A stretch of 59,340 bases of DNA, from IMG/VR virus record IMGVR_UViG_3300021961_000104, positions 1 to 59,340 of that record. One strand, 5' to 3'. Source of the DNA: a virus (taxonomy: Duplodnaviria > Caudoviricetes). Numbering within the stretch: position 1 is the first letter of the stretch; each line of letters opens with the position of its first letter. The notes under the pieces were generated by a model. The model worked only from the letters and a program-made list of their open reading frames with translations. It did no database searches and was not told where the DNA came from. Of the stretch, positions 1 through 59,340 are shown one piece after another. A program made the position numbers and the translations under genes.

Positions 1-160
1 ATTACATATTACTGGGTATGGTGTTGTCCCCTCCCCTCTACACGTTTTTTCTCTAGGAAAAATCATTTCACAAAACGGGCCCCACCCTTCTTTTCTAGAC
101 AATTTTCTATACCTCAACGAGACCCCCTCCCCCACCCCATAGATTTATGACTTTGTCTAG

Positions 161-283
161 ACTATACTATACTCTACTATACTCTACTACTCTATACTAT
201 ACTAAACAATACTACACAGTACTATACGATACTATACTATACTCTACTATACTATACTATACTACAAATACTCTACGATACTA
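161..283. repeat. Degenerate 5-bp tandem repeat array (ACTAT/ACTCT) at the left end
   Basis: actatactat actctactat actctactac ... with 5-nt periodicity over about 120 bp; non-coding, G-poor strand. Confidence 0.9.
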
Positions 284-294
284 TTTGGATAATA
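264..294 (+). promoter_or_regulatory. Early promoter-like motif copy 1 (ACAAA-N5-TACGA-N8-GGATAATA)
   Basis: ACAAA TACTC TACGA TACTATTT GGATAATA; same spacing as five other copies. Confidence 0.65.
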
Positions 295-464
295 CTAATG
301 TTACTAATCTAAACTAATACTAATGTTCTTACATGCTATCTTTCTAGTATTTATTCAAGTCACTATACTAATCTATACTCAGAAATAATATCATACCCAG
401 ATATGATAAATTCAAGTATCATCAATACTAATGATATTTTAACTCCAATACTAATACTAAAAAC

Positions 465-512
465 TGTGACAATAGCCTATTACTCTATATTACTTAATAC
501 CCTTATGTCACA
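465..512. promoter_or_regulatory. Palindrome-flanked site A (TGTGACA-N34-TGTCACA), putative operator/origin
   Basis: Terminal 7-bp inverted repeat; interior matches the reverse complement of 8725-8770. Confidence 0.65.
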
Positions 513-539
513 CTTTTCTAAAACTAATTAAAAACTAAC

Positions 540-570
540 ACAAACAAAATACGTTATCGTCCGGATAATA
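540..570 (+). promoter_or_regulatory. Early promoter-like motif copy 2
   Basis: ACAAA CAAAA TACGT TATCGTCC GGATAATA, upstream of ORF 631. Confidence 0.75.
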
Positions 571-630
571 TAATAAACCAATAAGCAAATATAAAATATA
601 AAATAAATAAATTAAATTAAAATTAAAATT

Positions 631-855
631 ATGCAAATTAAATCAAATCGCTTCGTCATTCGCAAATCATTAATTGGCCAAAATGCCATTATCAATGTCA
701 CTTTCAAAAATAATAAAACTTTTGAATATAATCATGATATCGCTTATGAACTCATGTCTTCAAAATTAAATGAAATGCCTTGCTTTTTAAAATATAAAAG
801 CTATACTTCATCAACTTCAATACCAAAAATATTGCAAAACGCTCAAGTTTTATAA
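631..855 (+). CDS. Hypothetical early protein
   Basis: 74-aa ORF after promoter motif with A-rich leader. Confidence 0.75.
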   Translation: MQIKSNRFVIRKSLIGQNAIINVTFKNNKTFEYNHDIAYELMSSKLNEMPCFLKYKSYTSSTSIPKILQNAQVL

Positions 856-886
856 TATTTTAATATTGCTTTTGAAAAATTGCTAT

Positions 887-924
887 AGACTATATTTTTC
901 TTTGTAGAAAGAGATATATAGTCT
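887..924. terminator. Intergenic hairpin, possible terminator or processing site
   Basis: AGACTATAT...ATATAGTCT inverted repeat downstream of ORF 631. Confidence 0.4.
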
Positions 925-1075
925 TAAACCACCAACTACTTTTTATCAATAAAACAATTATACACTTACAAACTTAAAAAATTATGAGAAAATTCTATCA
1001 CTTTGTATTAATAAAATTCGAGCAATTCCAAGAATTTATGGGAAAAGCACCTAGTGAAACGACTTGGTTTTAATT

Positions 1076-1106
1076 ACAAACTAAAAACGATGCACTTTGG
1101 ATAATA
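1076..1106 (+). promoter_or_regulatory. Early promoter-like motif copy 3
   Basis: ACAAA CTAAA AACGA TGCACTTT GGATAATA. Confidence 0.7.
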
Positions 1107-1443
1107 TAATAAATGCAAAATTATACCTATGATTAATAAAATATTCGAACTTCAAACTTCATTTCAAATAATTTATTCGCACAAATATAAATTATATGAC
1201 TTCACTATTATTGACTTGGAAAGTAAAAAAGTTTTACACCATTATCATTATCCAAATTTAAAAATTATAAATAAATTAATTCAAGAATATAAATAAACAT
1301 TATGAAAAAAGTAACAATTACACTACGATCTTCACAATCCGTTAAAGAAATAAACAAAATAATGGAAGAAATGCTATGGGATAGTGAATTCAGCTATGAG
1401 TTTGAAGACGCGCTTTGGGTGATATCGAAAGATTAATTCAATC

Positions 1444-1474
1444 ACAAACCAAATACGATTATCTTTGGATAATA
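1444..1474 (+). promoter_or_regulatory. Early promoter-like motif copy 4
   Basis: ACAAA CCAAA TACGA TTATCTTT GGATAATA. Confidence 0.75.
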
Positions 1475-1716
1475 TAATAAACAATTAACCAAATATTATA
1501 AAATGGAATTATTATTTAACCCTTCTGACATTATTTCACATGAAAAATTAAAAACTTGGAGTAAAAAAGCTTTAACAGAATATATATTATATTGCACCTA
1601 TATTAAATTTCCTGAAGATAGTTATGAAGAAGATGAACTTCCAATGAATAAATTAATTGCTAAAATATAATTAAAACTTTCCATGCCTGGGATTAGAAAT
1701 ACGGGTGATGCCAAAT

Positions 1717-1757
1717 AGAAGTAATGGTTAATGCGAGTTCGATTCTCGCGACTTCAA
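1717..1757 (+). ncRNA. tRNA minihelix-like element (partial acceptor stem + T arm)
   Basis: GCGAG-TTCGATT-CTCGC T arm; GAAGT pairs with ACTTC; ends ACTAA like the two tmRNA-like RNAs. Confidence 0.5.
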
Positions 1758-1785
1758 CTAAATTAATAAATTAAAAAATAAAATT

Positions 1786-1905
1786 ATGGCAAATATGAGT
1801 ACAGACATCATGAAAATCTCGTTAAAATTATTCAATAAATTTTGGCATGAGTTAAATTCACAACAAAAAGATACAGTTTTAGAAGCGTATTACGATTGGT
1901 GTTAA
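1786..1905 (+). CDS. Small hypothetical protein (39 aa, MANMSTD...)
   Basis: Read manually; first 15 nt identical to start of ORF 2852. Confidence 0.55.
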   Translation: MANMSTDIMKISLKLFNKFWHELNSQQKDTVLEAYYDWC

Positions 1906-1909
1906 TATT

Positions 1910-2125
1910 ATGAAAATATATCAAGTAACAAATTTGTTTTTTCCAAACAAAAAAACATATCGCTGTGATATTGACGGTGATTCTATAGTTGGTGATTATG
2001 CATCAGTATCTGAATGGCGTAATGATAGACTTGAGAATAGTGATTATTACAAAGAATTAAAAGAATTAAACACTAAAGCTACTATTGAATTTTTGTCAAA
2101 AGACAAGGGTAACAAAGGTGATTAA
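1910..2125 (+). CDS. Hypothetical protein
   Basis: ORF track, tightly packed operon. Confidence 0.7.
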   Translation: MKIYQVTNLFFPNKKTYRCDIDGDSIVGDYASVSEWRNDRLENSDYYKELKELNTKATIEFLSKDKGNKGD

Positions 2126-2142
2126 TAAATAATGTAAAAATT

Positions 2143-2460
2143 ATGAAAATAAAAGTGAAAAATCAATTAAATTCTTTTGTTAATATTGATGAAGATGTAA
2201 ACGTTATTTGCAAAGGATGTTTTGGAGGCGATCAAATTAACCAACATACGAAATTTGGTGGTGGTCAATTTAATATGGGCGCAGAATTTAACGGTGGTCA
2301 ATTTAACCAAAAAACAAAATTCCTCGGAAGTCAATATAATTGTGATGCAACATTTAACGGAAGAATGTATTTTACTAACAACACAGTTTGGAAAGAAGGG
2401 ATTTGGAAGCAGAATGATGATGGCACTTTTACCGAATGCAAAATAATACCTAAAAACTAA
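2143..2460 (+). CDS. Protein with 11-aa FxGxQxN tandem repeats (beta-solenoid-like)
   Basis: FGGDQINQHTK/FGGGQFNMGAE/FNGGQFNQKTK/FLGSQYNCDAT. Confidence 0.7.
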   Translation: MKIKVKNQLNSFVNIDEDVNVICKGCFGGDQINQHTKFGGGQFNMGAEFNGGQFNQKTKFLGSQYNCDATFNGRMYFTNNTVWKEGIWKQNDDGTFTECKIIPKN

Positions 2461-2610
2461 AACAATGAAAATAACAGTAAAACACTACGGCGAAAAAGTA
2501 ACAGTCTCAACAAAACGAAATGATCTTTCTCTTGATGAATTTATGGATTGTGTAAAGACTATTGCTACAGCAATATATAACGAACAATTAGTAGAAAATT
2601 ATTGGAAATA

Positions 2611-2823
2611 ATGAAAACACCGATGCAAGAGTTGATTGAGCAACTCAATAGGGTAAAGCCCACAGAATTTTGTTCTATTGAAACAATTAAAGGATGGGCA
2701 GAACAAATGCTTGAGAAAGAGAAAAAGGTGGTGTGTGAGTTTGCATACAATTGCAGGAATATAATGGCAGCAGATGAATTTGCTATTAAACATTGGTACG
2801 ACAAAACTTTTAACACTAAATAG
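2611..2823 (+). CDS. Hypothetical protein (start moved to ATG, MKTPMQELIE)
   Basis: ORF track 2602 start is TTG; in-frame ATG at 2611. Confidence 0.7.
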   Translation: MKTPMQELIEQLNRVKPTEFCSIETIKGWAEQMLEKEKKVVCEFAYNCRNIMAADEFAIKHWYDKTFNTK

Positions 2824-2851
2824 AAATAAAAAACATTTAAAACAAAATACT

Positions 2852-3049
2852 ATGGCAAATATGAGTTATTGCAGAATGCGAAATACTGCAAATGATTTAC
2901 AAGATTGTATAAATGCAATTGAAGAAGGAGAATATACTGATGGAATAAGTAGAGAAGAAAGACGAGGTTTAAACGAAATACTTGAATTAGCTCAACACTT
3001 AATTGATAATCTTCAAGACGAAATTGGAGAAATGTCAATAGCATATTAA
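2852..3049 (+). CDS. Hypothetical acidic protein (MANMSYCR...)
   Basis: In-frame ATG at 2852 after A-rich leader, no overlap with upstream gene. Confidence 0.75.
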   Translation: MANMSYCRMRNTANDLQDCINAIEEGEYTDGISREERRGLNEILELAQHLIDNLQDEIGEMSIAY

Positions 3050-3051
3050 AA

Positions 3052-3501
3052 ATGAAGAAGATAATTTATATAGACATGGACGGCGTTTTAGTCGATTTAG
3101 ATTCAGAAATAAAAAAAACTGAAACTAAAATAAACGGCAAAATGAAGTTTTGTGGTGTTGGTTTTACTAATTTATTCAAAAATCCACAGCCAATAAGTGG
3201 TGCGATTGAAGCTTTTGAAATACTTAGAAAATCACCTAAATACGATGTCTATATATTATCTTCAGCTCCATGGCAAAATCCTGCTACTTGGACATACAAA
3301 AGACTATGGGTAGAAAAATATTTAGGCAAATCTGCTTTCAAAAGACTAATATTATCACATCACAAAAATTTATGTGCCGGTGATTACTTAATTGATGACA
3401 GATTAGCGAACGGTTCTGATAAATTCAATGGTGAATTAATACAATTTGGAACAAAAAACTTTGAGAATTGGAGTGTAATATTGAAATATCTTCAACCTTA
3501 A
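3052..3501 (+). CDS. HAD-family 5'(3')-deoxyribonucleotidase (NT5C-like)
   Basis: IYIDMDGVL motif I, LSS motif II, K..W, LIDD motif IV. Confidence 0.9.
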   Translation: MKKIIYIDMDGVLVDLDSEIKKTETKINGKMKFCGVGFTNLFKNPQPISGAIEAFEILRKSPKYDVYILSSAPWQNPATWTYKRLWVEKYLGKSAFKRLILSHHKNLCAGDYLIDDRLANGSDKFNGELIQFGTKNFENWSVILKYLQP

Positions 3502-3502
3502 T

Positions 3503-3533
3503 ACAAATAAAATACGATTATCTATGGATAATA
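3503..3533 (+). promoter_or_regulatory. Early promoter-like motif copy 5
   Basis: ACAAATAAAATACGATTATCTATGGATAATA, identical to copy 6. Confidence 0.8.
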
Positions 3534-3555
3534 TATTTATAAACAAACAATAACT

Positions 3556-3738
3556 ATGCAAATGAAAAAAATTAAATTTTTAACCGGAAAACGTATATCT
3601 CTTGACGGAGTTATATATAAGCCTTATTTATTAAGCGAATTACCAAATAGCTTCGGCGTGATTTGGGATGAGAATCGAGAAGATTTTGGAATTTCACAAT
3701 GGTTTAATTACAAAGGATTGACTTATGTCCGTAGTTAA
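3556..3738 (+). CDS. Hypothetical protein
   Basis: ORF directly after promoter motif. Confidence 0.7.
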   Translation: MQMKKIKFLTGKRISLDGVIYKPYLLSELPNSFGVIWDENREDFGISQWFNYKGLTYVRS

Positions 3739-3976
3739 TATGAAAGAATTATGCCTCTATGTAGAACAGGCGAGAAAAAATCGTGCAGCGGAGCATAGAC
3801 GCAAGCACTCACATGAAAAACTGTGCGGTGGACTTACAGACTCTGAATATAACAAGATGGTAATCAGACAGAAATCTAGCTTTCCCAAAGCTAAAAAGTT
3901 CACCCATAGTAAAATGTGGCAAGATACACACAAGAAATTTGATGTAAAACAGTTAAATATTATAAAAAAATCATGA
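3725..3976 (+). CDS. Hypothetical basic protein
   Basis: ORF track, short overlap with upstream gene. Confidence 0.7.
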   Translation: MSVVNMKELCLYVEQARKNRAAEHRRKHSHEKLCGGLTDSEYNKMVIRQKSSFPKAKKFTHSKMWQDTHKKFDVKQLNIIKKS

Positions 3977-4102
3977 AAAAAGATATTTTAAATTACATAG
4001 ATTGGAATAATATTTGTAAGGATTATGATTTAGAAAGTGGTGATTTATCTTTAGATCATACTTTAACGTTAGAATATATATTAGAATATTTTATAAAAGC
4101 AA

Positions 4103-4133
4103 ACAAATAAAATACGATTATCTATGGATAATA
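4103..4133 (+). promoter_or_regulatory. Early promoter-like motif copy 6
   Basis: 31-bp exact repeat of 3503-3533. Confidence 0.8.
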
Positions 4134-4160
4134 TATATGTAACAAATAAAAACAGAAATT

Positions 4161-4409
4161 ATGAGTAAGTTTTTTAATAAACAACTAATCGATGAATTAG
4201 TAGAAATAGCTCAACATGAAGGTTGGGAAATAATGGTAAATGATGTTTATAATCTGATTAATCTTGAATATAGTAACGAAAATAAAGAAGATAGATTTAC
4301 ATTGATGAAAACATTAATAAACGAAGTTGGTTTTGTTATTAAACAAAAGTTAATAATTAAAAATAAACATGAAAACATTAGGTTATTTTATAGTAGAAAA
4401 CGAAATTGA
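4161..4409 (+). CDS. Hypothetical protein
   Basis: ORF after promoter motif. Confidence 0.65.
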   Translation: MSKFFNKQLIDELVEIAQHEGWEIMVNDVYNLINLEYSNENKEDRFTLMKTLINEVGFVIKQKLIIKNKHENIRLFYSRKRN

Positions 4410-4535
4410 AAGAAATGTATTAGAAGTAGCGCTCGATCACATGGAAGAGCATCTAATAAATATTAGCGATGAGGTAGATGTTAAAAATAGGCTCAAAGCT
4501 TGTAGAAATTTAATGAAAAAAATAATATATTAATT

Positions 4536-4733
4536 ATGAATATTAAATATTGTAAATGCGGAAAAACAGTGCATCCAATACGATTAAAATTAGGTTATAA
4601 TACTTGTGTAGATCATTCTACAGTGCAAACTTACTCTTATGTTCCAATTATCGAGCATAAAACAGGTAATACAATTCAAATCGTTAGCCAAGAAGTTAGT
4701 GCTTCAGTGCACAGAGCTTGGCGACGTAAATAA
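4536..4733 (+). CDS. Small zinc-finger protein (DksA/TraR C4-finger-like)
   Basis: CKCGKTVHPIRL...TCVDH resembles CxxCGxxIxxxRL...CxxC. Confidence 0.55.
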   Translation: MNIKYCKCGKTVHPIRLKLGYNTCVDHSTVQTYSYVPIIEHKTGNTIQIVSQEVSASVHRAWRRK

Positions 4734-4739
4734 AATCAC

Positions 4740-4816
4740 GGGGGTGATTGGTTTTGACATAGCGTAAAGCCTACAAGGAAACGTTATGGAAGAGGGTTCG
4801 AATCCCTCCACCTCCA
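4740..4816 (+). ncRNA. Mini tmRNA-like RNA: tRNA-like domain only, Ala identity
   Basis: GGGGGTG/CACCTCC acceptor with G3:U70, A discriminator, stemless D loop ATTGGTTTTGAC, 8-bp P2-like helix, T arm GAGGG-TTCGAAT-CCCTC. Confidence 0.8.
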
Positions 4817-4842
4817 CTAAAACAAATAAATTATACATTATT

Positions 4843-5073
4843 ATGGCTAAATACAACGGTTGGACAAACTACGCTACATGGCGTATAAACTTAGAAATAT
4901 TAGAAGATATTGAATTTGAAAAACAAGTTTCTGCAGATTATTTAAAAGAAATAGTAGAAAATATAATATTCACTAACAAATCTGAAGGTGGATATATAGA
5001 AGATTACGCTAGAGCTTTTGTATCTGAAGTTAATTTCTATGAAATAGCTAAAAATATTAATGAAGAAAAATAA
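4843..5073 (+). CDS. Hypothetical phage protein (MAKYNGWTNYATW)
   Basis: In-frame ATG after the ncRNA; YNGWxNxxTW motif familiar from phage early genes. Confidence 0.8.
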   Translation: MAKYNGWTNYATWRINLEILEDIEFEKQVSADYLKEIVENIIFTNKSEGGYIEDYARAFVSEVNFYEIAKNINEEK

Positions 5074-5083
5074 ATAAATAAAA

Positions 5084-5356
5084 ATGACAAAAACAGAAAC
5101 AAAAAATCCAGAATTTTTAAAAGTAATGAATTACTTTTCAGATGTAACTTTTTTTGATAACGTAAACGGTGAAGAAGTTCATGTTCACGATTTTGCAAAA
5201 GATGATAATATAAGTTCATTTGGTTATATGTTCTGGTGGAATTTTGATGAACAAGAATGTGGTATTGAGTATATGAATACCCCGGGTTCTATTGAAAATG
5301 ATGAACCTTGTAGAACTGCGCAAGATTTTATTAACTACATTGAAGACAGTATGTAA
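5084..5356 (+). CDS. Hypothetical acidic protein
   Basis: ORF track. Confidence 0.75.
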   Translation: MTKTETKNPEFLKVMNYFSDVTFFDNVNGEEVHVHDFAKDDNISSFGYMFWWNFDEQECGIEYMNTPGSIENDEPCRTAQDFINYIEDSM

Positions 5357-5358
5357 AT

Positions 5359-5736
5359 ATGAGAGATATTAAAATACCTAAACATCAAGAAATAGTTAAT
5401 AAAATTAATGCTATGCAAGATTTTACTTACTATAAGAAAAAAAAGCGTAAATTAAGATATGTAGTTAGTTGTAATAACCTATATAAAGGCGAAAATCCAT
5501 CAATGAAGTGGTTTAGTTCTAATGAAAAAATAGATGAAATACTTAAAGACGAAACGTTCGAAGGTATTGGAGGGTGGTTTGATAAAGAAAACAATATTTA
5601 TTATGTAGACGCTGTGAAAACGTATTTAACTTTAAGCGTTGCTATGGGTATGGCTAATATGTTTAAAGAAAAAAGTATTTATGACACAAAAGAAAATAAA
5701 GTATTAAAAGTAAAAGATTATTATAAATTAGTATGA
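5359..5736 (+). CDS. Hypothetical protein (possible phage SAM-lyase-like fold, GGW..D...YYVD..QxSIYD pattern)
   Basis: C-terminal GGWFDKENNIYYVDA...EKSIYD; function only tentative. Confidence 0.6.
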   Translation: MRDIKIPKHQEIVNKINAMQDFTYYKKKKRKLRYVVSCNNLYKGENPSMKWFSSNEKIDEILKDETFEGIGGWFDKENNIYYVDAVKTYLTLSVAMGMANMFKEKSIYDTKENKVLKVKDYYKLV

Positions 5737-5984
5737 ATAAATTAAGTTTATTAGAAAGATTAAGACCTGACATAAAGCAGCAATTAGATAAAGACGAATA
5801 TCTTTATCCAGCTGTTATTAAAGATTTAAAGTTTTTATTATCACAACAAATTTTCTATAGCGATCTTACAGTTGGTCAAGTTATACAGTTGTGTTTATTT
5901 TCAACAATAAAAACGTACGATAGAACCTCTTTCAATTGGAAATATGGAGATGATTTATTTGAAGAAGAAAAAGAAAATATATGA
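5733..5984 (+). CDS. Hypothetical protein
   Basis: ATGA overlap with upstream gene. Confidence 0.75.
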   Translation: MNKLSLLERLRPDIKQQLDKDEYLYPAVIKDLKFLLSQQIFYSDLTVGQVIQLCLFSTIKTYDRTSFNWKYGDDLFEEEKENI

Positions 5985-6187
5985 ATACAATACACCAAAA
6001 AGCAAGCGATAGAGCTTTTGCAAAGTTAACAATGCTATTGTTAGAAAAAGAAAAAATAGAACAAGACTTGAGAAAAAGAAATACTGGAGGTTTAACCTTA
6101 GAAGAGTTTAAATCTTTACATGAAGGTCACTTACAAGAAATAAAAATATGGAATTATATAGCAAATTTAATAGAAAAAAACACATAA
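5981..6187 (+). CDS. Hypothetical protein
   Basis: ATGA overlap with upstream gene. Confidence 0.75.
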   Translation: MNTIHQKASDRAFAKLTMLLLEKEKIEQDLRKRNTGGLTLEEFKSLHEGHLQEIKIWNYIANLIEKNT

Positions 6188-6190
6188 ATT

Positions 6191-6637
6191 ATGAAAAAAA
6201 TAACAGAAGAATTAATTAACGAAAGATTAGAAGCTAAAGGCTTTGGTGAAAATATAGCTAAAGACGAAGATTTAGTGCACGAAGCTGTGCTAGGTCACTA
6301 TGGTTGTGAGTTAATTGACGAATGGGATGACAACGCGGAATACTTTATTTGCGAAGAGTCAACTGCTGATGGATATTCAGTGTACATTGCCACCTCAAAT
6401 CCACGTCAAATTAATGTTAGTGAAGACGTACATTATTACGATTCAGACCTCGGTGAAATGCTAGCCGAAGCTATAAAATGGAGTAATGGCGATACAGAAG
6501 ATCGAGTAAAAATATATGTTGAGGATCTAGGTGCACAATATGTTCAAGATGCAATGGAACAATTATTTGAAGAGCTTTCAGAAAGATTTGAAGAAGAAGT
6601 CTTAATGGATCTTAAAGAAGAAGGTTATTCTGAATAA
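6191..6637 (+). CDS. Highly acidic early protein (candidate DNA mimic)
   Basis: About 41 D/E versus about 11 K/R in 148 aa (hand count). Confidence 0.75.
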   Translation: MKKITEELINERLEAKGFGENIAKDEDLVHEAVLGHYGCELIDEWDDNAEYFICEESTADGYSVYIATSNPRQINVSEDVHYYDSDLGEMLAEAIKWSNGDTEDRVKIYVEDLGAQYVQDAMEQLFEELSERFEEEVLMDLKEEGYSE

Positions 6638-6649
6638 AATAGAGTAACA

Positions 6650-6730
6650 GGGTGTGACATCGGTTGATTGTACTAGGAACTCGGAGAGGAGATACGGTAC
6701 AGGGTATAGGTTCGAATCCTATCACATCCA
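6650..6730 (+). ncRNA. Second tmRNA-TLD-like/atypical tRNA-like RNA with Ala identity
   Basis: GGGTGTG/CACATCC acceptor with G3:U70, A discriminator, no D stem, TGTACT/GGTACA helix, T arm ATAGG-TTCGAAT-CCTAT. Confidence 0.75.
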
Positions 6731-6751
6731 CTAATTATAAAACAAAAATTA

Positions 6752-7045
6752 ATGACAGAAGAAGAAATGGACAAAATAGCTGAAATTATTGTCAATAAAA
6801 TGATAAAAAAGCAAGCGGAATATGACCAAAAGTTTAAACAAGAGTTACAAATGATTATAGATAATAATTTAGAAGACAATGATTTAATTATAGAACTTAA
6901 TACACAAAGTGCTTCTGATGTTGCTCGCCAAGAAATAGAAAGACTTAATAAAGAATTAAAAAACTCTATAGAGCAAGAAAATTACGAAAATTGTATTAAC
7001 CTTGCTAATCAAATTAACTATTTAAAAGAAAAATATAAACTATGA
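6752..7045 (+). CDS. Coiled-coil protein with C-terminal UVR (UvrB/C)-like motif
   Basis: LKNSIEQENYENCINLANQI. Confidence 0.65.
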   Translation: MTEEEMDKIAEIIVNKMIKKQAEYDQKFKQELQMIIDNNLEDNDLIIELNTQSASDVARQEIERLNKELKNSIEQENYENCINLANQINYLKEKYKL

Positions 7046-7872
7046 TAAAACCAATGTTAGCACATAAAGTTAACAATAATAAAATTGACTGGTCTGAAGA
7101 TGTTTTTATTCAGCCAAAACTAGACGGTGTCCGTTGTGTATTCACTAAAGATGGTGCTTATTCTCGTACTGGTAAAAAGTTTTATAACTTACGTCACGTA
7201 GAACTTGAACTCAAAGATTTTTTTATCAAAAATCCATTTGCAGTATTAGACGGTGAGTTATATAATCATGATCTAAAAGACGATTTCGAACAAATCATAT
7301 CGTTAGTCAGAAAACAAAAACCAACTGAAGAGGATCGCAGAAATGCACAAAATCTCATACAATATCATGTGTATGATACTATAGCCGAAGGTCCTAATTA
7401 CAAAGATAGACTCGAGTGGTTGCAATCAAATGTAATCACCGATCAAACTGTAAGATTAGTATTAACTATGAATGTAAATAATTATAATGAAGCTAATAGA
7501 TTTCATAATGATGTTTTCTTAAAACAAGGTTATGAAGGTTCTATATTACGCTTAAATCGTGCTTATGAGCAAAAACGCAGTTATAATCTTATGAAATTTA
7601 AAGATTTCAGCGATGACGAGGCTGTAATTATAGATTATGTCGCTGGTAAAGGCAAGAGACTTGGAACTCTTGGTAAATTTATTATGCGAGATGACTCTGG
7701 CATTGAATTTGGTTGTCCTCCGGGTAAAGGTTGGGACTACAGTAAATTAGAATATATATTAAATAATATTCAAGATTATATAGGTAAAAAAGCCACGTTC
7801 ACTTATTTCGAAAGAACTAAAGCTAATAGCTACAGACATCCACAATTTAAAACAATTAGAGATTATGAGTAA
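7042..7872 (+). CDS. ATP-dependent DNA ligase
   Basis: KLDGVR motif I, LDGEL, YDT, EGSILR, KFK; C-terminal OB fold. Confidence 0.95.
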   Translation: MIKPMLAHKVNNNKIDWSEDVFIQPKLDGVRCVFTKDGAYSRTGKKFYNLRHVELELKDFFIKNPFAVLDGELYNHDLKDDFEQIISLVRKQKPTEEDRRNAQNLIQYHVYDTIAEGPNYKDRLEWLQSNVITDQTVRLVLTMNVNNYNEANRFHNDVFLKQGYEGSILRLNRAYEQKRSYNLMKFKDFSDDEAVIIDYVAGKGKRLGTLGKFIMRDDSGIEFGCPPGKGWDYSKLEYILNNIQDYIGKKATFTYFERTKANSYRHPQFKTIRDYE

Positions 7873-7950
7873 ATTAATATGGAAATTATACAATGAAAAC
7901 ATGATAAGCCAAGAAGTGGCTCAAATGTTACTAGATAAATACTATGAATA

Positions 7951-8454
7951 ATGAATATATTTTATTTAGATAGAGATCCAGTGAAAGCTGCACAAGTACA
8001 ATATGACAAGCATGTTGTTAAAATGATCTTAGAATCAGCTCAAATGTTGTGCACAGCACATCATCACTATGCTGAATTATTAGGTTATGACAATAGTTAT
8101 ATTCCTTACAAAAAAGCACACTACAATCATCCTTCAACAATATGGACTAGAAAAAATAGTAGAAATTACTATTGGTTGTTTAATCACATGATCGCATTAG
8201 GCAATGAATACACTAAACGTTATGGTAAAAAACACTTAAGCATAACCAAATGTTTTGAGGTACTTCAAAATTGTCCCTTAGGTATGCCATTAGGTGGTTC
8301 TTTTACAGAGCCACCTCAATGTATGCCAGATCAATATAAAGTTGATGGCGATAGCGTGTCAGCATATTGGAATTATTATGAAAACGAAAAACACACTGTA
8401 AAAAACAAGAATGAGCAAAAAATTATACGACATATTAACATTAAACAATTATAA
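7951..8454 (+). CDS. Pyrimidine-dimer DNA glycosylase/endonuclease V-like protein
   Basis: MNIFYLD...DKHVVKMILESAQML, NHPSTIW, PQCMPD family motifs. Confidence 0.8.
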   Translation: MNIFYLDRDPVKAAQVQYDKHVVKMILESAQMLCTAHHHYAELLGYDNSYIPYKKAHYNHPSTIWTRKNSRNYYWLFNHMIALGNEYTKRYGKKHLSITKCFEVLQNCPLGMPLGGSFTEPPQCMPDQYKVDGDSVSAYWNYYENEKHTVKNKNEQKIIRHINIKQL

Positions 8455-8639
8455 TGGTATTTCTGACAAAATCAAAAGAGAAAGAAAAAAAAGCGCGCCA
8501 CGTGAAGTTTCTGGAGAGCAAGATAACAGAACTTTACAGCGAAGTTCTAAGTGAAGTTATAGAGGGCAATAGCCCTATAAACAAAGCAAAATTAATCAAA
8601 AAATATAATAATAGATTAAAATTATTAACATGGGTGTGA
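8454..8639 (+). CDS. Hypothetical protein
   Basis: TAATG coupling with upstream gene. Confidence 0.65.
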   Translation: MVFLTKSKEKEKKARHVKFLESKITELYSEVLSEVIEGNSPINKAKLIKKYNNRLKLLTWV

Positions 8640-8724
8640 CAGAAGAATTATTTGTTAAATTAAAACAAAAACAAAATAAATTCACAAAAGACAAAATTAT
8701 ATTTTGTACTTTAGAACCAGAAAC

Positions 8725-8770
8725 TGTGACAAAAGCCCTTAAGTATAAATAGTAATAGGCTAATGTCACA
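8725..8770. promoter_or_regulatory. Palindrome-flanked site B (TGTGACA-N32-TGTCACA), overlapping start codon of HTH gene
   Basis: Reverse complement aligns with 465-512; right arm overlaps ATG at 8763. Confidence 0.65.
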
Positions 8771-9383
8771 TGAAAGAAACATAGATTATTTACACAAAAG
8801 ACGTATTGTCTATCGTAGAAATCCTATAAACGATAAACCAACGCAAAGGTTTGAGTGGGGTGATTTCTATGAAGACGGTACGTATGAGTGTTACACATTG
8901 TTTCGTAGTAAAGCTAAAATCACAACATATAAATCTTTAAAATGGCATTTGTTAGTGTTATGGTATCTTAATCCACAATTAGATCAAGATGATTTTGATG
9001 ATATAGCTAGATTTTTATGCCATAAAGAAAATGGATTTATAACTTTTAATGTAATACCAGGTGTATTAAACAATATAATACATGAGGTTAGCATGTTTGA
9101 CTTAGATGAACCTCCAAAAAACAAATTAAGAAAAATTATATTTAATGATTTTTGCGGTTTATCTTTAGAAGAAAAAATGAAGATAGTTGGTCAAATGATA
9201 GGTAAATCAAAAAAAGTAAATCAAGACGATATTTACGAATGTATGATAGATCTTAATGACACAGGTCAAAAGATAACAATATCTCGTATCGCTAATTTAT
9301 TAAATTGTTCACCTAGAACAGTATACAGAACAATGGGTAATGAACTTAAGAAAGAAAAAGAATTGTTAAACAAACAAATATGA
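8763..9383 (+). CDS. DNA-binding protein with C-terminal HTH (possible replication initiator/regulator)
   Basis: ITISRIANLLNCSPRTVYR HTH. Confidence 0.75.
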   Translation: MSHERNIDYLHKRRIVYRRNPINDKPTQRFEWGDFYEDGTYECYTLFRSKAKITTYKSLKWHLLVLWYLNPQLDQDDFDDIARFLCHKENGFITFNVIPGVLNNIIHEVSMFDLDEPPKNKLRKIIFNDFCGLSLEEKMKIVGQMIGKSKKVNQDDIYECMIDLNDTGQKITISRIANLLNCSPRTVYRTMGNELKKEKELLNKQI

Positions 9384-9476
9384 GTAAAGAATTTAACGAG
9401 TGGATGGCTTATATAGGTAATATATACTATGCCAATAACGCATTAATGGAAAAAGCATTTGAAAAACTAGAAAAAA

Positions 9477-10232
9477 ATGAAGAAATATAACGTACAAAAT
9501 TACATTAGATACAAAGAAGATGTTAAAAAATCTATGCCTAATGACAGAAAATATAATGAGTACAATAGAGACGAACTTATTATAAAGTTTTTACCACTTG
9601 TAGAAAATTTAGCCAGAAAATTCTCTACATCTCAACAAGCTTCAGGTGTTTTAACTATAAATGATTTAATTCAAATTGGATCTGAATCTTTGATAAAAGC
9701 GGTTGATAGAATTGAATGGGAAACATTAAACAAATCAGAAGACATCGAAAAAACTTTAAAATCATTTTTGTCGAAAAGAATAAAAGGCGGTATTAGAAGA
9801 CAAATAGATATGGCTAGAGGTAACATGAGAATACCAGAGCATAAACTAAATGAAATACGTAGTAACCCTAAAGACAAACAAATGGTTGAAATGTTTTTTA
9901 ATAGTATATTCTTAAGTATAGATGCTCAAACTTCTAACGACGACGAGGAAAATATGATATATCAAATTGCAGATAAATCTGAACCATATAACATACAATT
10001 TCTTAACATTTATTTAAAAAGTTTAATGGAAAAACATTTAAACAAAAATGAATATGAAGTGCTTAGACTTTCTTACGGTCTTGACTGTGATCCGCATTCT
10101 GCAATTCAAATAGCAGAAAAATTAGGTATCAATGGTACAAGTTCTTACGTTAGAGTATCTGAGCTTAAAAAACAGGCTGTAACCAAATTAATAGAAAGCG
10201 TAGATCACTCACAAGTGCTTGATTTTCTTTAA
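9477..10232 (+). CDS. RNA polymerase sigma70-family factor
   Basis: Region 2 LPLVENLARKF...DLIQIG...LIKAVDR, MRIP, region 4 VLRLSYGL...IAEKLG. Confidence 0.9.
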   Translation: MKKYNVQNYIRYKEDVKKSMPNDRKYNEYNRDELIIKFLPLVENLARKFSTSQQASGVLTINDLIQIGSESLIKAVDRIEWETLNKSEDIEKTLKSFLSKRIKGGIRRQIDMARGNMRIPEHKLNEIRSNPKDKQMVEMFFNSIFLSIDAQTSNDDEENMIYQIADKSEPYNIQFLNIYLKSLMEKHLNKNEYEVLRLSYGLDCDPHSAIQIAEKLGINGTSSYVRVSELKKQAVTKLIESVDHSQVLDFL

Positions 10233-10261
10233 TTTACTTCAGTAAAACTGTTTTTATATAT

Positions 10262-10270
10262 GTAATTATA
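10262..10270 (+). promoter_or_regulatory. Putative middle/late promoter box GTAATTATA
   Basis: Intergenic between sigma and erf; resembles GTRATAnTA boxes upstream of late genes. Confidence 0.35.
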
Positions 10271-10294
10271 TTAATAACCAAACCACATACCAGT

Positions 10295-10837
10295 ATGACA
10301 TTAAATGAAAAATTAGCAACAATTCAGACAAAATTTAAATCAAAGAAAAGTAGATTTAATTCATTCGGCAAATATTACTTCAGATCAGCCGAAGATATCC
10401 TTGAAGCAACAAAACCCTTTCTATTAGAGTTAGGAGTATCAATTAGAATTGACGAAGACTTAATTGAAATGAGCGGTATACCTATTATTTGTTCTACAGC
10501 TACAATAAGCGACGGTGAAGATCAAATACGCGCTACAGCTATAGTCGGTGTTGATTTAGAGCAAAAAGGCATGCAAGTACCTCAACAATTTGGATCTGCT
10601 TCAAGTTACGGGAAAAAATATGCGTTAGGTAATTTATTCCTAATAGACGACACTCAAGATTCAGATGCAACAAATACTCATGACAAAACAGCAAAAACTA
10701 AAGTTGCATTAACATCCAAAACAGATCCTGCTTTTAATAAAGCAAAGGAATATGTAAAAGCGGGTGGTAAACTTGAAACAATTAAATCAAAATATGCCTT
10801 GTCTAAAGAAATCGAGGCTGAACTAAAAACCCTATAA
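10295..10837 (+). CDS. erf: ERF-family ssDNA annealing protein
   Basis: FNSFGKYYFRSAEDIL and GSASSYGKKYAL ERF motif. Confidence 0.9.
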   Translation: MTLNEKLATIQTKFKSKKSRFNSFGKYYFRSAEDILEATKPFLLELGVSIRIDEDLIEMSGIPIICSTATISDGEDQIRATAIVGVDLEQKGMQVPQQFGSASSYGKKYALGNLFLIDDTQDSDATNTHDKTAKTKVALTSKTDPAFNKAKEYVKAGGKLETIKSKYALSKEIEAELKTL

Positions 10838-11568
10838 TGGACAAAGAAAAAGTGTTAAAGAAGTTAGAAATAGATGAGCATTATTATGGAGAATTTGGTA
10901 AAAAATTCTTAAGTAACTCTGATATATCAACTTTACTAACAAACCCTTTGGCTTTAGGTAAGCAGTCGGAAAAATCTCCAGCTTTTTTAGTTGGAGGTTA
11001 TTTCCACACTGCAATTCTAGAACCTGATAAATTAAAAAACTTTAAAATAATTCAATCAACAACTAGAAACACTAAAGCGTACAAAGAGATCTCCGATGGA
11101 GAATTATGCTTATTGCAACATGAAGTAGATCAAATAGAATTAATGACAGATAAAGTTTTGTCTAATGATGTTTGTAGAGATCTTATTCGTGGTATAAATG
11201 TAGAATACGAAAAACCAGGTGTAACAGAACTAGAAGGTTTAGGATGGAAAGGTAAAGCTGATATAGTTAATCATGACGAAAGATTAATCATCGATTTAAA
11301 AACTACAGCTGACATAAATAAATTTAAGTACTCGGCTTCAAAATATAATTACGATAGTCAAGCTTATATTTATAGTAAACTTTTTGGTTATGAGTTTTTG
11401 TTTATAGTTATAGACAAAACAACACATCAAATAGGAGTATTCGATTGTTCTCCTGAATTTTATAACAAAGGCGAAGATAAAGTTAAAAGAGCATCAGAAC
11501 AATATAAACTATTTTATCAATCAGAAAACTTCGACCCTAATCAATTTTTTATTAACCAAACCCTTTAA
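10837..11568 (+). CDS. RecE/exonuclease VIII-like PD-(D/E)XK nuclease (DUF3799-like)
   Basis: LSNS, GGYFHTAILEP, KGKAD, IIDLKTT, YDSQAYIY. Confidence 0.85.
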   Translation: MDKEKVLKKLEIDEHYYGEFGKKFLSNSDISTLLTNPLALGKQSEKSPAFLVGGYFHTAILEPDKLKNFKIIQSTTRNTKAYKEISDGELCLLQHEVDQIELMTDKVLSNDVCRDLIRGINVEYEKPGVTELEGLGWKGKADIVNHDERLIIDLKTTADINKFKYSASKYNYDSQAYIYSKLFGYEFLFIVIDKTTHQIGVFDCSPEFYNKGEDKVKRASEQYKLFYQSENFDPNQFFINQTL

Positions 11569-11570
11569 AA

Positions 11571-11753
11571 ATGAAAAACCCAAAAAACCAAATCAAAACA
11601 TTTAGAACTTGTGTAGTTACAGGATTAAAAACAGATTCATCTAATTTTTATAGAAATCAAAATCACGTAAAAGCTGTAGACAATATTAGAAGAAATACTG
11701 GAGTAACTAAAAAGCAATTAATGAGAATGTTTAATCAATTAAATACATATTAA
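11571..11753 (+). CDS. Hypothetical basic protein
   Basis: ORF fills gap in operon. Confidence 0.65.
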   Translation: MKNPKNQIKTFRTCVVTGLKTDSSNFYRNQNHVKAVDNIRRNTGVTKKQLMRMFNQLNTY

Positions 11754-11754
11754 T

Positions 11755-12063
11755 ATGGCAAGTATTATTAAAACTAGTATCAATTTAGATGCAATTCCCA
11801 AAGATAAGATTATCATGGGCAAAAAAGGTAAATATTTACCTTTGACGTTTACTTTAAACGATGAGGTTGATAATTACGGTAATCAAGGTCCTGTTACTGT
11901 TGAACAAACAAAAGAGGAAAGAGATGCCAAAGCACCTAAAGTTTATTTAGGTAATGTAAAAGTAGTTTGGACTAATGGCACAAACGTAGAAGCTGCGCCT
12001 AGAGAAGGTCAACCAGCGCAAGCTATGAGCAAACAATCAGTAGAGGACGATCTACCATTTTAA
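11755..12063 (+). CDS. Single-stranded DNA-binding protein (putative)
   Basis: Acidic C-terminal DDLPF tail; between recombination and primase genes. Confidence 0.75.
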   Translation: MASIIKTSINLDAIPKDKIIMGKKGKYLPLTFTLNDEVDNYGNQGPVTVEQTKEERDAKAPKVYLGNVKVVWTNGTNVEAAPREGQPAQAMSKQSVEDDLPF

Positions 12064-12072
12064 TTAAATTAA

Positions 12073-13794
12073 ATGCAAGTAAACGAAACAGAGATCAATG
12101 GATTTTTGATTGATAAATTCAATCAACATGAGCTTGAAGTAGGTAAAACACAAGGGGTTTGTCCTTTGTGTTCTTCTGATAGACAACCCAAAAACCAAAA
12201 AGCAAAGTGCGCTTCTTATGATTGGGAACGGGGTCTCGGTACTTGCCACAATTGTAATAAATCATTTCAATTACATACTTATCAACGCAAAGGTGCTTCA
12301 GAAAAAATATATGTGAGACCTTTAATTGATAATGTTTCAGCTTTACAATCTAATTCTAAAGTTATTGAATGGTTTAAAACTAGAGGAATATCTCAGGAAA
12401 CTCTCAGGGACTTAAATGTCTCTGAGGGACCTGAGTTTATGCCTCAAACCGGTAAAACCGAGAATGTTATAAAGTTCAATTATATGATGGGCGATCAACT
12501 TATTAATATTAAGTATCGCGATGGTAGAAAGAACTTTAAATTATATAAAGGCGCTGAGAAAGTTTTTTACAATATAAACAATATTGTAGGTTACGATCAT
12601 TGTGTTATAGTAGAAGGAGAAATGGACGTCTTAGCTTTATACGAAGCTGGAATAAGTAATGCTATATCTGTACCAAATGGTGCTACATTAAATAGCAATA
12701 ATCTTGAATATTTAGATAACTGTATTGATTATTTTGAAGATAAACAAAAAGTAATTATTGCCGTTGACTCTGATGAAGCTGGTCAAGCTCTACAAACTGA
12801 ATTAGTTAGAAGACTTGGTGCTGAAGTTTGTTACATAGCTACTTTTCAAGATTGCAAAGATGCAAACGAATATTTATTAAAGTATGGAAAAGAACAACTG
12901 GCAAAGCGTATTACAGGGGCAAAACCTGTCCCACTTGAGAATGTTACAACGTTCAGGGATATTGAAGGAGAAATCACTGACTTCGTTAAAAATGGGTTTA
13001 AACCTGGTTTTCAAGTTGGATTGGAAAACTTTGACAATATATTTTCGACTTATACTGGTCAATTTATTACTGTCACTGGCATTCCATCGTCTGGTAAGTC
13101 GGATTTTGTCGACCAAATGTGTGTTGGATATAACAAAAACTACGGTTGGAAAACGGCATTTGCTTCTCCTGAAAATGCGCCAACGTATTTGCATGCACAT
13201 AAGCTCATGCGGAAAGTGTGGGAATATATGCCGAGTGCACAAGATATTGGTAATGACAAATGGAATCAAGTAGCAGAACATATTAACGACAATTTCTTTT
13301 TTATAGATATGGAGCGTTATACTTTAGAGTCTGTGCTTAGAAAAGGTGCTGAACTTGTAAAACGTAAAGGTATCAAATGCTTAGTTATAGATCCATTTAA
13401 TAAAGTAAGAGACGTAGATGCAAAATCTGATGACGTTAATAGATACACAATGGATTATTTACAGAAGATAGAAATGTTTTGTAAAAAATACGATGTATTA
13501 GTATTTATTGTAGCGCACCCAACTAAAATGTATAAAGATAGTAATGGTAAAATTGAAGAACCTACTATGTATAACATTAAAGGTGGCGGCGAATGGTATG
13601 ATGCTAGTTATCACGGTTTACTAGTTCATAGAGATTATGAAGCTAAAACAGTTAAAGCTAAAGTATTGAAAGTTAAATTTCAAAACCTTGGTGAAAACGG
13701 TGCTGAAGCTCATTTTAAATGGGAACCAAAGTCAGGATGTTTTGTTCCACATGAACCCATAAATATTTCTGATGAAAAAATGCCTTGGGAATAA
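12073..13794 (+). CDS. DNA primase-helicase (T7 gp4/Twinkle-like)
   Basis: N-terminal CxxC..CxxC zinc domain, TOPRIM VEGEMD/DSD, Walker A GIPSSGKS, VIDP. Confidence 0.95.
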   Translation: MQVNETEINGFLIDKFNQHELEVGKTQGVCPLCSSDRQPKNQKAKCASYDWERGLGTCHNCNKSFQLHTYQRKGASEKIYVRPLIDNVSALQSNSKVIEWFKTRGISQETLRDLNVSEGPEFMPQTGKTENVIKFNYMMGDQLINIKYRDGRKNFKLYKGAEKVFYNINNIVGYDHCVIVEGEMDVLALYEAGISNAISVPNGATLNSNNLEYLDNCIDYFEDKQKVIIAVDSDEAGQALQTELVRRLGAEVCYIATFQDCKDANEYLLKYGKEQLAKRITGAKPVPLENVTTFRDIEGEITDFVKNGFKPGFQVGLENFDNIFSTYTGQFITVTGIPSSGKSDFVDQMCVGYNKNYGWKTAFASPENAPTYLHAHKLMRKVWEYMPSAQDIGNDKWNQVAEHINDNFFFIDMERYTLESVLRKGAELVKRKGIKCLVIDPFNKVRDVDAKSDDVNRYTMDYLQKIEMFCKKYDVLVFIVAHPTKMYKDSNGKIEEPTMYNIKGGGEWYDASYHGLLVHRDYEAKTVKAKVLKVKFQNLGENGAEAHFKWEPKSGCFVPHEPINISDEKMPWE

Positions 13795-14046
13795 ATGGCT
13801 GGTTGGAAGAATCCTTGGGATATGGGAGAATGTAAGCCATCAAAAGAGCAATTTGATGCTTATATATGGTGCATTAGAAATAATATAAAAATATATCCTG
13901 TAGGTATACCTGGCGGAGGCGCTTGGTTTATAGAAATAGAAAACAATAACAAAAAAAATAGGACACCTAATGTGTTTATTAAAACACAAATATGGGAAAA
14001 ACTATTTGAATACTGTAAATACTACTACGACAAATATGAGAAATAA
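13795..14046 (+). CDS. Hypothetical protein
   Basis: ORF abutting helicase stop. Confidence 0.7.
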   Translation: MAGWKNPWDMGECKPSKEQFDAYIWCIRNNIKIYPVGIPGGGAWFIEIENNNKKNRTPNVFIKTQIWEKLFEYCKYYYDKYEK

Positions 14047-14677
14047 ATTTATAAACGCTGATGAGGCTTATGAATTTTTAATGAATGAGATTATTATAAA
14101 TGGTTTAGATTTTGATAACACTAAAGCACTGTTTAATTGTGGATTTTATATATTAAATCCAGAAGACAATCACATTAAAAATAAACACCGTAAATGGAGT
14201 TTAAAATACGCTGAAGCTGAATGGCAATGGTATTTGTCAGGTGATCCTAATATTAATAAGTTAGGTGAAATATATGGCAAAATACCTCCAATATGGCAAC
14301 GTATGGCCGATGAAAATGGTAATGTTAATTCAAACTATGGTTATCAATGGAAACGTAATGCGCAGATAGATTATATATGTGGCAAATTAAAAGCCAATAA
14401 AAATACTAGACACGCAGCTATAAGCATATATGACGCTAAAGAATATGATAAATACAAAACAGATACTCCATGTACTTACGCAGTTCAGTTTACGATTATA
14501 AACAATGATCTTTGTATGTCTGTCTACATGCGTTCTAATGACATCTGGTATGGTTTCTGTAACGATCAGTATCAGTTTTCATCATTGCAAAAAATGATTG
14601 CAAAGAGACTGAATTTAAACATTGGTTGGTATTATCATCACGCACATAACATGCATTTATATAACGATAAACTATAA
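14036..14677 (+). CDS. Thymidylate synthase-fold enzyme, dCMP hydroxymethylase-like
   Basis: PC catalytic motif, MRSND..GFCND, HNMHLY; start moved to ATG 14036. Confidence 0.85.
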   Translation: MRNKFINADEAYEFLMNEIIINGLDFDNTKALFNCGFYILNPEDNHIKNKHRKWSLKYAEAEWQWYLSGDPNINKLGEIYGKIPPIWQRMADENGNVNSNYGYQWKRNAQIDYICGKLKANKNTRHAAISIYDAKEYDKYKTDTPCTYAVQFTIINNDLCMSVYMRSNDIWYGFCNDQYQFSSLQKMIAKRLNLNIGWYYHHAHNMHLYNDKL

Positions 14678-14683
14678 AAAAAT

Positions 14684-15478
14684 ATGTATTATTTATACCA
14701 TATACCCGGTAAAAAGATTGGCGTTACACGTGATCTTAATAACAGGGTAACACAGCAACAAGGCTTTGCTGTAGATGAATATGAAGTTCTACTTACTAGC
14801 ACAGATATAGATTATATATCTGACATGGAAATAGAACTTCAACAGTCTTACGGCTACAAGAAAGATAGAACATTATACAAAAATTTATTTAAATCAAATA
14901 TGAAAATAAACCCAACAGACCAAACAAGTACATTTCCAGTTCCATTAAATAAACTAAAAGGCCATCTTATGGATAATCTAGGTTTAACATGGTCAACTCC
15001 TCAAGGATATGACTTTGAAATAACGCCAGATACGATCAAATGGATAATGTCTAACGCAACAACTTCAATGTTTAATAATAATCGTTGCTACATTTATAAT
15101 AAAGCATTCTACGAAGCTTTTAAAGATGCAATTAAAACTCCAAAAGAAAAAACTTTAGAAGATGTTTTTGTGCAATCAAATTTAACAAATTATTTCCCTT
15201 TAATTAGAGATTGGGCAGAAGATAGAGGTATATATGAGCACGGTAATTCTCACACTCAATATGTTAAGTTAATGGAAGAAGCTGGCGAACTAGCTAAAGC
15301 ATTGCTTGATGATAATATTGATGAAATAGAAGATGCTATTGGCGATATGGTTGTTGTTCTTACAAATTTAGCAGAACTTAATGACCTTAAAATTGAACGT
15401 TGTATTGAAACTGCATACAATCAAATTAAAAATCGTAAAGGAAAAATGACTAATGGAACTTTTGTAAAAAACTCATAA
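14684..15478 (+). CDS. GIY-YIG-like N-terminus fused to MazG-like nucleotide pyrophosphohydrolase
   Basis: YYLYH...KIGVT.DL..R; C-terminal KLMEEAGEL...DAIGD. Confidence 0.8.
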   Translation: MYYLYHIPGKKIGVTRDLNNRVTQQQGFAVDEYEVLLTSTDIDYISDMEIELQQSYGYKKDRTLYKNLFKSNMKINPTDQTSTFPVPLNKLKGHLMDNLGLTWSTPQGYDFEITPDTIKWIMSNATTSMFNNNRCYIYNKAFYEAFKDAIKTPKEKTLEDVFVQSNLTNYFPLIRDWAEDRGIYEHGNSHTQYVKLMEEAGELAKALLDDNIDEIEDAIGDMVVVLTNLAELNDLKIERCIETAYNQIKNRKGKMTNGTFVKNS

Positions 15479-15774
15479 TGAATATAGAAACTAAAGACGA
15501 AATAGTATTATCAGTACTTAAAAAAATGGACCAACGTAGTATTATAGGCCAAAAAAAATATGGAGCTACTATGATGCAAGAAATTGTTGGTGAAAAAAAA
15601 GATCTAAATAGATTTTTAATAGATGTTCAAGAGGAACTTATGGATGCATTACTTTATATAGAAGCAGCTAAACAATGTTTGCGAGACGAAATAGAAGAAT
15701 GTATGTTAAGACGTATGGACATTATAAGCCAAAACGGCAACACTGGAGAGCATTATGAGGAAAATGCTTGGTAA
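15478..15774 (+). CDS. Small all-alpha NTP pyrophosphohydrolase-like protein
   Basis: GQKKYG...QEELMDALLY. Confidence 0.6.
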   Translation: MNIETKDEIVLSVLKKMDQRSIIGQKKYGATMMQEIVGEKKDLNRFLIDVQEELMDALLYIEAAKQCLRDEIEECMLRRMDIISQNGNTGEHYEENAW

Positions 15775-16216
15775 AAAAAGGAGTGGTAAAAAAGGTCCCG
15801 TTGTAAGTAAGAAAGTTGTTTACGACGGGATTAATTTTGCTTCAGGATTAGAAAAATATATGTACATAGCTTTACAAAAAGCTAAAATCAAATCTAAATA
15901 CGAAGGAGAAACTTTTGTATTACTTAATGGTTTTCATTTTGAAAACGAAGTTTATGAAAGACAATCTAATGGAAAAGGATCATATATAAATAGAGGGGGT
16001 AAACGTATACTACCAATTAAATATACACCAGATTTTATAGGTGATAATTTCATAATTGAAACTAAAGGTAGATCCAACGACTCTTTTCCAATGCGCTGGA
16101 AGTTATTTAAAGAATTAGTAACAAATCAATTTCCAGGATATACATTATATAAACCACAAAATCAAAAAGAATGCGACGAGACGATAAGCATAATCCTTTC
16201 GAAGAGAAAAGGATAG
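15755..16216 (+). CDS. Endonuclease I-like PD-(D/E)XK nuclease/resolvase
   Basis: FASGLE, YTPDF, IETKG. Confidence 0.85.
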   Translation: MRKMLGKKRSGKKGPVVSKKVVYDGINFASGLEKYMYIALQKAKIKSKYEGETFVLLNGFHFENEVYERQSNGKGSYINRGGKRILPIKYTPDFIGDNFIIETKGRSNDSFPMRWKLFKELVTNQFPGYTLYKPQNQKECDETISIILSKRKG

Positions 16217-16344
16217 CAAGACAAAAGTACGCCGAACGCCAAATTGAAAAGTTTATAAAATGGAGTTGGGAAAATAGAGGTAAAGTAAAGTACAAAGAAT
16301 TAATTGAAATGCAAAATCAATATGGTATAAAGTGTTATGGCTAA
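16171..16344 (+). CDS. Small hypothetical protein (57 aa)
   Basis: Manually read ORF below track cut-off. Confidence 0.5.
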   Translation: MRRDDKHNPFEEKRIARQKYAERQIEKFIKWSWENRGKVKYKELIEMQNQYGIKCYG

Positions 16345-16477
16345 AGTAAAATCAAATGAATTTGCTTTCAAGAAAAAAGCAAAGGTTAAAAGACCTGAAA
16401 TTCACGCAAAATCAAAAACAAGTAGTTTAAAACAAAGCAAAAATTATGTCAAAAAATACAGAGGACAAGGAAAGTAA
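16337..16477 (+). CDS. Very basic small protein ending KKYRGQGK (46 aa)
   Basis: Manually read ORF. Confidence 0.65.
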   Translation: MAKVKSNEFAFKKKAKVKRPEIHAKSKTSSLKQSKNYVKKYRGQGK

Positions 16478-16607
16478 GCAGTGGTCGTTAGAAATAGGAC
16501 TTTATCCAGGTGTACTATTTGGAATAAGATCTTATGTTTACGAAGAAAGTACAGTATGGGTTTTATATTTACCGTTTGTAGATATAGCATTAGAAGTAGA
16601 TAATTAA
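16446..16607 (+). CDS. Small hypothetical protein (53 aa)
   Basis: Manually read; TAATG-coupled to next ORF. Confidence 0.55.
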   Translation: MSKNTEDKESKQWSLEIGLYPGVLFGIRSYVYEESTVWVLYLPFVDIALEVDN

Positions 16608-16774
16608 TGAAGGAAGATTTAGAAAGTAAACTTCACAGTATAGATGTTTTTACGCGTGACATATTAGATGACATGCGTAAATTATCTATATCAACTTCTA
16701 AAGCTGATATGATGGCTCATATAAATGCATGGAAAAATAATCTAAAAACAATTAAAAAAATAATAGAATTATAA
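16607..16774 (+). CDS. Small hypothetical protein (55 aa)
   Basis: Manually read; TAATG coupling on both sides. Confidence 0.6.
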   Translation: MKEDLESKLHSIDVFTRDILDDMRKLSISTSKADMMAHINAWKNNLKTIKKIIEL

Positions 16775-17742
16775 TGGGATTATTTGATAAAAGAATACCT
16801 TATAAACCTTTTGAATATCCAGAATATTATACAGAAGGTTGGTTAAAACAAGCTCAAGCATTTTGGTTACATACTGAAATATCAATGCAAGGAGATATTA
16901 AAGATTGGAAAGAAAAATTAAATGATAAAGAAAAAAATCTTGTAGGTAATATTCTATTAGGTTTTGCACAGACTGAATGCGCAGTTTCAGATTATTGGAC
17001 ACAAAAAGTAGTTAGTTGGTTTCCTAAACACGAAATACAACAAATGGCAATGATGTTTGGTTCTCAAGAAACAGTACACGCTGTAGCTTATAGCTATTTA
17101 AACGAAACATTAGGTCTTGAAAATTATGAAGCGTTTTTACACGAACCAGCAACAGCACAAAGATTTGACAATCTAGTTGCTTATGAAGGTACAGATCAAG
17201 TTGGTATCGCTAAATCGTTAGCTGTATTTTCTGCGTTTGCAGAAGGCGTTAGTTTATACTCTGCATTTGCTGTTTTGTATTCTTTTCAATTACGTAATCT
17301 TTTAAAAGGTATAGGGCAACAAATGAAATGGTCGGTAAGAGATGAATCATTACACAGCAAAATGGGTTGTCAGTTGTTTAGACAAATGTGTAACGAAAAT
17401 AATCAATTATTGCATCTGTGCCGAGAGGATATTATAAAAGCTGCTGAAACAATGGTAAGTTTAGAAGTAAAATATATTGACAAGATGTTTGAAATGGGAG
17501 ACGTTGAAGGAATATCATCTAATGATTTAAAACATTTTATAAAGAAAAGAGCAAATGAAAAACTTGTTGAACTGGGTTACATCGACCTTGGCGGATATTT
17601 CGCGTATGACAAAAAAGCATCCGATAATCTTGATTGGTTTTATCATCTTACCGGTGGTGTTACTCATACCGATTTTTTTGCTATACGACCGACTGATTAT
17701 TCGAAAGCGGGAGAAGGCGAAGACTTTGAAGATATTTGGTAA
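16774..17742 (+). CDS. nrdB: Ribonucleotide reductase class I beta subunit
   Basis: KPFEYP, FW..TE, ExxH...Y, EG..LYSAF, RDESLH. Confidence 0.95.
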   Translation: MGLFDKRIPYKPFEYPEYYTEGWLKQAQAFWLHTEISMQGDIKDWKEKLNDKEKNLVGNILLGFAQTECAVSDYWTQKVVSWFPKHEIQQMAMMFGSQETVHAVAYSYLNETLGLENYEAFLHEPATAQRFDNLVAYEGTDQVGIAKSLAVFSAFAEGVSLYSAFAVLYSFQLRNLLKGIGQQMKWSVRDESLHSKMGCQLFRQMCNENNQLLHLCREDIIKAAETMVSLEVKYIDKMFEMGDVEGISSNDLKHFIKKRANEKLVELGYIDLGGYFAYDKKASDNLDWFYHLTGGVTHTDFFAIRPTDYSKAGEGEDFEDIW

Positions 17743-17777
17743 CATTATAACAGAGGAAGAAATAAAAGATACATTAT

Positions 17778-17978
17778 ATGAAAGAACAGAAATTGATAGA
17801 AATGAGCAACAAAGTAGAAACACTAGGTCAACTAGTGACAATGCTTTTAAACGAGGTAAACAATCTCAAGATTTTGTCTTTTGGGAACAATAACACTATG
17901 AAGTTAATGCCAGGTTATGAAGAAGCTATAGAACAATTAAAAGAAAAATCAAAAGCAGAGACAGAAAATGTGGAATAA
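17778..17978 (+). CDS. Hypothetical protein
   Basis: ORF between nrdB and nrdA. Confidence 0.65.
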   Translation: MKEQKLIEMSNKVETLGQLVTMLLNEVNNLKILSFGNNNTMKLMPGYEEAIEQLKEKSKAETENVE

Positions 17979-19689
17979 CGAATGGAAGAAAGGCGAAGAT
18001 TATCCTGTTTGGGGAGATACTGAAGTTTATAAAAAAACAATATCAGGAGGTTATTTATTTCACGACGAATCTCCGAGAGAAGCTTATGAAAGAGTAGCTA
18101 AAACAGTAGCAAGAAGATTATACAAACCAGAGTTAGCGACTAAGTTCTTTGATTACATTTGGAACGGATGGTTATGTTTAGCATCACCAGTTCTTAGTAA
18201 TACTGGTACAGATCGCGGTTTACCTATTAGTTGTTTTGGTATTGATGTTGCTGATAGTATACAAGATATTGGACAGAAAAATTTAGAGATGATGCTACTC
18301 GCTAAGCACGGCGGTGGAGTTGGTATCGGTGTTAATCAAATAAGACCCGCTGGCGCTAAAATTACAGGTAATGGAACATCAGATGGAGTCGTACCATTCT
18401 GCAAAATATATGACTCAACAATCCTTGCAACCAATCAAGGATCTGTTAGACGAGGAGCTGCAAGCGTTAATATCAACATTGAGCATGATGATTTTGAAGA
18501 GTGGCTTGAAATACGAGAACCGAAAGGAGATGTTAACAGACAATCGCTTAATCTACATCAATGCGCAGTTATTGGTGATAAGTTTATGCGAAAACTTGAA
18601 CAAGGAGATGCGGATGCTAGAAATAGATGGAGTAAACTTCTTAGAAAACGAAAATCAACTGGCGAACCGTACATATTGTTTAAAGGAAATGTTAACAAAG
18701 CAAATCCGGAAGCATACAAAAGCAATGGATTAAAAGTACATATGACAAATATATGCAGTGAAATTGCATTGCATACAGATGAGAATCATAGTTTTGTTTG
18801 TTGTTTGTCGTCATTAAATTTAGCTAAATATGAAGAGTGGAAAGACACTAACCTTATATATGACTCCATTTGGTTTCTTGATGGGATTATGGAGGAATTT
18901 ATTCAAAGAGCGAAAGGACTTAGAGGTTTTGAAAATGCCATTCGTTCTGCTGTTAAAGGACGAGCGCTTGGGTTGGGTGTTCTTGGATGGCACACCTATC
19001 TCCAAGAACTTGGTATTCCGTTTGAAGGTTTACTTGCTCAGTTTGAAACTAGGAAAATATTTTCGCAAATTAAAATCGAAAGTGAAAGAGCTTCCAGATC
19101 TCTTGCTGAAATTTATGGTGAACCTTTGTGGTGCGTTGGCACTGGTATGCGTAATACTCATTTGCGTGCTATTGCTCCCACTGTTAGTAATTCAAAGCTT
19201 AGTGGCAATATATCCCCGGGAATAGAACCTTGGGCAGCAAATGTATTCACCGAACAATCTGCTAAAGGAACTTTTATTAGGAAAAACCCGACATTATTAA
19301 AGCTTTTAAGAAAGCATAAATTAAATACAAATGAAATTTGGGACAAAATTCTTGCAGATGGTGGTAGCGTTCAAGATATATCTGAACTTGATGAAATTAC
19401 TGTTGGCACCCACGAAATCCCTGCGAAAGAAGTATTTAAGACGTTTAAGGAGGTTAACCAATTAGAGTTAGTAAAACAAGCTGGAATAAGACAGCAGTAT
19501 ATAGATCAATCAGTTAGTTTAAATTTAGCTTTTCCAAGTGAAGCTACTCCAAAGTGGATTAATCAAGTCCACATGGAAGCGTGGAAAAACGGAGTTAAAA
19601 CATTATATTATACAAGAACTGAGTCTGTATTAAGAGGAGATATTGCTGCTGCAGCAATGGATCCTGATTGTTTAAGTTGTGATGGATAA
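17968..19689 (+). CDS. nrdA: Ribonucleotide reductase class I alpha subunit (short, no ATP cone)
   Basis: ISCF, GGGVG, RRGA, TNICSEI, APT, KTLYY, C-terminal CLSC. Confidence 0.95.
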   Translation: MWNNEWKKGEDYPVWGDTEVYKKTISGGYLFHDESPREAYERVAKTVARRLYKPELATKFFDYIWNGWLCLASPVLSNTGTDRGLPISCFGIDVADSIQDIGQKNLEMMLLAKHGGGVGIGVNQIRPAGAKITGNGTSDGVVPFCKIYDSTILATNQGSVRRGAASVNINIEHDDFEEWLEIREPKGDVNRQSLNLHQCAVIGDKFMRKLEQGDADARNRWSKLLRKRKSTGEPYILFKGNVNKANPEAYKSNGLKVHMTNICSEIALHTDENHSFVCCLSSLNLAKYEEWKDTNLIYDSIWFLDGIMEEFIQRAKGLRGFENAIRSAVKGRALGLGVLGWHTYLQELGIPFEGLLAQFETRKIFSQIKIESERASRSLAEIYGEPLWCVGTGMRNTHLRAIAPTVSNSKLSGNISPGIEPWAANVFTEQSAKGTFIRKNPTLLKLLRKHKLNTNEIWDKILADGGSVQDISELDEITVGTHEIPAKEVFKTFKEVNQLELVKQAGIRQQYIDQSVSLNLAFPSEATPKWINQVHMEAWKNGVKTLYYTRTESVLRGDIAAAAMDPDCLSCDG

Positions 19690-19690
19690 T

Positions 19691-19724
19691 AAAAAAGGGG
19701 TCTCGTTTGAGGCCCCTTTTTTTT
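19691..19724. terminator. Bidirectional rho-independent terminator between converging arms
   Basis: AAAAAAGGGGTCTC-GTTT-GAGGCCCCTTTTTTTT. Confidence 0.9.
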
Positions 19725-19730
19725 GGTTAC

Positions 19731-19777
19731 AGGAACTTTAGGTATGGTACGCCTATTTGTTTTGTTCCTTTTTTTTT
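19731..19777 (+). terminator. Second tandem terminator-like hairpin
   Basis: AGGAAC..TAGG..CCTA..GTTCCT followed by T run. Confidence 0.5.
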
Positions 19778-19819
19778 AATAATTATAAATTGTACAAGTA
19801 CTAATTTTATGATAAGGTT

Positions 19820-20230
19820 TTAGACCTCAGAATCAACGTATCGACCTTGACCACCTCCTTTAGCAATAAATTTTTTGCTTACGACAACATCGGGTTTATC
19901 AGAAAATATATTACTATATCCTTCATATTTAGTTTTTAATTTCCTGCGTCTTCCAGTATCATCAACGTATTTCTCTTTAACAATCGTTTTATTACCTCGA
20001 TTAACTTCAACTCTTTTATAACCAGCGTCTTCAACTTCATTCACAGGGTCATAACCTTTTTCTACATTTCTATGACGTAACTTAAATTTGTTAGGTGATT
20101 CATCGCGCACGCAGTTATTAACCATTTTAGTTCTACCACTTGCTGTTTTCTTACCGCTTGGTGATTCTTTTTTTCCTTTAGCAACATAACCTTTCCAGCA
20201 CGTCATCTTTTTATACAATGGTGATTCCAT
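19820..20230 (-). CDS. Basic hypothetical protein (CWKGY...NNCV motif)
   Basis: ORF track. Confidence 0.7.
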   Translation of the reverse strand: MESPLYKKMTCWKGYVAKGKKESPSGKKTASGRTKMVNNCVRDESPNKFKLRHRNVEKGYDPVNEVEDAGYKRVEVNRGNKTIVKEKYVDDTGRRRKLKTKYEGYSNIFSDKPDVVVSKKFIAKGGGQGRYVDSEV

Positions 20231-20231
20231 A

Positions 20232-20651
20232 TTAACAATTTATTAAGTATTCATATTCTTTTTGTACATCAAAACTAGGACATGCTTTAGCGGCGAATTC
20301 GTTGTGACCATGCAACGTAGCGCCTTTATAAGTGCCAAGCAGCTCGTTAAGCAAACAATCTAATGCTTCTTTTTGTTTGTCTGTTCTAGTATCTTTTGGT
20401 TTAAAATTCAAAGCATCTATACCGCCAACATATACAACACCTATTGAATTTTTATTCAACCCTTTTGTATGAGCTCCCGCAACTTCTATTGGTCTACCTG
20501 TATGAATAGAACCATCTAAATAAACTACATAATGATAACCTATATCAGACCATCCTTGAGCTTTATGCCACAGCCTAATATCCTCGACAGTAGTATGTCT
20601 ACCTTCAGGCGTAGCAGTACAATGTAATATTATTTTATTTATTGTTCTCAT
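20232..20651 (-). CDS. Endolysin, N-acetylmuramoyl-L-alanine amidase (T7 lysozyme-like)
   Basis: ILHCTAT, GWSDIGYHY, GAH, HGH..F..KACPSF. Confidence 0.95.
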   Translation of the reverse strand: MRTINKIILHCTATPEGRHTTVEDIRLWHKAQGWSDIGYHYVVYLDGSIHTGRPIEVAGAHTKGLNKNSIGVVYVGGIDALNFKPKDTRTDKQKEALDCLLNELLGTYKGATLHGHNEFAAKACPSFDVQKEYEYLINC

Positions 20652-20811
20652 TTTTATTTTTATTATCTTTAATTTCCTTTATTTTAGCCAACGTATAGAT
20701 TATAGAGACTAATAATAAAATTATCTTCAACGCCATTTCGACTTGAGTAAATGATACAACTAATGAAAAGCCATTTAAAACATATAATCTTATATCGTTA
20801 GCAAAGTTCAT
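20635..20811 (-). CDS. Small membrane protein, putative holin (58 aa)
   Basis: Manually read: MNFANDIRLYVLNGFSLVVSFTQVEMALKIILLLVSIIYTLAKIKEIK..., hydrophobic segments plus charged tail, directly upstream of endolysin. Confidence 0.65.
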   Translation of the reverse strand: MNFANDIRLYVLNGFSLVVSFTQVEMALKIILLLVSIIYTLAKIKEIKDNKNKNENNK

Positions 20812-20936
20812 TTAAAATTATTTAAAAGTTAATTTCATCAAAAATTGGTTCCATTTAGATTTCAATAGTTGATTAAATTTAATTATATTGTTCCCTAGTT
20901 TTACAAAAAATTTTCCCATTGTGTTTTATTTATTAG

Positions 20937-21227
20937 TTACCATTTTACTTTATCTGCCCAATACGCGGCAGACATTTTTCCTTTAGCTATATTTTTAGCG
21001 TGTCTTGCTTTAAATGATTTGCGTTTAGCTTTCATTCTATCAGATTCACCTTTTTTTGGAGCACCAGCTGTGCTAGCTCCTTGTTCACCAAATCTTATAA
21101 TCTTTTCAACTCCACCTTCACAAGCTTTAACTACATGTGACTTTGTTGGATGACTAGGAGTTCTCTGAGGTTTGTTGCATGCCATTTCTTTTTTAGCAGC
21201 CATTTGAAAAGGTGTGATCTTAAACAT
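20937..21227 (-). CDS. Basic hypothetical phage protein
   Basis: PTKSHVV...IRFGEQG...SFKARH...SAAYWA. Confidence 0.8.
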   Translation of the reverse strand: MFKITPFQMAAKKEMACNKPQRTPSHPTKSHVVKACEGGVEKIIRFGEQGASTAGAPKKGESDRMKAKRKSFKARHAKNIAKGKMSAAYWADKVKW

Positions 21228-21229
21228 AA

Positions 21230-24200
21230 TTATTGTTTTTTACTCATTAATTCTAATATCTTATTAACTCTATCTTCTTCATATTTTAAAGCTCTAATTT
21301 CTTTTTTACTTAAACCAAAGTTAGTTAATGTTTTTACTTGATCTGGTTTGTTCTCGGCTTTAATTGAATCAAATTGTTTTTGTAATCTTTGTTCAGCTGT
21401 TAGTTTCTTAGGTTTAACCTCTTCTTTTGGTTTAACTTCTTTTTTAGTAGATTCTACTTCTTCTTTAGTTTCAATTTTTTCTATAGGTTTATTTTTTAAC
21501 TCTATAATTTTATTGACTCTATTTTCTTCGTATTTTAATTCTTTAATTTCAGCTTTAGTTAAACCTAATTCTTCCAACATTTGCTTTTGTTCAGCAGTGT
21601 TAGTTTGGTCCATCATTAATTTAACAGCTTCAGCAGCTTCTTCTTCTGGTGTTAAAGGCTCAACAGCATCAAAACCACCGTAATAAGGTAAACCAACGTC
21701 GTAAGTTGACCAACCTAAAATTAAAGCTATTTTTTGCCATCTTACAGAAAGTTCGCTAAATATACCTCTCATGTTGTTTGTTTTCTTAACAACTCTGTCT
21801 ACTGGCACGTTAGTTAAACCTGTAAATACTTGAGCTACTGCTAAGTAAGCTGGATTATCTAAACTCCAACCTTTTTCTTTCATTTCTTTTTTATTCCAAC
21901 TAAAAGATCTTAAACCTCCATATATTTTACCTACTTTAGATCCTAATGGCGGAGAAAAAGCAAACAAATCCTCAACAGCTTCTTCGTATTCAGGTCTTTT
22001 TTTATCATTTTCTTCCATTAAAGTTAACAAAAAGTTTTTTAAGGAAGATACAGCAGCCCCAGTTATACCAAGTCCTCTAAGTTGAGAATCAAGCATACCA
22101 TTTGCAACTTTAACAGCTTTTTCTTTACGAGTATTTTTTAGCTCTTCTTTGCTATCATCATCGTCATCATCTCCAAAACCAATAGCATCTATAGCTGATT
22201 GAAGTGTATTGAATAATAAGTTTTGAACAATACCATAGTATATTATTTTAGAAACATTAGCTTTAGCATTGCCTCTACCGTTAACAAGATCTTGTATAGC
22301 TCTTTTTTGAATACGAGCATACTGCATTGGTGTATTTGCCCATGCTAATATAACTCTACCAGCTGTTGACGCTTGTTGTTTACTAATTCTAACCGGATTG
22401 CTAGACTGTTGACTTTCTTCTGCTATTGCTCTAAAATCTTCAAAAGCACGTTGTTCAGCTAGTTTAGGATCCATACCTGATTTAACTAAACTTTTTATTC
22501 TATTTCTATAAAATGTAGAACCTCCACTAGCTATAGCAAAACTATCTGCAATTTGAGTCATAACAAATCCTTTGTTAAGGATATAAGAAATAATAGCAGT
22601 CGCTTTATTTTTAGAGTTAGCAGCAGCATCAGCAATTTCAGATTCACTTATGTTTATCTTTAAACCATTTCTACGTTCAACAAGATAATCAGAATTCATT
22701 AATGTAATAAAATCTTTCCAAAATTGTTTTTGATTAGCAAATGCTAAACCTGCTTTAAATATATTATTATCACTCCAGTTTATAAAGTTTACAGATGATA
22801 TAGTTTGTAACAAGGCACTTCTAGTATTCAAAAACATAACAGCACCAACGGAATTGTTAAGCCAATCTAATATACCTTGTGTAGTACTATCACCTCCTTT
22901 GGGTCTATTACTACCAGACTTCATTCTACGGATAGAATCCTCTATAGCTGCTCGCCAATTAGTACCATAAGCAGCTTCCATTTTATTTAAATTTTCTTCT
23001 GAAAATATAATATCAACATTTTCTCTAAACTCTTGTTGGTACTCGGCTCTTTTAACTGTATTTATATCATTAATAATATCAGAACTTATAGTACCGGCTA
23101 ACCAACTATCAGATGGTGAAGGATATGGTTTGTCTTTTTGTATAGTAAAAAGTTGCTCTGCAAATACTTTTAATTTAGGATCACTTTCAACAAATGAAGT
23201 TAAATCTTGAATATCTTTTTTACTTAAACCAGGAATTTCGACACCTTGACTTTGCCATATAAACACTCTTATAGCATGAGAATAATTAAACTTACCTATA
23301 CCAGTTTGTTTGTTAAGTGTTTTTGGTAATGTTTTAAGCTGTGTTTTTAAAGCAATAAAATCGTTCATTGCAGCTATCTTAGCTTGAGTTACAGATATTT
23401 CAGATCTATTGTATGTATCTAAAAGATTTTGTTTTAGGAACGCCATTTGTGCATCACCTTTTTTACCTTTACCTATCATTTCATACAATAAACCAGTAAA
23501 ATCTTCTGCGCCAGCGGGTATAAAGAAATTGTATTTACCTTTTCCAGCGCCAACAGTTCTAGCTTTAGCTGCTGAGTATTTTTTATAAGTTTCAATACCA
23601 GCTGTATCAAAAATCATATCATTAATAACTCTATCAAAATCTTGTCTTTTACTAGCTTTAGCTTGTTGAACTTTAGACTTAACGTCAATTTGACTCAATA
23701 CTTCTTCAACAGCTTTTACATTTCCAGTAACATCATCAGCAAAGTAAAAATCATTATAACCTTCAGAAGCTTTGTCCATAATCCATCTAGCCTTAGCTTC
23801 AGCAGCGCCATCACCAAGTCCAGTTATATTTTTAATAGGTATATTTAAACCTAAACTTTTAAGGAATTGTTGAATTGGTTTAGCGGCGTCAGCTGGTCTT
23901 GCTGTTAAAACAAAAATATCTTTAGTACCTCTTTTGTCAGCTATAATTTTAGCGACTTTAAACAATGGTCCTTCTTTGCCATCTATAACTTTGCTAAATT
24001 CAGAAAAATTCCATTCAGCTCCTTGTGCTTCTAAATCAGTGGCTTGTTCAGCGAAAGTTCCAGCCTCTAGTTTACCTTGAATATTGCTATTAATACCAGC
24101 ATAAACTTTATCTAAAAAATCTTGTGGTAAATCCTCTCCAAAGCCTATTTCTTCTGTATTTATTTCATACAACTTATCGCCAAAATCTTTTCTATAAAGC

Positions 24201-27200
24201 TCGGTACTTTCTTGCACTTGGTTCCAACTTCTTTCGACTATAAAATCTGGTAAAGATCTTTCTACTCTAGCTTTGTTTCTAGCCAATGCCGTTTCTAAAG
24301 ACGTATTAGCAACTACCATATGGACTTCATAACCTGCATCCTGCAACTGCTTAACTTTTTTCATTGTAGCAGGGTAAGAAGCTCCAGTGCCGTCAATCAC
24401 CATACCATCGCCATTAGCAGCGTATTTATCAAATTTAGCAACAGCAGCTTTTCTAGCAGCGGCACCCAATTTAGCTCTAGTAGATATTTGCTCTGTAGTA
24501 TATTCAGCTTCTTTAGCTGGCAGTCCAGCTTCAGCTTTCATAACTTCTAAAGCTATATCTTGATTAACAACTTTATAACCTTGTCTACCTAACTTAAGCC
24601 CTTTTCCAATGTTTGTTTTTCCAGCACCAGGTCCACCAACCATAAATATAGCTTTCTGTCTAACTGATTCAGGAGAAAAACCACCTTCAAAATTAGGCAT
24701 AGTATATATAACTCTACTATTAGTACGAGCTAATGTATCGTCAAAATCAAATACTCTAATTTTCTTAACTGGCGCGTTTAATTTTCTAGCATTATTTAAA
24801 GCTTTATCAGCTTTGCTTAAAGCATCGATACTAGTTTTAACTGTTACAGCTTTATCGTACTTTATAGAGTCAGGGATTAAATCACTATTACGTTTAGAAG
24901 CCATTGCTTTACCTTTAACTAAAGGTAGATAAGCTTTAATTGTTTGACTAGGATTATAATTTAGATCACTAATAGCCTTAATTATTTGTTCGTTTTGATA
25001 AGAAATAGCCTCTAACTTTTGACTTTCGTTATAAGAATTATAAACATCTAGTGGAATACCAGCGTTTACAGTTTCAGCCATAGTTTTGCCAGTGTAAGGA
25101 TTTGTAATAGTATTTAAATCTATACCAGCAGCAGCAAGTCTAACTATTGGATTGTCAAATATAGTGAAACCTTCTGGAAGAGTAGAATCTAACTTAGCCA
25201 TATCTAATAAAAAGTCATCCTTTTTAGATAATTGAGTTTGATAATAGTTATCTCTAATAGCTTGCATTATTGGTTGGGCTTTGTTATTTTTTATTGCCCA
25301 CATAATATAAGCTCCAACTACAGAAGCTGGTGGATTATGTTCTTCTCTATATTTTTCTCCTTTTCTTTGCTCTGGTTTACTACCTTTTCCAGCATATTCC
25401 ATTGTGTTGGATCTGTATAAAAAAGGAGCGGCTATTTTTATTAAACCAGAAGTGGCTTGATAGCTTTGTACAATTATAGTTCCAGCTACATCTAAAGACA
25501 TTCCATTAGCAACAGCGTCAGCAAGTTGATTAACAACATGATCTAACACATCCATGTTTACTTTAGACTGAACCTTTGCTTTATCTGTAAAAGCATTTTT
25601 GATATTTATTTTTATAGGTTTTTTACCTTTATATTCTTTAGTTGATTCTATTAATTTTATATAAACAGGATCTTTTTCACCATAATATAATCTTCCTGGT
25701 TTTGCAACCCAATTAGTTATTTCGCTACCAAGGCTACCTTCAGCAGATTTCTCTAAAAAATATCTACCATCTGTAGTTTTAACATATTTTTCAACACCAA
25801 TAGTGCCTTTTTTTCCTTTTACAAATTTACCATCAACTATTTTACCGTAAAAACTTTGTCTTCCACCACTACCCATCATTCCAGCTCTCAATGTAGCTGT
25901 ATCAAGTCCATATTTTTCGACAGCTTCTTGTATTTGATCTTGAATAGTTTTTCTATTTTGTTCATTTATAGAAGGTGAATTATAACGCAACGACTTAGCT
26001 AAATCGGTTTTAGATCTTAGTATGCTTAAACCTTTTAGTTCTTCTAAATTTTCAGGCGTTATTCTTTTACTAGCCATTGATTTAGATTTTCCAGCAGCTA
26101 TATCTTGTTTAACCTCTAAATTTAAATCAGTTTCAGATCTTACTATTTCATTAGTTACTAATCTACCATATAGATTTGCAATACCTTTTAACGCTTGAGC
26201 CTCAGATGATCTAGCGCTAAAGTCTTCAGCTTTTTTACCTTCAACTATACCAAACGTTTTTAGAAAATCAGCTTTTGTAATTCCTTTATTTAAAGCAAAC
26301 GGAGATAAACCAGCTCCTTTAGTAATTCTAGGTTTTTTAGTATAAAAAGCATTTAACAAACCCTTTGGCACTCCAGTAGAGGTACCTAAGAGCTTATCTG
26401 TTGCAGCTTCTATCACTGCGCCTTCAGGTAATATCTTTAATAATTTATCTGCGTTCTTATTGACAAATCTTTGTATAGCATTAGCATCACCTTTAGATAG
26501 GTTAGCAGTTGGATCTGTTAGTTTTTTAACTGGTATTCCAATTTCTTGAGCTATAATTTCAGGAGCTAGATCGCCTAACTTCTTAAACGTCATTTGTTCA
26601 GGATCTATACCTTTTATTTTAGAAGCAATATTTTCTTTTATTTTAGCAACAGCATCGTTAGATATTAAAGAGCTAGGTTTTATTAAAGTTGTAACTGGTT
26701 TTGTAGATACTTCAACATCTTGCTCTGTAGCTGTTTGGCGTTGCATTTTTTCAGTAACACCTTCTTGTGACTCAGATTGAATGATCTCATTATATCTAGG
26801 GTCAGCTTCATAAAACTCTTGCAACCTAGCGTCAAATAAGCTTCTGCCAGAAGCAGACTTTGAGTTTAAGTAACCCATGACACTATCGTTTCGATCTGGT
26901 GTCCATTTATCTATTAAGCTAACTAATCCTCTTTTTTCATCTAAAGCAAAAGTTCTAGCTATATCATCAATAACGTCTTCGCTTAGGTTTATATTACGCA
27001 TACGTCTTTTAGCCTCATCAACTAAAGAATACGCAGCCATAATAGTAGCATCTTTCTTTTTATTAGAATCAAGAAGATCTGGCTTCATGGCCTCAACTTC
27101 TTGATATACTCTTTTACTCTCTTTAGCAGCAGTATCAGTGACCTCGTCTTGCATCAAACTCTCAAAACTTTTAATAGCTTTAGCGCCTTTGGTTCTTTGA

Positions 27201-29980
27201 TCTATTTTAACCTCTCCTTCTACCAAAGCACCTTTAGCTCCTTCTTTAGCTACAGCTAATTGAACTTCAGACAAGCCTTTACCAGATTGAATTGTTTTGT
27301 TGTAATCTTTTAAGAAGTTAAAAATATCTTTACCTGTATCAAACGTTATGTTTAAAGGTTGTTTACCAGATCTAAATAAATTATTAAATAAATCTATTAA
27401 ACTTTCAAAAAACCCTTTTGTTTTTTCATTATAAACAATATCTCCATTAGACATGGCTTCGCTAACCAATGGTATAACTTCTTCCCACGTAGCAGCTGCA
27501 GAGTACTTAGGATCTTCTAAGTATTGTCTAAATCTATTTTCAAGATTACTATTTGTTATTGATATGTCTTTATTATTTACTATTTCAGAAAGTAAATTTT
27601 TTCCAAATATAATTGATAACTCTGGATTATCTTTAAAGGTTTGTTGGAAAAATGGATGTAATATTTCGTGTTGATCTGTTGTGAATTTAAAATCTTCTGC
27701 AGCGGCTCTATCGTTTATTAATATTATTTTTTTGTCATTTAATATAATTGATTGACCATATCCAGTTGATTCTTGAACTTCTCCGCCTTGATCTTTTATT
27801 TCTTGTACTCTTTTTTCGTAACCTTCTTGTGTATCAAAAGTTTCAAAATCAGATTCTAATTGTTCTGATATTATTTTAGCAGCTTCTCTGGCTTTTGATT
27901 GTTTTATTTTAATTAAATTTTCTTTTATTAAATTTTCATCTATGCTATTTTTAATAGCAAAAATATCATTAGACAACTTTTTATTCTTATTTACAACAGC
28001 TCCTTTTGCTGAACCATATTGTCTGCTATCAATTTCGCCATTTATATAAGCAACATTTAAATCTTTTAATATTTTATTATTTTTTTCTTTTTCAGAAACT
28101 AAATTTAAAACTTCTGCTTTTTGATTTGAATCTAAAAGTTTTGCTGAAATATAATTATTTTCTAAAAATTCTTTTAATGAATTTTCAGTTGTATTTATTT
28201 CTATATCAATAGCGTCTCTAAAAGCTTTATTTTTATTTAAAGCTCTAGCTTTTTGTAAGCCTCCAATAGTTTCAATGTGCTGATTGACAAATGCTAAAGA
28301 TTCTTTATCACTTCTCAAAGCTTTAGCTATTGTAGATGGCGCCGAAACTACCGTAGAACCAACAAGACCTTGTAAATAACTTTCAAGCCCATCTTCTGAA
28401 GCCATAGCTGATATGCCATCAAGTACGGAATTATTAAGGTTTTTACCGTCAGCTAAACTTTTATTTATTTCTTCAGTTCCTAATTGAAAAACCTCTGTTA
28501 AACCTTCTTTATTTTGAGTTAAAAGTAATGAAGCAAAAGGAGAATATTTACCTGTATACCCAGCAATTTGTTTTGAAATACCTTTAAGTCCAGCGTATTC
28601 AAGACTCATAGCCAAAACTCCTAATGTAAGTGGAGTGTTGATTTCTGTTTCATTATTTCTAACTAACTCTTCTATTGGGTTCTCTGAATCTTTATATTTA
28701 GAATTTGCTTTTGAAACATTGTAGTCTACATACATAGGAGCAACTATTTGAGGAAACAAAGAACCTCCTCTAGTTAAGGCAGCTGGTGCTGCTGTTTCAA
28801 TAAGACTTCCAACCGCATTAAATACTCCACCTATTATTTCAGGTATATCTCCTTTTTTAAAACCCGATACAATTCCACCAACGTCTGTTCTTGTTTCGCT
28901 TAATTTTTTTACTTTACCAAATTGCTCGATCATATAATCTTCAGCAAATTTACCAACTTCATTATCTGTACCTGAATATACTGCTTTTACGTTTGAACCA
29001 ATTTGTCTTTTTAGTCTACTTAATTCTTTCCAACGCTCAGGGTTTTTAGAAAATAATACCTCGCTGTTATCGTTTGGGTCAATAAAAGCTATAGCTGTTT
29101 CTGGCATTTTTCCGGTTAAAAAGTCGGCAGCATCTTGGCCGGCAGTATTTTTTATAAAATCTATTCCAGCAAGTTTAGCAGACTCCCAAGAAGTTTCTAG
29201 TCCTATAGGTATATTTTCAACAGTACCAATAAACCTTCCGGTAATATCCATAATTGGTTCCATTATTATATCAGCTATTGTTGGCTTTATTTCCGGTATA
29301 TCTTTTTTAGATAATTCAGAAATATAATCAGAAACCTTGTCTAATTCTTTATATGATACTATAGCTTTGTTTGTTTGTAAATTATCTCCTCCAAAAGCTT
29401 TTCTTATATTATTTATTTTTTGTAAATTTAAAAACTCATTTTCAGGTTTTAAAACTTCTTGTTGTGTTTTATTTAAAAAGTCATTAAAACTTTCCCCTTC
29501 TTTTTTTTCTTTTTGATATTTACCAAAAACATTATAAAGATCATTATCTATAGTTTCATCTGGAGCTAATTCCAATTGATAATAAGCTATAGTTCTTTCT
29601 GGAGTACCTGATTTATATTTTTTTAATATAGAATTTATTTGATCTTGTTTGTATTTTTTCTCTTCTTTTTCAAACTCCTTTATAGACTTTCCAAACAAGT
29701 CTTTATGCATTTTATCAAAATCACCTTCTTGATATTTCAAATCTCCATTTCCATATACTACATCTGAAAATGATGTCTCGGACGCATCCGGTTGTTTGGG
29801 TGATGCAGTTGCATCCGTTTTGTCTACAACACCCTTCGTCTTTGCTTCGTCGATAACGTCATCTACAACTTTATCTTCAACAGGTGGATTATTTTTTTTC
29901 CACTCTTGAGCTTTGTCAAATATTTCTTTATCAGATAATCCTTGATCTTGTAGAGAAGCTATATATTCTAATAATGTCAT
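21230..29980 (-). CDS. Giant (2916 aa) virion/ejection polyvalent protein: zincin peptidase, sigma-like module, HAD phosphatase with inserted P-loop kinase
   Basis: HEILH; GLVSLIDKWTPDR; DFDDT/LTAR/FADD; GGPGAGKT; lies after tail and internal-protein genes. Confidence 0.8.
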   Translation of the reverse strand: MTLLEYIASLQDQGLSDKEIFDKAQEWKKNNPPVEDKVVDDVIDEAKTKGVVDKTDATASPKQPDASETSFSDVVYGNGDLKYQEGDFDKMHKDLFGKSIKEFEKEEKKYKQDQINSILKKYKSGTPERTIAYYQLELAPDETIDNDLYNVFGKYQKEKKEGESFNDFLNKTQQEVLKPENEFLNLQKINNIRKAFGGDNLQTNKAIVSYKELDKVSDYISELSKKDIPEIKPTIADIIMEPIMDITGRFIGTVENIPIGLETSWESAKLAGIDFIKNTAGQDAADFLTGKMPETAIAFIDPNDNSEVLFSKNPERWKELSRLKRQIGSNVKAVYSGTDNEVGKFAEDYMIEQFGKVKKLSETRTDVGGIVSGFKKGDIPEIIGGVFNAVGSLIETAAPAALTRGGSLFPQIVAPMYVDYNVSKANSKYKDSENPIEELVRNNETEINTPLTLGVLAMSLEYAGLKGISKQIAGYTGKYSPFASLLLTQNKEGLTEVFQLGTEEINKSLADGKNLNNSVLDGISAMASEDGLESYLQGLVGSTVVSAPSTIAKALRSDKESLAFVNQHIETIGGLQKARALNKNKAFRDAIDIEINTTENSLKEFLENNYISAKLLDSNQKAEVLNLVSEKEKNNKILKDLNVAYINGEIDSRQYGSAKGAVVNKNKKLSNDIFAIKNSIDENLIKENLIKIKQSKAREAAKIISEQLESDFETFDTQEGYEKRVQEIKDQGGEVQESTGYGQSIILNDKKIILINDRAAAEDFKFTTDQHEILHPFFQQTFKDNPELSIIFGKNLLSEIVNNKDISITNSNLENRFRQYLEDPKYSAAATWEEVIPLVSEAMSNGDIVYNEKTKGFFESLIDLFNNLFRSGKQPLNITFDTGKDIFNFLKDYNKTIQSGKGLSEVQLAVAKEGAKGALVEGEVKIDQRTKGAKAIKSFESLMQDEVTDTAAKESKRVYQEVEAMKPDLLDSNKKKDATIMAAYSLVDEAKRRMRNINLSEDVIDDIARTFALDEKRGLVSLIDKWTPDRNDSVMGYLNSKSASGRSLFDARLQEFYEADPRYNEIIQSESQEGVTEKMQRQTATEQDVEVSTKPVTTLIKPSSLISNDAVAKIKENIASKIKGIDPEQMTFKKLGDLAPEIIAQEIGIPVKKLTDPTANLSKGDANAIQRFVNKNADKLLKILPEGAVIEAATDKLLGTSTGVPKGLLNAFYTKKPRITKGAGLSPFALNKGITKADFLKTFGIVEGKKAEDFSARSSEAQALKGIANLYGRLVTNEIVRSETDLNLEVKQDIAAGKSKSMASKRITPENLEELKGLSILRSKTDLAKSLRYNSPSINEQNRKTIQDQIQEAVEKYGLDTATLRAGMMGSGGRQSFYGKIVDGKFVKGKKGTIGVEKYVKTTDGRYFLEKSAEGSLGSEITNWVAKPGRLYYGEKDPVYIKLIESTKEYKGKKPIKINIKNAFTDKAKVQSKVNMDVLDHVVNQLADAVANGMSLDVAGTIIVQSYQATSGLIKIAAPFLYRSNTMEYAGKGSKPEQRKGEKYREEHNPPASVVGAYIMWAIKNNKAQPIMQAIRDNYYQTQLSKKDDFLLDMAKLDSTLPEGFTIFDNPIVRLAAAGIDLNTITNPYTGKTMAETVNAGIPLDVYNSYNESQKLEAISYQNEQIIKAISDLNYNPSQTIKAYLPLVKGKAMASKRNSDLIPDSIKYDKAVTVKTSIDALSKADKALNNARKLNAPVKKIRVFDFDDTLARTNSRVIYTMPNFEGGFSPESVRQKAIFMVGGPGAGKTNIGKGLKLGRQGYKVVNQDIALEVMKAEAGLPAKEAEYTTEQISTRAKLGAAARKAAVAKFDKYAANGDGMVIDGTGASYPATMKKVKQLQDAGYEVHMVVANTSLETALARNKARVERSLPDFIVERSWNQVQESTELYRKDFGDKLYEINTEEIGFGEDLPQDFLDKVYAGINSNIQGKLEAGTFAEQATDLEAQGAEWNFSEFSKVIDGKEGPLFKVAKIIADKRGTKDIFVLTARPADAAKPIQQFLKSLGLNIPIKNITGLGDGAAEAKARWIMDKASEGYNDFYFADDVTGNVKAVEEVLSQIDVKSKVQQAKASKRQDFDRVINDMIFDTAGIETYKKYSAAKARTVGAGKGKYNFFIPAGAEDFTGLLYEMIGKGKKGDAQMAFLKQNLLDTYNRSEISVTQAKIAAMNDFIALKTQLKTLPKTLNKQTGIGKFNYSHAIRVFIWQSQGVEIPGLSKKDIQDLTSFVESDPKLKVFAEQLFTIQKDKPYPSPSDSWLAGTISSDIINDINTVKRAEYQQEFRENVDIIFSEENLNKMEAAYGTNWRAAIEDSIRRMKSGSNRPKGGDSTTQGILDWLNNSVGAVMFLNTRSALLQTISSVNFINWSDNNIFKAGLAFANQKQFWKDFITLMNSDYLVERRNGLKINISESEIADAAANSKNKATAIISYILNKGFVMTQIADSFAIASGGSTFYRNRIKSLVKSGMDPKLAEQRAFEDFRAIAEESQQSSNPVRISKQQASTAGRVILAWANTPMQYARIQKRAIQDLVNGRGNAKANVSKIIYYGIVQNLLFNTLQSAIDAIGFGDDDDDDSKEELKNTRKEKAVKVANGMLDSQLRGLGITGAAVSSLKNFLLTLMEENDKKRPEYEEAVEDLFAFSPPLGSKVGKIYGGLRSFSWNKKEMKEKGWSLDNPAYLAVAQVFTGLTNVPVDRVVKKTNNMRGIFSELSVRWQKIALILGWSTYDVGLPYYGGFDAVEPLTPEEEAAEAVKLMMDQTNTAEQKQMLEELGLTKAEIKELKYEENRVNKIIELKNKPIEKIETKEEVESTKKEVKPKEEVKPKKLTAEQRLQKQFDSIKAENKPDQVKTLTNFGLSKKEIRALKYEEDRVNKILELMSKKQ

Positions 29981-29990
29981 TTATTAAATT

Positions 29991-31085
29991 TTAAAGTTTA
30001 TTATCTTCGATAAATTTTTGTGCTTTAGCTTTTTTATATTCAGCCATATCAAATACAACAGCATCTTCTTTAACTGTTGGCAATTGATTTGTAACAAATT
30101 GTTTTAAGTAGTTATTAATGAAGTATTGTTTGTACTTCGTTTCAAACATCATTTTTTTCTTTTGATCTAAAGGTAAATCAGTTTCGTAATTCCAAGGAGT
30201 TGGAGAAATAATGTTCTCGACAGTTTGATCGTTTTCCTCAGCAGTTACACCGCTTGATATGTAAACATTCCAAGCAGCAACAGCTCTTTGCTCTGAACTA
30301 AGCAAACCAGCTACTTCAGCGCTAATAAAAGGATCTATTTTTCTTTGTATTTTGTCTATGTCGTATTTAAGAACATTACGACCTTTGCCATTACCAATAT
30401 CAATAACTTCGTAATCAAAAGAACCATCTGCATTCATAATCACATATTCTTCTGATATTTTAGCTCCAGCTGATAATTGTCCATTTTCGTTAACATCACT
30501 TAAAGAAAATATACCAACTTCAGTTAAAAGTCTTAACATGTCTTTGTTTATATCTGGAGTTGAAACTACTAAAGATGTTTTAGCTTCTATCAAGGCATTT
30601 AGCGAAGTGTTATTTATAATTAACGGTTGTTCAAAACCTGGTCCAAAAAAAGCTATTTGCTGAGAACCATCTGGCATTAGATTTAAATAAACATCATAAC
30701 CATCTGATTTAGAAAAACCAGGTCTACCATTTAATATACTATTAGCGACAGTAAAACTGTAATTATTGTTTGGATCAAAGTTCGGCTCGTCCGTTACACT
30801 TAATTCACCTATAAGAGTAGATAGAAAATCCAAAGAAGCTTGTGGAGCTTCTTTTAATTGCTTCAATTGATTTAACTCAACCTCACAATTATATGAAGAG
30901 CAATTACCTGAATCAATAGCCATTTTAAGTTTAGCATAAATTTTTGCCGTATCTCTATAGGCATTGTCTAATATTCTAAAATTATAATCGCTAGAATTAG
31001 AAATAAAACCTTTGTTATAAGCAATAGCGTCACTGTCATTAAATTGCTTTAGATAAAGATTTTTAAACAAGTTTTGGTTTTCCAT
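29991..31085 (-). CDS. Putative internal virion protein
   Basis: Position between pilot-like gene and giant protein. Confidence 0.6.
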   Translation of the reverse strand: MENQNLFKNLYLKQFNDSDAIAYNKGFISNSSDYNFRILDNAYRDTAKIYAKLKMAIDSGNCSSYNCEVELNQLKQLKEAPQASLDFLSTLIGELSVTDEPNFDPNNNYSFTVANSILNGRPGFSKSDGYDVYLNLMPDGSQQIAFFGPGFEQPLIINNTSLNALIEAKTSLVVSTPDINKDMLRLLTEVGIFSLSDVNENGQLSAGAKISEEYVIMNADGSFDYEVIDIGNGKGRNVLKYDIDKIQRKIDPFISAEVAGLLSSEQRAVAAWNVYISSGVTAEENDQTVENIISPTPWNYETDLPLDQKKKMMFETKYKQYFINNYLKQFVTNQLPTVKEDAVVFDMAEYKKAKAQKFIEDNKL

Positions 31086-31103
31086 TATTTATTTAATTTT
31101 TTA

Positions 31104-31769
31104 TTAATTCCCACCGCCACTGAATAACGCTGATCCAATTTGTCCAATAGCGCTAATACCACCGAGTGTACTTGCTGTAGCGTCTGCAGATGCTTGTGCT
31201 TTAGCTTGTGTAGCTGCGCCAAGTTGAGCAGCTGCTCTATCTAATTGTTGCATCTCTCTTTGCTCTTTTTGACCAAAGACAAAAGCTTTTCCAGAAACAT
31301 CAGCCTCTTGAATTCTCTGAGCTTCAGCCATTTTTTGCTGTTGCATTTGCGCTTCTCCTTGCGCGCGTTTATCTTCGTTAGATTTTTCTTGCATTTCTAT
31401 ATTAGCACTAACGTCTTTTTTAGCTTGTAAAGCTGCTTGAGCCAAAGCAGTTGCTCCACCCGCGCCAGCACCAGTTGCTCTCATAGCGTCTAAAGTGTTA
31501 GCTAAAGATATATCAGCTTCTTCTATTTGCATTTCAGCAGCACCAGTGGCTACTGATAAATTAGTAAAAGGATTACTTATCATAGAACTAAGATCAGTTA
31601 TTCCTTCGTAAGGATTTATAATCTTTTGTCTATTCTTTTCTAGAGAATTTAATTTTGCTTCTAGTCTAGATTTTTCTTTAGCAGCTTCTGCAGCGGCTCT
31701 TCTAGCTTTGCCACCACCAAAAAGACTACCAGCTAAAGAGGCTACGCCTCCGATTATTGCACCTATCAT
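31104..31769 (-). CDS. Putative internal virion/DNA pilot-like protein
   Basis: G/A-rich hydrophobic termini, A/Q-rich coiled coil. Confidence 0.65.
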   Translation of the reverse strand: MIGAIIGGVASLAGSLFGGGKARRAAAEAAKEKSRLEAKLNSLEKNRQKIINPYEGITDLSSMISNPFTNLSVATGAAEMQIEEADISLANTLDAMRATGAGAGGATALAQAALQAKKDVSANIEMQEKSNEDKRAQGEAQMQQQKMAEAQRIQEADVSGKAFVFGQKEQREMQQLDRAAAQLGAATQAKAQASADATASTLGGISAIGQIGSALFSGGGN

Positions 31770-31791
31770 TTTTTATTTATTTTAAATTATT

Positions 31792-33174
31792 TTAATAAGA
31801 AGATACGTTGAAATTTGTTGAAACAGCGAATAACTCTGCTGGTTGTCCAACTACACTAGTTCCACTAGCACCAATTGACATAGTTATTTCTGAGTAAAAA
31901 CCTTTTACACCAGTAGCTTCTGGTTCTCCAATACTATCATCTACTAATACTCTATTTTTATATCTCGCAGCATTCACAACATTATTAGGTCCTGAACTAG
32001 ATATACTTGAAAAATATTTATTTTCTTTCTCCCAAAAACCTGCGTATTGTAATTCTTGAATACCTGGTTCTAAATAAGACCCATCTACATAAGACTTAAC
32101 AACTTTAGCTCCTTCATAGTCTGTAACAAGACTTGTCATCTCCCAATTATCAGTACCTTCATAATTAATTGTTAAAAACTCTTTAACAATATTAGGAGAT
32201 GGATTTGCTATAAATGTTATAGTAGAAGCGTTATCAATGCCATAAAAATTAGATCTATTTACACTGTCAGAATAATGTAACCAAACTTTACCATTTTTAA
32301 TACTATAAAATTTATTTCTTAAACTACCCATTTGTTCTGGTACAAATGACATGAAACTCACCCAACCAGTAGGTTGTTCATCAAACATTAATGTTGAAAA
32401 ATAATTATTAATGTTATCTTGTAAAGAAATTACATAACTTTTGTTGTTAACATCCCAAGCTCCTTTTATTTCACCAGATGATGTTATATTAACTAGATTA
32501 TCTCTAAACCAGTCAACCATACCATGAGATGATATTTCTGTAATACCATCTTGAGAGAGTCTTAATACAACTGATTTATTTTTATCTGTAAAATATTTTC
32601 TATAACCGTATACGGCAAATGACTCTGGATTTGTACCAATACCCCATTCGCCACCATAAGGAACTATTTGACCTATTACAACGTTAGAGCTAGTCACAGT
32701 GCCACCACCTTCAGCAGAATAAATAGCATCTTTGTCTATTAAAGCTCTATTCACTTTTCTTTCTTGAAAAATAGTAAGGTTTGAATCTTCTGAATATAAT
32801 TTCTGTATAGATCCAAAAGCCGGGTCAACTGATTTAGTTATATTTTCAGCTGTAGAAAATACGTTAATTGCATTAAATCCTGTGCTTGAATTATATATAC
32901 CGGAATATATTAATCCGTTTTGTTTACGCTGTAAATTAGGTTCTTCTTCAACAAGATACGCTCTAACTCCTAAATCTACAATAGTATTATTATAACCACC
33001 ATTAATCCTAGCTTCTTCAATATACCAAAAACTATCCGACTTAGTTGGATCGGGTGGACCAAAATCATCATCATAAGAACTTGACCACTCAGGAGCAACG
33101 TCTACTTCATCGCTGTTTACTACTTTTTTTAACCAAAAAGTGTTATAATATCCTACTTCTAATGTTGCAGCCAT
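31792..33174 (-). CDS. Tail stabilization/nozzle protein (C-terminal part-like)
   Basis: GSIQKL, PESFA.YG..YFTD, LRLSQDGITEIS motifs of crAss-like/P22 gp10-type tail proteins. Confidence 0.7.
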   Translation of the reverse strand: MAATLEVGYYNTFWLKKVVNSDEVDVAPEWSSSYDDDFGPPDPTKSDSFWYIEEARINGGYNNTIVDLGVRAYLVEEEPNLQRKQNGLIYSGIYNSSTGFNAINVFSTAENITKSVDPAFGSIQKLYSEDSNLTIFQERKVNRALIDKDAIYSAEGGGTVTSSNVVIGQIVPYGGEWGIGTNPESFAVYGYRKYFTDKNKSVVLRLSQDGITEISSHGMVDWFRDNLVNITSSGEIKGAWDVNNKSYVISLQDNINNYFSTLMFDEQPTGWVSFMSFVPEQMGSLRNKFYSIKNGKVWLHYSDSVNRSNFYGIDNASTITFIANPSPNIVKEFLTINYEGTDNWEMTSLVTDYEGAKVVKSYVDGSYLEPGIQELQYAGFWEKENKYFSSISSSGPNNVVNAARYKNRVLVDDSIGEPEATGVKGFYSEITMSIGASGTSVVGQPAELFAVSTNFNVSSY

Positions 33175-33178
33175 AATT

Positions 33179-33187
33179 TATTATCAC
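33179..33187 (-). promoter_or_regulatory. Putative late promoter box GTGATAATA
   Basis: Intergenic; recurs at 39479, 49089, 51583, 55809. Confidence 0.35.
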
Positions 33188-33203
33188 TTATTTATTTTAA
33201 ACA

Positions 33204-36200
33204 TTACGGACATGTTGTTGGTTGTGTTGGATCGCAACTAAAAATATTATCTACTATTGGCGAGTTTAATCCATTATTAGCAAATCCATCTTCAACCATA
33301 GTGTTTACAACATATCTAACAATATTTCTAGCAATTAAATCTACTCCATCAAGATCCCATGGATCTGTAACTTCTGGTATATCTGGATATAACGTATATT
33401 GCACGTAAACTTGTCCCTTTAAATTCTCTTGAAAACCCTCATACATGAAAGTATCAAGTCCAGCACCATGGCAATTTCCTTCTGTTTCTCTAAATATATT
33501 TTTAATTAATTGTGTTATTTCAAAAGAACCTTGTAGATTTAATTCTGATTCATCAAAAGTTAAAGTAGCTCTAGTTGTATTAGCATCCTCGGTAACAAAT
33601 ATTTCATCACCTAAATCTGATCCGCATAGATTATTATTACTTTTGAAAAATTGCCATTTTATATCTTGTTTAAGTGGTAAGGTGCTTAAATCAAATTGAT
33701 TTTCATTTCCATTAACATCAGAAGGATTAGGCGTTACAATTTCAATACCTAACTTAAATTGAGTAGTATTATAATTAGTTAAAGCACCTATTAAACCACT
33801 TAAAATAGTTTTAGTTATTTGTACTCCACCTTCGTTTGAAGGATTTGAACTAGAGCACACGTACCATGTGTTTAAGCTAGGTTCATAAGCTAATCCGCCA
33901 TGTCTAGACCATTTAGTGGTACCATTGCCAAAATCTTCGTTAAGGTTATCAAACGGAGTTGAGGTAGGTTTAAACTTAGCAGTTCCACTTAAACTTGGAT
34001 TTATAAAAGGAGTTGGGTAAGTTACTTGTAACCAAACTTCTTTTTCATCTACTGTAAAACCAGTAGCATTATCAGCATCACTTAATCTATATCTTACAAG
34101 ATAATCCTGTCCCCTGTCAACTTTTGCTAAATCAACTTGTAGATACGCTGTACCGTCAGTTTGGATTGGAGAAAAAGTAAATGTTCCTGAAGAAATAGGA
34201 TCAAGACCGATTCCGTTTGGTTTAGAAGGATCTTCATAAGCTTTTTTTTGATAATAAACATTAAGTTGAAGCCCGTTTAATCGATATGGATTAAGATTTA
34301 AAGCAGTTGTTGCCCCGTTTTCAAGATCTTGAAGTTGAAATATAGGTATAATGTCAGTTGCTCCTTGTGCCTTTGGTATAAATATAGATGGAGAATTAAG
34401 ACTACCAGTTGCTGGAAAAACTCCAATATCACAAACATAATTTTGTAAAGGAATTTGTACAGTAATATCTTGAGTTAAACCAGATGGCAATGTAAATCTC
34501 ATTGTAATATCATATACATCAAAAGTAGAACTTTGTGATGTATATACAAAATCACTAATAGATTTTAAAGCATAAGTATCTGGCAGCGAAGAGGTTAATT
34601 CTAATTCAAAGAAATTATATGGAGTAACATCAGTTCCTATACCATTAACAACACTAATTATAACTCCAGTAGTACCTGATGCTATTGGATTTCCTTCTCC
34701 ATCTAATAAATTAAAAGGATCAGCAATAGCAACACCACCTGGTGCACTATATTCTATATTTTCTACAAAATTTGATGCGTCTGTTGGATTAGGACTTAAA
34801 CCCGAAATACCAACATTATCTTGTTTAATTAATTCATTAAGATCAGAAATTAAACCTCCTGTGGACGTTTCCCAGTATATATCTAATAATGATGTGACCG
34901 GTTCGGTTTCTAATATACTTAATCTAGGTAGATTTTCACCGCCCTCTTCGTATGCTGGCATTCCTATACCTAAAGATGTATTAGTTGAAATTCTTGCTAA
35001 CAAAGGATTTGATTGATTTTGATAAAACCCAGGAAAAGATGTATATGTTGTTCCAGGGTTATTATTATATAACTCTTGCTCAGAACCAATAGTAGTAGCT
35101 ATAAAATTATTTCTACCTGGATAATATTGTATAGTGAGCGGAGCTGCTGCAGAGTTATCATCATGCTCTGCTGTATTCTCAACCCTAACATAAAGTCTTG
35201 TGTTACTAGATCTATATTGTTGTTGGTCTGGACCAACTTCTGTCAAATCTCTTGGTATTTTGTTTATATTGTCTCCAATTAAAACAACATTTGCTATTTC
35301 ATCAATTTCTTCTGGTGTTATCGGAGTAGCGTATGATGGATTACCGTTTAAAAAACCAGGCAAGTAAGCATTGTAATAATCTTGCTCTGTTTGTTTGACT
35401 ACAATTCTATAAGAATACCAGCCTAATGGATTTATTGTATATACGTACTTGGCTTCAGTAGTTGAACCACCGTAACCACCAGTAAAATTATAAATATTTG
35501 CTATTTGCTCTTCAGTGGTTATCACAGTATCAGAGCCATTAAACGATGCAGATAATATTTTAGTGAAATCAACATGATAACCTCTTAAATAATTATTTAA
35601 TCCCGCGCCGTTAATTGGTGATAATTGAGCAGTAAAATCACCACCAGTTATCGTATATTCATAAGGAAAAGTTGAAGTTATTGTCGTTGTATTAACAACG
35701 TCTTGAAGCAAGAAGTTAGTTGGTTGAGCATAAGTTCCTACGTAAAACTGCGTTGGTGTTTCTTGAATAGGACTATTAAATCTTATTTGTAACGTATCAC
35801 CATACCAATTTAAAGGTCCGCCCCATCCTGATTCTTTGTACGGATGGTAAATAGTTGAAGTTGGTTCGTTAGCGTTAATGCCAGCTATAATTGTTGATAA
35901 TAAAACGGAAGAAGCTCTACCAAATTTATCGTACAATACAACGCCAACCTCGTAATTTCTATTTTGCTTTAAACTGTGGTTAGGATATTCAGCTGTAAAA
36001 TTTGAACTTGCTGGATTTTTAGAATTTACAAATATATTATAATCTAAAGAAGATGGAGCGTTGTTTCTATTAACATAATTACCGTAAACAACTCTATTAC
36101 TTATAACGTCTTGAGCTAATGCTCTAACCGGTACTTTATCTGAAACTCTGGTTGTGTCTGCATTTGGTAGTGTTTTATATGGTTTTTTAGATTGATAAGT

Positions 36201-37439
36201 ATATTTAAAATAATTCATATCCGCAGCATATTCATCTTCAAAAGTCACAGAAGATATAGGTACTGTCTGTAAAACCTTTATAGCTATAGCATCAGATTCT
36301 TTATATAATATATCAACTTCTTGTATTTTATAATCAGATAAAGGATTATTAGATGGAAATGGTATGTATAATTCTATATTATTAGCTTTATTCTCCATCC
36401 AAGACAATATAGTACTCTTGTAAGCATCCACTTCGTTTTTACCTCTATCACCGATTTCTCCAGCAACATACGCTTCTCCTAAGAAAAATCCATCTTGTTT
36501 AGGTATAAACATTACTTGAGTAAATGGAGCTATTAACGAATACTCATTGTCAGCATATTTAAATCTATAACTAAATCTTACAAATTTATCTTCTAAAAAA
36601 TCAGGATCTCCTTTCCAACTAGGATTACTAGATTCATCAGACATTGTAGTTCTTGAAAACTTTATAGTGTCATTAATTAATATTGTAGTACTAGAGTCTT
36701 GATCTACAGTGATAACTGTATTCGTTAAATCTGATTTATCAACATTAATAACAATACCTAAGAATTGTGGGTCTAAAATATTATCAATTTCAGTGGATTC
36801 GTCTACAGCATAATCTCCAACTGCTATAGTATTGTCTATACCAGATATTGTAAACGTAGTAGCGTCAAGACCCAGGAAAATTACTATTCTATTTTCTTCA
36901 ACAACAGCTGAGATGGGCAAATATGGTGAGAATTTAGCAACAGAAATGTGCTCTTCTTTTGTGTAGTAACCAGGAGAACTTAATGCTGTATTAACATTTA
37001 TAACTCTAGGTTGGTTTCTATTGTCTGTAAAAAACAATAAATTTTCCAGCATACTTATACCGTATACCGGTGACAGGGTAGAAAAATTTAAAAAACTTCC
37101 AGACACTAAAGTGTTAAAACTTGTTGACCCGGGTATATATCTATATATTGCACAACTAGCGCTAATTGGCGCTATTGTAGAACCAGAATAATCAGTTGTA
37201 AAAATATACATACAATTATTAGATTCGTCCATGAATAAACCAATAGCAGTATGCCCTTCAGGAGTAATAGTTTGTATTAACTCATTGCCTTTAATATTCT
37301 CTAAAGCTCCTACATCAGAACCTTCGGATCTATTAATAGATATATTTTGAGCATCTCTATATTCTCCATTTGGAAGAATTCTTTCATCAATATCTTTGTT
37401 CATCCTAGATTGGAGGAACATATTTTTAGATTCTGCCAT
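33204..37439 (-). CDS. Large tail stabilization/structural protein
   Basis: MNKDIDER..PNGEYRDAQN N-terminus, FSYRFKY, NRVVYGNY, YDKFGR. Confidence 0.75.
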   Translation of the reverse strand: MAESKNMFLQSRMNKDIDERILPNGEYRDAQNISINRSEGSDVGALENIKGNELIQTITPEGHTAIGLFMDESNNCMYIFTTDYSGSTIAPISASCAIYRYIPGSTSFNTLVSGSFLNFSTLSPVYGISMLENLLFFTDNRNQPRVINVNTALSSPGYYTKEEHISVAKFSPYLPISAVVEENRIVIFLGLDATTFTISGIDNTIAVGDYAVDESTEIDNILDPQFLGIVINVDKSDLTNTVITVDQDSSTTILINDTIKFSRTTMSDESSNPSWKGDPDFLEDKFVRFSYRFKYADNEYSLIAPFTQVMFIPKQDGFFLGEAYVAGEIGDRGKNEVDAYKSTILSWMENKANNIELYIPFPSNNPLSDYKIQEVDILYKESDAIAIKVLQTVPISSVTFEDEYAADMNYFKYTYQSKKPYKTLPNADTTRVSDKVPVRALAQDVISNRVVYGNYVNRNNAPSSLDYNIFVNSKNPASSNFTAEYPNHSLKQNRNYEVGVVLYDKFGRASSVLLSTIIAGINANEPTSTIYHPYKESGWGGPLNWYGDTLQIRFNSPIQETPTQFYVGTYAQPTNFLLQDVVNTTTITSTFPYEYTITGGDFTAQLSPINGAGLNNYLRGYHVDFTKILSASFNGSDTVITTEEQIANIYNFTGGYGGSTTEAKYVYTINPLGWYSYRIVVKQTEQDYYNAYLPGFLNGNPSYATPITPEEIDEIANVVLIGDNINKIPRDLTEVGPDQQQYRSSNTRLYVRVENTAEHDDNSAAAPLTIQYYPGRNNFIATTIGSEQELYNNNPGTTYTSFPGFYQNQSNPLLARISTNTSLGIGMPAYEEGGENLPRLSILETEPVTSLLDIYWETSTGGLISDLNELIKQDNVGISGLSPNPTDASNFVENIEYSAPGGVAIADPFNLLDGEGNPIASGTTGVIISVVNGIGTDVTPYNFFELELTSSLPDTYALKSISDFVYTSQSSTFDVYDITMRFTLPSGLTQDITVQIPLQNYVCDIGVFPATGSLNSPSIFIPKAQGATDIIPIFQLQDLENGATTALNLNPYRLNGLQLNVYYQKKAYEDPSKPNGIGLDPISSGTFTFSPIQTDGTAYLQVDLAKVDRGQDYLVRYRLSDADNATGFTVDEKEVWLQVTYPTPFINPSLSGTAKFKPTSTPFDNLNEDFGNGTTKWSRHGGLAYEPSLNTWYVCSSSNPSNEGGVQITKTILSGLIGALTNYNTTQFKLGIEIVTPNPSDVNGNENQFDLSTLPLKQDIKWQFFKSNNNLCGSDLGDEIFVTEDANTTRATLTFDESELNLQGSFEITQLIKNIFRETEGNCHGAGLDTFMYEGFQENLKGQVYVQYTLYPDIPEVTDPWDLDGVDLIARNIVRYVVNTMVEDGFANNGLNSPIVDNIFSCDPTQPTTCP

Positions 37440-37445
37440 TTAATT

Positions 37446-38657
37446 TTAGTGTTTAATCCATTTAGATTTACCTCTCATTACTTGAGTAATTTCCTCAATC
37501 TTAATATTAGATAATCTTATTTTAGCGTTTCTTAATTTAGATGATTTTTCTCTTCTAAGTCTCTGAACCAAATACTCAGGTTGATTAGCCCTAGTAGATA
37601 TGATAGCATGTAGTATATGAGCATATAGAGCTTCTTCTGCTAACTTTGGAACCTTAGTGTCAGTGTCATACGCTAAACCATCAGAAATGTACTCTAAAAT
37701 GATTAATTGATTAACCATTCCACCTGCAAAAGACATTTTACCCTCGCGTTCGTTTAAATTAAACCAACCGTTCATTTGAGAGTATTGTGGGTCAGCTCCG
37801 TAGATTTCACCCCAATTAACATAACCTATCCATTCACCGTTGTTGTTATAATTTATATTAAAATCATCAACAACTTGCTGCTGTACGTTATTCTCATGCC
37901 ATCTTTCTTGTGTTATAGAAGTACCTTCTATATCTTCTCCGAAGTTATCTTGAGTTGGAACGCCTTTTGAATCCTGTACTTGTGTGTAGTAAGGACTCAT
38001 AGTTAAATTGTTTGTTGGGTATATAACGTGTTTTACACCAGCGTTATCTATCCAAGATGTTTTAACATAGTTAACATAATCTTGTGGTAACACTAATGTC
38101 AAACTAGGAGGTATAGTTAATTCAGCTGACTTTATGCTTTTTAAAGTATCATAACTAAATTCTTGTAAAGCTCTTTTAGCGTGAAATAGTACATCTGATT
38201 TCTTAACTGTTTGTATTAATTTACCATCTCCAACATATCCAACCATGAAGTTTTCTATAGCGTCATTAAGAGATATATAAGAATAACTACCATAGTTATT
38301 TTCTACAGTTTGACCATAAGCTTTTTCAGCGTCTGTATTACCATATTGACCACCGTCTAGCACTTTTAACTGTACAACAATGTACATACCGTTAGCTGGA
38401 GCAAGTCCAGATGGAAATACTATTGAATTGTTATTAACGCTAAAACTAGATGTATATTCTAACCAATCACCAGGAATACCAGTGCTACTTAAGTATAATT
38501 TAAAATTATTTAAAGCGTAATTTACATTATTAGGATCCCAACTTCCAAATACTAAACTAGTGTCAAACGTTGTTTTAAATGACAAAGTAGAACCATCTCC
38601 TCTAAAACCTTGAGTTCCTTGGTAATATTGCTGATTAGTTTCTGTTATTAAACTCAT
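37446..38657 (-). CDS. Tail tubular/ring protein
   Basis: LPQDYVNY motif, position in head-tail module. Confidence 0.65.
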   Translation of the reverse strand: MSLITETNQQYYQGTQGFRGDGSTLSFKTTFDTSLVFGSWDPNNVNYALNNFKLYLSSTGIPGDWLEYTSSFSVNNNSIVFPSGLAPANGMYIVVQLKVLDGGQYGNTDAEKAYGQTVENNYGSYSYISLNDAIENFMVGYVGDGKLIQTVKKSDVLFHAKRALQEFSYDTLKSIKSAELTIPPSLTLVLPQDYVNYVKTSWIDNAGVKHVIYPTNNLTMSPYYTQVQDSKGVPTQDNFGEDIEGTSITQERWHENNVQQQVVDDFNINYNNNGEWIGYVNWGEIYGADPQYSQMNGWFNLNEREGKMSFAGGMVNQLIILEYISDGLAYDTDTKVPKLAEEALYAHILHAIISTRANQPEYLVQRLRREKSSKLRNAKIRLSNIKIEEITQVMRGKSKWIKH

Positions 38658-38660
38658 TTG

Positions 38661-39431
38661 TTATGATTTTTCGTTTATTTTTGTCATTTGAGCTTCTTGT
38701 TCTGCGGCTTGTATAATAGTAGGATCACTTATAATAATACCGCAATATTTTAATATCTGTATAATTAGATTTGTTTGTTCTTCTTGAATTAATTCAAAGT
38801 CAATAGATGTGTTTGTGTCATATAAATATTGACCTTGAGAACCAACAATATAACCCCAGAATGGATTAGAAGGTTTAATAATTCCATTAACAAAAATACT
38901 ATTAGGTGTTGGTGTTATGTCTATGTATGGTGTGGTTAAATTATTTAAACCGGTGGCAGATGTTATTGAGTATAAAGGATAGTTATTTGATGGAGCTGTT
39001 AATCTAGATTTTGATATCGTCTTTAGTTCTTTGAAAGAAACTCTTTGAGCCTCTATATCTGTTAAAGTAGCGCCACCAGTTGAAGATATATAATCACAAT
39101 ATACACTTCCAACTTTATAAATAGCTCTATCTCCAACTCCTAAAGTTTGATTCCATTTATTACCAGTAACAGTCCAAACGCCTTCGTTAGTAATAAAAGG
39201 TATTAGTTTGTTTTCTAAGTTATAAAATGAATTAAAAAACTCAGTATCGTTTTGAGAATTTTGTTGATTTTTACGATTAAACTGATCTCCATCGGCAAAG
39301 TAAGATTCGAATATTTCAAGTTGAACTTGAGTCGCAATTTTATTAAACTCGTTTGGAGTTATATAACCTCTTTGCTCTTTATTTAAAATAAGTAAAACCG
39401 TCTTATATACTTCGTTTACGTTTACCGCCAT
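38661..39431 (-). CDS. Head-tail adaptor/ring protein
   Basis: NKEQRGYITPNEFN; position downstream of capsid module. Confidence 0.6.
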   Translation of the reverse strand: MAVNVNEVYKTVLLILNKEQRGYITPNEFNKIATQVQLEIFESYFADGDQFNRKNQQNSQNDTEFFNSFYNLENKLIPFITNEGVWTVTGNKWNQTLGVGDRAIYKVGSVYCDYISSTGGATLTDIEAQRVSFKELKTISKSRLTAPSNNYPLYSITSATGLNNLTTPYIDITPTPNSIFVNGIIKPSNPFWGYIVGSQGQYLYDTNTSIDFELIQEEQTNLIIQILKYCGIIISDPTIIQAAEQEAQMTKINEKS

Positions 39432-39451
39432 TGTGTTATTTTATTTATACT

Positions 39452-39474
39452 AAAAAGGCGGCCGAAACCGCCTT
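39452..39474 (-). terminator. Rho-independent terminator
   Basis: Minus strand AAGGCGG-TTTCGG-CCGCC-TTTTT. Confidence 0.75.
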
Positions 39475-39493
39475 ATAATAGTATTACTTGTTT

Positions 39494-40351
39494 TTATAGT
39501 TTTTTATCTATAGATTTATAGATTTCAACACCTTCGTCTGTTTTCAAAAACGCTGCAAAAGCAGAGTAAGGATTTTCATCAAAAGGTACGTTCATTAATT
39601 TTCTACCATTAGCTCCCCAGGTAAATGTTCTTTGATCTGGTGATAAAATTATAATTTTAGCTTCTGCAGCTCTAATAGCTATATTTCTAAGTTGAACGTT
39701 ATCATCATTAGCTAAATCTATGAAAAGTTTTGGATTATTTCTAGCAAATAACATTAGATCTCTTTTTAATTCTTTTGAACTCATAGAACTAACTTTAGAA
39801 CCTAATTCAACTCTTAAAATAGCTTCAGCAAAATCAATATCCATTTCTCTAGCTAAATTCAATGCATCGATTTGTAAGTCTAAAATACTTAACTCATCTT
39901 GAGCTACCATAACTGGATTATATTCTGTATAAACTTTTCCTTTAGCTGGATGATATAATGATAATAATTTTTGTAAATTTTGTTTTTCTTTAGGTACAAA
40001 TAAAACTCCATCTTTAAATATAACGTGACCAAGAGTAACTTCTCCTTTTTGATAAGTTTTAAGTGGAGAAGATTGGTTTGTAGCATATCTTATTTCATGC
40101 TGCTCTCCAGTCTCTTCATCAAACCACAGCAACGCGTGTTTTGTAGTGTGTTTGCAATTTATAGTATACGTTAATGGAGATTTTTTTCCTTTTAAAAAAT
40201 ATGTTCTATCTTTAATTTCCCATTCAGGTTTTTTTTCAACTGTCTCTTTTTTCGCTACAGTTGGAATATCTACTGTATTTACATTTACAGTTTGTTCTTG
40301 GTGCGGAACTTCAATAACGTTATCCGCAGTTTTTTTAGCTTTGTTTGCCAT
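39494..40351 (-). CDS. Capsid-associated structural protein (putative)
   Basis: Immediately downstream of major capsid gene. Confidence 0.6.
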   Translation of the reverse strand: MANKAKKTADNVIEVPHQEQTVNVNTVDIPTVAKKETVEKKPEWEIKDRTYFLKGKKSPLTYTINCKHTTKHALLWFDEETGEQHEIRYATNQSSPLKTYQKGEVTLGHVIFKDGVLFVPKEKQNLQKLLSLYHPAKGKVYTEYNPVMVAQDELSILDLQIDALNLAREMDIDFAEAILRVELGSKVSSMSSKELKRDLMLFARNNPKLFIDLANDDNVQLRNIAIRAAEAKIIILSPDQRTFTWGANGRKLMNVPFDENPYSAFAAFLKTDEGVEIYKSIDKKL

Positions 40352-40379
40352 GATATAATAAAATTAAATAGTTATAAAA

Positions 40380-40420
40380 GTAATAATTACCCCCGTCATT
40401 ACAACGAGGGTAAGAATTAC
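40380..40420 (-). terminator. Hairpin/terminator after major capsid gene
   Basis: GTAATAATTACCCCCGT-loop-ACGAGGGTAAGAATTAC followed by TTTT on minus strand. Confidence 0.6.
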
Positions 40421-40431
40421 ATTACTTGTGA

Positions 40432-41907
40432 TTATGCTCCTTGGAATAATACAAAGTTATTAGCACCTTGTACACAAAGACATCTTTCAGAAAGGAAGTT
40501 TACCTCCATAGCGTCTAGATCAGATGTGTAAGCGCCTCCGGCAGAACCAGTCAACCATTGTTTCATTCTACGATCGTCAGCTTGTGAAGCTCTATAACGA
40601 ACATGTAAGAATGGACGACGGATATTTGTTCCTAGGATTTGATCGTAAACAGTTGAAGTTCCAGCTGGTACCAAAACACCTTCGATGCTAGCTGTCAACG
40701 TGTCATAAGCGCCTCGAGTAGAAGCATCGTTCAAATATTTCCAATCTGTCTTATAGAAATCGTAAGAACCTCTACGGAAACCACTAAATCCAAGATTTAA
40801 CGCCATTTCAGCAGAATTCTCAAATACACCATAAGAACTACCACCTTGGTAAAGTCCAGAAGCAGGTCCACCAACACTAGCTAACATATCATCAAAATCC
40901 AAAGAAGTTTGACGATTCAAGAAAAGCATGTTTTCTTCAATAGCTCCTTGAGTGTCTAAGTTTTTCAAGATTTCATCGAAAGCAGCTAGACCAGTAGCAG
41001 CAGTAAAACCAGTGTTTACATTACCACGATCTTTAATAGCAGCAAACAAACCTTGAGTCCCTTTGTAACCAGCTTGATAAGCAGCGTCACCAGAAACACC
41101 AACAGTAGAATCAGCTAACTCACCTTCTACAACAGCCATTTCTAAGTAATCTTCAAAACGTAAACGAGTTTCAGATTCAGCTTTTAAATACCAAAGGTAA
41201 CCAGAAGTACCGTCTTCAGTAGCAACTTCAACCCAACCAATTTGAGCCATATCAGATCCATTAACAACGTACTTGTCTCTAATAATGATTGGTGAATTAG
41301 AATATTGAGTAAAAGAAGGAGTAATACTTCTTCTTCCGGTAGTATCTGCTAAACCAGTAGAATTTATAACGCTAACACCTTTGCTATATTCAGAACCATA
41401 AACAAAGATTTTAAGACCAGTAGCCGCAACGGCAGAAAGATCAGCAGCGCCGTAAGGAGCTACTACAACTGTAGCTAAACTACCAGCTTGACTAGATGCT
41501 GTTACAACTGCTTTAATATCAGTGTTATTTGTATTATCTAAAATAACAATAGTGTCACCTTTAGAAATAACATTTTCAACAAAAGTATTAGCAGTTCCGC
41601 CTACTGTAAAAGTAAGAGTATCTACTAAGTCATTAGAAACCTCATTGTAAGCAATGTGTAGTCTATTTTGTTCAGACCAAATAACTTGATCTGATGTCAT
41701 TGGCATTTCAGCGCCAACCATGCGTAAGAAACCTGATAGAGTACGATTACCGTAACGCTCTACTTCAGCTTCGTAAATTTCTGGCAAATACTGTTGTGCA
41801 AAAGTATCTGTACCATTTACAGGATCGTTAAATTTTAGCCAGTTGCTATCATTTAACTGTTGTTTCTGACTTGGTTTAATAGAACCAAATGAAGGAGTTA
41901 AACTCAT
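40432..41907 (-). CDS. Major capsid protein
   Basis: 491 aa after portal and scaffold, followed by terminator; A/G/T-rich structural composition. Confidence 0.85.
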   Translation of the reverse strand: MSLTPSFGSIKPSQKQQLNDSNWLKFNDPVNGTDTFAQQYLPEIYEAEVERYGNRTLSGFLRMVGAEMPMTSDQVIWSEQNRLHIAYNEVSNDLVDTLTFTVGGTANTFVENVISKGDTIVILDNTNNTDIKAVVTASSQAGSLATVVVAPYGAADLSAVAATGLKIFVYGSEYSKGVSVINSTGLADTTGRRSITPSFTQYSNSPIIIRDKYVVNGSDMAQIGWVEVATEDGTSGYLWYLKAESETRLRFEDYLEMAVVEGELADSTVGVSGDAAYQAGYKGTQGLFAAIKDRGNVNTGFTAATGLAAFDEILKNLDTQGAIEENMLFLNRQTSLDFDDMLASVGGPASGLYQGGSSYGVFENSAEMALNLGFSGFRRGSYDFYKTDWKYLNDASTRGAYDTLTASIEGVLVPAGTSTVYDQILGTNIRRPFLHVRYRASQADDRRMKQWLTGSAGGAYTSDLDAMEVNFLSERCLCVQGANNFVLFQGA

Positions 41908-41922
41908 GATTTTTTAATTTTT

Positions 41923-43116
41923 TTAGTTAAATTTTTTTATTTTAAGTTTTGATGAATCAGCACCAGATATAGCTCTAACCTTAAATCCATTTATAAATAC
42001 ATCACCTTGTTGAGATCTAGCTTTAGTATCACTAAGGTTTTTTGAGTTATTTACAACTTCTTTAACAGCATCAGCTTTACCTTGTTCGTAAAAATGAGAT
42101 GCGATTCTATCGACATTTTCAGCAGCATACATAGCTTTATGATAACCTTTCATATCTTTAACATTGCCTGCTTCATCAAGGAACTTCCCGATAAGGTTGT
42201 TAATGTTTGATTGGTTTTCAGCAACTTTATCACCGTTTTGAATATTATACTTATAACTTTTTTCACCTATTTTAAAATCGAAACCTTCGAAATTTTGAGT
42301 AAAAAGTTTTTTAGTACTTTCTTTAAATTGTGAATGTTGTTGGTCAGCTAACTCCTGCTGTTTATTATATCGGTTGAAAAAGTCCATAGCTTTTTGAGTG
42401 TCCGGGTTTACGTTTGATCTCAACTTGATTTCATCGTAATATTTACTCTTCGTGTCTTCTAAAAAGTTTTTTGCTTTAGCAACCTCTTCTTTAAACGCAA
42501 GTTTTTTCTTGCGAATATCTCTTTCCTCATCTATATCTTCGTCGATAATAAAATCTTCAAGAAGAAGATCTATATCGTCGCTTTCTAAATAAGGTTTATT
42601 TTTTTTGTAATATTCTTTTAATAATGAAACCTCGTTTAAATTAGAATAATCAGTATTTAATCTAACGTAATCTTCTACAGTTCCACCTGTTTCTTCCATA
42701 AAAGAAACTAGTTTTTCAATATTTTCAGGTAATTGTTTACCTAAAATTTTTTCATCTCTTAAAGCCTCTTTAACCTCTGCCTCTACTCTATTTACTTCTT
42801 GTGTAACTTCTTTGATTGGGTTAAATTCTTTATCATCTTCAACGCTCCCTTGGTTTCCTTGTCCCATTTCTTGCAATTCCACTTCGGGTTGTTCTGGGCG
42901 TAACACGCTGCTCTCTGAGCTTGATTCTTGAACGGCATTATCTTCTGCTTTTAATTCTTCTTTAGGTATTACAACTTTTGTAACATCTGGTGGTAACTGA
43001 ACTAAAGGTTCTTTAATATTAACTTTAGTTACTTGTTCTTCTTTTTTTACTAATTGTTTTGGTTTTGGCTTTGATTTTAATTTAAAATCACCCTCTTGTT
43101 TTACTTGTTCTGACAT
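41923..43116 (-). CDS. Capsid scaffolding protein (putative)
   Basis: Acidic low-complexity N-terminus, coiled coils, between portal and MCP. Confidence 0.75.
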   Translation of the reverse strand: MSEQVKQEGDFKLKSKPKPKQLVKKEEQVTKVNIKEPLVQLPPDVTKVVIPKEELKAEDNAVQESSSESSVLRPEQPEVELQEMGQGNQGSVEDDKEFNPIKEVTQEVNRVEAEVKEALRDEKILGKQLPENIEKLVSFMEETGGTVEDYVRLNTDYSNLNEVSLLKEYYKKNKPYLESDDIDLLLEDFIIDEDIDEERDIRKKKLAFKEEVAKAKNFLEDTKSKYYDEIKLRSNVNPDTQKAMDFFNRYNKQQELADQQHSQFKESTKKLFTQNFEGFDFKIGEKSYKYNIQNGDKVAENQSNINNLIGKFLDEAGNVKDMKGYHKAMYAAENVDRIASHFYEQGKADAVKEVVNNSKNLSDTKARSQQGDVFINGFKVRAISGADSSKLKIKKFN

Positions 43117-43146
43117 AATATGATATAATTAAATAATTAATGGTGC

Positions 43147-45534
43147 CTACATGAAGGCTTCTATACCCATATCGGGTTGGTTTTCAAAGTCTATAGGTAA
43201 ACTATCGTTTTGCCTTTGACTTATTAATTCACTTTGCTGTGTAGCTTCCATTTTGCTACGTTTATCTTTACGATCTTCAATAGCATTTTCTTTTTGCTGT
43301 ATATTTTGAACCTCTAATTGCTTAAGTTGCATATCGTATTGAAACTGCAACTCCATCTCTTGACGCTTAATGAGAGAAGCTTGTTCCATTTTCTGTATGT
43401 CCATTTGAGTTTTAGCTTGTTCGAGTTGAACTTTAGAACCAGATATAGCTTGTTGTTTTTGTACTTCAGCCATAGCGGTTCTTTCAGCTGTTTCAGCTTG
43501 TGCAGAAGCTTGCGCTTGAATATTAGCTCTTTGATTTTCTTGATCTTGTTTGTTCTTTTGCTTACGTTTAACTTTAAGCATTTGATTAGCTAGTTTAAGA
43601 TTTTTAATTTGTCTTAAATCTATAGCATCTTCTAAATCAATACCTCCTTGAGCTATAGCGGTTTGAATATTTTGTTCTAACTGAGCCCGTTCTTCTTCAT
43701 CTGGTTCTAGTTCTAAGAATATACCAAAATCATATAGATTAAGATTTATTATTTCCTCGAGAACTTTAACATTATAACTTGAAACAGAATTTCTAAGAGA
43801 TTCAGATGTTAATGGAAAATATAAAGCATCTGCTATTCTAAGAGAAACATTTTCAGCTATTTTCAATGTAATATATTGAGCAGCTTGATTAATATGTCTT
43901 GTAGCAACATTAGATGCGTTAGCTGCCATTTTCTGCAAACCAACTAAAGAGTTTTTATCCATTGCGCTACCATCTCTAGCTTCATTAAGTCCGGTAACGT
44001 CGCGTATCATTTGTAAATAATACTGATAAGTTTGTATTAAACTTTGTATCTTAGCACCTCCACTTGAACTATTTAATTCTTGAATAGGTACTTTACCGTG
44101 ATTCAATTCACCGTCTTGAGTTAAAGATCTACCAACAATAGAACCAGTTTGGAAATACATGTTTAAAGCTTCGGCTGGATTGTAATTAGTTCCATTACCA
44201 AGATCAACTTCTGCTAAACCGTCCATATCTAAATAAACACCATCTGGTACCATCCTAGATAATACTTGTTGTAGTTTTAAATGAGTTAATTGAATCATAT
44301 CAGCAAATCCAATACACTTACTTACAATTGACTCTATTCTACCTTTGTACATTCTAGGTGCACATATAACGTAGTTCATTTTAACTTTAGTAGTATCAGC
44401 AAAAGGTCTAGACATATTTTCTGCTAATCTCCAGTCCAAAAGCATATCAGTACCTAATATCTTAGCGCCAGAATATAAAACCTCAATAGACCTTGACACT
44501 CTTTCAAAGTTATCATTTTCAGGTGGATTAAATGTATCTGGTTTTTCTAAAGCTTTTAGTAAGCCTACTTCAGTTTGTTTTATTTTAAAAACTTGATCGT
44601 GGTAAGTTTTGTATTCAAAATAAAGTACTTGAACAGTGTTTTCGTCATAGTTACCCCAACCGGTTATATACTGTCTATTGCCCGGCATTTTCTGTATTCT
44701 TTCCAAATCTTCATTTGAAATGTCTGGAAATTCTTTTTTTAATTCTGGTATAGTTATAGATTTAACTTCACCAACATAATAAATATCGTCAAAATTAGGA
44801 TCTTCAGTATATGAATAAACCATATAAGCTGGATCTACGTAATCAACAGTTATACCTTCAGCTGTATTGAAATTAGTTTTAGCAGCGCCAATACCAATAG
44901 TGGTAAAGTCCATGTGAAGTCTGCGTCTAACTAAATCGTATTTATTTTGAGCAAGTACAGTTGATATAGTTTCTTCTTGAGCTATTTCTATAGATTGCTT
45001 ATAACTCAATTGCATGTGTAATTCTAACTGTTCAGAATCCTCGGGAACTAAGTTTGGGTCCGGAGATTGATAAAGATCTATACCTAAAGTTTGTTTTAGA
45101 GTTTCTAAATACTCTTTAGCTATCATATCTTCTTGCAACTTACTAGCGTATTCAGTTCTTTTCTTTACAGAATTTGGATCTTGAGAATAAGCTTTAATAT
45201 CGTAGAATTTTTGCGACATACCATTAACTACGATGTCAACAAATTTTGATAGTATTGGTACTGGTTTCCAGTCTAAATTTAAATAAGACAAATCACCATT
45301 TATAGATAATTCATCTTTATATTTTTGAACAGGTTGTTCTCCTCTAGCGTATAATCTTAATTGGTGGAAATTATTCCAATTAGTTAAATATCTATTACCC
45401 CCAGCTCGTCCTTGGTCAAACCACTCGTACTCTATAGCTTGAGCCACTTGACTTCCATATTCCCAACTAGCCTTTTCATCATTACTGACTATCTGACTTG
45501 GAAAAGCGCTGTTACTGTTAGTGTATATATTCAT
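43147..45534 (-). CDS. Portal protein
   Basis: 795 aa after terminase, Q-rich coiled-coil C-terminal barrel. Confidence 0.85.
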   Translation of the reverse strand: MNIYTNSNSAFPSQIVSNDEKASWEYGSQVAQAIEYEWFDQGRAGGNRYLTNWNNFHQLRLYARGEQPVQKYKDELSINGDLSYLNLDWKPVPILSKFVDIVVNGMSQKFYDIKAYSQDPNSVKKRTEYASKLQEDMIAKEYLETLKQTLGIDLYQSPDPNLVPEDSEQLELHMQLSYKQSIEIAQEETISTVLAQNKYDLVRRRLHMDFTTIGIGAAKTNFNTAEGITVDYVDPAYMVYSYTEDPNFDDIYYVGEVKSITIPELKKEFPDISNEDLERIQKMPGNRQYITGWGNYDENTVQVLYFEYKTYHDQVFKIKQTEVGLLKALEKPDTFNPPENDNFERVSRSIEVLYSGAKILGTDMLLDWRLAENMSRPFADTTKVKMNYVICAPRMYKGRIESIVSKCIGFADMIQLTHLKLQQVLSRMVPDGVYLDMDGLAEVDLGNGTNYNPAEALNMYFQTGSIVGRSLTQDGELNHGKVPIQELNSSSGGAKIQSLIQTYQYYLQMIRDVTGLNEARDGSAMDKNSLVGLQKMAANASNVATRHINQAAQYITLKIAENVSLRIADALYFPLTSESLRNSVSSYNVKVLEEIINLNLYDFGIFLELEPDEEERAQLEQNIQTAIAQGGIDLEDAIDLRQIKNLKLANQMLKVKRKQKNKQDQENQRANIQAQASAQAETAERTAMAEVQKQQAISGSKVQLEQAKTQMDIQKMEQASLIKRQEMELQFQYDMQLKQLEVQNIQQKENAIEDRKDKRSKMEATQQSELISQRQNDSLPIDFENQPDMGIEAFM

Positions 45535-47745
45535 TTAACTTATTATTTTTGATGTAATACCTTTATTATCGTATTTTTTAATATTTAAATTAAAAACTTC
45601 TTTGTTAACTGGTTGCGATGGTGAATATCTATTTTTATTACAAGCCATCAAAGCTAAACCAGAACTAATAGAGGCATCGTGTTTTGTTCTGTTATTTATA
45701 TTAAACTTAGCCCAATCATTTAATGTTCTTTGAAAGTACATATCACCATAACCTATTTCTCTTAATCCCACAAAACTTTCTATATAAGTCTCTATAGCGG
45801 CAGCGTGAGCTTGTTTTATATCTTCACTAGAGTTTGGTATTCCACCAAGTTCTCTTTCTGTTACTGATAGTTTATTAAGTTTTTTATCAGGTCTGTTCAT
45901 TGAAAAAGCTCTATAACCTCTTCTTTTAAAATGATACAATAATCTAGGTTTATTATTTTCTGCTAATATTGGCATACCATAAAATACGCAAGCCATTAAA
46001 ACGTCTTCAAAGAATATTTCAGCTGTTTGTGGTCTAGCTATATATTCTAAAAAGAAATGATTAGGAGGTACGTCTTCCATAGTGAATTTAGTTAAACCAT
46101 GTAAAGATCCATTAGATCCTCTTTCATCTACAGTTCCAGATATATCATAAGGGTCACATCCAAAAGCACCACAATGCTCGTTTCCAGGATATTTTAAACC
46201 ATTTCTTACAATTACTTTATTTTGCATATTCAATGGAGGAACCCATGTGATTAAAAATCTACCATTTTTATTTGGCACAAATTCTACTTTAGTATCTGGT
46301 ACTGCATTTTGCCATTGAAAACTACCTCTAGTGATTGATATTGAATTTTTAAGATCTTCATTAAAATCTATCTGTTGATATATTTTAGTTAAATTAAATA
46401 AAGATTCTTTTGATTCATCTCTAAAAGCGTGTTGAGTAGTTCTTGGAAACTGTCTATAGAATTCATTTAATCCATCTTGATCGTTCTTTAAACCATCTAC
46501 TTCGTTCTCCCAGTATTCTATTACACCTTGTTTTATTAAATTACCAAAAACATCTATCACTGGTTCTTTCGGAGTATTGAATACAGGAAATCCATAAGAA
46601 TCAATGTATCCCTCGTAGTTCCATTCCATAGGTATGAACAAACTATATAATCCTGAGCGAGTCTGTCCATTGGCGTTTCTCTGTGTGACATCTGAGTCAT
46701 CGTATAATTTTTTAAAATTATCACCTCCTTTGTCTAATGCGTTAGAAGTAGATCCCATCATACATTTACCTATAACTCTCGACCCAAGTCTTAAACAAGT
46801 TTTAGTAATCCTCCAGTTGTTTAATATATTAGTTGGTCTTTCCCATTTACCACTTTCGTCGTGAACTAATAATTTAAGTTTTTCACCATCATAAGAGTTA
46901 TCACCTGTGTTTTTCCAATCTATAGTTGTATCTAGACCAGTTATATCTTGTAATTTTTCATTAGTATCAAGTTTACGTCTTGTAAATTTAGATGCTGGAA
47001 CTCTATAAGCTAATTCTGTTTTAGGACGGTCCATACCGTCTTGTATTGGTTTAAAGAAAAAAGGGTAGTTTACCGATATTGGAACTACCTTGTCTGTAAA
47101 CATTTTTTTAGCATCTGGTCCAGATTTAGATAATATTCCAAATCTAGCATCACTTGATATTGTAGCTAGATTAACTGTTTCTCCAGACGCCATGAAAGAG
47201 AATCCTGAACGTCTGTTTTTAAGATAACATATTCCGTAACATCTTTCATCTGCTTTACACGCTTCCCAGAATATGTAGAACAATCTATTTGACTCTCTGA
47301 AGTCTGGTTGACCGACGTCGATTTTTGACCACTGCAAGTACATATAATGAGTACCAGTGATGTAAGTAGCCAAACCTTTATTATAGAACCAAAATCCTTG
47401 TTCTCTTTTATTAAATTCATTATCGATGTAATCATACCATCTCTCTTTAAAGTCTTTGGGATATTCCTCCCAGTCAAAAACAGTTTTTATTTTATCTAGT
47501 TCTTTGGGATATTCAGTGTGCTCCCATTTATCGTTTTTAAATTTATGTATGTTAGTTTCTTTTGGTAATGCTATTTTTAAATTTTCTATTTCATAAACAT
47601 CACCAATTTCACCGGTCTTACTTATAACAACAACATCGTGTTCTTCGTTATAACCATACTCCCATTTTTTATACCTATTCATTCTGTCTAGAACTTTAGG
47701 TTTTATATGGTCTTTTATAATTCTATATAGAGTTTGCTCGTACAT
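45535..47745 (-). CDS. terL: Terminase large subunit
   Basis: KNRRSGFS Walker A variant, VHDESGKW Walker B, GST, GCDPYD and HDA nuclease motifs. Confidence 0.92.
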   Translation of the reverse strand: MYEQTLYRIIKDHIKPKVLDRMNRYKKWEYGYNEEHDVVVISKTGEIGDVYEIENLKIALPKETNIHKFKNDKWEHTEYPKELDKIKTVFDWEEYPKDFKERWYDYIDNEFNKREQGFWFYNKGLATYITGTHYMYLQWSKIDVGQPDFRESNRLFYIFWEACKADERCYGICYLKNRRSGFSFMASGETVNLATISSDARFGILSKSGPDAKKMFTDKVVPISVNYPFFFKPIQDGMDRPKTELAYRVPASKFTRRKLDTNEKLQDITGLDTTIDWKNTGDNSYDGEKLKLLVHDESGKWERPTNILNNWRITKTCLRLGSRVIGKCMMGSTSNALDKGGDNFKKLYDDSDVTQRNANGQTRSGLYSLFIPMEWNYEGYIDSYGFPVFNTPKEPVIDVFGNLIKQGVIEYWENEVDGLKNDQDGLNEFYRQFPRTTQHAFRDESKESLFNLTKIYQQIDFNEDLKNSISITRGSFQWQNAVPDTKVEFVPNKNGRFLITWVPPLNMQNKVIVRNGLKYPGNEHCGAFGCDPYDISGTVDERGSNGSLHGLTKFTMEDVPPNHFFLEYIARPQTAEIFFEDVLMACVFYGMPILAENNKPRLLYHFKRRGYRAFSMNRPDKKLNKLSVTERELGGIPNSSEDIKQAHAAAIETYIESFVGLREIGYGDMYFQRTLNDWAKFNINNRTKHDASISSGLALMACNKNRYSPSQPVNKEVFNLNIKKYDNKGITSKIIS

Positions 47746-48020
47746 TACTTAGATCTTCCTTCAGCAAAACCTTTAAAAGACTTTGGTTCTACTGCCTCTA
47801 CAGGTGTTTCGTTTAACAAACTCTCTTCAGCTTCTATTCTATTTAATATTTCAAAAGCATCAAATATAGCTAATTTTTTTGTAGCTGCTGCATTTTTTAA
47901 TCTATCTGCTGTAATATCATCGCCAGAATCAACAATAGCTTCTTTGGCTACTTTGATAAGTTCCTCAACTGCTACTTGCCCAGCTTGGATTATATTCAAC
48001 TTCGTTTCCTTGGTATTCAT
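47745..48020 (-). CDS. Putative terminase small subunit
   Basis: Helical 91 aa, TAATG-coupled to terL. Confidence 0.5.
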   Translation of the reverse strand: MNTKETKLNIIQAGQVAVEELIKVAKEAIVDSGDDITADRLKNAAATKKLAIFDAFEILNRIEAEESLLNETPVEAVEPKSFKGFAEGRSK

Positions 48021-48570
48021 ATTTAATTACAATATCATTAGATTTCATACAGTATAGTCTTTTGTCATCGACTAAAAATTCCCATTCACTATGTGGCGTA
48101 AAACCAACAAGATCTCCAGGATTAATTCCTAGCGCTTCTAAAGAACTATTACCGTATTTTAATATGCCAATAAGGCTTTCTTCTTTATCGAGCGTTAGAT
48201 CGCTTCTATTAGTTATTGGAGATATAAAACATCTATCGTTTATAGTATTCCAAATATTATTATGTTTGTATAAATATATTTGATCTAGCGTACATAAATG
48301 TAAATCATCTTTTAAATAAGATCTACTTTTCTTTTTAACACCTTTCATATCATAGAATGTTCTAAATACGTTCTGATGAACAACTACAATATCACCAATT
48401 GATATTTTACAATTAAAAGCTAGTGGCACTTGAACAACTTCAGCTATCCTATTGACAAACTTCCAGTTTTCTATCTTAGTGTTAACCACTAAATCTTTGC
48501 CACCAACTTTAATTGTATTATTATATTTTTCTCCAACTGGCTTTACAATAAAGTCATACAAACTTTTCAT
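47965..48570 (-). CDS. Tandem GroES-like (co-chaperonin-fold) protein
   Basis: FIVKP...IGDIVVV and CFISP...GINPGDLVGF...MKSNDI. Confidence 0.65.
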   Translation of the reverse strand: MKSLYDFIVKPVGEKYNNTIKVGGKDLVVNTKIENWKFVNRIAEVVQVPLAFNCKISIGDIVVVHQNVFRTFYDMKGVKKKSRSYLKDDLHLCTLDQIYLYKHNNIWNTINDRCFISPITNRSDLTLDKEESLIGILKYGNSSLEALGINPGDLVGFTPHSEWEFLVDDKRLYCMKSNDIVIKYEYQGNEVEYNPSWASSS

Positions 48571-48797
48571 TAGTATTCTAAATCATACTCAACAGATATT
48601 GCCATGTTAGAATTAAACTTCTTCCATGGCATTACCTCGTTGTTTTTCTTTATATATATACTATAAGAGTTATCAGATTCTTCTAAAAGTATATGAGAAA
48701 TCTCGTGACCTCCATATACTTGTTGACCTATAGAATAATGCATAGCATCGTTCTTATAGTCAGAACCTATACTTATTTTTCTTATAATTGAAGACAT
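48570..48797 (-). CDS. Hypothetical protein
   Basis: IRKISIG.DYK..AMHY; coupled to neighbours. Confidence 0.75.
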   Translation of the reverse strand: MSSIIRKISIGSDYKNDAMHYSIGQQVYGGHEISHILLEESDNSYSIYIKKNNEVMPWKKFNSNMAISVEYDLEY

Positions 48798-49057
48798 TAC
48801 TCTACTACTTCTAAGTTCTTTTCGGTTTCAATAACAGTGTATTCGCCTGTAGCAATATCTATATTGATAGGACCGTATTCTTTTTCTAGTTCAACTTTAA
48901 CTAATTCTAGTTCGTTGTTAACTTCTTTCAAACCTTGAAGTAGGTTTTGTTTTTGAGCTTCTAAATAACCAACATCTGTCAATGCTCTTGATAGTTTGTT
49001 TTGAAGATCTTTAATGTTGTCTAATTGCTCTTGTGTAATTTTGTTTACTTTTTTCAT
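48797..49057 (-). CDS. Coiled-coil hypothetical protein
   Basis: LEKEYG.INID..TGEY C-terminus. Confidence 0.75.
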   Translation of the reverse strand: MKKVNKITQEQLDNIKDLQNKLSRALTDVGYLEAQKQNLLQGLKEVNNELELVKVELEKEYGPINIDIATGEYTVIETEKNLEVVE

Positions 49058-49077
49058 TTGATTTTATTTAATTGTTA

Positions 49078-49482
49078 TTATTTACTATTATTATCACTTA
49101 TTGATTTACCTTTTTCCCAACTTCTACCAACAAAGTAGGCTCCATATACTGTAACTAGTAATGTTTGGAATATTGGTACGTATTCTTCAGCTATTTTAAA
49201 TTCACCTATGTTACCGTCAGAGAAAGCACAAATAGTAAAAACAACCGTAAGATATATTAATATCATAGGTCGAATATTTTTTGCTAAGAAAGAATCAGAT
49301 TTCATATCTGCTTCCCATCTCGCGGTTACCTGAATTTGAGCTTCGCTGTCAGCTTTTTCAAGTATTTCTTGAATTAGTCTTTGAGCCTCTAGCTTTTCTT
49401 CTTTAGTAGTGGTTAACTTATCGATGACGTCACCAACCTCTTTGATGACGCCACCTGTAAGCCATTCAATAACTTTTTTCAT
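49078..49482 (-). CDS. 3TM holin-like protein (GTA holin family-like)
   Basis: RWEADMKSDSFLAKNIRP plus two hydrophobic segments, YFVGRSWEK. Confidence 0.75.
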   Translation of the reverse strand: MKKVIEWLTGGVIKEVGDVIDKLTTTKEEKLEAQRLIQEILEKADSEAQIQVTARWEADMKSDSFLAKNIRPMILIYLTVVFTICAFSDGNIGEFKIAEEYVPIFQTLLVTVYGAYFVGRSWEKGKSISDNNSK

Positions 49483-49490
49483 TTTAAAAA

Positions 49491-50042
49491 TTAACTTTTA
49501 CCTCTATTAGTAGCGCATCCTCCGCCTTTACAACCCATTTTTCTTTTTTGGGGATTTGTTCCAACACTACCACCTAAACCTAAACCAATTTTCAAATTTT
49601 TACTTTTAGCTCCAATTGACATTCCTTGCATCGTTGGTTCTTCATACTTTGGTGGTTTTTCTTTTATTAAATCTGTAGAAGGTTTTATAGTTCCAGGCAC
49701 TGGTCCAACTCTAAGATCTTTTATAGTTTCTTTTCTAGTCTCTAAACCTTGTCTTTTAGCAAAACTTGCTTTAGCCTCAGGAGTTGCTGCTAGCCATTTA
49801 TCATATTCTGGTGTACCAGGTTGAACAAGGTCATAATTTCTTCTCTTACCGGTAACTGGAGTTTCAAATTCAAATGTTATATCTTTACCTTGTCTTTTTA
49901 TACCCGCAACTTTTTCCCTTCCTCTCTCTTCTGTCCATTCTCCACTTCTAGCGTCTTCAGGAGGAGTTTGAGAAAAAGGAGTAAAAGAACCTTTATCGTA
50001 ACCAGCGCGCATCATTACGCCTTTTTTCATTGAATAACCCAT
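49491..50042 (-). CDS. Basic low-complexity protein (leader-tagged family)
   Basis: Shares QTPPEDxRSGE with ORF 50066. Confidence 0.7.
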   Translation of the reverse strand: MGYSMKKGVMMRAGYDKGSFTPFSQTPPEDARSGEWTEERGREKVAGIKRQGKDITFEFETPVTGKRRNYDLVQPGTPEYDKWLAATPEAKASFAKRQGLETRKETIKDLRVGPVPGTIKPSTDLIKEKPPKYEEPTMQGMSIGAKSKNLKIGLGLGGSVGTNPQKRKMGCKGGGCATNRGKS

Positions 50043-50065
50043 TATTATTGTTTTTAAAGTTTTAA

Positions 50066-50704
50066 TTATCGCTTCGGTTTGCTTTTATTTAGCATGTCTT
50101 GTCTTCTCTGTTCTCGGGCAATTTCTAAATCAGCATTTTTCTTATCGCGAGTTGCTCGCATTTGCTCAAGTTTAGCTTTTTTATCTAATTCATATTGTGA
50201 TGGTGGTTTTATTGGCGGTAATTTTTTTGTCGCGATAGTACCTCCTGTAAGTTTACCATCTTGATATGTAGCTCCTCCAGTTTCTTTAATAAGTTTTTTA
50301 ACTTCTTTTACAGAAAGATCAGCTTTTCTACCCGTGTAAGTTAAATCATTACTACTATCAAGACCTACAAGTTTACCACCACCTTTTCCAAAGATATTTA
50401 TATTAAGTGATTTTTCGCCAAACTGCCCTTTGTTAATTTTAACACTAGATTTACGAGATCCTGTTGTGTAAGCTGTACCTTCAAAACCTTCCTTAGCAGC
50501 TTTTACGATTCCTTTAGCTAATTCTTTTCTTGCTCTTGGACTTACTCTTTCTGTAGATCCTTCAATTTGAACTACTCTCTCACCACTTCTAGTGTCTTCA
50601 GGAGGAGTTTGTTTGTTTGGTGTAGAATCTTGTTTAAAACTCATAGGTACACCGTTACCTGTCTTAGCGTAATCACCACGCCCTGGATTCATTTTAAATG
50701 CCAT
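50066..50704 (-). CDS. Basic protein with MAFKMNPGRG leader
   Basis: First 25 aa nearly identical to ORF 50734. Confidence 0.75.
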   Translation of the reverse strand: MAFKMNPGRGDYAKTGNGVPMSFKQDSTPNKQTPPEDTRSGERVVQIEGSTERVSPRARKELAKGIVKAAKEGFEGTAYTTGSRKSSVKINKGQFGEKSLNINIFGKGGGKLVGLDSSNDLTYTGRKADLSVKEVKKLIKETGGATYQDGKLTGGTIATKKLPPIKPPSQYELDKKAKLEQMRATRDKKNADLEIAREQRRQDMLNKSKPKR

Positions 50705-50733
50705 AATTATTTTTTAATTGTTTTAGCTATTGT

Positions 50734-51177
50734 TTAATTACTGCGTAATCTTCTAATAGTATCAGCAGCTTTTTTAATTATAGCGCCTTGTTTTTTACGC
50801 TCTTTAGTTAAATATCCTCCGCCATCTGCTCTGACGGCTTGACCTCCTTTAGCAAATTCTTCTGGGGTTGGTGTAAGTTTAATATCGGCAAGAGACTCTC
50901 CTTTGCTTTTAGCACGAGATAGTGCCATCTCCACCTTGCGCTGGGCAGCTTCCGTTGATTTTGTACCAGCGCCTTTACCAGCAGCAGCAGGAACTAATAC
51001 ACTAGCTTTTTCAACATTTGTTAGTCTATTAATTTCCCCAGATTTTGGGTCGATAACATCTTCTTCCCACTCTTGCTTTTCACCTACAGGAGGGAAATTT
51101 TCTTGACGAAAACTCATAGGTATACCTTTACCTGTTTTAGCGTAATTACCACGTCCTGGATTCATTTTAAATGCCAT
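50734..51177 (-). CDS. Basic protein with MAFKMNPGRG leader
   Basis: Leader shared with ORF 50066. Confidence 0.75.
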   Translation of the reverse strand: MAFKMNPGRGNYAKTGKGIPMSFRQENFPPVGEKQEWEEDVIDPKSGEINRLTNVEKASVLVPAAAGKGAGTKSTEAAQRKVEMALSRAKSKGESLADIKLTPTPEEFAKGGQAVRADGGGYLTKERKKQGAIIKKAADTIRRLRSN

Positions 51178-51195
51178 GTCTTTGTTTTTAATTGT

Positions 51196-51552
51196 TTAAT
51201 ATAGTCTTGTGAATTTAATTGTACCGTTATAACTACCCGTTATTTCTGCTTTTAAAGTATCTTTAGAAATCATTTCATATACACCTTGTATATTCCAATT
51301 ATTTCTTTTATTAGTTAATTCTGTTTTAACAATACCGTTTTTATAGTTTAATACTTTTTCATCAAGAGTTCTACCTGATTCTAAGTTAAAATTTAAAAAC
51401 TGAAATTCATCTTCTTCGTTATAAAGTATAACTAATTCATAAATTGAATCATCCGTTATCCAGTGACCGTTAAAATCTGAATAATTAAAGTCTACTTGTG
51501 CCATTGTGTTTAATACGGTAAACGTAAAAAACGTTAAAAATAAATTTTTCAT
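51196..51552 (-). CDS. Secreted beta-rich protein with Bacteroidota-type signal peptide
   Basis: MKNLFLTFFTFTVLNTMA-Q; FNGHW lipocalin-like start. Confidence 0.7.
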   Translation of the reverse strand: MKNLFLTFFTFTVLNTMAQVDFNYSDFNGHWITDDSIYELVILYNEEDEFQFLNFNLESGRTLDEKVLNYKNGIVKTELTNKRNNWNIQGVYEMISKDTLKAEITGSYNGTIKFTRLY

Positions 51553-51587
51553 TTGATTGTATTAGATTAAATTATATATATTTATTA

Positions 51588-51938
51588 TTACGAGTAATTT
51601 AATTTATTTGCCCTCCATGCTTCTTTTTCCCATGGTAGTGTTTTATCACCTTCTTTCATACTGGCTCTTGGGTATTTTTTCCCTTTCCAGTAAACGTATT
51701 TATCATCGTAATCTAAGTCATTTCTATATTTACCAGAACTGTCTTTGATACACCCCATTTGTTCTAGGTGTATTTTTTCATGACGAATAGCATCTTCTCT
51801 AACTTCTGGAGATAATTTTTTGTCAACTAATATAGATCCATTATTATGAGCTTCACCCATAACATCACCATCTAAGTCAACTTGGTAAATTGGCGTATTA
51901 TCCATAGACAACTTACCCATTCTCATTTTAAATGCCAT
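51588..51938 (-). CDS. Small zincin-like metallopeptidase with MAFKM N-terminus
   Basis: HEKIH (HExxH) with downstream PWEKEA. Confidence 0.7.
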   Translation of the reverse strand: MAFKMRMGKLSMDNTPIYQVDLDGDVMGEAHNNGSILVDKKLSPEVREDAIRHEKIHLEQMGCIKDSSGKYRNDLDYDDKYVYWKGKKYPRASMKEGDKTLPWEKEAWRANKLNYS

Positions 51939-51947
51939 TTGTTTTTA

Positions 51948-52388
51948 TTAAAAATAACCTTGATTAACAAGAGTGTCGAATCCACTTGAAGATAATGTCC
52001 CCTTAGAAACAGCATCTAGAGCTTGTTCTTTTGTCATTTTTTTAGATGTAGATTTAGATCTATTTCTAATTTCTTTAGTTTTATCTTCAAATTCTTGTCT
52101 TTCTTTACTAAAAGCTTCATTTCCTAAATGATCCCAATATGTATATCCAGGTTTATTTTTTCTCTTATCTCTTCTATCAGCTCTATCTTCTTGCCATCTA
52201 GCTCTTGATTCTGGAGTTATTGAACTTTTAGCTATATCAACCATATCTTTTTGAAACTTGTCAAATACATCTCTATTAGATACATATACTTTAGAATCAG
52301 CACCTTGAGAATAAGCTCCTTTTAACGGTGTGGATGGAAGATTATAACCTTTACCAGCCCAATGCTTAGATATATTAGACTTACTCAT
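51948..52388 (-). CDS. Basic hypothetical protein
   Basis: ORF track, TAATG-coupled. Confidence 0.7.
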   Translation of the reverse strand: MSKSNISKHWAGKGYNLPSTPLKGAYSQGADSKVYVSNRDVFDKFQKDMVDIAKSSITPESRARWQEDRADRRDKRKNKPGYTYWDHLGNEAFSKERQEFEDKTKEIRNRSKSTSKKMTKEQALDAVSKGTLSSSGFDTLVNQGYF

Positions 52389-52597
52389 TACTTACGTCCT
52401 TTAGCGCGTTGAGTAATTGGACCGGCGATATAGTTAGTTGGATATTTAAGAACTTCCATACCATTTTTACCAGAACTAGAACCATCACCCATTGGGAAAC
52501 CATCCATATTTAATGGACCATCCCAAAGAGCATTAGCTCCTGTCATACCATTTTTTTCTATACCTTTTACAGCTGCGGTTTTTTCTTTGTTTATCAT
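52388..52597 (-). CDS. Small Gly-rich hypothetical protein
   Basis: ORF track, coupled on both sides. Confidence 0.7.
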   Translation of the reverse strand: MINKEKTAAVKGIEKNGMTGANALWDGPLNMDGFPMGDGSSSGKNGMEVLKYPTNYIAGPITQRAKGRK

Positions 52598-53193
52598 GAT
52601 TTTTTATTTAATCTTTTTTTACCTCTTTCTTCTTTAATAAAAGATCTCATATCTTTTCTAGACATATATCCTTTTTCAAACTGTTGTTTAGCCCAATCGC
52701 GTTCATTCATAAACTCGTACTTAGCACCAAGTCTTTTGGATCTTTCACTACCAGGTTCAGCACTTTCGTATTTAGCTTCAATTCTATCTTTTCTACTTGT
52801 ATTAGTTTGAGCAAATGGACTTGATCCATACAAACCGTTCATACCTGTTGTATCGACATCTGAAATTTGACCCATAGGTGCTGCTGGTTGAGGTGGCATC
52901 AATTGTGGATTATACAAGGCTTTCATATTTTCTTGAGCAGTTGGTGAGAATACGTTTTGTCCAACATCACCCATACCGGCTTTTTGATGTTGCACACCGT
53001 TTACTACAGATGCATTGTAAGCTTGTTGAGCATTATATCTTTGCATGTGTTGGGCTGTAGCTTGTGCATTTCTTTGATCTTGAGTCAAACCCATCATACC
53101 ACTCATCATACCAGGATTTACAAACTTAGCTGGACTAGAGTGCGAAGATTTACACATGCACGCTGCTGAACCACATTTTGAACATTTACCCAT
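52594..53193 (-). CDS. Low-complexity M/G/Q/P-rich protein with Cys-rich N-terminus
   Basis: MGKCSKCGSAACMCK; internal SSPAKF and SSPFAQ. Confidence 0.7.
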   Translation of the reverse strand: MGKCSKCGSAACMCKSSHSSPAKFVNPGMMSGMMGLTQDQRNAQATAQHMQRYNAQQAYNASVVNGVQHQKAGMGDVGQNVFSPTAQENMKALYNPQLMPPQPAAPMGQISDVDTTGMNGLYGSSPFAQTNTSRKDRIEAKYESAEPGSERSKRLGAKYEFMNERDWAKQQFEKGYMSRKDMRSFIKEERGKKRLNKKS

Positions 53194-53194
53194 T

Positions 53195-53641
53195 TTATCT
53201 ATCTTTATCTTTATTTACATTTTTTATTGAAGTTATAAGAACTTTATCCATATATGTTCTACCCTTCATTATATTGTTTCTATGAATACTGGTAGGTAAA
53301 TCCTCTTCACCTAACATAATCCTATACATTTGCTTTATTAAAAGCTTACACCTAAAAGATGTTTTGTATATATGATATTTTTGTGTTGTTCTGTTTCTAT
53401 GTCTCCATACAACTATCCAACCTTCTTTTAACAAACGATTCCAGCGGCGGTTATCCCAACTATAGGAATAACTGCCAGCCTCGAAATCCTTTTTTGTAAA
53501 CATATCTATGCAGTCTAAGTATATCAATAACTCTATATCTGCATCGTTAAGATTGTTGTTTCTACAAGCCCATTTACGAATTATTCGATAATGTTTAAGC
53601 AGATTCATTGTTTTTAAATCTTCTGCGTCTAGCCTTTTCAT
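53195..53641 (-). CDS. Hypothetical protein, possible winged helix
   Basis: ADIELLIYL...LLKEGWI pattern. Confidence 0.6.
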   Translation of the reverse strand: MKRLDAEDLKTMNLLKHYRIIRKWACRNNNLNDADIELLIYLDCIDMFTKKDFEAGSYSYSWDNRRWNRLLKEGWIVVWRHRNRTTQKYHIYKTSFRCKLLIKQMYRIMLGEEDLPTSIHRNNIMKGRTYMDKVLITSIKNVNKDKDR

Positions 53642-53901
53642 AAAACAACAACTACATCTTGTACTTTTATAACGTGATATGTTTGCTTATCTATTTCTAT
53701 TTTATGACCAGCGTGCTTATCATACAATATAACGTCATTTTCTTTTAAACCTAGTACTTCGCTTCCAACAGAAAAAACTGTTGCTCTAATGTACCTTATA
53801 TCATCTCTATGATTCTCTGCAAGTAAAAGTCCACCTTTTGTTTTAGTTGTACCTTCTTTTGCTTTGTTTATGATTATATTATTACCTATTGCTTTCATCA
53901 A
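53638..53901 (-). CDS. groES: Co-chaperonin GroES
   Basis: TKGGLLL mobile loop, VFSVG, LKENDVILY, QDVV; adjacent to groEL. Confidence 0.9.
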   Translation of the reverse strand: MMKAIGNNIIINKAKEGTTKTKGGLLLAENHRDDIRYIRATVFSVGSEVLGLKENDVILYDKHAGHKIEIDKQTYHVIKVQDVVVVL

Positions 53902-55435
53902 TTCTTAAATTATTGATTACACAATCGGTTGACAGTATTGTTGTGGCTACTGAAGCTGCATTTTTAAGAGCACTTTTGGTAACAAGTAAAGGATCGATAA
54001 TACCTGATTTAATCATATTTACCATTTTTCCTGTAACCACGTCGAAACCTACACCTTTTTTGGTTGGAGATTCTACGTTTTCAACCCCTGCATTATCTAA
54101 TATTGTTTTATAAGGAGCTTGAATAGCTTTTAATAAAACATCTTCACCAACAGATTTGGCTGTTAAGTTTTTAGAAGCATTTAGTAATGCAATACCGCCA
54201 CCAGAAACTATACCCTCTTTGATAGCAGCTTTAGTAGCACAGATGGCATCTTCAACCCTATCTGTTTTTTCTTTTAATTCTATTTCAGAGTTAGCACCTA
54301 CTTTTACTATAGCTATTCTAGCTGAAAGCATTGCTAATCTTTTTTCTAGTTTCACTACTTTGTTGCTATTTTTTTCAACTAGTAATTCTTTTTTTATTTC
54401 ATCAATAACTTCTAAAACTTGTTCAGAAGGTTCATTGACTTGTAATATTGTTTCTTCATGAGAAGTAACGCTTTTAACACAAGTTCCTAAATGTTCAACT
54501 TGAATTAATTCTATATCGTCACCTAAATCTTCATTTATAATTACAGCACCTGTCAATAAAGACAAATCATCTAACATTTGTTTTTTATTGATACCGTATG
54601 TAGGTGCATCAATTACATTTACTTTTATAGCACCTTTTAACTTGTTCATAGCTAGAGCTGATAAAACACCTTGTTCTAAGTCACCTATAATAAGTAAAGG
54701 TTTATTGTTTTTTATTACGTACTCTAGCACAGATTGTATCTGTCTAATGCTATCTACTGGTGATTCTAAAAGTAATATTAAAGGTTTTTCTAATTCAGCT
54801 GTCTTTGTTTGAGGATTAGTTATAAAATGTGAATTTTTTAATCCTTTTTGATATTGAACACCGTCAACAACTTCAACAACTGTTTTACCATCTGAAGCAG
54901 TTTCCATCATTACAACACCAGTGTTGTTTACAGATCTAAACGCATCAGCTATAATTAAACCTAATTCTTTATCATTATTTGTTGATATTGTAGCTATTTG
55001 ATCTATCATATTACCTTCAACAGCAATACTATTAGATTCTAAATAATTAACAACTTTATCAACAGCTTTGTTTATACCTTCTTTTAATTCTCTAGAATTT
55101 GTTTTATCAGCAACCTTGTAAGCCTCTTCTAATATAGCATGAGCTAAAACAGTTGCTGTCGTGGTTCCATCACCTGCTTCTTGAACAGTTTTTCTAGCAG
55201 CTTCTTTTAAAAGTGTGGCACCCATATTTTCAACTGGATCTCTTAATATTATAGAATCAGCAACGGTAACTCCGTCTTTTGTTATAATAGGTCTTCCAGT
55301 ATTGTCTTCTAGTATCACACATTTGCCGCTAGCTCCTAAAGTGGAGCTAACAGCTTTTGTGAGTTTTTCAATTCCTTTAAATATATTTATTCTGGCATCT
55401 TCACCAAAATTTAGATTCTTGACTATAGCGTCCAT
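53882..55435 (-). CDS. groEL: Chaperonin GroEL
   Basis: ITKDGVTVA, AGDGTTTATVLA, DRVEDA, GGGIAL, GIIDP; lacks GGM tail. Confidence 0.97.
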   Translation of the reverse strand: MDAIVKNLNFGEDARINIFKGIEKLTKAVSSTLGASGKCVILEDNTGRPIITKDGVTVADSIILRDPVENMGATLLKEAARKTVQEAGDGTTTATVLAHAILEEAYKVADKTNSRELKEGINKAVDKVVNYLESNSIAVEGNMIDQIATISTNNDKELGLIIADAFRSVNNTGVVMMETASDGKTVVEVVDGVQYQKGLKNSHFITNPQTKTAELEKPLILLLESPVDSIRQIQSVLEYVIKNNKPLLIIGDLEQGVLSALAMNKLKGAIKVNVIDAPTYGINKKQMLDDLSLLTGAVIINEDLGDDIELIQVEHLGTCVKSVTSHEETILQVNEPSEQVLEVIDEIKKELLVEKNSNKVVKLEKRLAMLSARIAIVKVGANSEIELKEKTDRVEDAICATKAAIKEGIVSGGGIALLNASKNLTAKSVGEDVLLKAIQAPYKTILDNAGVENVESPTKKGVGFDVVTGKMVNMIKSGIIDPLLVTKSALKNAASVATTILSTDCVINNLRIDESNR

Positions 55436-55466
55436 ATTTAATTTAATTTGATTTGATTGGTTTGGT

Positions 55467-55757
55467 TTATTTAAAGGTTTTTACTACTTTTGGTCCTTTT
55501 GAAAATTCGACTTTATTTTTGTAGTGTTCTACGGTTTGATCAATTGCAGTCTCTGCTCCTTCTAGCGTTTCACGTCTTGTTACGTCGTGCCATTGAGATT
55601 CGACATGTTGATCTTGGTACTCTGTTTGATAAAAACCGTTTACTAATTGAACTATTCTCCAATTGCTTTTATTAGCAATGTGTTTCCATAGTTCTAAACG
55701 TTGTTCATCTGGTTGTGATTGACTAGACCACGAATTAGTCTGGTAAAATAGTGTCAT
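55467..55757 (-). CDS. Hypothetical protein
   Basis: ORF track. Confidence 0.75.
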   Translation of the reverse strand: MTLFYQTNSWSSQSQPDEQRLELWKHIANKSNWRIVQLVNGFYQTEYQDQHVESQWHDVTRRETLEGAETAIDQTVEHYKNKVEFSKGPKVVKTFK

Positions 55758-55843
55758 TGGTTTTGGTTTTTAATGTTTATTATTGGTTTCGCTTGTAAGC
55801 GATGTTTTTATTATTACAGGTTTTATTAGTAAATTACCTTTTA

Positions 55844-56632
55844 CTAAACAACCCTTATTCTTAAATTTCCATCATTTCTTCTGTATAAACCATACAATGG
55901 TACACCAAGAATAGCAGCATCGACATCAGACTGCGCAACTATTAAATCCGGCATGATTATTTTTTCTAAGCTTAATTCAATAGAAAATCCGTCAATTTTA
56001 TGAGTACTAACACCAACTTCTCCTGCATTTAATTCGTATTTAACAGTTAAGTTTTCTTCTACAGCTGTTTCTGGTAGAACAATTTTACCCCCAGTTTCGT
56101 AAGCAATAGAGTCACCTATTTCAGTTGTAGATGTAAATTTTGGTATATAATTTATTGTTCCAGAAACAACTCCAGATCCAGGTATACCTTGTGGTCCTTG
56201 TGGTCCAGTTGCACCAGTTGGTCCGGTTGGTCCAGTCGCTCCAGCTGTTCCAGCGGTTCCAGCTGGCCCTTGAATACCTTGTGGTCCTCTTAATGGACCT
56301 ATATTAATCCAAGCTAAGCTAGCGGCCCAAACCCAACCATCTCCAGTATCGTCAGTAATGTATAAATCACCAACGGTATTACCAGAAGTTGGTAAACTAG
56401 TAGATGTAGGTACTGTGCCTAAAATATTTATAGATGTACCATCATTACCAGCAGGTCCTTGAGGTCCAGCAGGTCCAGTAGCTCCACCTTCCCCAGTTGG
56501 CACGTAAGAAGTTACAAGATTTATTAAACTTTGAACAGTGAAATTAGCTGTAACTATATCGCTCATTTCAGTTCCAATTAATAGATCTTCTACTGTTGGA
56601 TTTTTTATTGGGTAACTATTAGTGATTGCCAT
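55844..56632 (-). CDS. Collagen-like fibre/spike protein
   Basis: Two Gly-X-Y blocks (GATGPAGPQGPAG; GPQGIQGPAGTAG...). Confidence 0.85.
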   Translation of the reverse strand: MAITNSYPIKNPTVEDLLIGTEMSDIVTANFTVQSLINLVTSYVPTGEGGATGPAGPQGPAGNDGTSINILGTVPTSTSLPTSGNTVGDLYITDDTGDGWVWAASLAWINIGPLRGPQGIQGPAGTAGTAGATGPTGPTGATGPQGPQGIPGSGVVSGTINYIPKFTSTTEIGDSIAYETGGKIVLPETAVEENLTVKYELNAGEVGVSTHKIDGFSIELSLEKIIMPDLIVAQSDVDAAILGVPLYGLYRRNDGNLRIRVV

Positions 56633-56641
56633 TTTGTATAT

Positions 56642-56986
56642 TTATTTTGGTTCAGCCACTGGCTCACCAATTGTTAGCGTAATAGACTTAGGGTTAATTA
56701 AGTCAGCAATCTGTGAAGCAATATTAGTTTCAATAGATGCAACTTGCTCGTCACCCATAGTCGCTTTTGTCCAAGCCACTACCTCTTCATTAGTAAGTTC
56801 ATCAAATGGTATGAAGTCAGTAATACCACTAGTATCTAAAACTTGAGTTCCAATATTAGTTGCGCTGACATCAGCATCTTCATCTTTACCTATTACTATC
56901 CAGTGTACGTTATACACAACATCTGTGTAATCCCCGTCTGTAGGGTAAACGTCTACAGTTTTGCAATTCCAATCGTAAGTAATCAT
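56642..56986 (-). CDS. Tail-fibre-associated protein
   Basis: VVYNVHW...FIPFDELT.E.V..W pattern; fibre module context. Confidence 0.7.
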   Translation of the reverse strand: MITYDWNCKTVDVYPTDGDYTDVVYNVHWIVIGKDEDADVSATNIGTQVLDTSGITDFIPFDELTNEEVVAWTKATMGDEQVASIETNIASQIADLINPKSITLTIGEPVAEPK

Positions 56987-57007
56987 AGTTTATTGTTTTT
57001 GTTGTTA

Positions 57008-57451
57008 TTATTTTGAGCAAGTCGCTACATTAGTTACTACCCCACTTGTATTAGTAGTGTAAGCTATAGAAACTGCTCCAGCTTCTGCTTTTCTATTTCC
57101 AGAACTCAATGTTATTGTTCCAGCTGCATTAGTGTAAACAGTGTCATTAACAGCAGGTAAAGCCCCAGTTCCATTGTGATAATAGCCTCCTTCTGCAAGA
57201 CCATTAAGACAAGCTGAATTTCTGGTAGGATAAGATACGCTGTCCGAAGCAAAAAGAGTAAGAGTTGGACCAGCGCTAGCTCCATAAAAATCATCCATTT
57301 TAATAGCACCAGTTGGCACTCCAGCTAAGTCTCTTAAATCAGTGTCTCCTAAGCCAGATGTAGCATTTTGCGCTTTGCCAAGTTCTAAATTAATAGACTC
57401 ACCGACAGTTGTTCCACCTATAGATAATACGCCTGATGTATTAAGAGCCAT
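57008..57451 (-). CDS. Short fibre/tail-associated protein
   Basis: MALxxSG..S...SINLELG...LRDLAG..GAIxMxDFYG. Confidence 0.7.
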   Translation of the reverse strand: MALNTSGVLSIGGTTVGESINLELGKAQNATSGLGDTDLRDLAGVPTGAIKMDDFYGASAGPTLTLFASDSVSYPTRNSACLNGLAEGGYYHNGTGALPAVNDTVYTNAAGTITLSSGNRKAEAGAVSIAYTTNTSGVVTNVATCSK

Positions 57452-59339
57452 AACTTTCTAATTTAGCTTTTAGTTCATCAATTTGTTTTTGCTGTTCTTT
57501 CATAGCTTCAATAAGTAATCCAACCATATTGCCATAGGCAACTGCTTTCATACCATTGTCATCTGTTTCTACAACCTCTGGTAATACTTCTTCAACTTCT
57601 TGTGCTATTACACCAATACAAGTTTTTTCTTCACCTATCTTGTTGAATTCAACACCTCTTAGTTTATTTACTTTTTCAAGAGCACTATCTATTGTTTTGA
57701 TATTTTCTTTTACCCTAACATCAGAAAACGCTATAACGTTACCAGTTGCTCTAATAGTACCAGTAACATCTAATTCATAAACTGGCGTTGGGGTTAATAT
57801 ACCAAAATATCCATTAGATTGTAATATTCTTGCTCTTTCAAGACCATTAGTAGCTATAGCAACACCAAAGTAACCTGATAATACTAACGGAATAGAAGCA
57901 GAACTTCCGCATGATAATCCATAATGAGCAGTGTCAGCACCATTTAAAGTAAAACTATCTCCAACATTAAATCCAATTTTTACACCATTAGCACTTTCTG
58001 TTGTTTCAATGTTACCAGTAACTGCAAGTTTTTCAGTAGGATTTGTGATATTAATACCGACGTTGCCAGCAGAGTCAATAACTACTCTATCAACCTCAGT
58101 TCCAAGTGTACCAGTCATAAATTTAATACCACCATATTCACTAACTAAATTAAGTAAATCGCTAGCATCAAGATGTTGAATATATGATCTTCTAGTTCCT
58201 GCTTGATAAAAAGACATAAAAGGATTACCAGTTGCGCTACTATCGTCTAATACTAATAACTGACCAGTAGTGCCTGATAATTCTAGTTTTGCCGATGGAC
58301 TAGTAGTACCAATCCCAACGTTACCATTAGAAATAATACGCATATATTCACTACCATTGGTATTAAATGTCATTGCGTTTGTTGAATGCTGGTATCTTAT
58401 ACGACCAATAGCACCATTTTGCGGATCGCCAAAAGCTATTGAACCATAATTTGTATTTGGGCTTAAAATAGTTAAGCCTGTATCACCGCTACCTTCAATT
58501 ACTGCATCATTTAGACCATTTAAAGAAGTGGCTCCAATACTTCCTTTAGAAACTACAAATCTCTCACCAGCATTAAAAGTTGTTACTCCAATCCCAACGT
58601 TGCCACCATTAAAATGGGTTATACCAGAAGATCTAATTGCTACAGTTGTATCACCAGCGCCTGTGCTTGCAAATAATGCAGCGTTAATTCCTCCTGGTTC
58701 ATACGCATGGATATTTCCAGCAACTTGTAATTTTTCATTAGGACTAGTTGTACCAATACCAACATTGCCACCGTTGAAATATGAACTACCAGCTGTATTT
58801 AAAGAAATTGTAGCTAATTGGCCATTGGCATATAAAACAGTTTGAGCGTTATCTAAACTGTCTATATAAAAATTATGAGTTATACTGTCATCAGTATCTT
58901 CTCTTATAAGTAGTGCATTTGAATTTGTAGCAGAGTGAATATCTAATTTAGCCCCAGGACTAGGAGTTCCAATCCCTACGTTGCCGCTGGAGTCAATACG
59001 CATTGTTTCAGTTATAGCGCCAGCATCTGTTACTGAACCAAATGTTGTAAGTCCAGAAGCTCCGCCAATATACGACGTGGAGTTTGCCACATCTCCATTA
59101 CCAATAGTTAGATATGCAAAACCTGTAGATGATTTAATCTGTAATAGATTGTTGCTTAAATTACCGTTTGGTGCAAATGTTGCAGAACCAATTTGTAATT
59201 TGGCTCCTGGACTAGTCGTTCCAATCCCGACGTTGCCTGACGAAGAAAATGTTACATCTTGACTTCCTGAAGGGAAAAATTTAATATCACCAGAAGTACC
59301 TGGTTTTAATGTTATATTGCCTATTAAACCAGTGCCACC
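57441..59339 (-). CDS. Tail fibre with GNVGIG repeats and C-terminal intramolecular chaperone (peptidase S74); 5' end beyond window
   Basis: Frame stays open from 59090 to window edge; repeated GNVGIGTTSP; SDVRVKENI...GVIAQE. Confidence 0.9.
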   Translation of the reverse strand, partial: GGTGLIGNITLKPGTSGDIKFFPSGSQDVTFSSSGNVGIGTTSPGAKLQIGSATFAPNGNLSNNLLQIKSSTGFAYLTIGNGDVANSTSYIGGASGLTTFGSVTDAGAITETMRIDSSGNVGIGTPSPGAKLDIHSATNSNALLIREDTDDSITHNFYIDSLDNAQTVLYANGQLATISLNTAGSSYFNGGNVGIGTTSPNEKLQVAGNIHAYEPGGINAALFASTGAGDTTVAIRSSGITHFNGGNVGIGVTTFNAGERFVVSKGSIGATSLNGLNDAVIEGSGDTGLTILSPNTNYGSIAFGDPQNGAIGRIRYQHSTNAMTFNTNGSEYMRIISNGNVGIGTTSPSAKLELSGTTGQLLVLDDSSATGNPFMSFYQAGTRRSYIQHLDASDLLNLVSEYGGIKFMTGTLGTEVDRVVIDSAGNVGINITNPTEKLAVTGNIETTESANGVKIGFNVGDSFTLNGADTAHYGLSCGSSASIPLVLSGYFGVAIATNGLERARILQSNGYFGILTPTPVYELDVTGTIRATGNVIAFSDVRVKENIKTIDSALEKVNKLRGVEFNKIGEEKTCIGVIAQEVEEVLPEVVETDDNGMKAVAYGNMVGLLIEAMKEQQKQIDELKAKLESYGS

Positions 59340-59340
59340 T

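Follow-up and report, generated by a model that had tools for sequence, protein, structure and literature searches.

Why should a single phage protein of 2916 residues carry the same short, serine-centred peptide four times, each time at an apparent domain border? The question is raised by a giant open reading frame (ORF) in the window, by which we mean the whole 59,340-nucleotide stretch that was analysed (positions 1 to 59,340 of virus record IMGVR_UViG_3300021961_000104; Duplodnaviria, Caudoviricetes). Judging from sequence comparison and structure prediction, the best overall explanation, to which we give a probability of about one half, is a cargo polyprotein with protease recognition sites, cut probably by its own zincin.

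Genomic context of the giant ORF

21230..29980, minus strand: giant ORF, open over 2916 aa (~324 kDa), putative modular internal-virion (cargo/ejection) protein

Among the large genes of the structural block the giant ORF comes last, after the muzzle ORFs, which are of the crAss type (Pfam PF25731/PF25729), and ahead of an amidase. This synteny suggests that the protein is packaged in the virion. The source phage is best explained as an uncultured podophage of marine type, related to Bacteroidota phages (Elemovirus, Pervagoviridae), and its genome is about 92% complete. It also encodes GroEL and a GroES-like protein.

The records of Elemovirus and phi38:1 have giant "structural protein" genes at the equivalent place. 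The same-locus giants of cultured relatives (Elemovirus, 3694 aa; MW202828, 3859 aa; phi38:1 gp101, 1691 aa) were not homologous to the giant ORF by BLAST or HMM comparison, and searches with exact k-mers found no repeated motif in them. A tblastn search of 50,697 phage records matched the kinase part alone. The family, with more than 1699 homologues, is purely metagenomic, and the counts below refer to the 119 homologues listed out of these (P proteins) and to a distant set of 50 related loci (L).

One hexamer occurs at four sites

The tripeptide SKR occurs exactly four times in the ORF, every copy in the form [AS][KM][AE]SKR, with the Ser at aa 955, 1304, 1695 and 2110 and spacings of 349, 391 and 415 aa. 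Our recount agrees with the first-pass annotation in the number of copies, their hexamer context, coordinates and spacings.

27110..27127, minus strand: site 1, AKESKR, aa 952-957; pLDDT <50 over aa 943-956 (model residues 304-317)
26063..26080, minus strand: site 2, SMASKR, aa 1301-1306; pLDDT <50 over aa 1297-1305 (model residues 658-666)
24890..24907, minus strand: site 3, AMASKR, aa 1692-1697; coil, pLDDT <50 over aa 1685-1702 (model residues 1046-1063; other model 1-26)
23645..23662, minus strand: site 4, AKASKR, aa 2107-2112; pLDDT <50 for ASKR (aa 2109-2112; model residues 420-423)

The composition of the protein predicts 0.72 SKR, and at least four copies were obtained in 0.67% of 20,000 shuffles. 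For the full hexamer the expectation is 0.002; four copies were never reached in the 20,000 shuffles, and even one appeared in just 0.22%. SKR in this hexamer context was found in no other real ORF of the window. The codons differ between the four sites (Ser: three AGT and one TCT; Arg: three AGA and one CGT), and the motif Ser codons of the 50 related loci belong to both families (32 AGY, 22 TCN), so that the repeat is kept at the protein and not the DNA level, with selection acting on the peptide.

The protein is rich in lysine (10.6%) and its modules recombine, as would suit recurrence by chance, by low complexity or as a DNA-level repeat serving recombination between modules. The shuffles, the synonymous codon differences and the retention of the motif in homologues of 35-70% identity speak against such an origin, which we reject as extremely improbable. 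Likewise rejected was KQSKA (aa 693-697), proposed earlier as a weak extra site, because the model places it in a helix (residues 43-68) and the aligned residues vary in homologues.

Modules between the sites

27914..29980, minus strand: variable N-terminal region, aa 1-689
27155..27883, minus strand: divergent gluzincin-like domain, aa 700-942, with HEILH at aa 771-775 (27656-27670) and E834 (27479-27481)
26081..27109, minus strand: module 2, aa 958-1300, helical with two sub-parts in the model
24908..26062, minus strand: module 3, aa 1307-1691, confidently folded alpha/beta (pLDDT mostly 88-98, model residues 670-1040)
23663..24889, minus strand: probable HAD-type phosphatase, aa 1698-2106, with a kinase-like domain inserted after HAD motif I
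24191-24673, minus strand: P-loop polynucleotide-kinase-like insert, about aa 1770-1930
21689..23644, minus strand: family-defining all-helical C-terminal core, aa 2113-2764
21233..21688, minus strand: C-terminal tail, aa 2765-2916, low pLDDT

With the whole giant protein as query, Pfam returned kinase families and DUF5830 only (E<=0.1). The N-terminal region is common to about 20-35 of the 119 homologues, and its Pfam matches are sub-threshold. Module 2 had been described as sigma-like, a label that found no support: neither aa 958-1305 nor three homologues gave a Pfam match at E<=1, to sigma-70 region 2 or region 4 or otherwise, and the module had no fold match. Module 3 had no significant match in the PDB and none in Pfam at E<=1.

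The proposed pairing of HAD and kinase is upheld by Pfam kinase families, Foldseek matches to polynucleotide kinases and sequence motifs. The insert matches AAA_33 (E 4.5e-13) and Zeta_toxin (E 3.6e-9), contains GGPGAGKT at aa 1782-1789, and resembles the polynucleotide kinase 4gp6 (E 2.7e-4, target-normalised TM-score 0.69) as well as T4 Pnk (2ia5/1ltq). The HAD part has the motifs DFDDT, VLTARP and FADD, with a Pfam Hydrolase match (E 0.0037) below the cut-off. As in T4 polynucleotide kinase/phosphatase (1ltq, 2ia5) and the Clostridium thermocellum Pnkp kinase (4gp6), a P-loop kinase and a DxDxT HAD, the latter putative in the giant protein, are joined in one unit, but here the kinase is inserted inside the HAD after motif I, whereas in T4 Pnk it precedes the HAD; the T4 Pnk chains align to the HAD/kinase model over 360-367 columns with an rmsd of about 25. 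The insert is present in about 32 of the 119 homologues, and many others have the HAD part alone.

The all-helical model of the core bears out the helical C-terminal region that had been suggested. This core occurs in 117-118 of the 119 homologues and in all 50 loci, with 46 invariant columns in alignment A1. It belongs to no Pfam family, and the nearest Pfam-bearing Atlas clusters, LPD39 (28% of a cluster, score 0.95) and LPD38 (0.93), are leads only. In the tail, two copies of GL[ST]KxEI..LKYEExRVNKI (21506-21565 and 21257-21316) flank a K/E-rich stretch.

Motifs lie in predicted linkers, and modules are exchanged

Residues with pLDDT <50 make up 12% and 15% of the two AlphaFold2 models, and the motif Ser lies within such a segment at all four sites. 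The check by structure prediction that the first-pass annotation proposed thus came out in its favour, the four motifs falling in low-confidence linkers between folded parts. At site 4 the dip below pLDDT 50 comprises four residues only, ASKR, which in the model connect the final strand of the HAD to the helix that opens the C-terminal core, and the site is partly within the conserved HAD end (VQQAK). The intervals between sites are domain-sized, with a median of 359 aa; three of 291 are shorter than 100 aa.

Module swapping between homologues, which had also been anticipated, was seen, and some of its breakpoints fall on a motif: HSP ends accumulate at aa 1300-1310 (site 2), and the homology of six distant loci begins at aa 2099-2119 (site 4). 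Other exchange points, at about aa 690, 1540, 1760 and 1960, have no motif. An extra cassette of 163 aa has the motif on both sides in five of its seven carriers by the strict pattern, and in one more as a variant. The short homologues of the core (n=120) carry no information on natural splits at the motif; most of them are fragments at contig ends or calls from an internal Met, and their N-termini are scattered.

The linker motif changes in concert

Most of the 119 listed homologues keep the motif, as the annotation would have it, across proteins of 35-70% identity. Equivalent sites read K[AS]MASKR, AKESK[RK] and VQLAKASKR, and conservation is high at site 1 (S 86%, K 86%; alignment A2), site 2 (M, A, S, K and R at 82-88%) and site 3 (S 95%, K 90%). 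The core across homologues is [KMR][AEF]-S-K-x, and the R of the supposedly fixed SKR turned out to be the variable position.

The residue after SK tends to change together at all sites of one protein (RRRR, LLLL, TT, GG). The LLLL/LLLI type comprises P0005-9, P0011 and P0035; AKFSKT occurs two or three times per protein in P0026, P0040, P0053, P0063, P0081, P0087 and P0092; and the GG type is found in P0093, P0100 and P0102. Of 93 proteins, 84 have an identical residue here at sites 3 and 4 (63.4 expected), a comparison confounded by shared ancestry. The covariation is also imperfect, with RRT, RT, TAR and KRRR occurring as well. For site 2 of the L-type proteins, which the alignment-based table misreads at an insertion, the pattern-based table is the better record.

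Unbiased k-mer counts in the distant loci revealed lineage-specific Ser-centred repeats: KFSKS four times in L014, FSET four times in L011 and five times in L027 (in the context [KR]FSET), RNSES twice in L030/32/39, LRSK three times in L018 and KSSLNLS twice in L016. At least three exact copies of an xFSKx-type 4-mer were present in about 20 of 93 large representatives. Within one protein, a 5-mer taken from the site-4 window is found again elsewhere in 12 of 48 loci and in 46 of the 119 P proteins (control windows, about 4%), and a site-4 4-mer is also found just past the zincin in 43 of 214 proteins (controls, 7.7%). The tree of the C-terminal core has very short branches, with the motif types scattered over them. 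The mutual information with site-4 residues is slightly higher for zincin columns than for core columns (top 0.61 against 0.47), these being raw values, uncorrected for column entropy or ancestry. On sequence grounds, such a concerted linker motif looks like polyprotein cutting sites.

A conserved, co-varying Ser peptide in exposed linkers would suit any common reader, protease or not. The motifs might then be uncut hinges, short linear motifs with one reader such as a Ser-modifying enzyme, a docking surface inside the capsid or on the portal, or the chaperonin that the phage encodes. The persistence of the motif without a zincin (see below) fits such a role, as does the case of N4 vRNAP, which carries a peptidase of this kind and is reported to be packaged uncut (PMC5512222). 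However, the scan of 48 ORFs brought up neither a protein kinase nor a glycosyltransferase or comparable enzyme, and the kinase embedded in the giant protein, which only about 32 of the 119 homologues have, belongs to the polynucleotide-kinase type. Moreover, a motif whose variants extend from a basic form (ASKR) to acidic ones (FSET, RNSES) is ill-suited to DNA binding or to a fixed docking surface, and a motif on each side of a cassette is what is expected of release sites. We regard uncut hinges as quite unlikely.

A putative zincin with invariant catalytic-type residues

The HExxH zincin of the first-pass annotation holds in part: HEILH is at the place given and HExxH...E is invariant, but no similarity to a solved or curated zincin was found. 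Alignment A3 (20 sequences, 18-28% identity) has four invariant columns and no more, H771, E772, H775 and E834, and E834 may be the third metal ligand. Among the parts of the giant protein, this domain alone has invariant catalytic-type residues, and HExxH...E is invariant in more than 200 giant proteins. In the model, strands (residues 103-117) are followed by the HExxH helix (129-138), with pLDDT 80-92.

A profile of the domain matches the giant ORF only, in 30 of the 50 loci. Searched with HMMER against 1.84 billion representatives, it matched 1363 representative clusters, the best 150 of which are all family members and hence form no bridge to a named peptidase family. No Pfam peptidase model matched at E<=0.1 in the whole-protein scan. 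Foldseek found no zincin among PDB folds (best E 0.29), a search that the multi-domain query may have weakened, and comparison of the profile with PDB sequences gave nothing significant (IrrE 3dte at E 2.5). Apart from a family member, the rows from BFVD were all weak (LPD, RNAP and IrrE-like), among them an IrrE-N-like protein (E 0.58, probability 0.63). A complex prediction with the zincin alignment and the site-2 linker (aa 1286-1325) scored 0.00, which carries no weight on binding either way.

In two full-length lineages there is neither an HExxH nor any similarity to the zincin, yet a repeated motif is retained, a point against strict self-processing. In P0117/118 it is KFS[LRK]S, three times; in P0093/100/102 the copies read KESKD, MASRG, KASKG and KASKG, and eight metagenome loci of the P0093 lineage had no zincin in their available flanks. 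L008 likewise lacks HExxH and has AKFSKA and SKFSKA.

These cases would be accommodated if the motifs were cleavage sites for another protease acting in trans, either a maturation protease of the phage that has escaped recognition or one of the host whose specificity varies from host to host; the HExxH domain would then target something else, for instance the cell wall or proteins of the host. All sites would also shift together if the host changed or if a separate protease did, and about 8% of the genome is missing. Prohead proteases recognise short consensus cleavage sequences. Those of T4 (gp21), phiKZ (gp175) and SPN3US (gp245) trim many internal, head-packed and ejected proteins at such sequences (PMC5694885, PMC10052503), much as is envisaged here. 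In that system, however, many separate proteins are cut and a dedicated gene encodes the assemblin-type serine protease, whereas no assemblin/HK97-type prohead protease family, nor any general protease family, was found in the 48 other ORFs of the window that were scanned. Their only protease-type matches are the cell-wall amidase and, in the tail fibre, the self-cleaving Peptidase_S74, and the 397-aa ORF between the portal and capsid genes, which is without a family, is scaffold-like by a weak Atlas lead (0.80). Prohead proteases usually have several head proteins as substrates, but the motif is confined to one protein of the window. An HExxH...E invariant in so many giant proteins also needs a substrate, and the first site directly follows this domain. 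Taken together, we consider a protease in trans to be rather unlikely.

Proposed processing of the polyprotein

In the polyprotein reading that we prefer, it seems fairly probable that the motif sites are cut at all and, given cutting, the giant protein's own zincin would be the favoured enzyme. The protein would be a chain of modules (variable N-terminus, HExxH...E domain, two modules, HAD with inserted kinase-like domain, helical core), and the four Ser-centred linker motifs would be recognition sites of one endoprotease. The ~324-kDa precursor would give about five products, which for a cut after SK would be of about 107, 38, 43, 45 and 91 kDa. The embedded zincin may act first in cis, at the site about 15 residues past its own end, and then in trans, either once the particle is assembled or once the protein has been ejected into the host; we infer both the scissile bond and the timing of this putative cutting. 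More tentatively, the embedded metallopeptidase and a short Ser-centred cleavage code might co-evolve, with effector cassettes swapped or added together with their own sites. If cassettes do come with their own cleavage sites, one gene would deliver a changeable set of enzymes along with a conserved ejection core.

Comparison with known systems

The closest precedent is the proposal by Iyer, Burroughs, Anand, de Souza and Aravind (2017) that embedded zincins autoprocess phage polyvalent proteins and release their domains (PMC5512222). In the main text of that paper "cleavage site" occurs in the reference list only and "linker" nowhere, and no site is defined; we found no defined site for polyvalent-protein autoprocessing in print among open-access texts. 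Like the polyvalent proteins of phages and conjugative elements, the protein described here is giant and multi-domain, is predicted to travel with the DNA and has an HExxH hub (PMC5512222). Nucleic-acid-end-processing enzymes (kinase, phosphatase) are shared as well, as are peptidoglycan-binding domains, here LysM (PF01476) in relatives (P0012-15 and others), and the protein has at least five separately folded parts, the HExxH domain, kinase and HAD among them, as well as modules that are exchanged among homologues. Unlike polyvalent proteins, it has no Pfam MPTase or LPD match (E<=0.1 for the whole protein, E<=1 for parts), and a defined inter-module motif that evolves in concert is a feature of the present family.

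N4 vRNAP and the crassvirus cargo proteins are also giant proteins of podovirus heads, ejected first and encoded downstream of tail or muzzle genes (PMC13434306, PMC10172136). In the giant protein here no RNA polymerase domain was detected (Pfam, PDB fold search, BFVD), and N4 vRNAP is reported to be uncut. In the main text of the crAss001 paper (PMC10172136) there are no words starting with "cleav" or "proteoly".

Polyproteins of eukaryotic RNA viruses show a similar design, in which one precursor has a short consensus repeated in flexible linkers at domain borders and sites and protease change together by lineage; a first cut beside the protease is plausible. The flavivirus NS2B-NS3 protease cuts after dibasic residues and before a small residue. 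There is no homology, however, and the present case differs in being virion cargo of a dsDNA tailed phage instead of a replication polyprotein, with a putative metallopeptidase in place of a serine or cysteine protease.

MARTX and large clostridial toxins, which are secreted bacterial toxins, contain an internal cysteine protease domain activated by inositol phosphate. They too are giant multi-effector proteins that are delivered into a cell, cut in unstructured linkers and built of exchanged modules, but they are bacterial, use a cysteine protease and are not homologous, and serve as a working analogy only.

Implications for phage cargo proteins

Since 2017, embedded zincins have been predicted to autoprocess the polyvalent proteins of phages and plasmids, and the motif provides a concrete, testable peptide. 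The family supplies variants of specificity that occur in nature (types R, L, T, G, FSET and RNSES) together with natural zincin-less controls. If the sites were uncut, the concerted evolution of the linker peptide would still call for a reader. If they are cut, giant phage ORFs of this kind would be divisible into functional units by the motif, the delivery of several enzymes via a narrow podophage tail would be explained, and the family would be a source of orthogonal protease/site pairs. Should the polyprotein strategy prove true, the motif would define, for the first time, a cleavage code behind the long-predicted autoprocessing of polyvalent proteins.

A repeated hexamer in the giant ORF

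The features of the first two sections are:

21230–29980 (−), giant ORF, encoding a modular putative internal-virion protein
28391–28408 (−), AMASED in its N-terminal region, aa 525–530

The window is an entire IMG/VR viral contig (59,340 bp; estimated completeness 92%) and contains a giant open reading frame of 2916 aa, with HEILH of its zincin (HExxH) domain at aa 771–775. The protein has four SKR tripeptides (Ser at aa 955, 1304, 1695 and 2110; sites 1–4, respectively AKESKR, SMASKR, AMASKR and AKASKR), all within the pattern [AS][KM][AE]SKR and exactly where the first-pass annotation had placed them. Composition alone predicts 0.72 SKR and 0.002 such hexamers, and among 20,000 shuffles of the protein four hexamers never occurred, while a single one appeared in 0.22%. 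SKR in this context is absent from every other real ORF of the window. At the four sites Ser is encoded by AGT (three) and TCT (one) and Arg by AGA (three) and CGT (one); across 50 related loci the motif Ser codons are AGY in 32 cases and TCN in 22. Since the Ser and Arg codons differ among copies, with both Ser codon types used, the repeat is maintained as peptide, not as DNA.

By eye, AMASED, which may represent a degenerate fifth site, aligns with MASK[EDFK]G, present around residues 500–560 in at least 10 homologues.

Conservation and concerted change of the motif

A word-index search gave more than 1699 homologues of the giant ORF, and 119 others were listed and compared. BLAST against these delimits common blocks (aa 690–1300, 1540–1760 and 1960–2830) and variable ones (aa 1–690 and 1300–1540), while the kinase insert at aa 1760–1960 is present in about 32 of the 119. 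Equivalent sites (K[AS]MASKR, AKESK[RK], VQLAKASKR) occur in most listed homologues; the motif is confirmed, and is far stronger across the family than from the single sequence.

The constant part is [KMR][AEF]-S-K, and the variable residue after SK tends to change in step across all sites within one protein. RRRR or KRRR is the majority type among the listed homologues, LLLL or LLLI is found in P0005–9, P0011 and P0035, and GG in P0093, P0100 and P0102, and AKFSKT is repeated in P0026, P0040, P0053, P0063, P0081, P0087 and P0092; mixed types (RRT, RT, TAR) also occur. Between sites 3 and 4 this residue is identical in 84 of 93 proteins, with 63.4 expected under independence, the counts coming from related proteins and not from independent events; the 18 pairs with a non-R residue include 9 identical and 3 L/I pairs. 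The tree of the C-terminal core is too shallow for counting motif switches.

An unbiased count of enriched k-mers in 50 distant loci from viral contigs (35–69% identity) revealed lineages with their own repeated motif, always centred on Ser.

Table. Repeated motifs in distant related loci (enriched k-mers)
Locus: motif, copies
L014: KFSKS, 4
L011: [KR]FSET, 4
L027: [KR]FSET, 5
L030, L032, L039: RNSES(L), 2
L034: RNSNS, 2
L018: (V/T)LRSK, 3
L016: KSSLNLS, 2
L002: KFSKTK, 2

Among 93 large representatives matched by the zincin profile, about 20 carry at least three exact copies of FSKS, QFSK, KFSK, FSKT, FSRS or KASK, and in many of the others no exact repeat was found. In 12 of 48 loci and in 46 of the 119 listed proteins, a 5-mer of the site-4 window is found again at another place in the protein (4.2% and 4.1% in control windows), and a site-4 4-mer lies within 105 residues around the zincin-domain end in 43 of 214 proteins, versus 7.7% of control windows. 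These controls are conservative, because their windows include other motif sites.

Motif sites, module borders and linkers

In the BLAST comparison with the 119 homologues, HSP ends cluster at aa 1300–1310 (site 2), with some at 1680 near site 3, and in six distant loci homology starts at 2099–2119 (site 4). Successive motifs are spaced at about the length of a domain (median distance 359 aa, 5th percentile 213), with 3 of 291 intervals below 100 aa. A 163-aa cassette of P0068–72 and P0109 has the motif on both sides in 5 of 7 carriers under the strict pattern, with the variant SIASKR in P0109, and P0056 has another, different cassette (about 165 aa) that is also motif-flanked. The proposal that the motifs mark module borders is borne out in part: homology breaks at sites 2 and 4 and near site 3, but the module-exchange points at about aa 690, 1540, 1760 and 1960 are motif-free.

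AlphaFold2 models built with family alignments (aa 640–1720, mean pLDDT 78.2; aa 1690–2880, mean pLDDT 70.5) place the Ser of all four sites in segments of pLDDT <50, in keeping with the suggestion that the motifs lie in linkers: aa 943–956 for site 1 (Ser 955 and Lys 956 included), aa 1297–1305 for site 2, aa 1685–1702, a plain coil, for site 3, and ASKR at aa 2109–2112, linking the final HAD strand to the first core helix, for site 4. Such residues make up only 12% and 15% of the two models, so that, taking the sites as independent, four out of four would arise by chance with a probability of about 2.5e-4. DSSP assigns low-confidence helices at sites 1 and 4, and site 4 is a very short hinge, with its VQQAK part still within the conserved HAD-fold end. 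The motif-free segments aa 864–876 and 1084–1098 are also of low confidence.

Modules of the giant protein

24908–26062 (−), module 3, aa 1307–1691
23663–24889 (−), HAD module with kinase insert, aa 1698–2106
21506–21565 (−), GL[ST]KxEI repeat copy, aa 2806–2825
21257–21316 (−), GL[ST]KxEI repeat copy, aa 2889–2908
9477–10232 (+), 251-aa early-region ORF

An alignment of 20 zincin sequences (18–28% identity) has just four invariant columns, H771, E772, H775 and E834, and the model runs from strands to the HExxH helix and further helices, the gluzincin order. For aa 700–942 there was no match to Pfam peptidase models, nor to solved zincins by fold (best E 0.29) or profile (IrrE, E 2.5); a viral IrrE-N-like model scored E 0.58. 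Run against 1.84 billion proteins, the zincin profile matched 1363 representative clusters, of which the 150 listed are giant proteins or fragments, and in the related loci it matches only the giant ORF (30 of 50).

The module at aa 958–1300, labelled sigma-like in the first-pass annotation, is helical and has neither a fold match nor a Pfam family, so that the sigma-like label is unsupported. The 251-aa ORF gives a weak, sub-threshold Sigma70_r2 match (E 9.4e-4); a sigma-like factor, if the phage has one, would be this ORF and not the giant-protein module. Module 3 is a confidently folded alpha/beta domain (pLDDT mostly >90) with a conserved REEHNPPASV stretch, and may be a new enzyme fold, since searches of PDB, BFVD and Pfam gave no match for it. 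The expected HAD and kinase are both recognizable at aa 1698–2106: the HAD motifs are DFDDT, VLTARP and FADD, and the P-loop kinase (GGPGAGKT) inserted after motif I matches Pfam AAA_33 (E 4.5e-13), its best fold matches being polynucleotide kinases including T4 Pnk. In T4 Pnk the kinase precedes the phosphatase, whereas here it lies inside the HAD phosphatase; the insert is missing from the HAD part of about 87 of the 119 listed homologues. The C-terminal region is helical as described earlier, its family-defining core (aa 2113–2764) being all helical in the model, with 46 invariant columns and no Pfam family; the Atlas places it near viral hypothetical proteins and offers LPD39 and LPD38 as weak leads.

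The C-terminal tail holds two copies of GL[ST]KxEI..LKYEExRVNKI separated by a K/E-rich stretch. The N-terminal GLSDKEI resembles them, and homologues retain the tail repeats (NRVEKI twice in L002), which may be a packaging or docking signal. Precomputed matches to the peptidoglycan-binding LysM domain (PF01476) in P0012–P0015, P0038, P0052, P0054, P0056, P0075 and P0077 are consistent with a role in cell-wall crossing.

Which protease, if any

Self-processing, in which the embedded zincin cuts the motif sites as first proposed, is likely but contested; taken jointly with the sites being cut at all, it falls clearly below even odds. No other domain has invariant residues of catalytic type, nearly all members of the family have the zincin, and a motif follows closely after its end. 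Scans of 48 other ORFs of the window, each in at least one library, gave no general protease, the protease-type matches being an amidase acting on the cell wall and the tail-fibre Peptidase_S74, which cleaves itself; a 397-aa ORF between the portal and capsid genes is scaffold-like on a weak lead. However, two full-length lineages without HExxH or zincin similarity still keep a repeated motif (KFS[LRK]S three times in P0117/118; KESKD, MASRG, KASKG and KASKG in P0093/100/102), and no other peptidase family was found in either. Eight metagenome loci of the P0093 lineage show no zincin in the flanking sequence examined, and L008 is a third zincin-less case.

Gene neighbourhood and probable virion role

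31792–37439 (−), two muzzle-matching ORFs, 1411 and 460 aa
47965–48570 (−), GroES-like protein
53882–55435 (−), GroEL chaperonin
57441–59090 (−), tail-fibre ORF close to the contig end

The giant ORF is preceded, on the same strand, by the terminase, a P22-like portal, the 397-aa ORF (no family), a capsid-like protein and other virion proteins, then the muzzle ORFs and two small ORFs; downstream of it are a 96-aa ORF and the amidase. The crassvirus-type muzzle protein is split over two ORFs, one matching the N-terminal and the other the C-terminal part of a single profile (PHROG 14478; Pfam PF25731, PF25729). Elemovirus and Pervagoviridae, rather than Crassvirales, are the phage's nearest named relatives. 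By portal similarity the closest named phages are Maribacter phage Panino (44.5%), Flavobacterium Elemovirus (42%) and Cellulophaga phi38:1 (Pervagoviridae, 33.5%), alongside the record MW202828 (50%). Each relative's record that was examined has a giant gene in the corresponding position, with lengths of 3694, 3859 and 1691 aa and the annotation 'structural protein' for two of them; none shows detectable homology to the giant ORF. In crAss001 the post-muzzle genes code for cargo proteins that head and tail store and that are the first to be ejected (PMC10172136); because of this and the shared position, we read the giant ORF, by synteny, as a probable internal cargo/ejection protein. When 50,697 phage records were searched by tblastn with the giant protein, the kinase part alone was matched.

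Two of the non-homologous giants, MW202828.1 741–12320 and MT497017.1 50563–61647, carry HExxH (HEFGH twice and HEIFH, respectively), and exact k-mers revealed no repeated linker motif in them. The phage also encodes a GroEL/GroES-like pair, annotated as well in the Elemovirus, phi38:1 and MW202828 records, and an intramolecular chaperone domain, Peptidase_S74 (E 1e-15), forms the end of its tail fibre.

Discussion

A polyprotein with putative cleavage sites is the best explanation of the giant ORF, and we predict, with a probability of roughly 0.6, that its motif sites are cut. RNA-virus polyproteins, the trimming of ejection proteins by prohead proteases and MARTX-type toxins serve as working analogies. 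Polyvalent proteins were defined by Iyer et al. (2017; PMC5512222), who proposed that zincin-like peptidases release their domains and cite P1 DdrB as processed and N4 vRNAP as unprocessed; in the main text of that paper 'cleavage site' occurs in the reference list only and 'linker' is absent. We found no description of this giant-protein family or of its punctuating motif in the open-access literature, and we file the giant ORF as a polyvalent cargo protein that carries, between its modules, a defined motif evolving in concert.

What the first reader, a model, noticed from the sequence alone, without database searches (positions are those of the whole stretch)
26078..27109. Sigma70-like module inside the virion protein: candidate injected early sigma factor
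Seen: GLVSLIDKWTPDRNDSVMGYLNS (26861-26929) and later PEIIAQEIGIPVKKL (about 26520-26563) in a 349-aa segment bounded by SKR linkers. Known: sigma70 region 2.2-2.3 consensus is GLxxAxxKFDPxRGxxFSTYA and region 3 has an EIAxxLGxxxxKV helix-turn-helix, in the same order. Inference: rather than packaging an RNA polymerase as N4 and crAss phages do, this phage may inject a sigma that redirects host core RNAP to the six early promoters, with the free-standing sigma (9477) acting later. Similarity is by eye only.
Basis: partly seen in the sequence, partly recalled or inferred. Interest (0 to 1): 0.88.

Follow-up and report, generated by a model that had tools for sequence, protein, structure and literature searches.

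The report
Sigma-like module in giant phage protein
One cassette of a 2,916-residue late protein of an uncultured marine phage is a very divergent relative of bacterial sigma factors, so the phage may bring its own RNA-polymerase-steering factor into the cell, although delivery, cutting and polymerase binding are not shown.

Summary
Standard tools see no sigma there: Pfam, PHROGs, NCBIfam, PDB sequence search and Foldseek at E<=0.001 all gave nothing.

Deeper tests support the region-2 resemblance:
- A 186-row profile of aa 940-1075 aligns to regions 2.1-2.3 of 31 diverse sigma factors (hhalign Prob 59%, P 9e-5, score 35.5). Reversed or shuffled controls reach at most 14.1.
- The only low-rmsd Foldseek hits of the AlphaFold N-domain are sigma region-2 structures, but none is significant (E 2.7-6.8).
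- Co-folding with the beta' clamp helices gave weak support (0.39; best control 0.00).
- With a commoner family variant as master, the alignment runs collinearly through sigma2, linker and the sigma4 HTH of ECF sigmas (P 3e-4).

The last ~125 residues, the best conserved part, match nothing. The module sits in giant mosaic proteins of 2,000-3,000 aa (or fragments of them). It ends at a conserved AAGKxKxMASKR joint, after which relatives carry different modules.

Best reading (about 0.45): a processed, injected, sigma-like RNA polymerase-binding factor. Packaging, cleavage and promoter choice are inferred.

The parts
21230..29980 (-). Giant 2,916-aa ORF (P0001). It is the last large gene of the late operon that runs TerL, portal, virion proteins, giant ORF.
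   Evidence: Pfam and PHROGs recognise only a kinase at aa 1770-1942 and a weak phosphatase-like stretch.
27110..27121 (-). N-terminal joint ESKR (aa 954-957) just before the module.
   Evidence: Relatives carry K(E/A)SK(K/R) at the aligned place; 66 of 165 rows fit a strict pattern. In the N-domain model it lies in a helix of low to moderate pLDDT.
26774..27058 (-). Sigma2-like N-domain (aa ~975-1069).
   Evidence: AlphaFold pLDDT is 90-97. Foldseek's only low-rmsd hits are sigma region-2 structures. hhalign results and controls are. Co-folding gave weak support.
26702..26773 (-). Acidic flexible linker (aa 1070-1093).
   Evidence: pLDDT is below 50 for model residues 113-136. This stretch is poorly conserved in the family.
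26441..26659 (-). Helical stretch with the HTH-like peptide PEIIAQEIGIPVKKL (aa ~1108-1180). It is a candidate sigma4-like part.
   Evidence: With the family's major-type master it aligns collinearly to ECF region 4. With the window's own master the signal is weak.
26105..26440 (-). Highly conserved C-terminal extension (aa 1181-1292) with the motifs LPEGAV, GTSTGVP, KGAGL and RSxEAQxLKG. Its fold and function are unassigned.
   Evidence: Family conservation is. pLDDT is 82-98 and the stretch packs with the HTH part into one domain. No family, PDB or BFVD match was found apart from a homologous giant protein.
26063..26104 (-). C-terminal joint DIAAGKSKSMASKR (aa 1293-1306).
   Evidence: It is conserved in the displayed relatives while the sequence after it differs. 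ASK[RK] is enriched 276 against 44.7 expected.
27656..27670 (-). HEILH (HExxH) motif at aa 771-775, a candidate zinc metallopeptidase site upstream of the module.
   Evidence: HExxH is conserved in the consensus of alignment A2. Only faint family hits were found in relatives: SprT-like at E 0.07 and Peptidase_M78 at E 0.2.
23654..24886 (-). Neighbouring cassette (aa 1699-2109): a P-loop kinase set inside a HAD-type phosphatase, with DFDDT at aa 1745.
   Evidence: AAA_33 at 4.5e-13, Zeta_toxin at 3.6e-9, and polynucleotide-kinase PHROGs 505 and 415.
9477..10232 (+). Free-standing phage sigma factor (251 aa).
   Evidence: phrog_351 at 5.6e-18 and TIGR02937 at 8.5e-14, over its cut-off. It is the only six-frame Sigma70_r2 match in the record.
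272..4133 (+). Early-region promoter-like motif AATACGATTATCT(A/T)TGGATAATA. Copies lie at 272, 1084, 1452, 3511 and 4111, with a weaker one at 548.
   Evidence: The core TGGATAATA occurs 8 times in the window against 1.0 expected, and 5 of those lie in the first 4.2 kb. The link to the module is inference only.

Best explanation
Residues ~975-1301 of the giant late protein are a very divergent sigma70-family module.

Anatomy:
- a sigma2-like domain (aa ~975-1069);
- an acidic flexible linker (aa 1070-1093);
- a helical part with an HTH that lines up with ECF sigma4 (aa ~1108-1180);
- a conserved ~125-residue extension with no known relative.

Proposed mechanism. The module is one cassette of a mosaic 'polyvalent' protein whose cassettes are joined by a conserved (A/S)M(A/F)SK(R/K) peptide. 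The giant protein is packed into the capsid and cut at the joints, possibly by its own HExxH domain. The module enters the cell with the DNA. There its sigma2-like domain binds the beta' clamp helices of host RNA polymerase and steers or captures the enzyme at the start of infection. The free-standing sigma (9477-10232) would act once phage genes are expressed.

How far each step goes:
- Shown by computation: the anatomy, the remote sigma2 homology, the conserved joints and the module swapping.
- Weakly supported: the sigma4 likeness and beta' binding.
- Inferred only: packaging, cleavage, injection, and which promoters are served.

Rough odds:
- true sigma2 homologue: 0.75;
- binds RNA polymerase: 0.55;
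- delivered with the DNA: 0.65;
- acts as a promoter-specifying early sigma: 0.3.
For: 1. Family. 245 proteins of 1,603-5,103 aa match aa 940-1320 at E<=0.001. 275 cluster representatives match the 344-aa segment. The 150 listed are giant proteins or shorter pieces of them.

2. Structure. With 36 rows the segment folds at mean pLDDT 89 into two domains joined by a disordered stretch. The N-domain alone folds at pLDDT 86.5.

3. Foldseek of the N-domain against the PDB gave 0 hits at E<=0.001. Among the 45 or so rows shown, the only ones with rmsd of 5.6 A or less are sigma region-2 chains; every other row has rmsd of 9.2 A or more:
- 6omf_F: prob 0.35, TMq 0.38, rmsd 4.4 A, 22% identity.
- 6kj6_F: TMq 0.36, rmsd 5.6 A.
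- 5h6x_B: TMt 0.49, rmsd 3.1 A over 70 columns, 23% identity.
- 7vf9_F: TMq 0.30, rmsd 4.5 A.
- 2o7g_A: TMt 0.45, rmsd 4.2 A.

4. hhalign of the N-domain profile (186 rows) against 31 sigma ORFs gave Prob 59.3%, P 9.1e-5 and score 35.5. It aligned query 42-99 to regions 2.1-2.3. The sigma set was 30 ORFs from four bacterial genomes plus the window's own sigma. Controls:
- reversed alignments: 12.6 and 11.6;
- 150 column shuffles of the sigma alignment: maximum 14.1;
- 100 column shuffles of the query: maximum 13.3.

5. The same register appears with three sigma subsets: 15 group 1-3 sigmas (Prob 78%, P 1.8e-5), 15 ECF sigmas (P 0.016) and the window's own sigma family (P 0.025).

6. With a major-type family member as master (P0026 aa 787-1121, 259 rows), one local alignment of 158 columns spans sigma2 through sigma4 of ECF sigmas. 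Local P is 3e-4 (score 34.5) and global P is 9.4e-6 (score 30.6). Controls, local/global:
- reversed: 15.0 / 1.7;
- halves swapped: 22.1 / 16.9;
- 50 shuffles, maximum: 14.8 / 6.7.

7. Co-folding. The N-domain was co-folded with a 126-residue beta' clamp-helix fragment from a Bacteroidetes MAG.
- Verdict: weak support. Score 0.39 (runs 0.44, 0.39, 0.30); best of 3 controls 0.00.
- The runs share at least 92% of contacts; partner pLDDT is at least 68.
- Calibration: the mark was reached by 58 of 80 solved complexes and 2 of 110 mismatched pairs. At 0.60 or under, only 7 of those 80 and both mismatches passed. My own alignment was used, so these counts hold only roughly.
- Sigma-beta' complexes are solved, so the pass may reflect likeness.

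8. Joints and mosaicism.

9. Context. The ORF closes the TerL-portal-virion operon. In two related podophages a giant ORF lies in the same place downstream of the portal and structural genes. These are MW202828 (3,859 aa) and Flavobacterium phage elemoA (3,694 aa, annotated 'structural protein').

10. No RNA polymerase family was found in the record.
Against: 1. No curated model sees a sigma here:
- Pfam, PHROGs and NCBIfam gave 0 families for the segment.
- None of 36 and none of 3 family members scanned against Pfam at E<=1 and E<=10 hit a sigma family.
- The six-frame Sigma70_r2 search of the record at E<=10 found only the free-standing sigma.
- PDB sequence and profile searches found no sigma.

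2. Foldseek found nothing at E<=0.001 in the PDB, for the whole segment or for the N-domain. The sigma hits have E 2.7-6.8 and TM below 0.5.

3. The hhalign result depends on the profile:
- with only the 32 closest rows: P 0.017, Prob 2.6%;
- with the whole-segment profile: P 0.0047, Prob 7.5%;
- a first comparison with the window's own, shallow sigma family: Prob 0.06%.
No probability reaches the 90% usually asked for.

4. The window's copy is the less sigma-like variant. A loop replaces the region 2.3-2.4 helix. The positions aligned to sigma70 W433 and W434 hold S and K (numbering recalled).

5. The C-domain alone scores 19.9-20.5 against 16.5-16.7 for reversed sigma.

6. The best conserved part, aa 1181-1301, has no counterpart in sigma factors.

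7. The giants of the cultured relatives contain no homologue of the module or of any other part of this protein. Evidence for packaging is therefore synteny alone. A first phmmer match to one of them lay over a poly-Asp run and was not reproduced with profiles.

8. One of the six early motifs contains TATCTTTG, which fits the Bacteroidetes host-type TAnnTTTG box (recalled). Host sigma alone might therefore serve them.
Confidence: 0.45

Rival explanations
1. The module binds RNA polymerase but is not a sigma. The sigma2-like domain occupies the beta' clamp helices and so displaces or blocks host sigma (host shut-off). Alternatively it tethers the entering DNA end or the ejection complex to RNA polymerase. 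In neither case does it choose promoters.
For: In the window's copy the residues aligned to the -10 melting and recognition positions are not kept, and a loop interrupts the region 2.3-2.4 helix. The sigma4 likeness is weak for the window's own sequence. The conserved extension of aa 1181-1301 is foreign to sigma factors. Co-folding gave weak support for clamp-helix binding: 0.39 against a best control of 0.00.
Against: The commoner family variant keeps a region 2.3-2.4-like stretch, seen by eye. It also aligns collinearly through sigma4 of ECF sigmas, which a pure decoy would not need. The early region carries a long conserved promoter-like motif that fits a dedicated specificity factor.
Confidence: 0.2
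2. The segment is a structural or ejection-protein module with no role in transcription. The likeness to sigma region 2 would be an ancient or chance resemblance of small helical domains, and the HTH-like peptide a generic helix-turn-helix.
For: No curated sigma model, PDB sequence search or Foldseek search reaches significance. The language-model atlas gave only sub-threshold leads: T7 Gp15 internal virion protein at 0.79 and crAss cargo at 0.77, and one cluster in which 19% of members carry Sigma70_r2, at 0.89. The best conserved half has no sigma counterpart.
Against: hhalign scores of 35-40 are far above every reversed or shuffled control, which reach at most 15. The co-fold with the clamp helices scored 0.39 while all three controls scored 0.00.
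Confidence: 0.2
3. The giant protein is not packaged. It would be a late-expressed polyprotein processed in the producing cell, and the sigma-like module would act there, for example on late genes, rather than in the next host.
For: Nothing here shows packaging. No homologue exists in a phage with a virion proteome. The gene is co-oriented with the late genes.
Against: Its position after the tail and virion genes, and the same-place giant ORFs annotated 'structural protein' in a cultured relative, match where podophages keep internal and ejection proteins (established knowledge of T7, P22 and N4, recalled). A free-standing sigma already exists for later genes.
Confidence: 0.1

Closest known systems
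ECF (group 4) and other sigma70-family sigma factors
   Same: There is a region 2.1-2.3-like sequence pattern and a sigma2-like fold. A flexible linker follows and then an HTH-bearing helical part in the same order. Binding to the beta' clamp helices is predicted weakly.
   Different: It is not free-standing but one cassette of a 2,916-aa protein. No curated sigma model matches. In the window's copy the region 2.3-2.4 helix is broken and the aligned melting residues are not kept. It carries an extra, highly conserved ~125-residue C-terminal part.
Phage-type polyvalent proteins (Iyer et al. 2017, PMC5512222; passages read)
   Same: It is a giant multidomain protein next to virion genes that combines unrelated effector-type modules. 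One is a kinase/phosphatase cassette and there is a candidate HExxH peptidase. Module content varies between relatives.
   Different: That paper does not contain the word 'sigma' (0 occurrences). The joints here carry a conserved peptide, (A/S)M(A/F)SK(R/K). The peptidase is not confirmed by any family model.
Virion-packaged RNA polymerases of N4-like and crAss-like phages
   Same: The logic is the same: a giant late-operon protein that could bring transcription capacity into the cell with the DNA. The N4 facts come from the abstracts of PMC4496689 and PMC13434306 in search listings. The crAss comparison is recalled.
   Different: No polymerase catalytic domain was detected. What would be delivered is a specificity or binding subunit for the host enzyme, not an enzyme.
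Injected RNA polymerase modifiers such as T4 Alt (recalled, not checked here)
   Same: It would be a capsid-delivered protein that biases host RNA polymerase toward phage early genes.
   Different: Alt is an ADP-ribosyltransferase. This module has no enzyme-like match and resembles a sigma.

Membership tests
sigma70 family | Match to curated region-2, region-4 or whole-sigma models (Pfam Sigma70_r2/r4, TIGR02937) | tested here: not met
   The segment matched 0 families. None of 36 and none of 3 relatives matched a sigma family. The six-frame Sigma70_r2 search of the record found only ORF 9477.
sigma70 family | Remote homology of the N-domain to region 2 (profile-profile comparison and fold) | tested here: met
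   hhalign gave Prob 59-78% and P 1.8e-5 to 9.1e-5, with controls at 14.1 or less. Narrower profiles gave only P 0.017 and 0.0047. Foldseek's sigma region-2 chains are the only low-rmsd hits, but at E 2.7-6.8 and TM 0.30-0.49.
sigma70 family | Region 2.3-2.4 residues that melt and read the -10 element | tested here: not met
   In the window's copy the positions aligned to sigma70 Y425, W433 and W434 hold D, S and K; only the Y430 position is kept (alignment; residue roles and numbering recalled). A loop breaks the helix. The commoner variant looks closer, by eye only.
sigma70 family | Sigma4 domain with the region 4.2 HTH, collinear with sigma2 | tested here: inconclusive
   With the major-type master there is one 158-column alignment to ECF sigmas (P 3e-4). 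With the ECF halves swapped, the sigma4 half alone scores 22.1 (P 0.023), against 14.8 for the best shuffle. The window's C-domain scores 19.9-20.5 against 16.5-16.7 for reversed sigma.
sigma70 family | Binding to core RNA polymerase through the beta' clamp helices | tested here: inconclusive
   The co-fold verdict was weak support: 0.39 against a best control of 0.00. The beta' fragment came from a stand-in host, and similar complexes are solved.
sigma70 family | Promoter-specific initiation with core enzyme | not testable with these tools
   This needs in vitro transcription from the motifs at 272-4133.
Phage polyvalent proteins (Iyer et al. 2017) | Many unrelated domains in one polypeptide, encoded beside virion genes, with a variable domain set among relatives | tested here: met
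   Of the 256 related proteins and fragments, 187 carry the N-terminal part, 110 carry module 3, 133 carry the kinase cassette and 205 carry the C-terminal part.
Phage polyvalent proteins (Iyer et al. 2017) | Zincin-like metallopeptidase domain for self-processing | tested here: inconclusive
   HEILH lies at aa 771-775 and HExxH is conserved in the A2 consensus. Only faint SprT-like (E 0.07) and Peptidase_M78 (E 0.2) hits were found in relatives.
Phage polyvalent proteins (Iyer et al. 2017) | Delivery into the host together with the DNA | not testable with these tools
   There is only synteny with giant ORFs annotated 'structural protein' in a cultured relative. No sequence homology to them was found.

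The most novel reading that the evidence does not exclude
An abundant clade of marine podophages packs a complete, ECF-like sigma factor inside the capsid as one cassette of a self-cutting polyprotein. The phage injects it with the DNA, so host core RNA polymerase is reprogrammed to the phage's own early promoters before any phage gene is expressed. This would be a third way to start phage transcription, beside host holoenzyme and virion RNA polymerases.
Probability: 0.3. Interest if true: 0.9.

Novelty: new variant of a known kind. Interest (0 to 1): 0.72.

Why it matters
Phages are known to start early transcription in two ways. They use the host holoenzyme as it is, sometimes after an injected enzyme has modified it, or they inject their own RNA polymerase. 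An injected sigma-like subunit that captures host core enzyme would be a third strategy.

It would explain how a 59-kb phage with no detectable polymerase can use long, phage-specific early promoter-like motifs.

The conserved joint peptide gives a testable cutting code for giant phage proteins. The module also shows that sigma domains can hide below the reach of standard annotation.

I found no description of a capsid-delivered or polyvalent-protein-embedded sigma in four literature searches. I also found none in the passages of PMC5512222 and PMC7824862 that I read. Supplementary files were not seen.

Tried and rejected
- Cultured relatives by BLAST. tblastn of the segment against 50,697 phage records found no match. 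The whole giant protein matched only through its kinase domain, in 9 records.
- Whole-segment fold searches. Foldseek against the PDB gave 0 hits at E<=0.001; sigma chains appear only among noise at E 1.7-3.6. Against BFVD the only significant hit is a homologous giant protein auto-named 'UDP-N-acetylglucosamine kinase'.
- First profile comparison. hhalign against the window's own sigma family gave Prob 0.06%. That alignment had Neff 1.27 and was too shallow to be a fair test.
- Language-model atlas. It gave only sub-threshold leads.
- Free-standing forms. Only 15 proteins of 189-602 aa match, and most cover 20-63% of the query, so they look like pieces of giant proteins.
- Homology to syntenic giants of cultured relatives. 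Module HMMs gave negative scores. Profiles of the four other parts gave no match at E<=1. I withdrew a phmmer match (P0001 aa 2499-2611 to MW202828, E 7e-7 in a two-sequence database). It spans the poly-Asp run at aa 2604-2609 and was not reproduced.
- A hidden multisubunit-type polymerase motif. The only D.D.D match is in the poly-Asp run.
- Host identification. Four MAG contigs carry the phage sigma, but they come from four unrelated taxa and are probably mis-binned phage pieces.
- Reading the early motif as a known promoter class by eye (extended -10, ECF-type, Bacteroidetes TAnnTTTG). No class fits all six copies.
- Technical. One alignment script timed out and one script had a parsing error. 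Both were re-run successfully.
Full report
**Observation**

The window is a 59,340-bp virus record, estimated 92% complete. An ORF on the minus strand, 21230-29980, encodes 2,916 residues.

GLVSLIDKWTPDRNDSVMGYLNS is aa 1018-1040, and PEIIAQEIGIPVKKL is aa 1140-1154.

SKR occurs at aa 955, 1304, 1695 and 2110, once as KESKR and three times as ASKR. The segment 26078-27109 (aa 958-1301) lies between the first two.

**Context**

The ORF closes a late operon that runs from large terminase (45535-47745) and portal (43147-45534) through several proteins matching 'virion structural protein' PHROGs.

The portal's nearest deposited relatives are podophages of Flavobacterium, Cellulophaga, Maribacter and Tenacibaculum, at 42-50% identity. 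In two of them a giant ORF lies in the same place downstream of the portal and structural genes:
- MW202828: 3,859 aa.
- Flavobacterium phage elemoA: 3,694 aa, annotated 'structural protein'.

Those giants share no detectable sequence with this one. That the protein is in the virion therefore rests on gene position alone.

The plus-strand half of the genome holds replication and nucleotide-metabolism genes and a genuine free-standing sigma at 9477-10232. No RNA polymerase family was detected. The T7-type search had no positive control, and very divergent polymerases would be missed.

**What standard tools say**

- Pfam, PHROGs and NCBIfam give nothing for the segment.
- PDB sequence and profile searches give no sigma.
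- None of 36 and none of 3 relatives matches a sigma family in Pfam.
- A six-frame Sigma70_r2 search of the record finds only ORF 9477.
- In the whole giant protein only a P-loop kinase (aa 1770-1942) inside a HAD-type phosphatase is recognised.

**The family**

- aa 940-1320 has 245 relatives among proteins of 1,603-5,103 aa.
- The 344-aa segment has 275 cluster representatives. The 150 listed are giant proteins or shorter pieces of them.
- Only 15 matches were found among proteins of 189-602 aa, and most of them cover 20-63% of the query.
- Conservation is highest in aa 1118-1301.
- In 175 of 184 relatives the N-domain lies 14-119 residues (median 35) before the C-domain.

**Structure**

With 36 aligned rows AlphaFold gives mean pLDDT 89. 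The model has:
- an all-helical N-domain (aa 958-1069);
- a disordered acidic stretch (aa 1070-1093);
- a compact C-domain (aa 1094-1301).

Foldseek of the whole model finds nothing at E<=0.001 in the PDB. In BFVD it finds only a homologous giant protein.

**Is the N-domain sigma-like?**

Fold evidence. The N-domain was folded alone (aa 940-1075, pLDDT 86.5) and searched against the PDB. Again nothing reached E<=0.001. However, among the rows shown, the only hits with low rmsd are sigma region-2 structures:
- sigma-S in 6omf, 6kj6 and 7vf9;
- the RpoS region 1.2-2 fragment 5h6x_B (TMt 0.49, 3.1 A over 70 columns, 23% identity);
- the SigC sigma2 domain 2o7g_A.

Every other listed hit has rmsd of 9.2 A or more.

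Profile evidence. I built a reference alignment of 30 sigma ORFs from four unrelated bacterial genomes plus the window's own sigma. Results with three query profiles:

| Query profile | Result |
|---|---|
| N-domain, 186 rows (iterative search restricted to the giant proteins) | Prob 59.3%, P 9.1e-5, score 35.5; regions 2.1-2.3 |
| Whole segment | P 0.0047, Prob 7.5% |

Controls for the 186-row profile:
- reversed alignments: 12.6 and 11.6;
- 150 column shuffles of the sigma alignment: maximum 14.1;
- 100 column shuffles of the query: maximum 13.3.

The register holds with three sigma subsets:
- group 1-3 sigmas alone: Prob 78%, P 1.8e-5;
- ECF sigmas alone: P 0.016;
- the window's own sigma family: P 0.025.

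The deeper profile works better because most relatives carry a more sigma-like variant of the N-domain than the window does. The window's variant is homologous to it but diverged. A loop interrupts what would be the region 2.3-2.4 helix. The positions aligned to the sigma70 melting tryptophans hold S and K (residue roles recalled).

**Is the rest sigma-like?**

Window's own C-domain. Reversed sigma scores 16.5-16.7, so this is not evidence on its own.

Major-type master. One local alignment of 158 columns runs from region 2 through the linker to region 4 of ECF sigmas.

| Comparison | Local score | Global score |
|---|---|---|
| ECF sigmas | 34.5 (P 3e-4) | 30.6 (P 9.4e-6) |
| Reversed ECF | 15.0 | 1.7 |
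| ECF halves swapped | 22.1 | 16.9 |
| 50 column shuffles, maximum | 14.8 | 6.7 |

A global alignment of the window's aa 975-1180 to ECF sigmas behaves the same way at lower scores: 18.0 against 5.3 reversed, 14.0 swapped and 6.4 for the best shuffle.

So an ECF-like sigma2-linker-sigma4 layout is plausible but not established. The HTH is more likely region 4-like than region 3-like. The last ~125 residues (LPEGAV, GTSTGVP, KGAGL, RSxEAQxLKG) are the most conserved part and match nothing.

**Polymerase binding**

I co-folded the N-domain with a 126-residue beta' fragment that contains the clamp helices. The fragment comes from a Bacteroidetes MAG and is a stand-in host.
- Verdict: weak support. 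Score 0.39 (runs 0.44, 0.39, 0.30); all three controls 0.00.
- The runs share at least 92% of contacts; partner pLDDT is at least 68.
- Calibration: 58 of 80 solved complexes and 2 of 110 mismatched pairs reach the mark. At 0.60 or under, only 7 of those 80 and both mismatches passed. My own alignment was used, so these counts hold only roughly.
- Sigma-beta' complexes are solved, so the pass may reflect likeness rather than binding.

**Joints**

- In the displayed relatives the module ends with D(V/I)AAGKxKxMASKR. After it they continue with several unrelated sequences.
- ASK[RK] occurs 276 times in 210 giant proteins against 44.7 expected. 109 of the 210 have none, and some of those seen use MFSK-type variants.
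- A K(E/A)SK(K/R) peptide precedes the module in many relatives.
- A conserved HExxH lies upstream at aa 771-775, with only faint peptidase hits in relatives.
- Of 256 related proteins and fragments, 187 share the N-terminal part, 205 the C-terminal part, 133 the kinase cassette and 110 module 3.

This is the pattern of phage 'polyvalent proteins', for which self-processing by a metallopeptidase domain and delivery with the DNA have been proposed (PMC5512222, passages read). That paper does not mention sigma.

**Early promoters**

A 23-nt motif, AATACGATTATCT(A/T)TGGATAATA, with conserved flanks, occurs at 272, 1084, 1452, 3511 and 4111, with a weaker copy at 548. All are on the plus strand in the first 4.2 kb. 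I could not assign it to a promoter class. One copy contains a TAnnTTTG box of the Bacteroidetes type (recalled). The link to the module is inference.

**Verdict**

The best reading is a sigma-like, RNA polymerase-binding cassette of a processed and probably injected polyprotein. Whether it specifies promoters, blocks host sigma or does something else is open.

I found no such case in print in four searches. Notes from this scan report similar modules in other phage genomes. I did not check those notes, and they are not independent evidence.

Noticed in passing
window 147-277: A dense run of overlapping direct repeats with a 5-nt period (CTATA/CTCTA units, spacing 10 or 15 nt) lies at the left end of the record, just before the first early motif.
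   Followed up: no
window 1736-1761, 4795-4820, 6709-6734: Three copies of a sequence that looks like a tRNA 3' end (GGTTCGAATCC...CCACTAA) were found, yet ARAGORN reports 0 tRNA genes in the window.
   Followed up: partly
window 23654-24886 (aa 1699-2109 of the giant ORF): This cassette has a P-loop kinase (AAA_33, Zeta_toxin-like, polynucleotide-kinase PHROGs) placed between the DxDxT motif (DFDDT, aa 1745) and the DD motif (aa 2082) of a HAD-type phosphatase. That layout suggests an RNA or DNA end-healing enzyme.
   Followed up: partly
window 21233-21650 (C-terminal ~140 aa of the giant ORF): The giant protein ends with two copies of a ~27-residue peptide, (L/F)GL(T/S)K.EI..LKYEE.RVNKI.EL, separated by a lysine- and glutamate-rich stretch. 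A run of six aspartates lies at aa 2604-2609.
   Followed up: no
window 9477-10232: The free-standing sigma is extremely common in public data. All 8,000 scored candidates matched at E<=0.001, and the 120 listed are 80-98% identical. It also turns up on short contigs binned into MAGs of four unrelated taxa, probably through mis-binning.
   Followed up: partly
window 27656-27670 (aa 771-775): An HExxH motif (HEILH) is conserved among relatives, with only faint SprT-like and Peptidase_M78 hits. It is a candidate self-processing peptidase for the giant protein.
   Followed up: partly
L041 (MW202828.1) and L043 (MT497017.1): Related podophages carry giant ORFs of 3,859 and 3,694 aa at the same place. 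Each has its own HExxH motifs (two and one) but no sequence similarity to this protein.
   Followed up: partly
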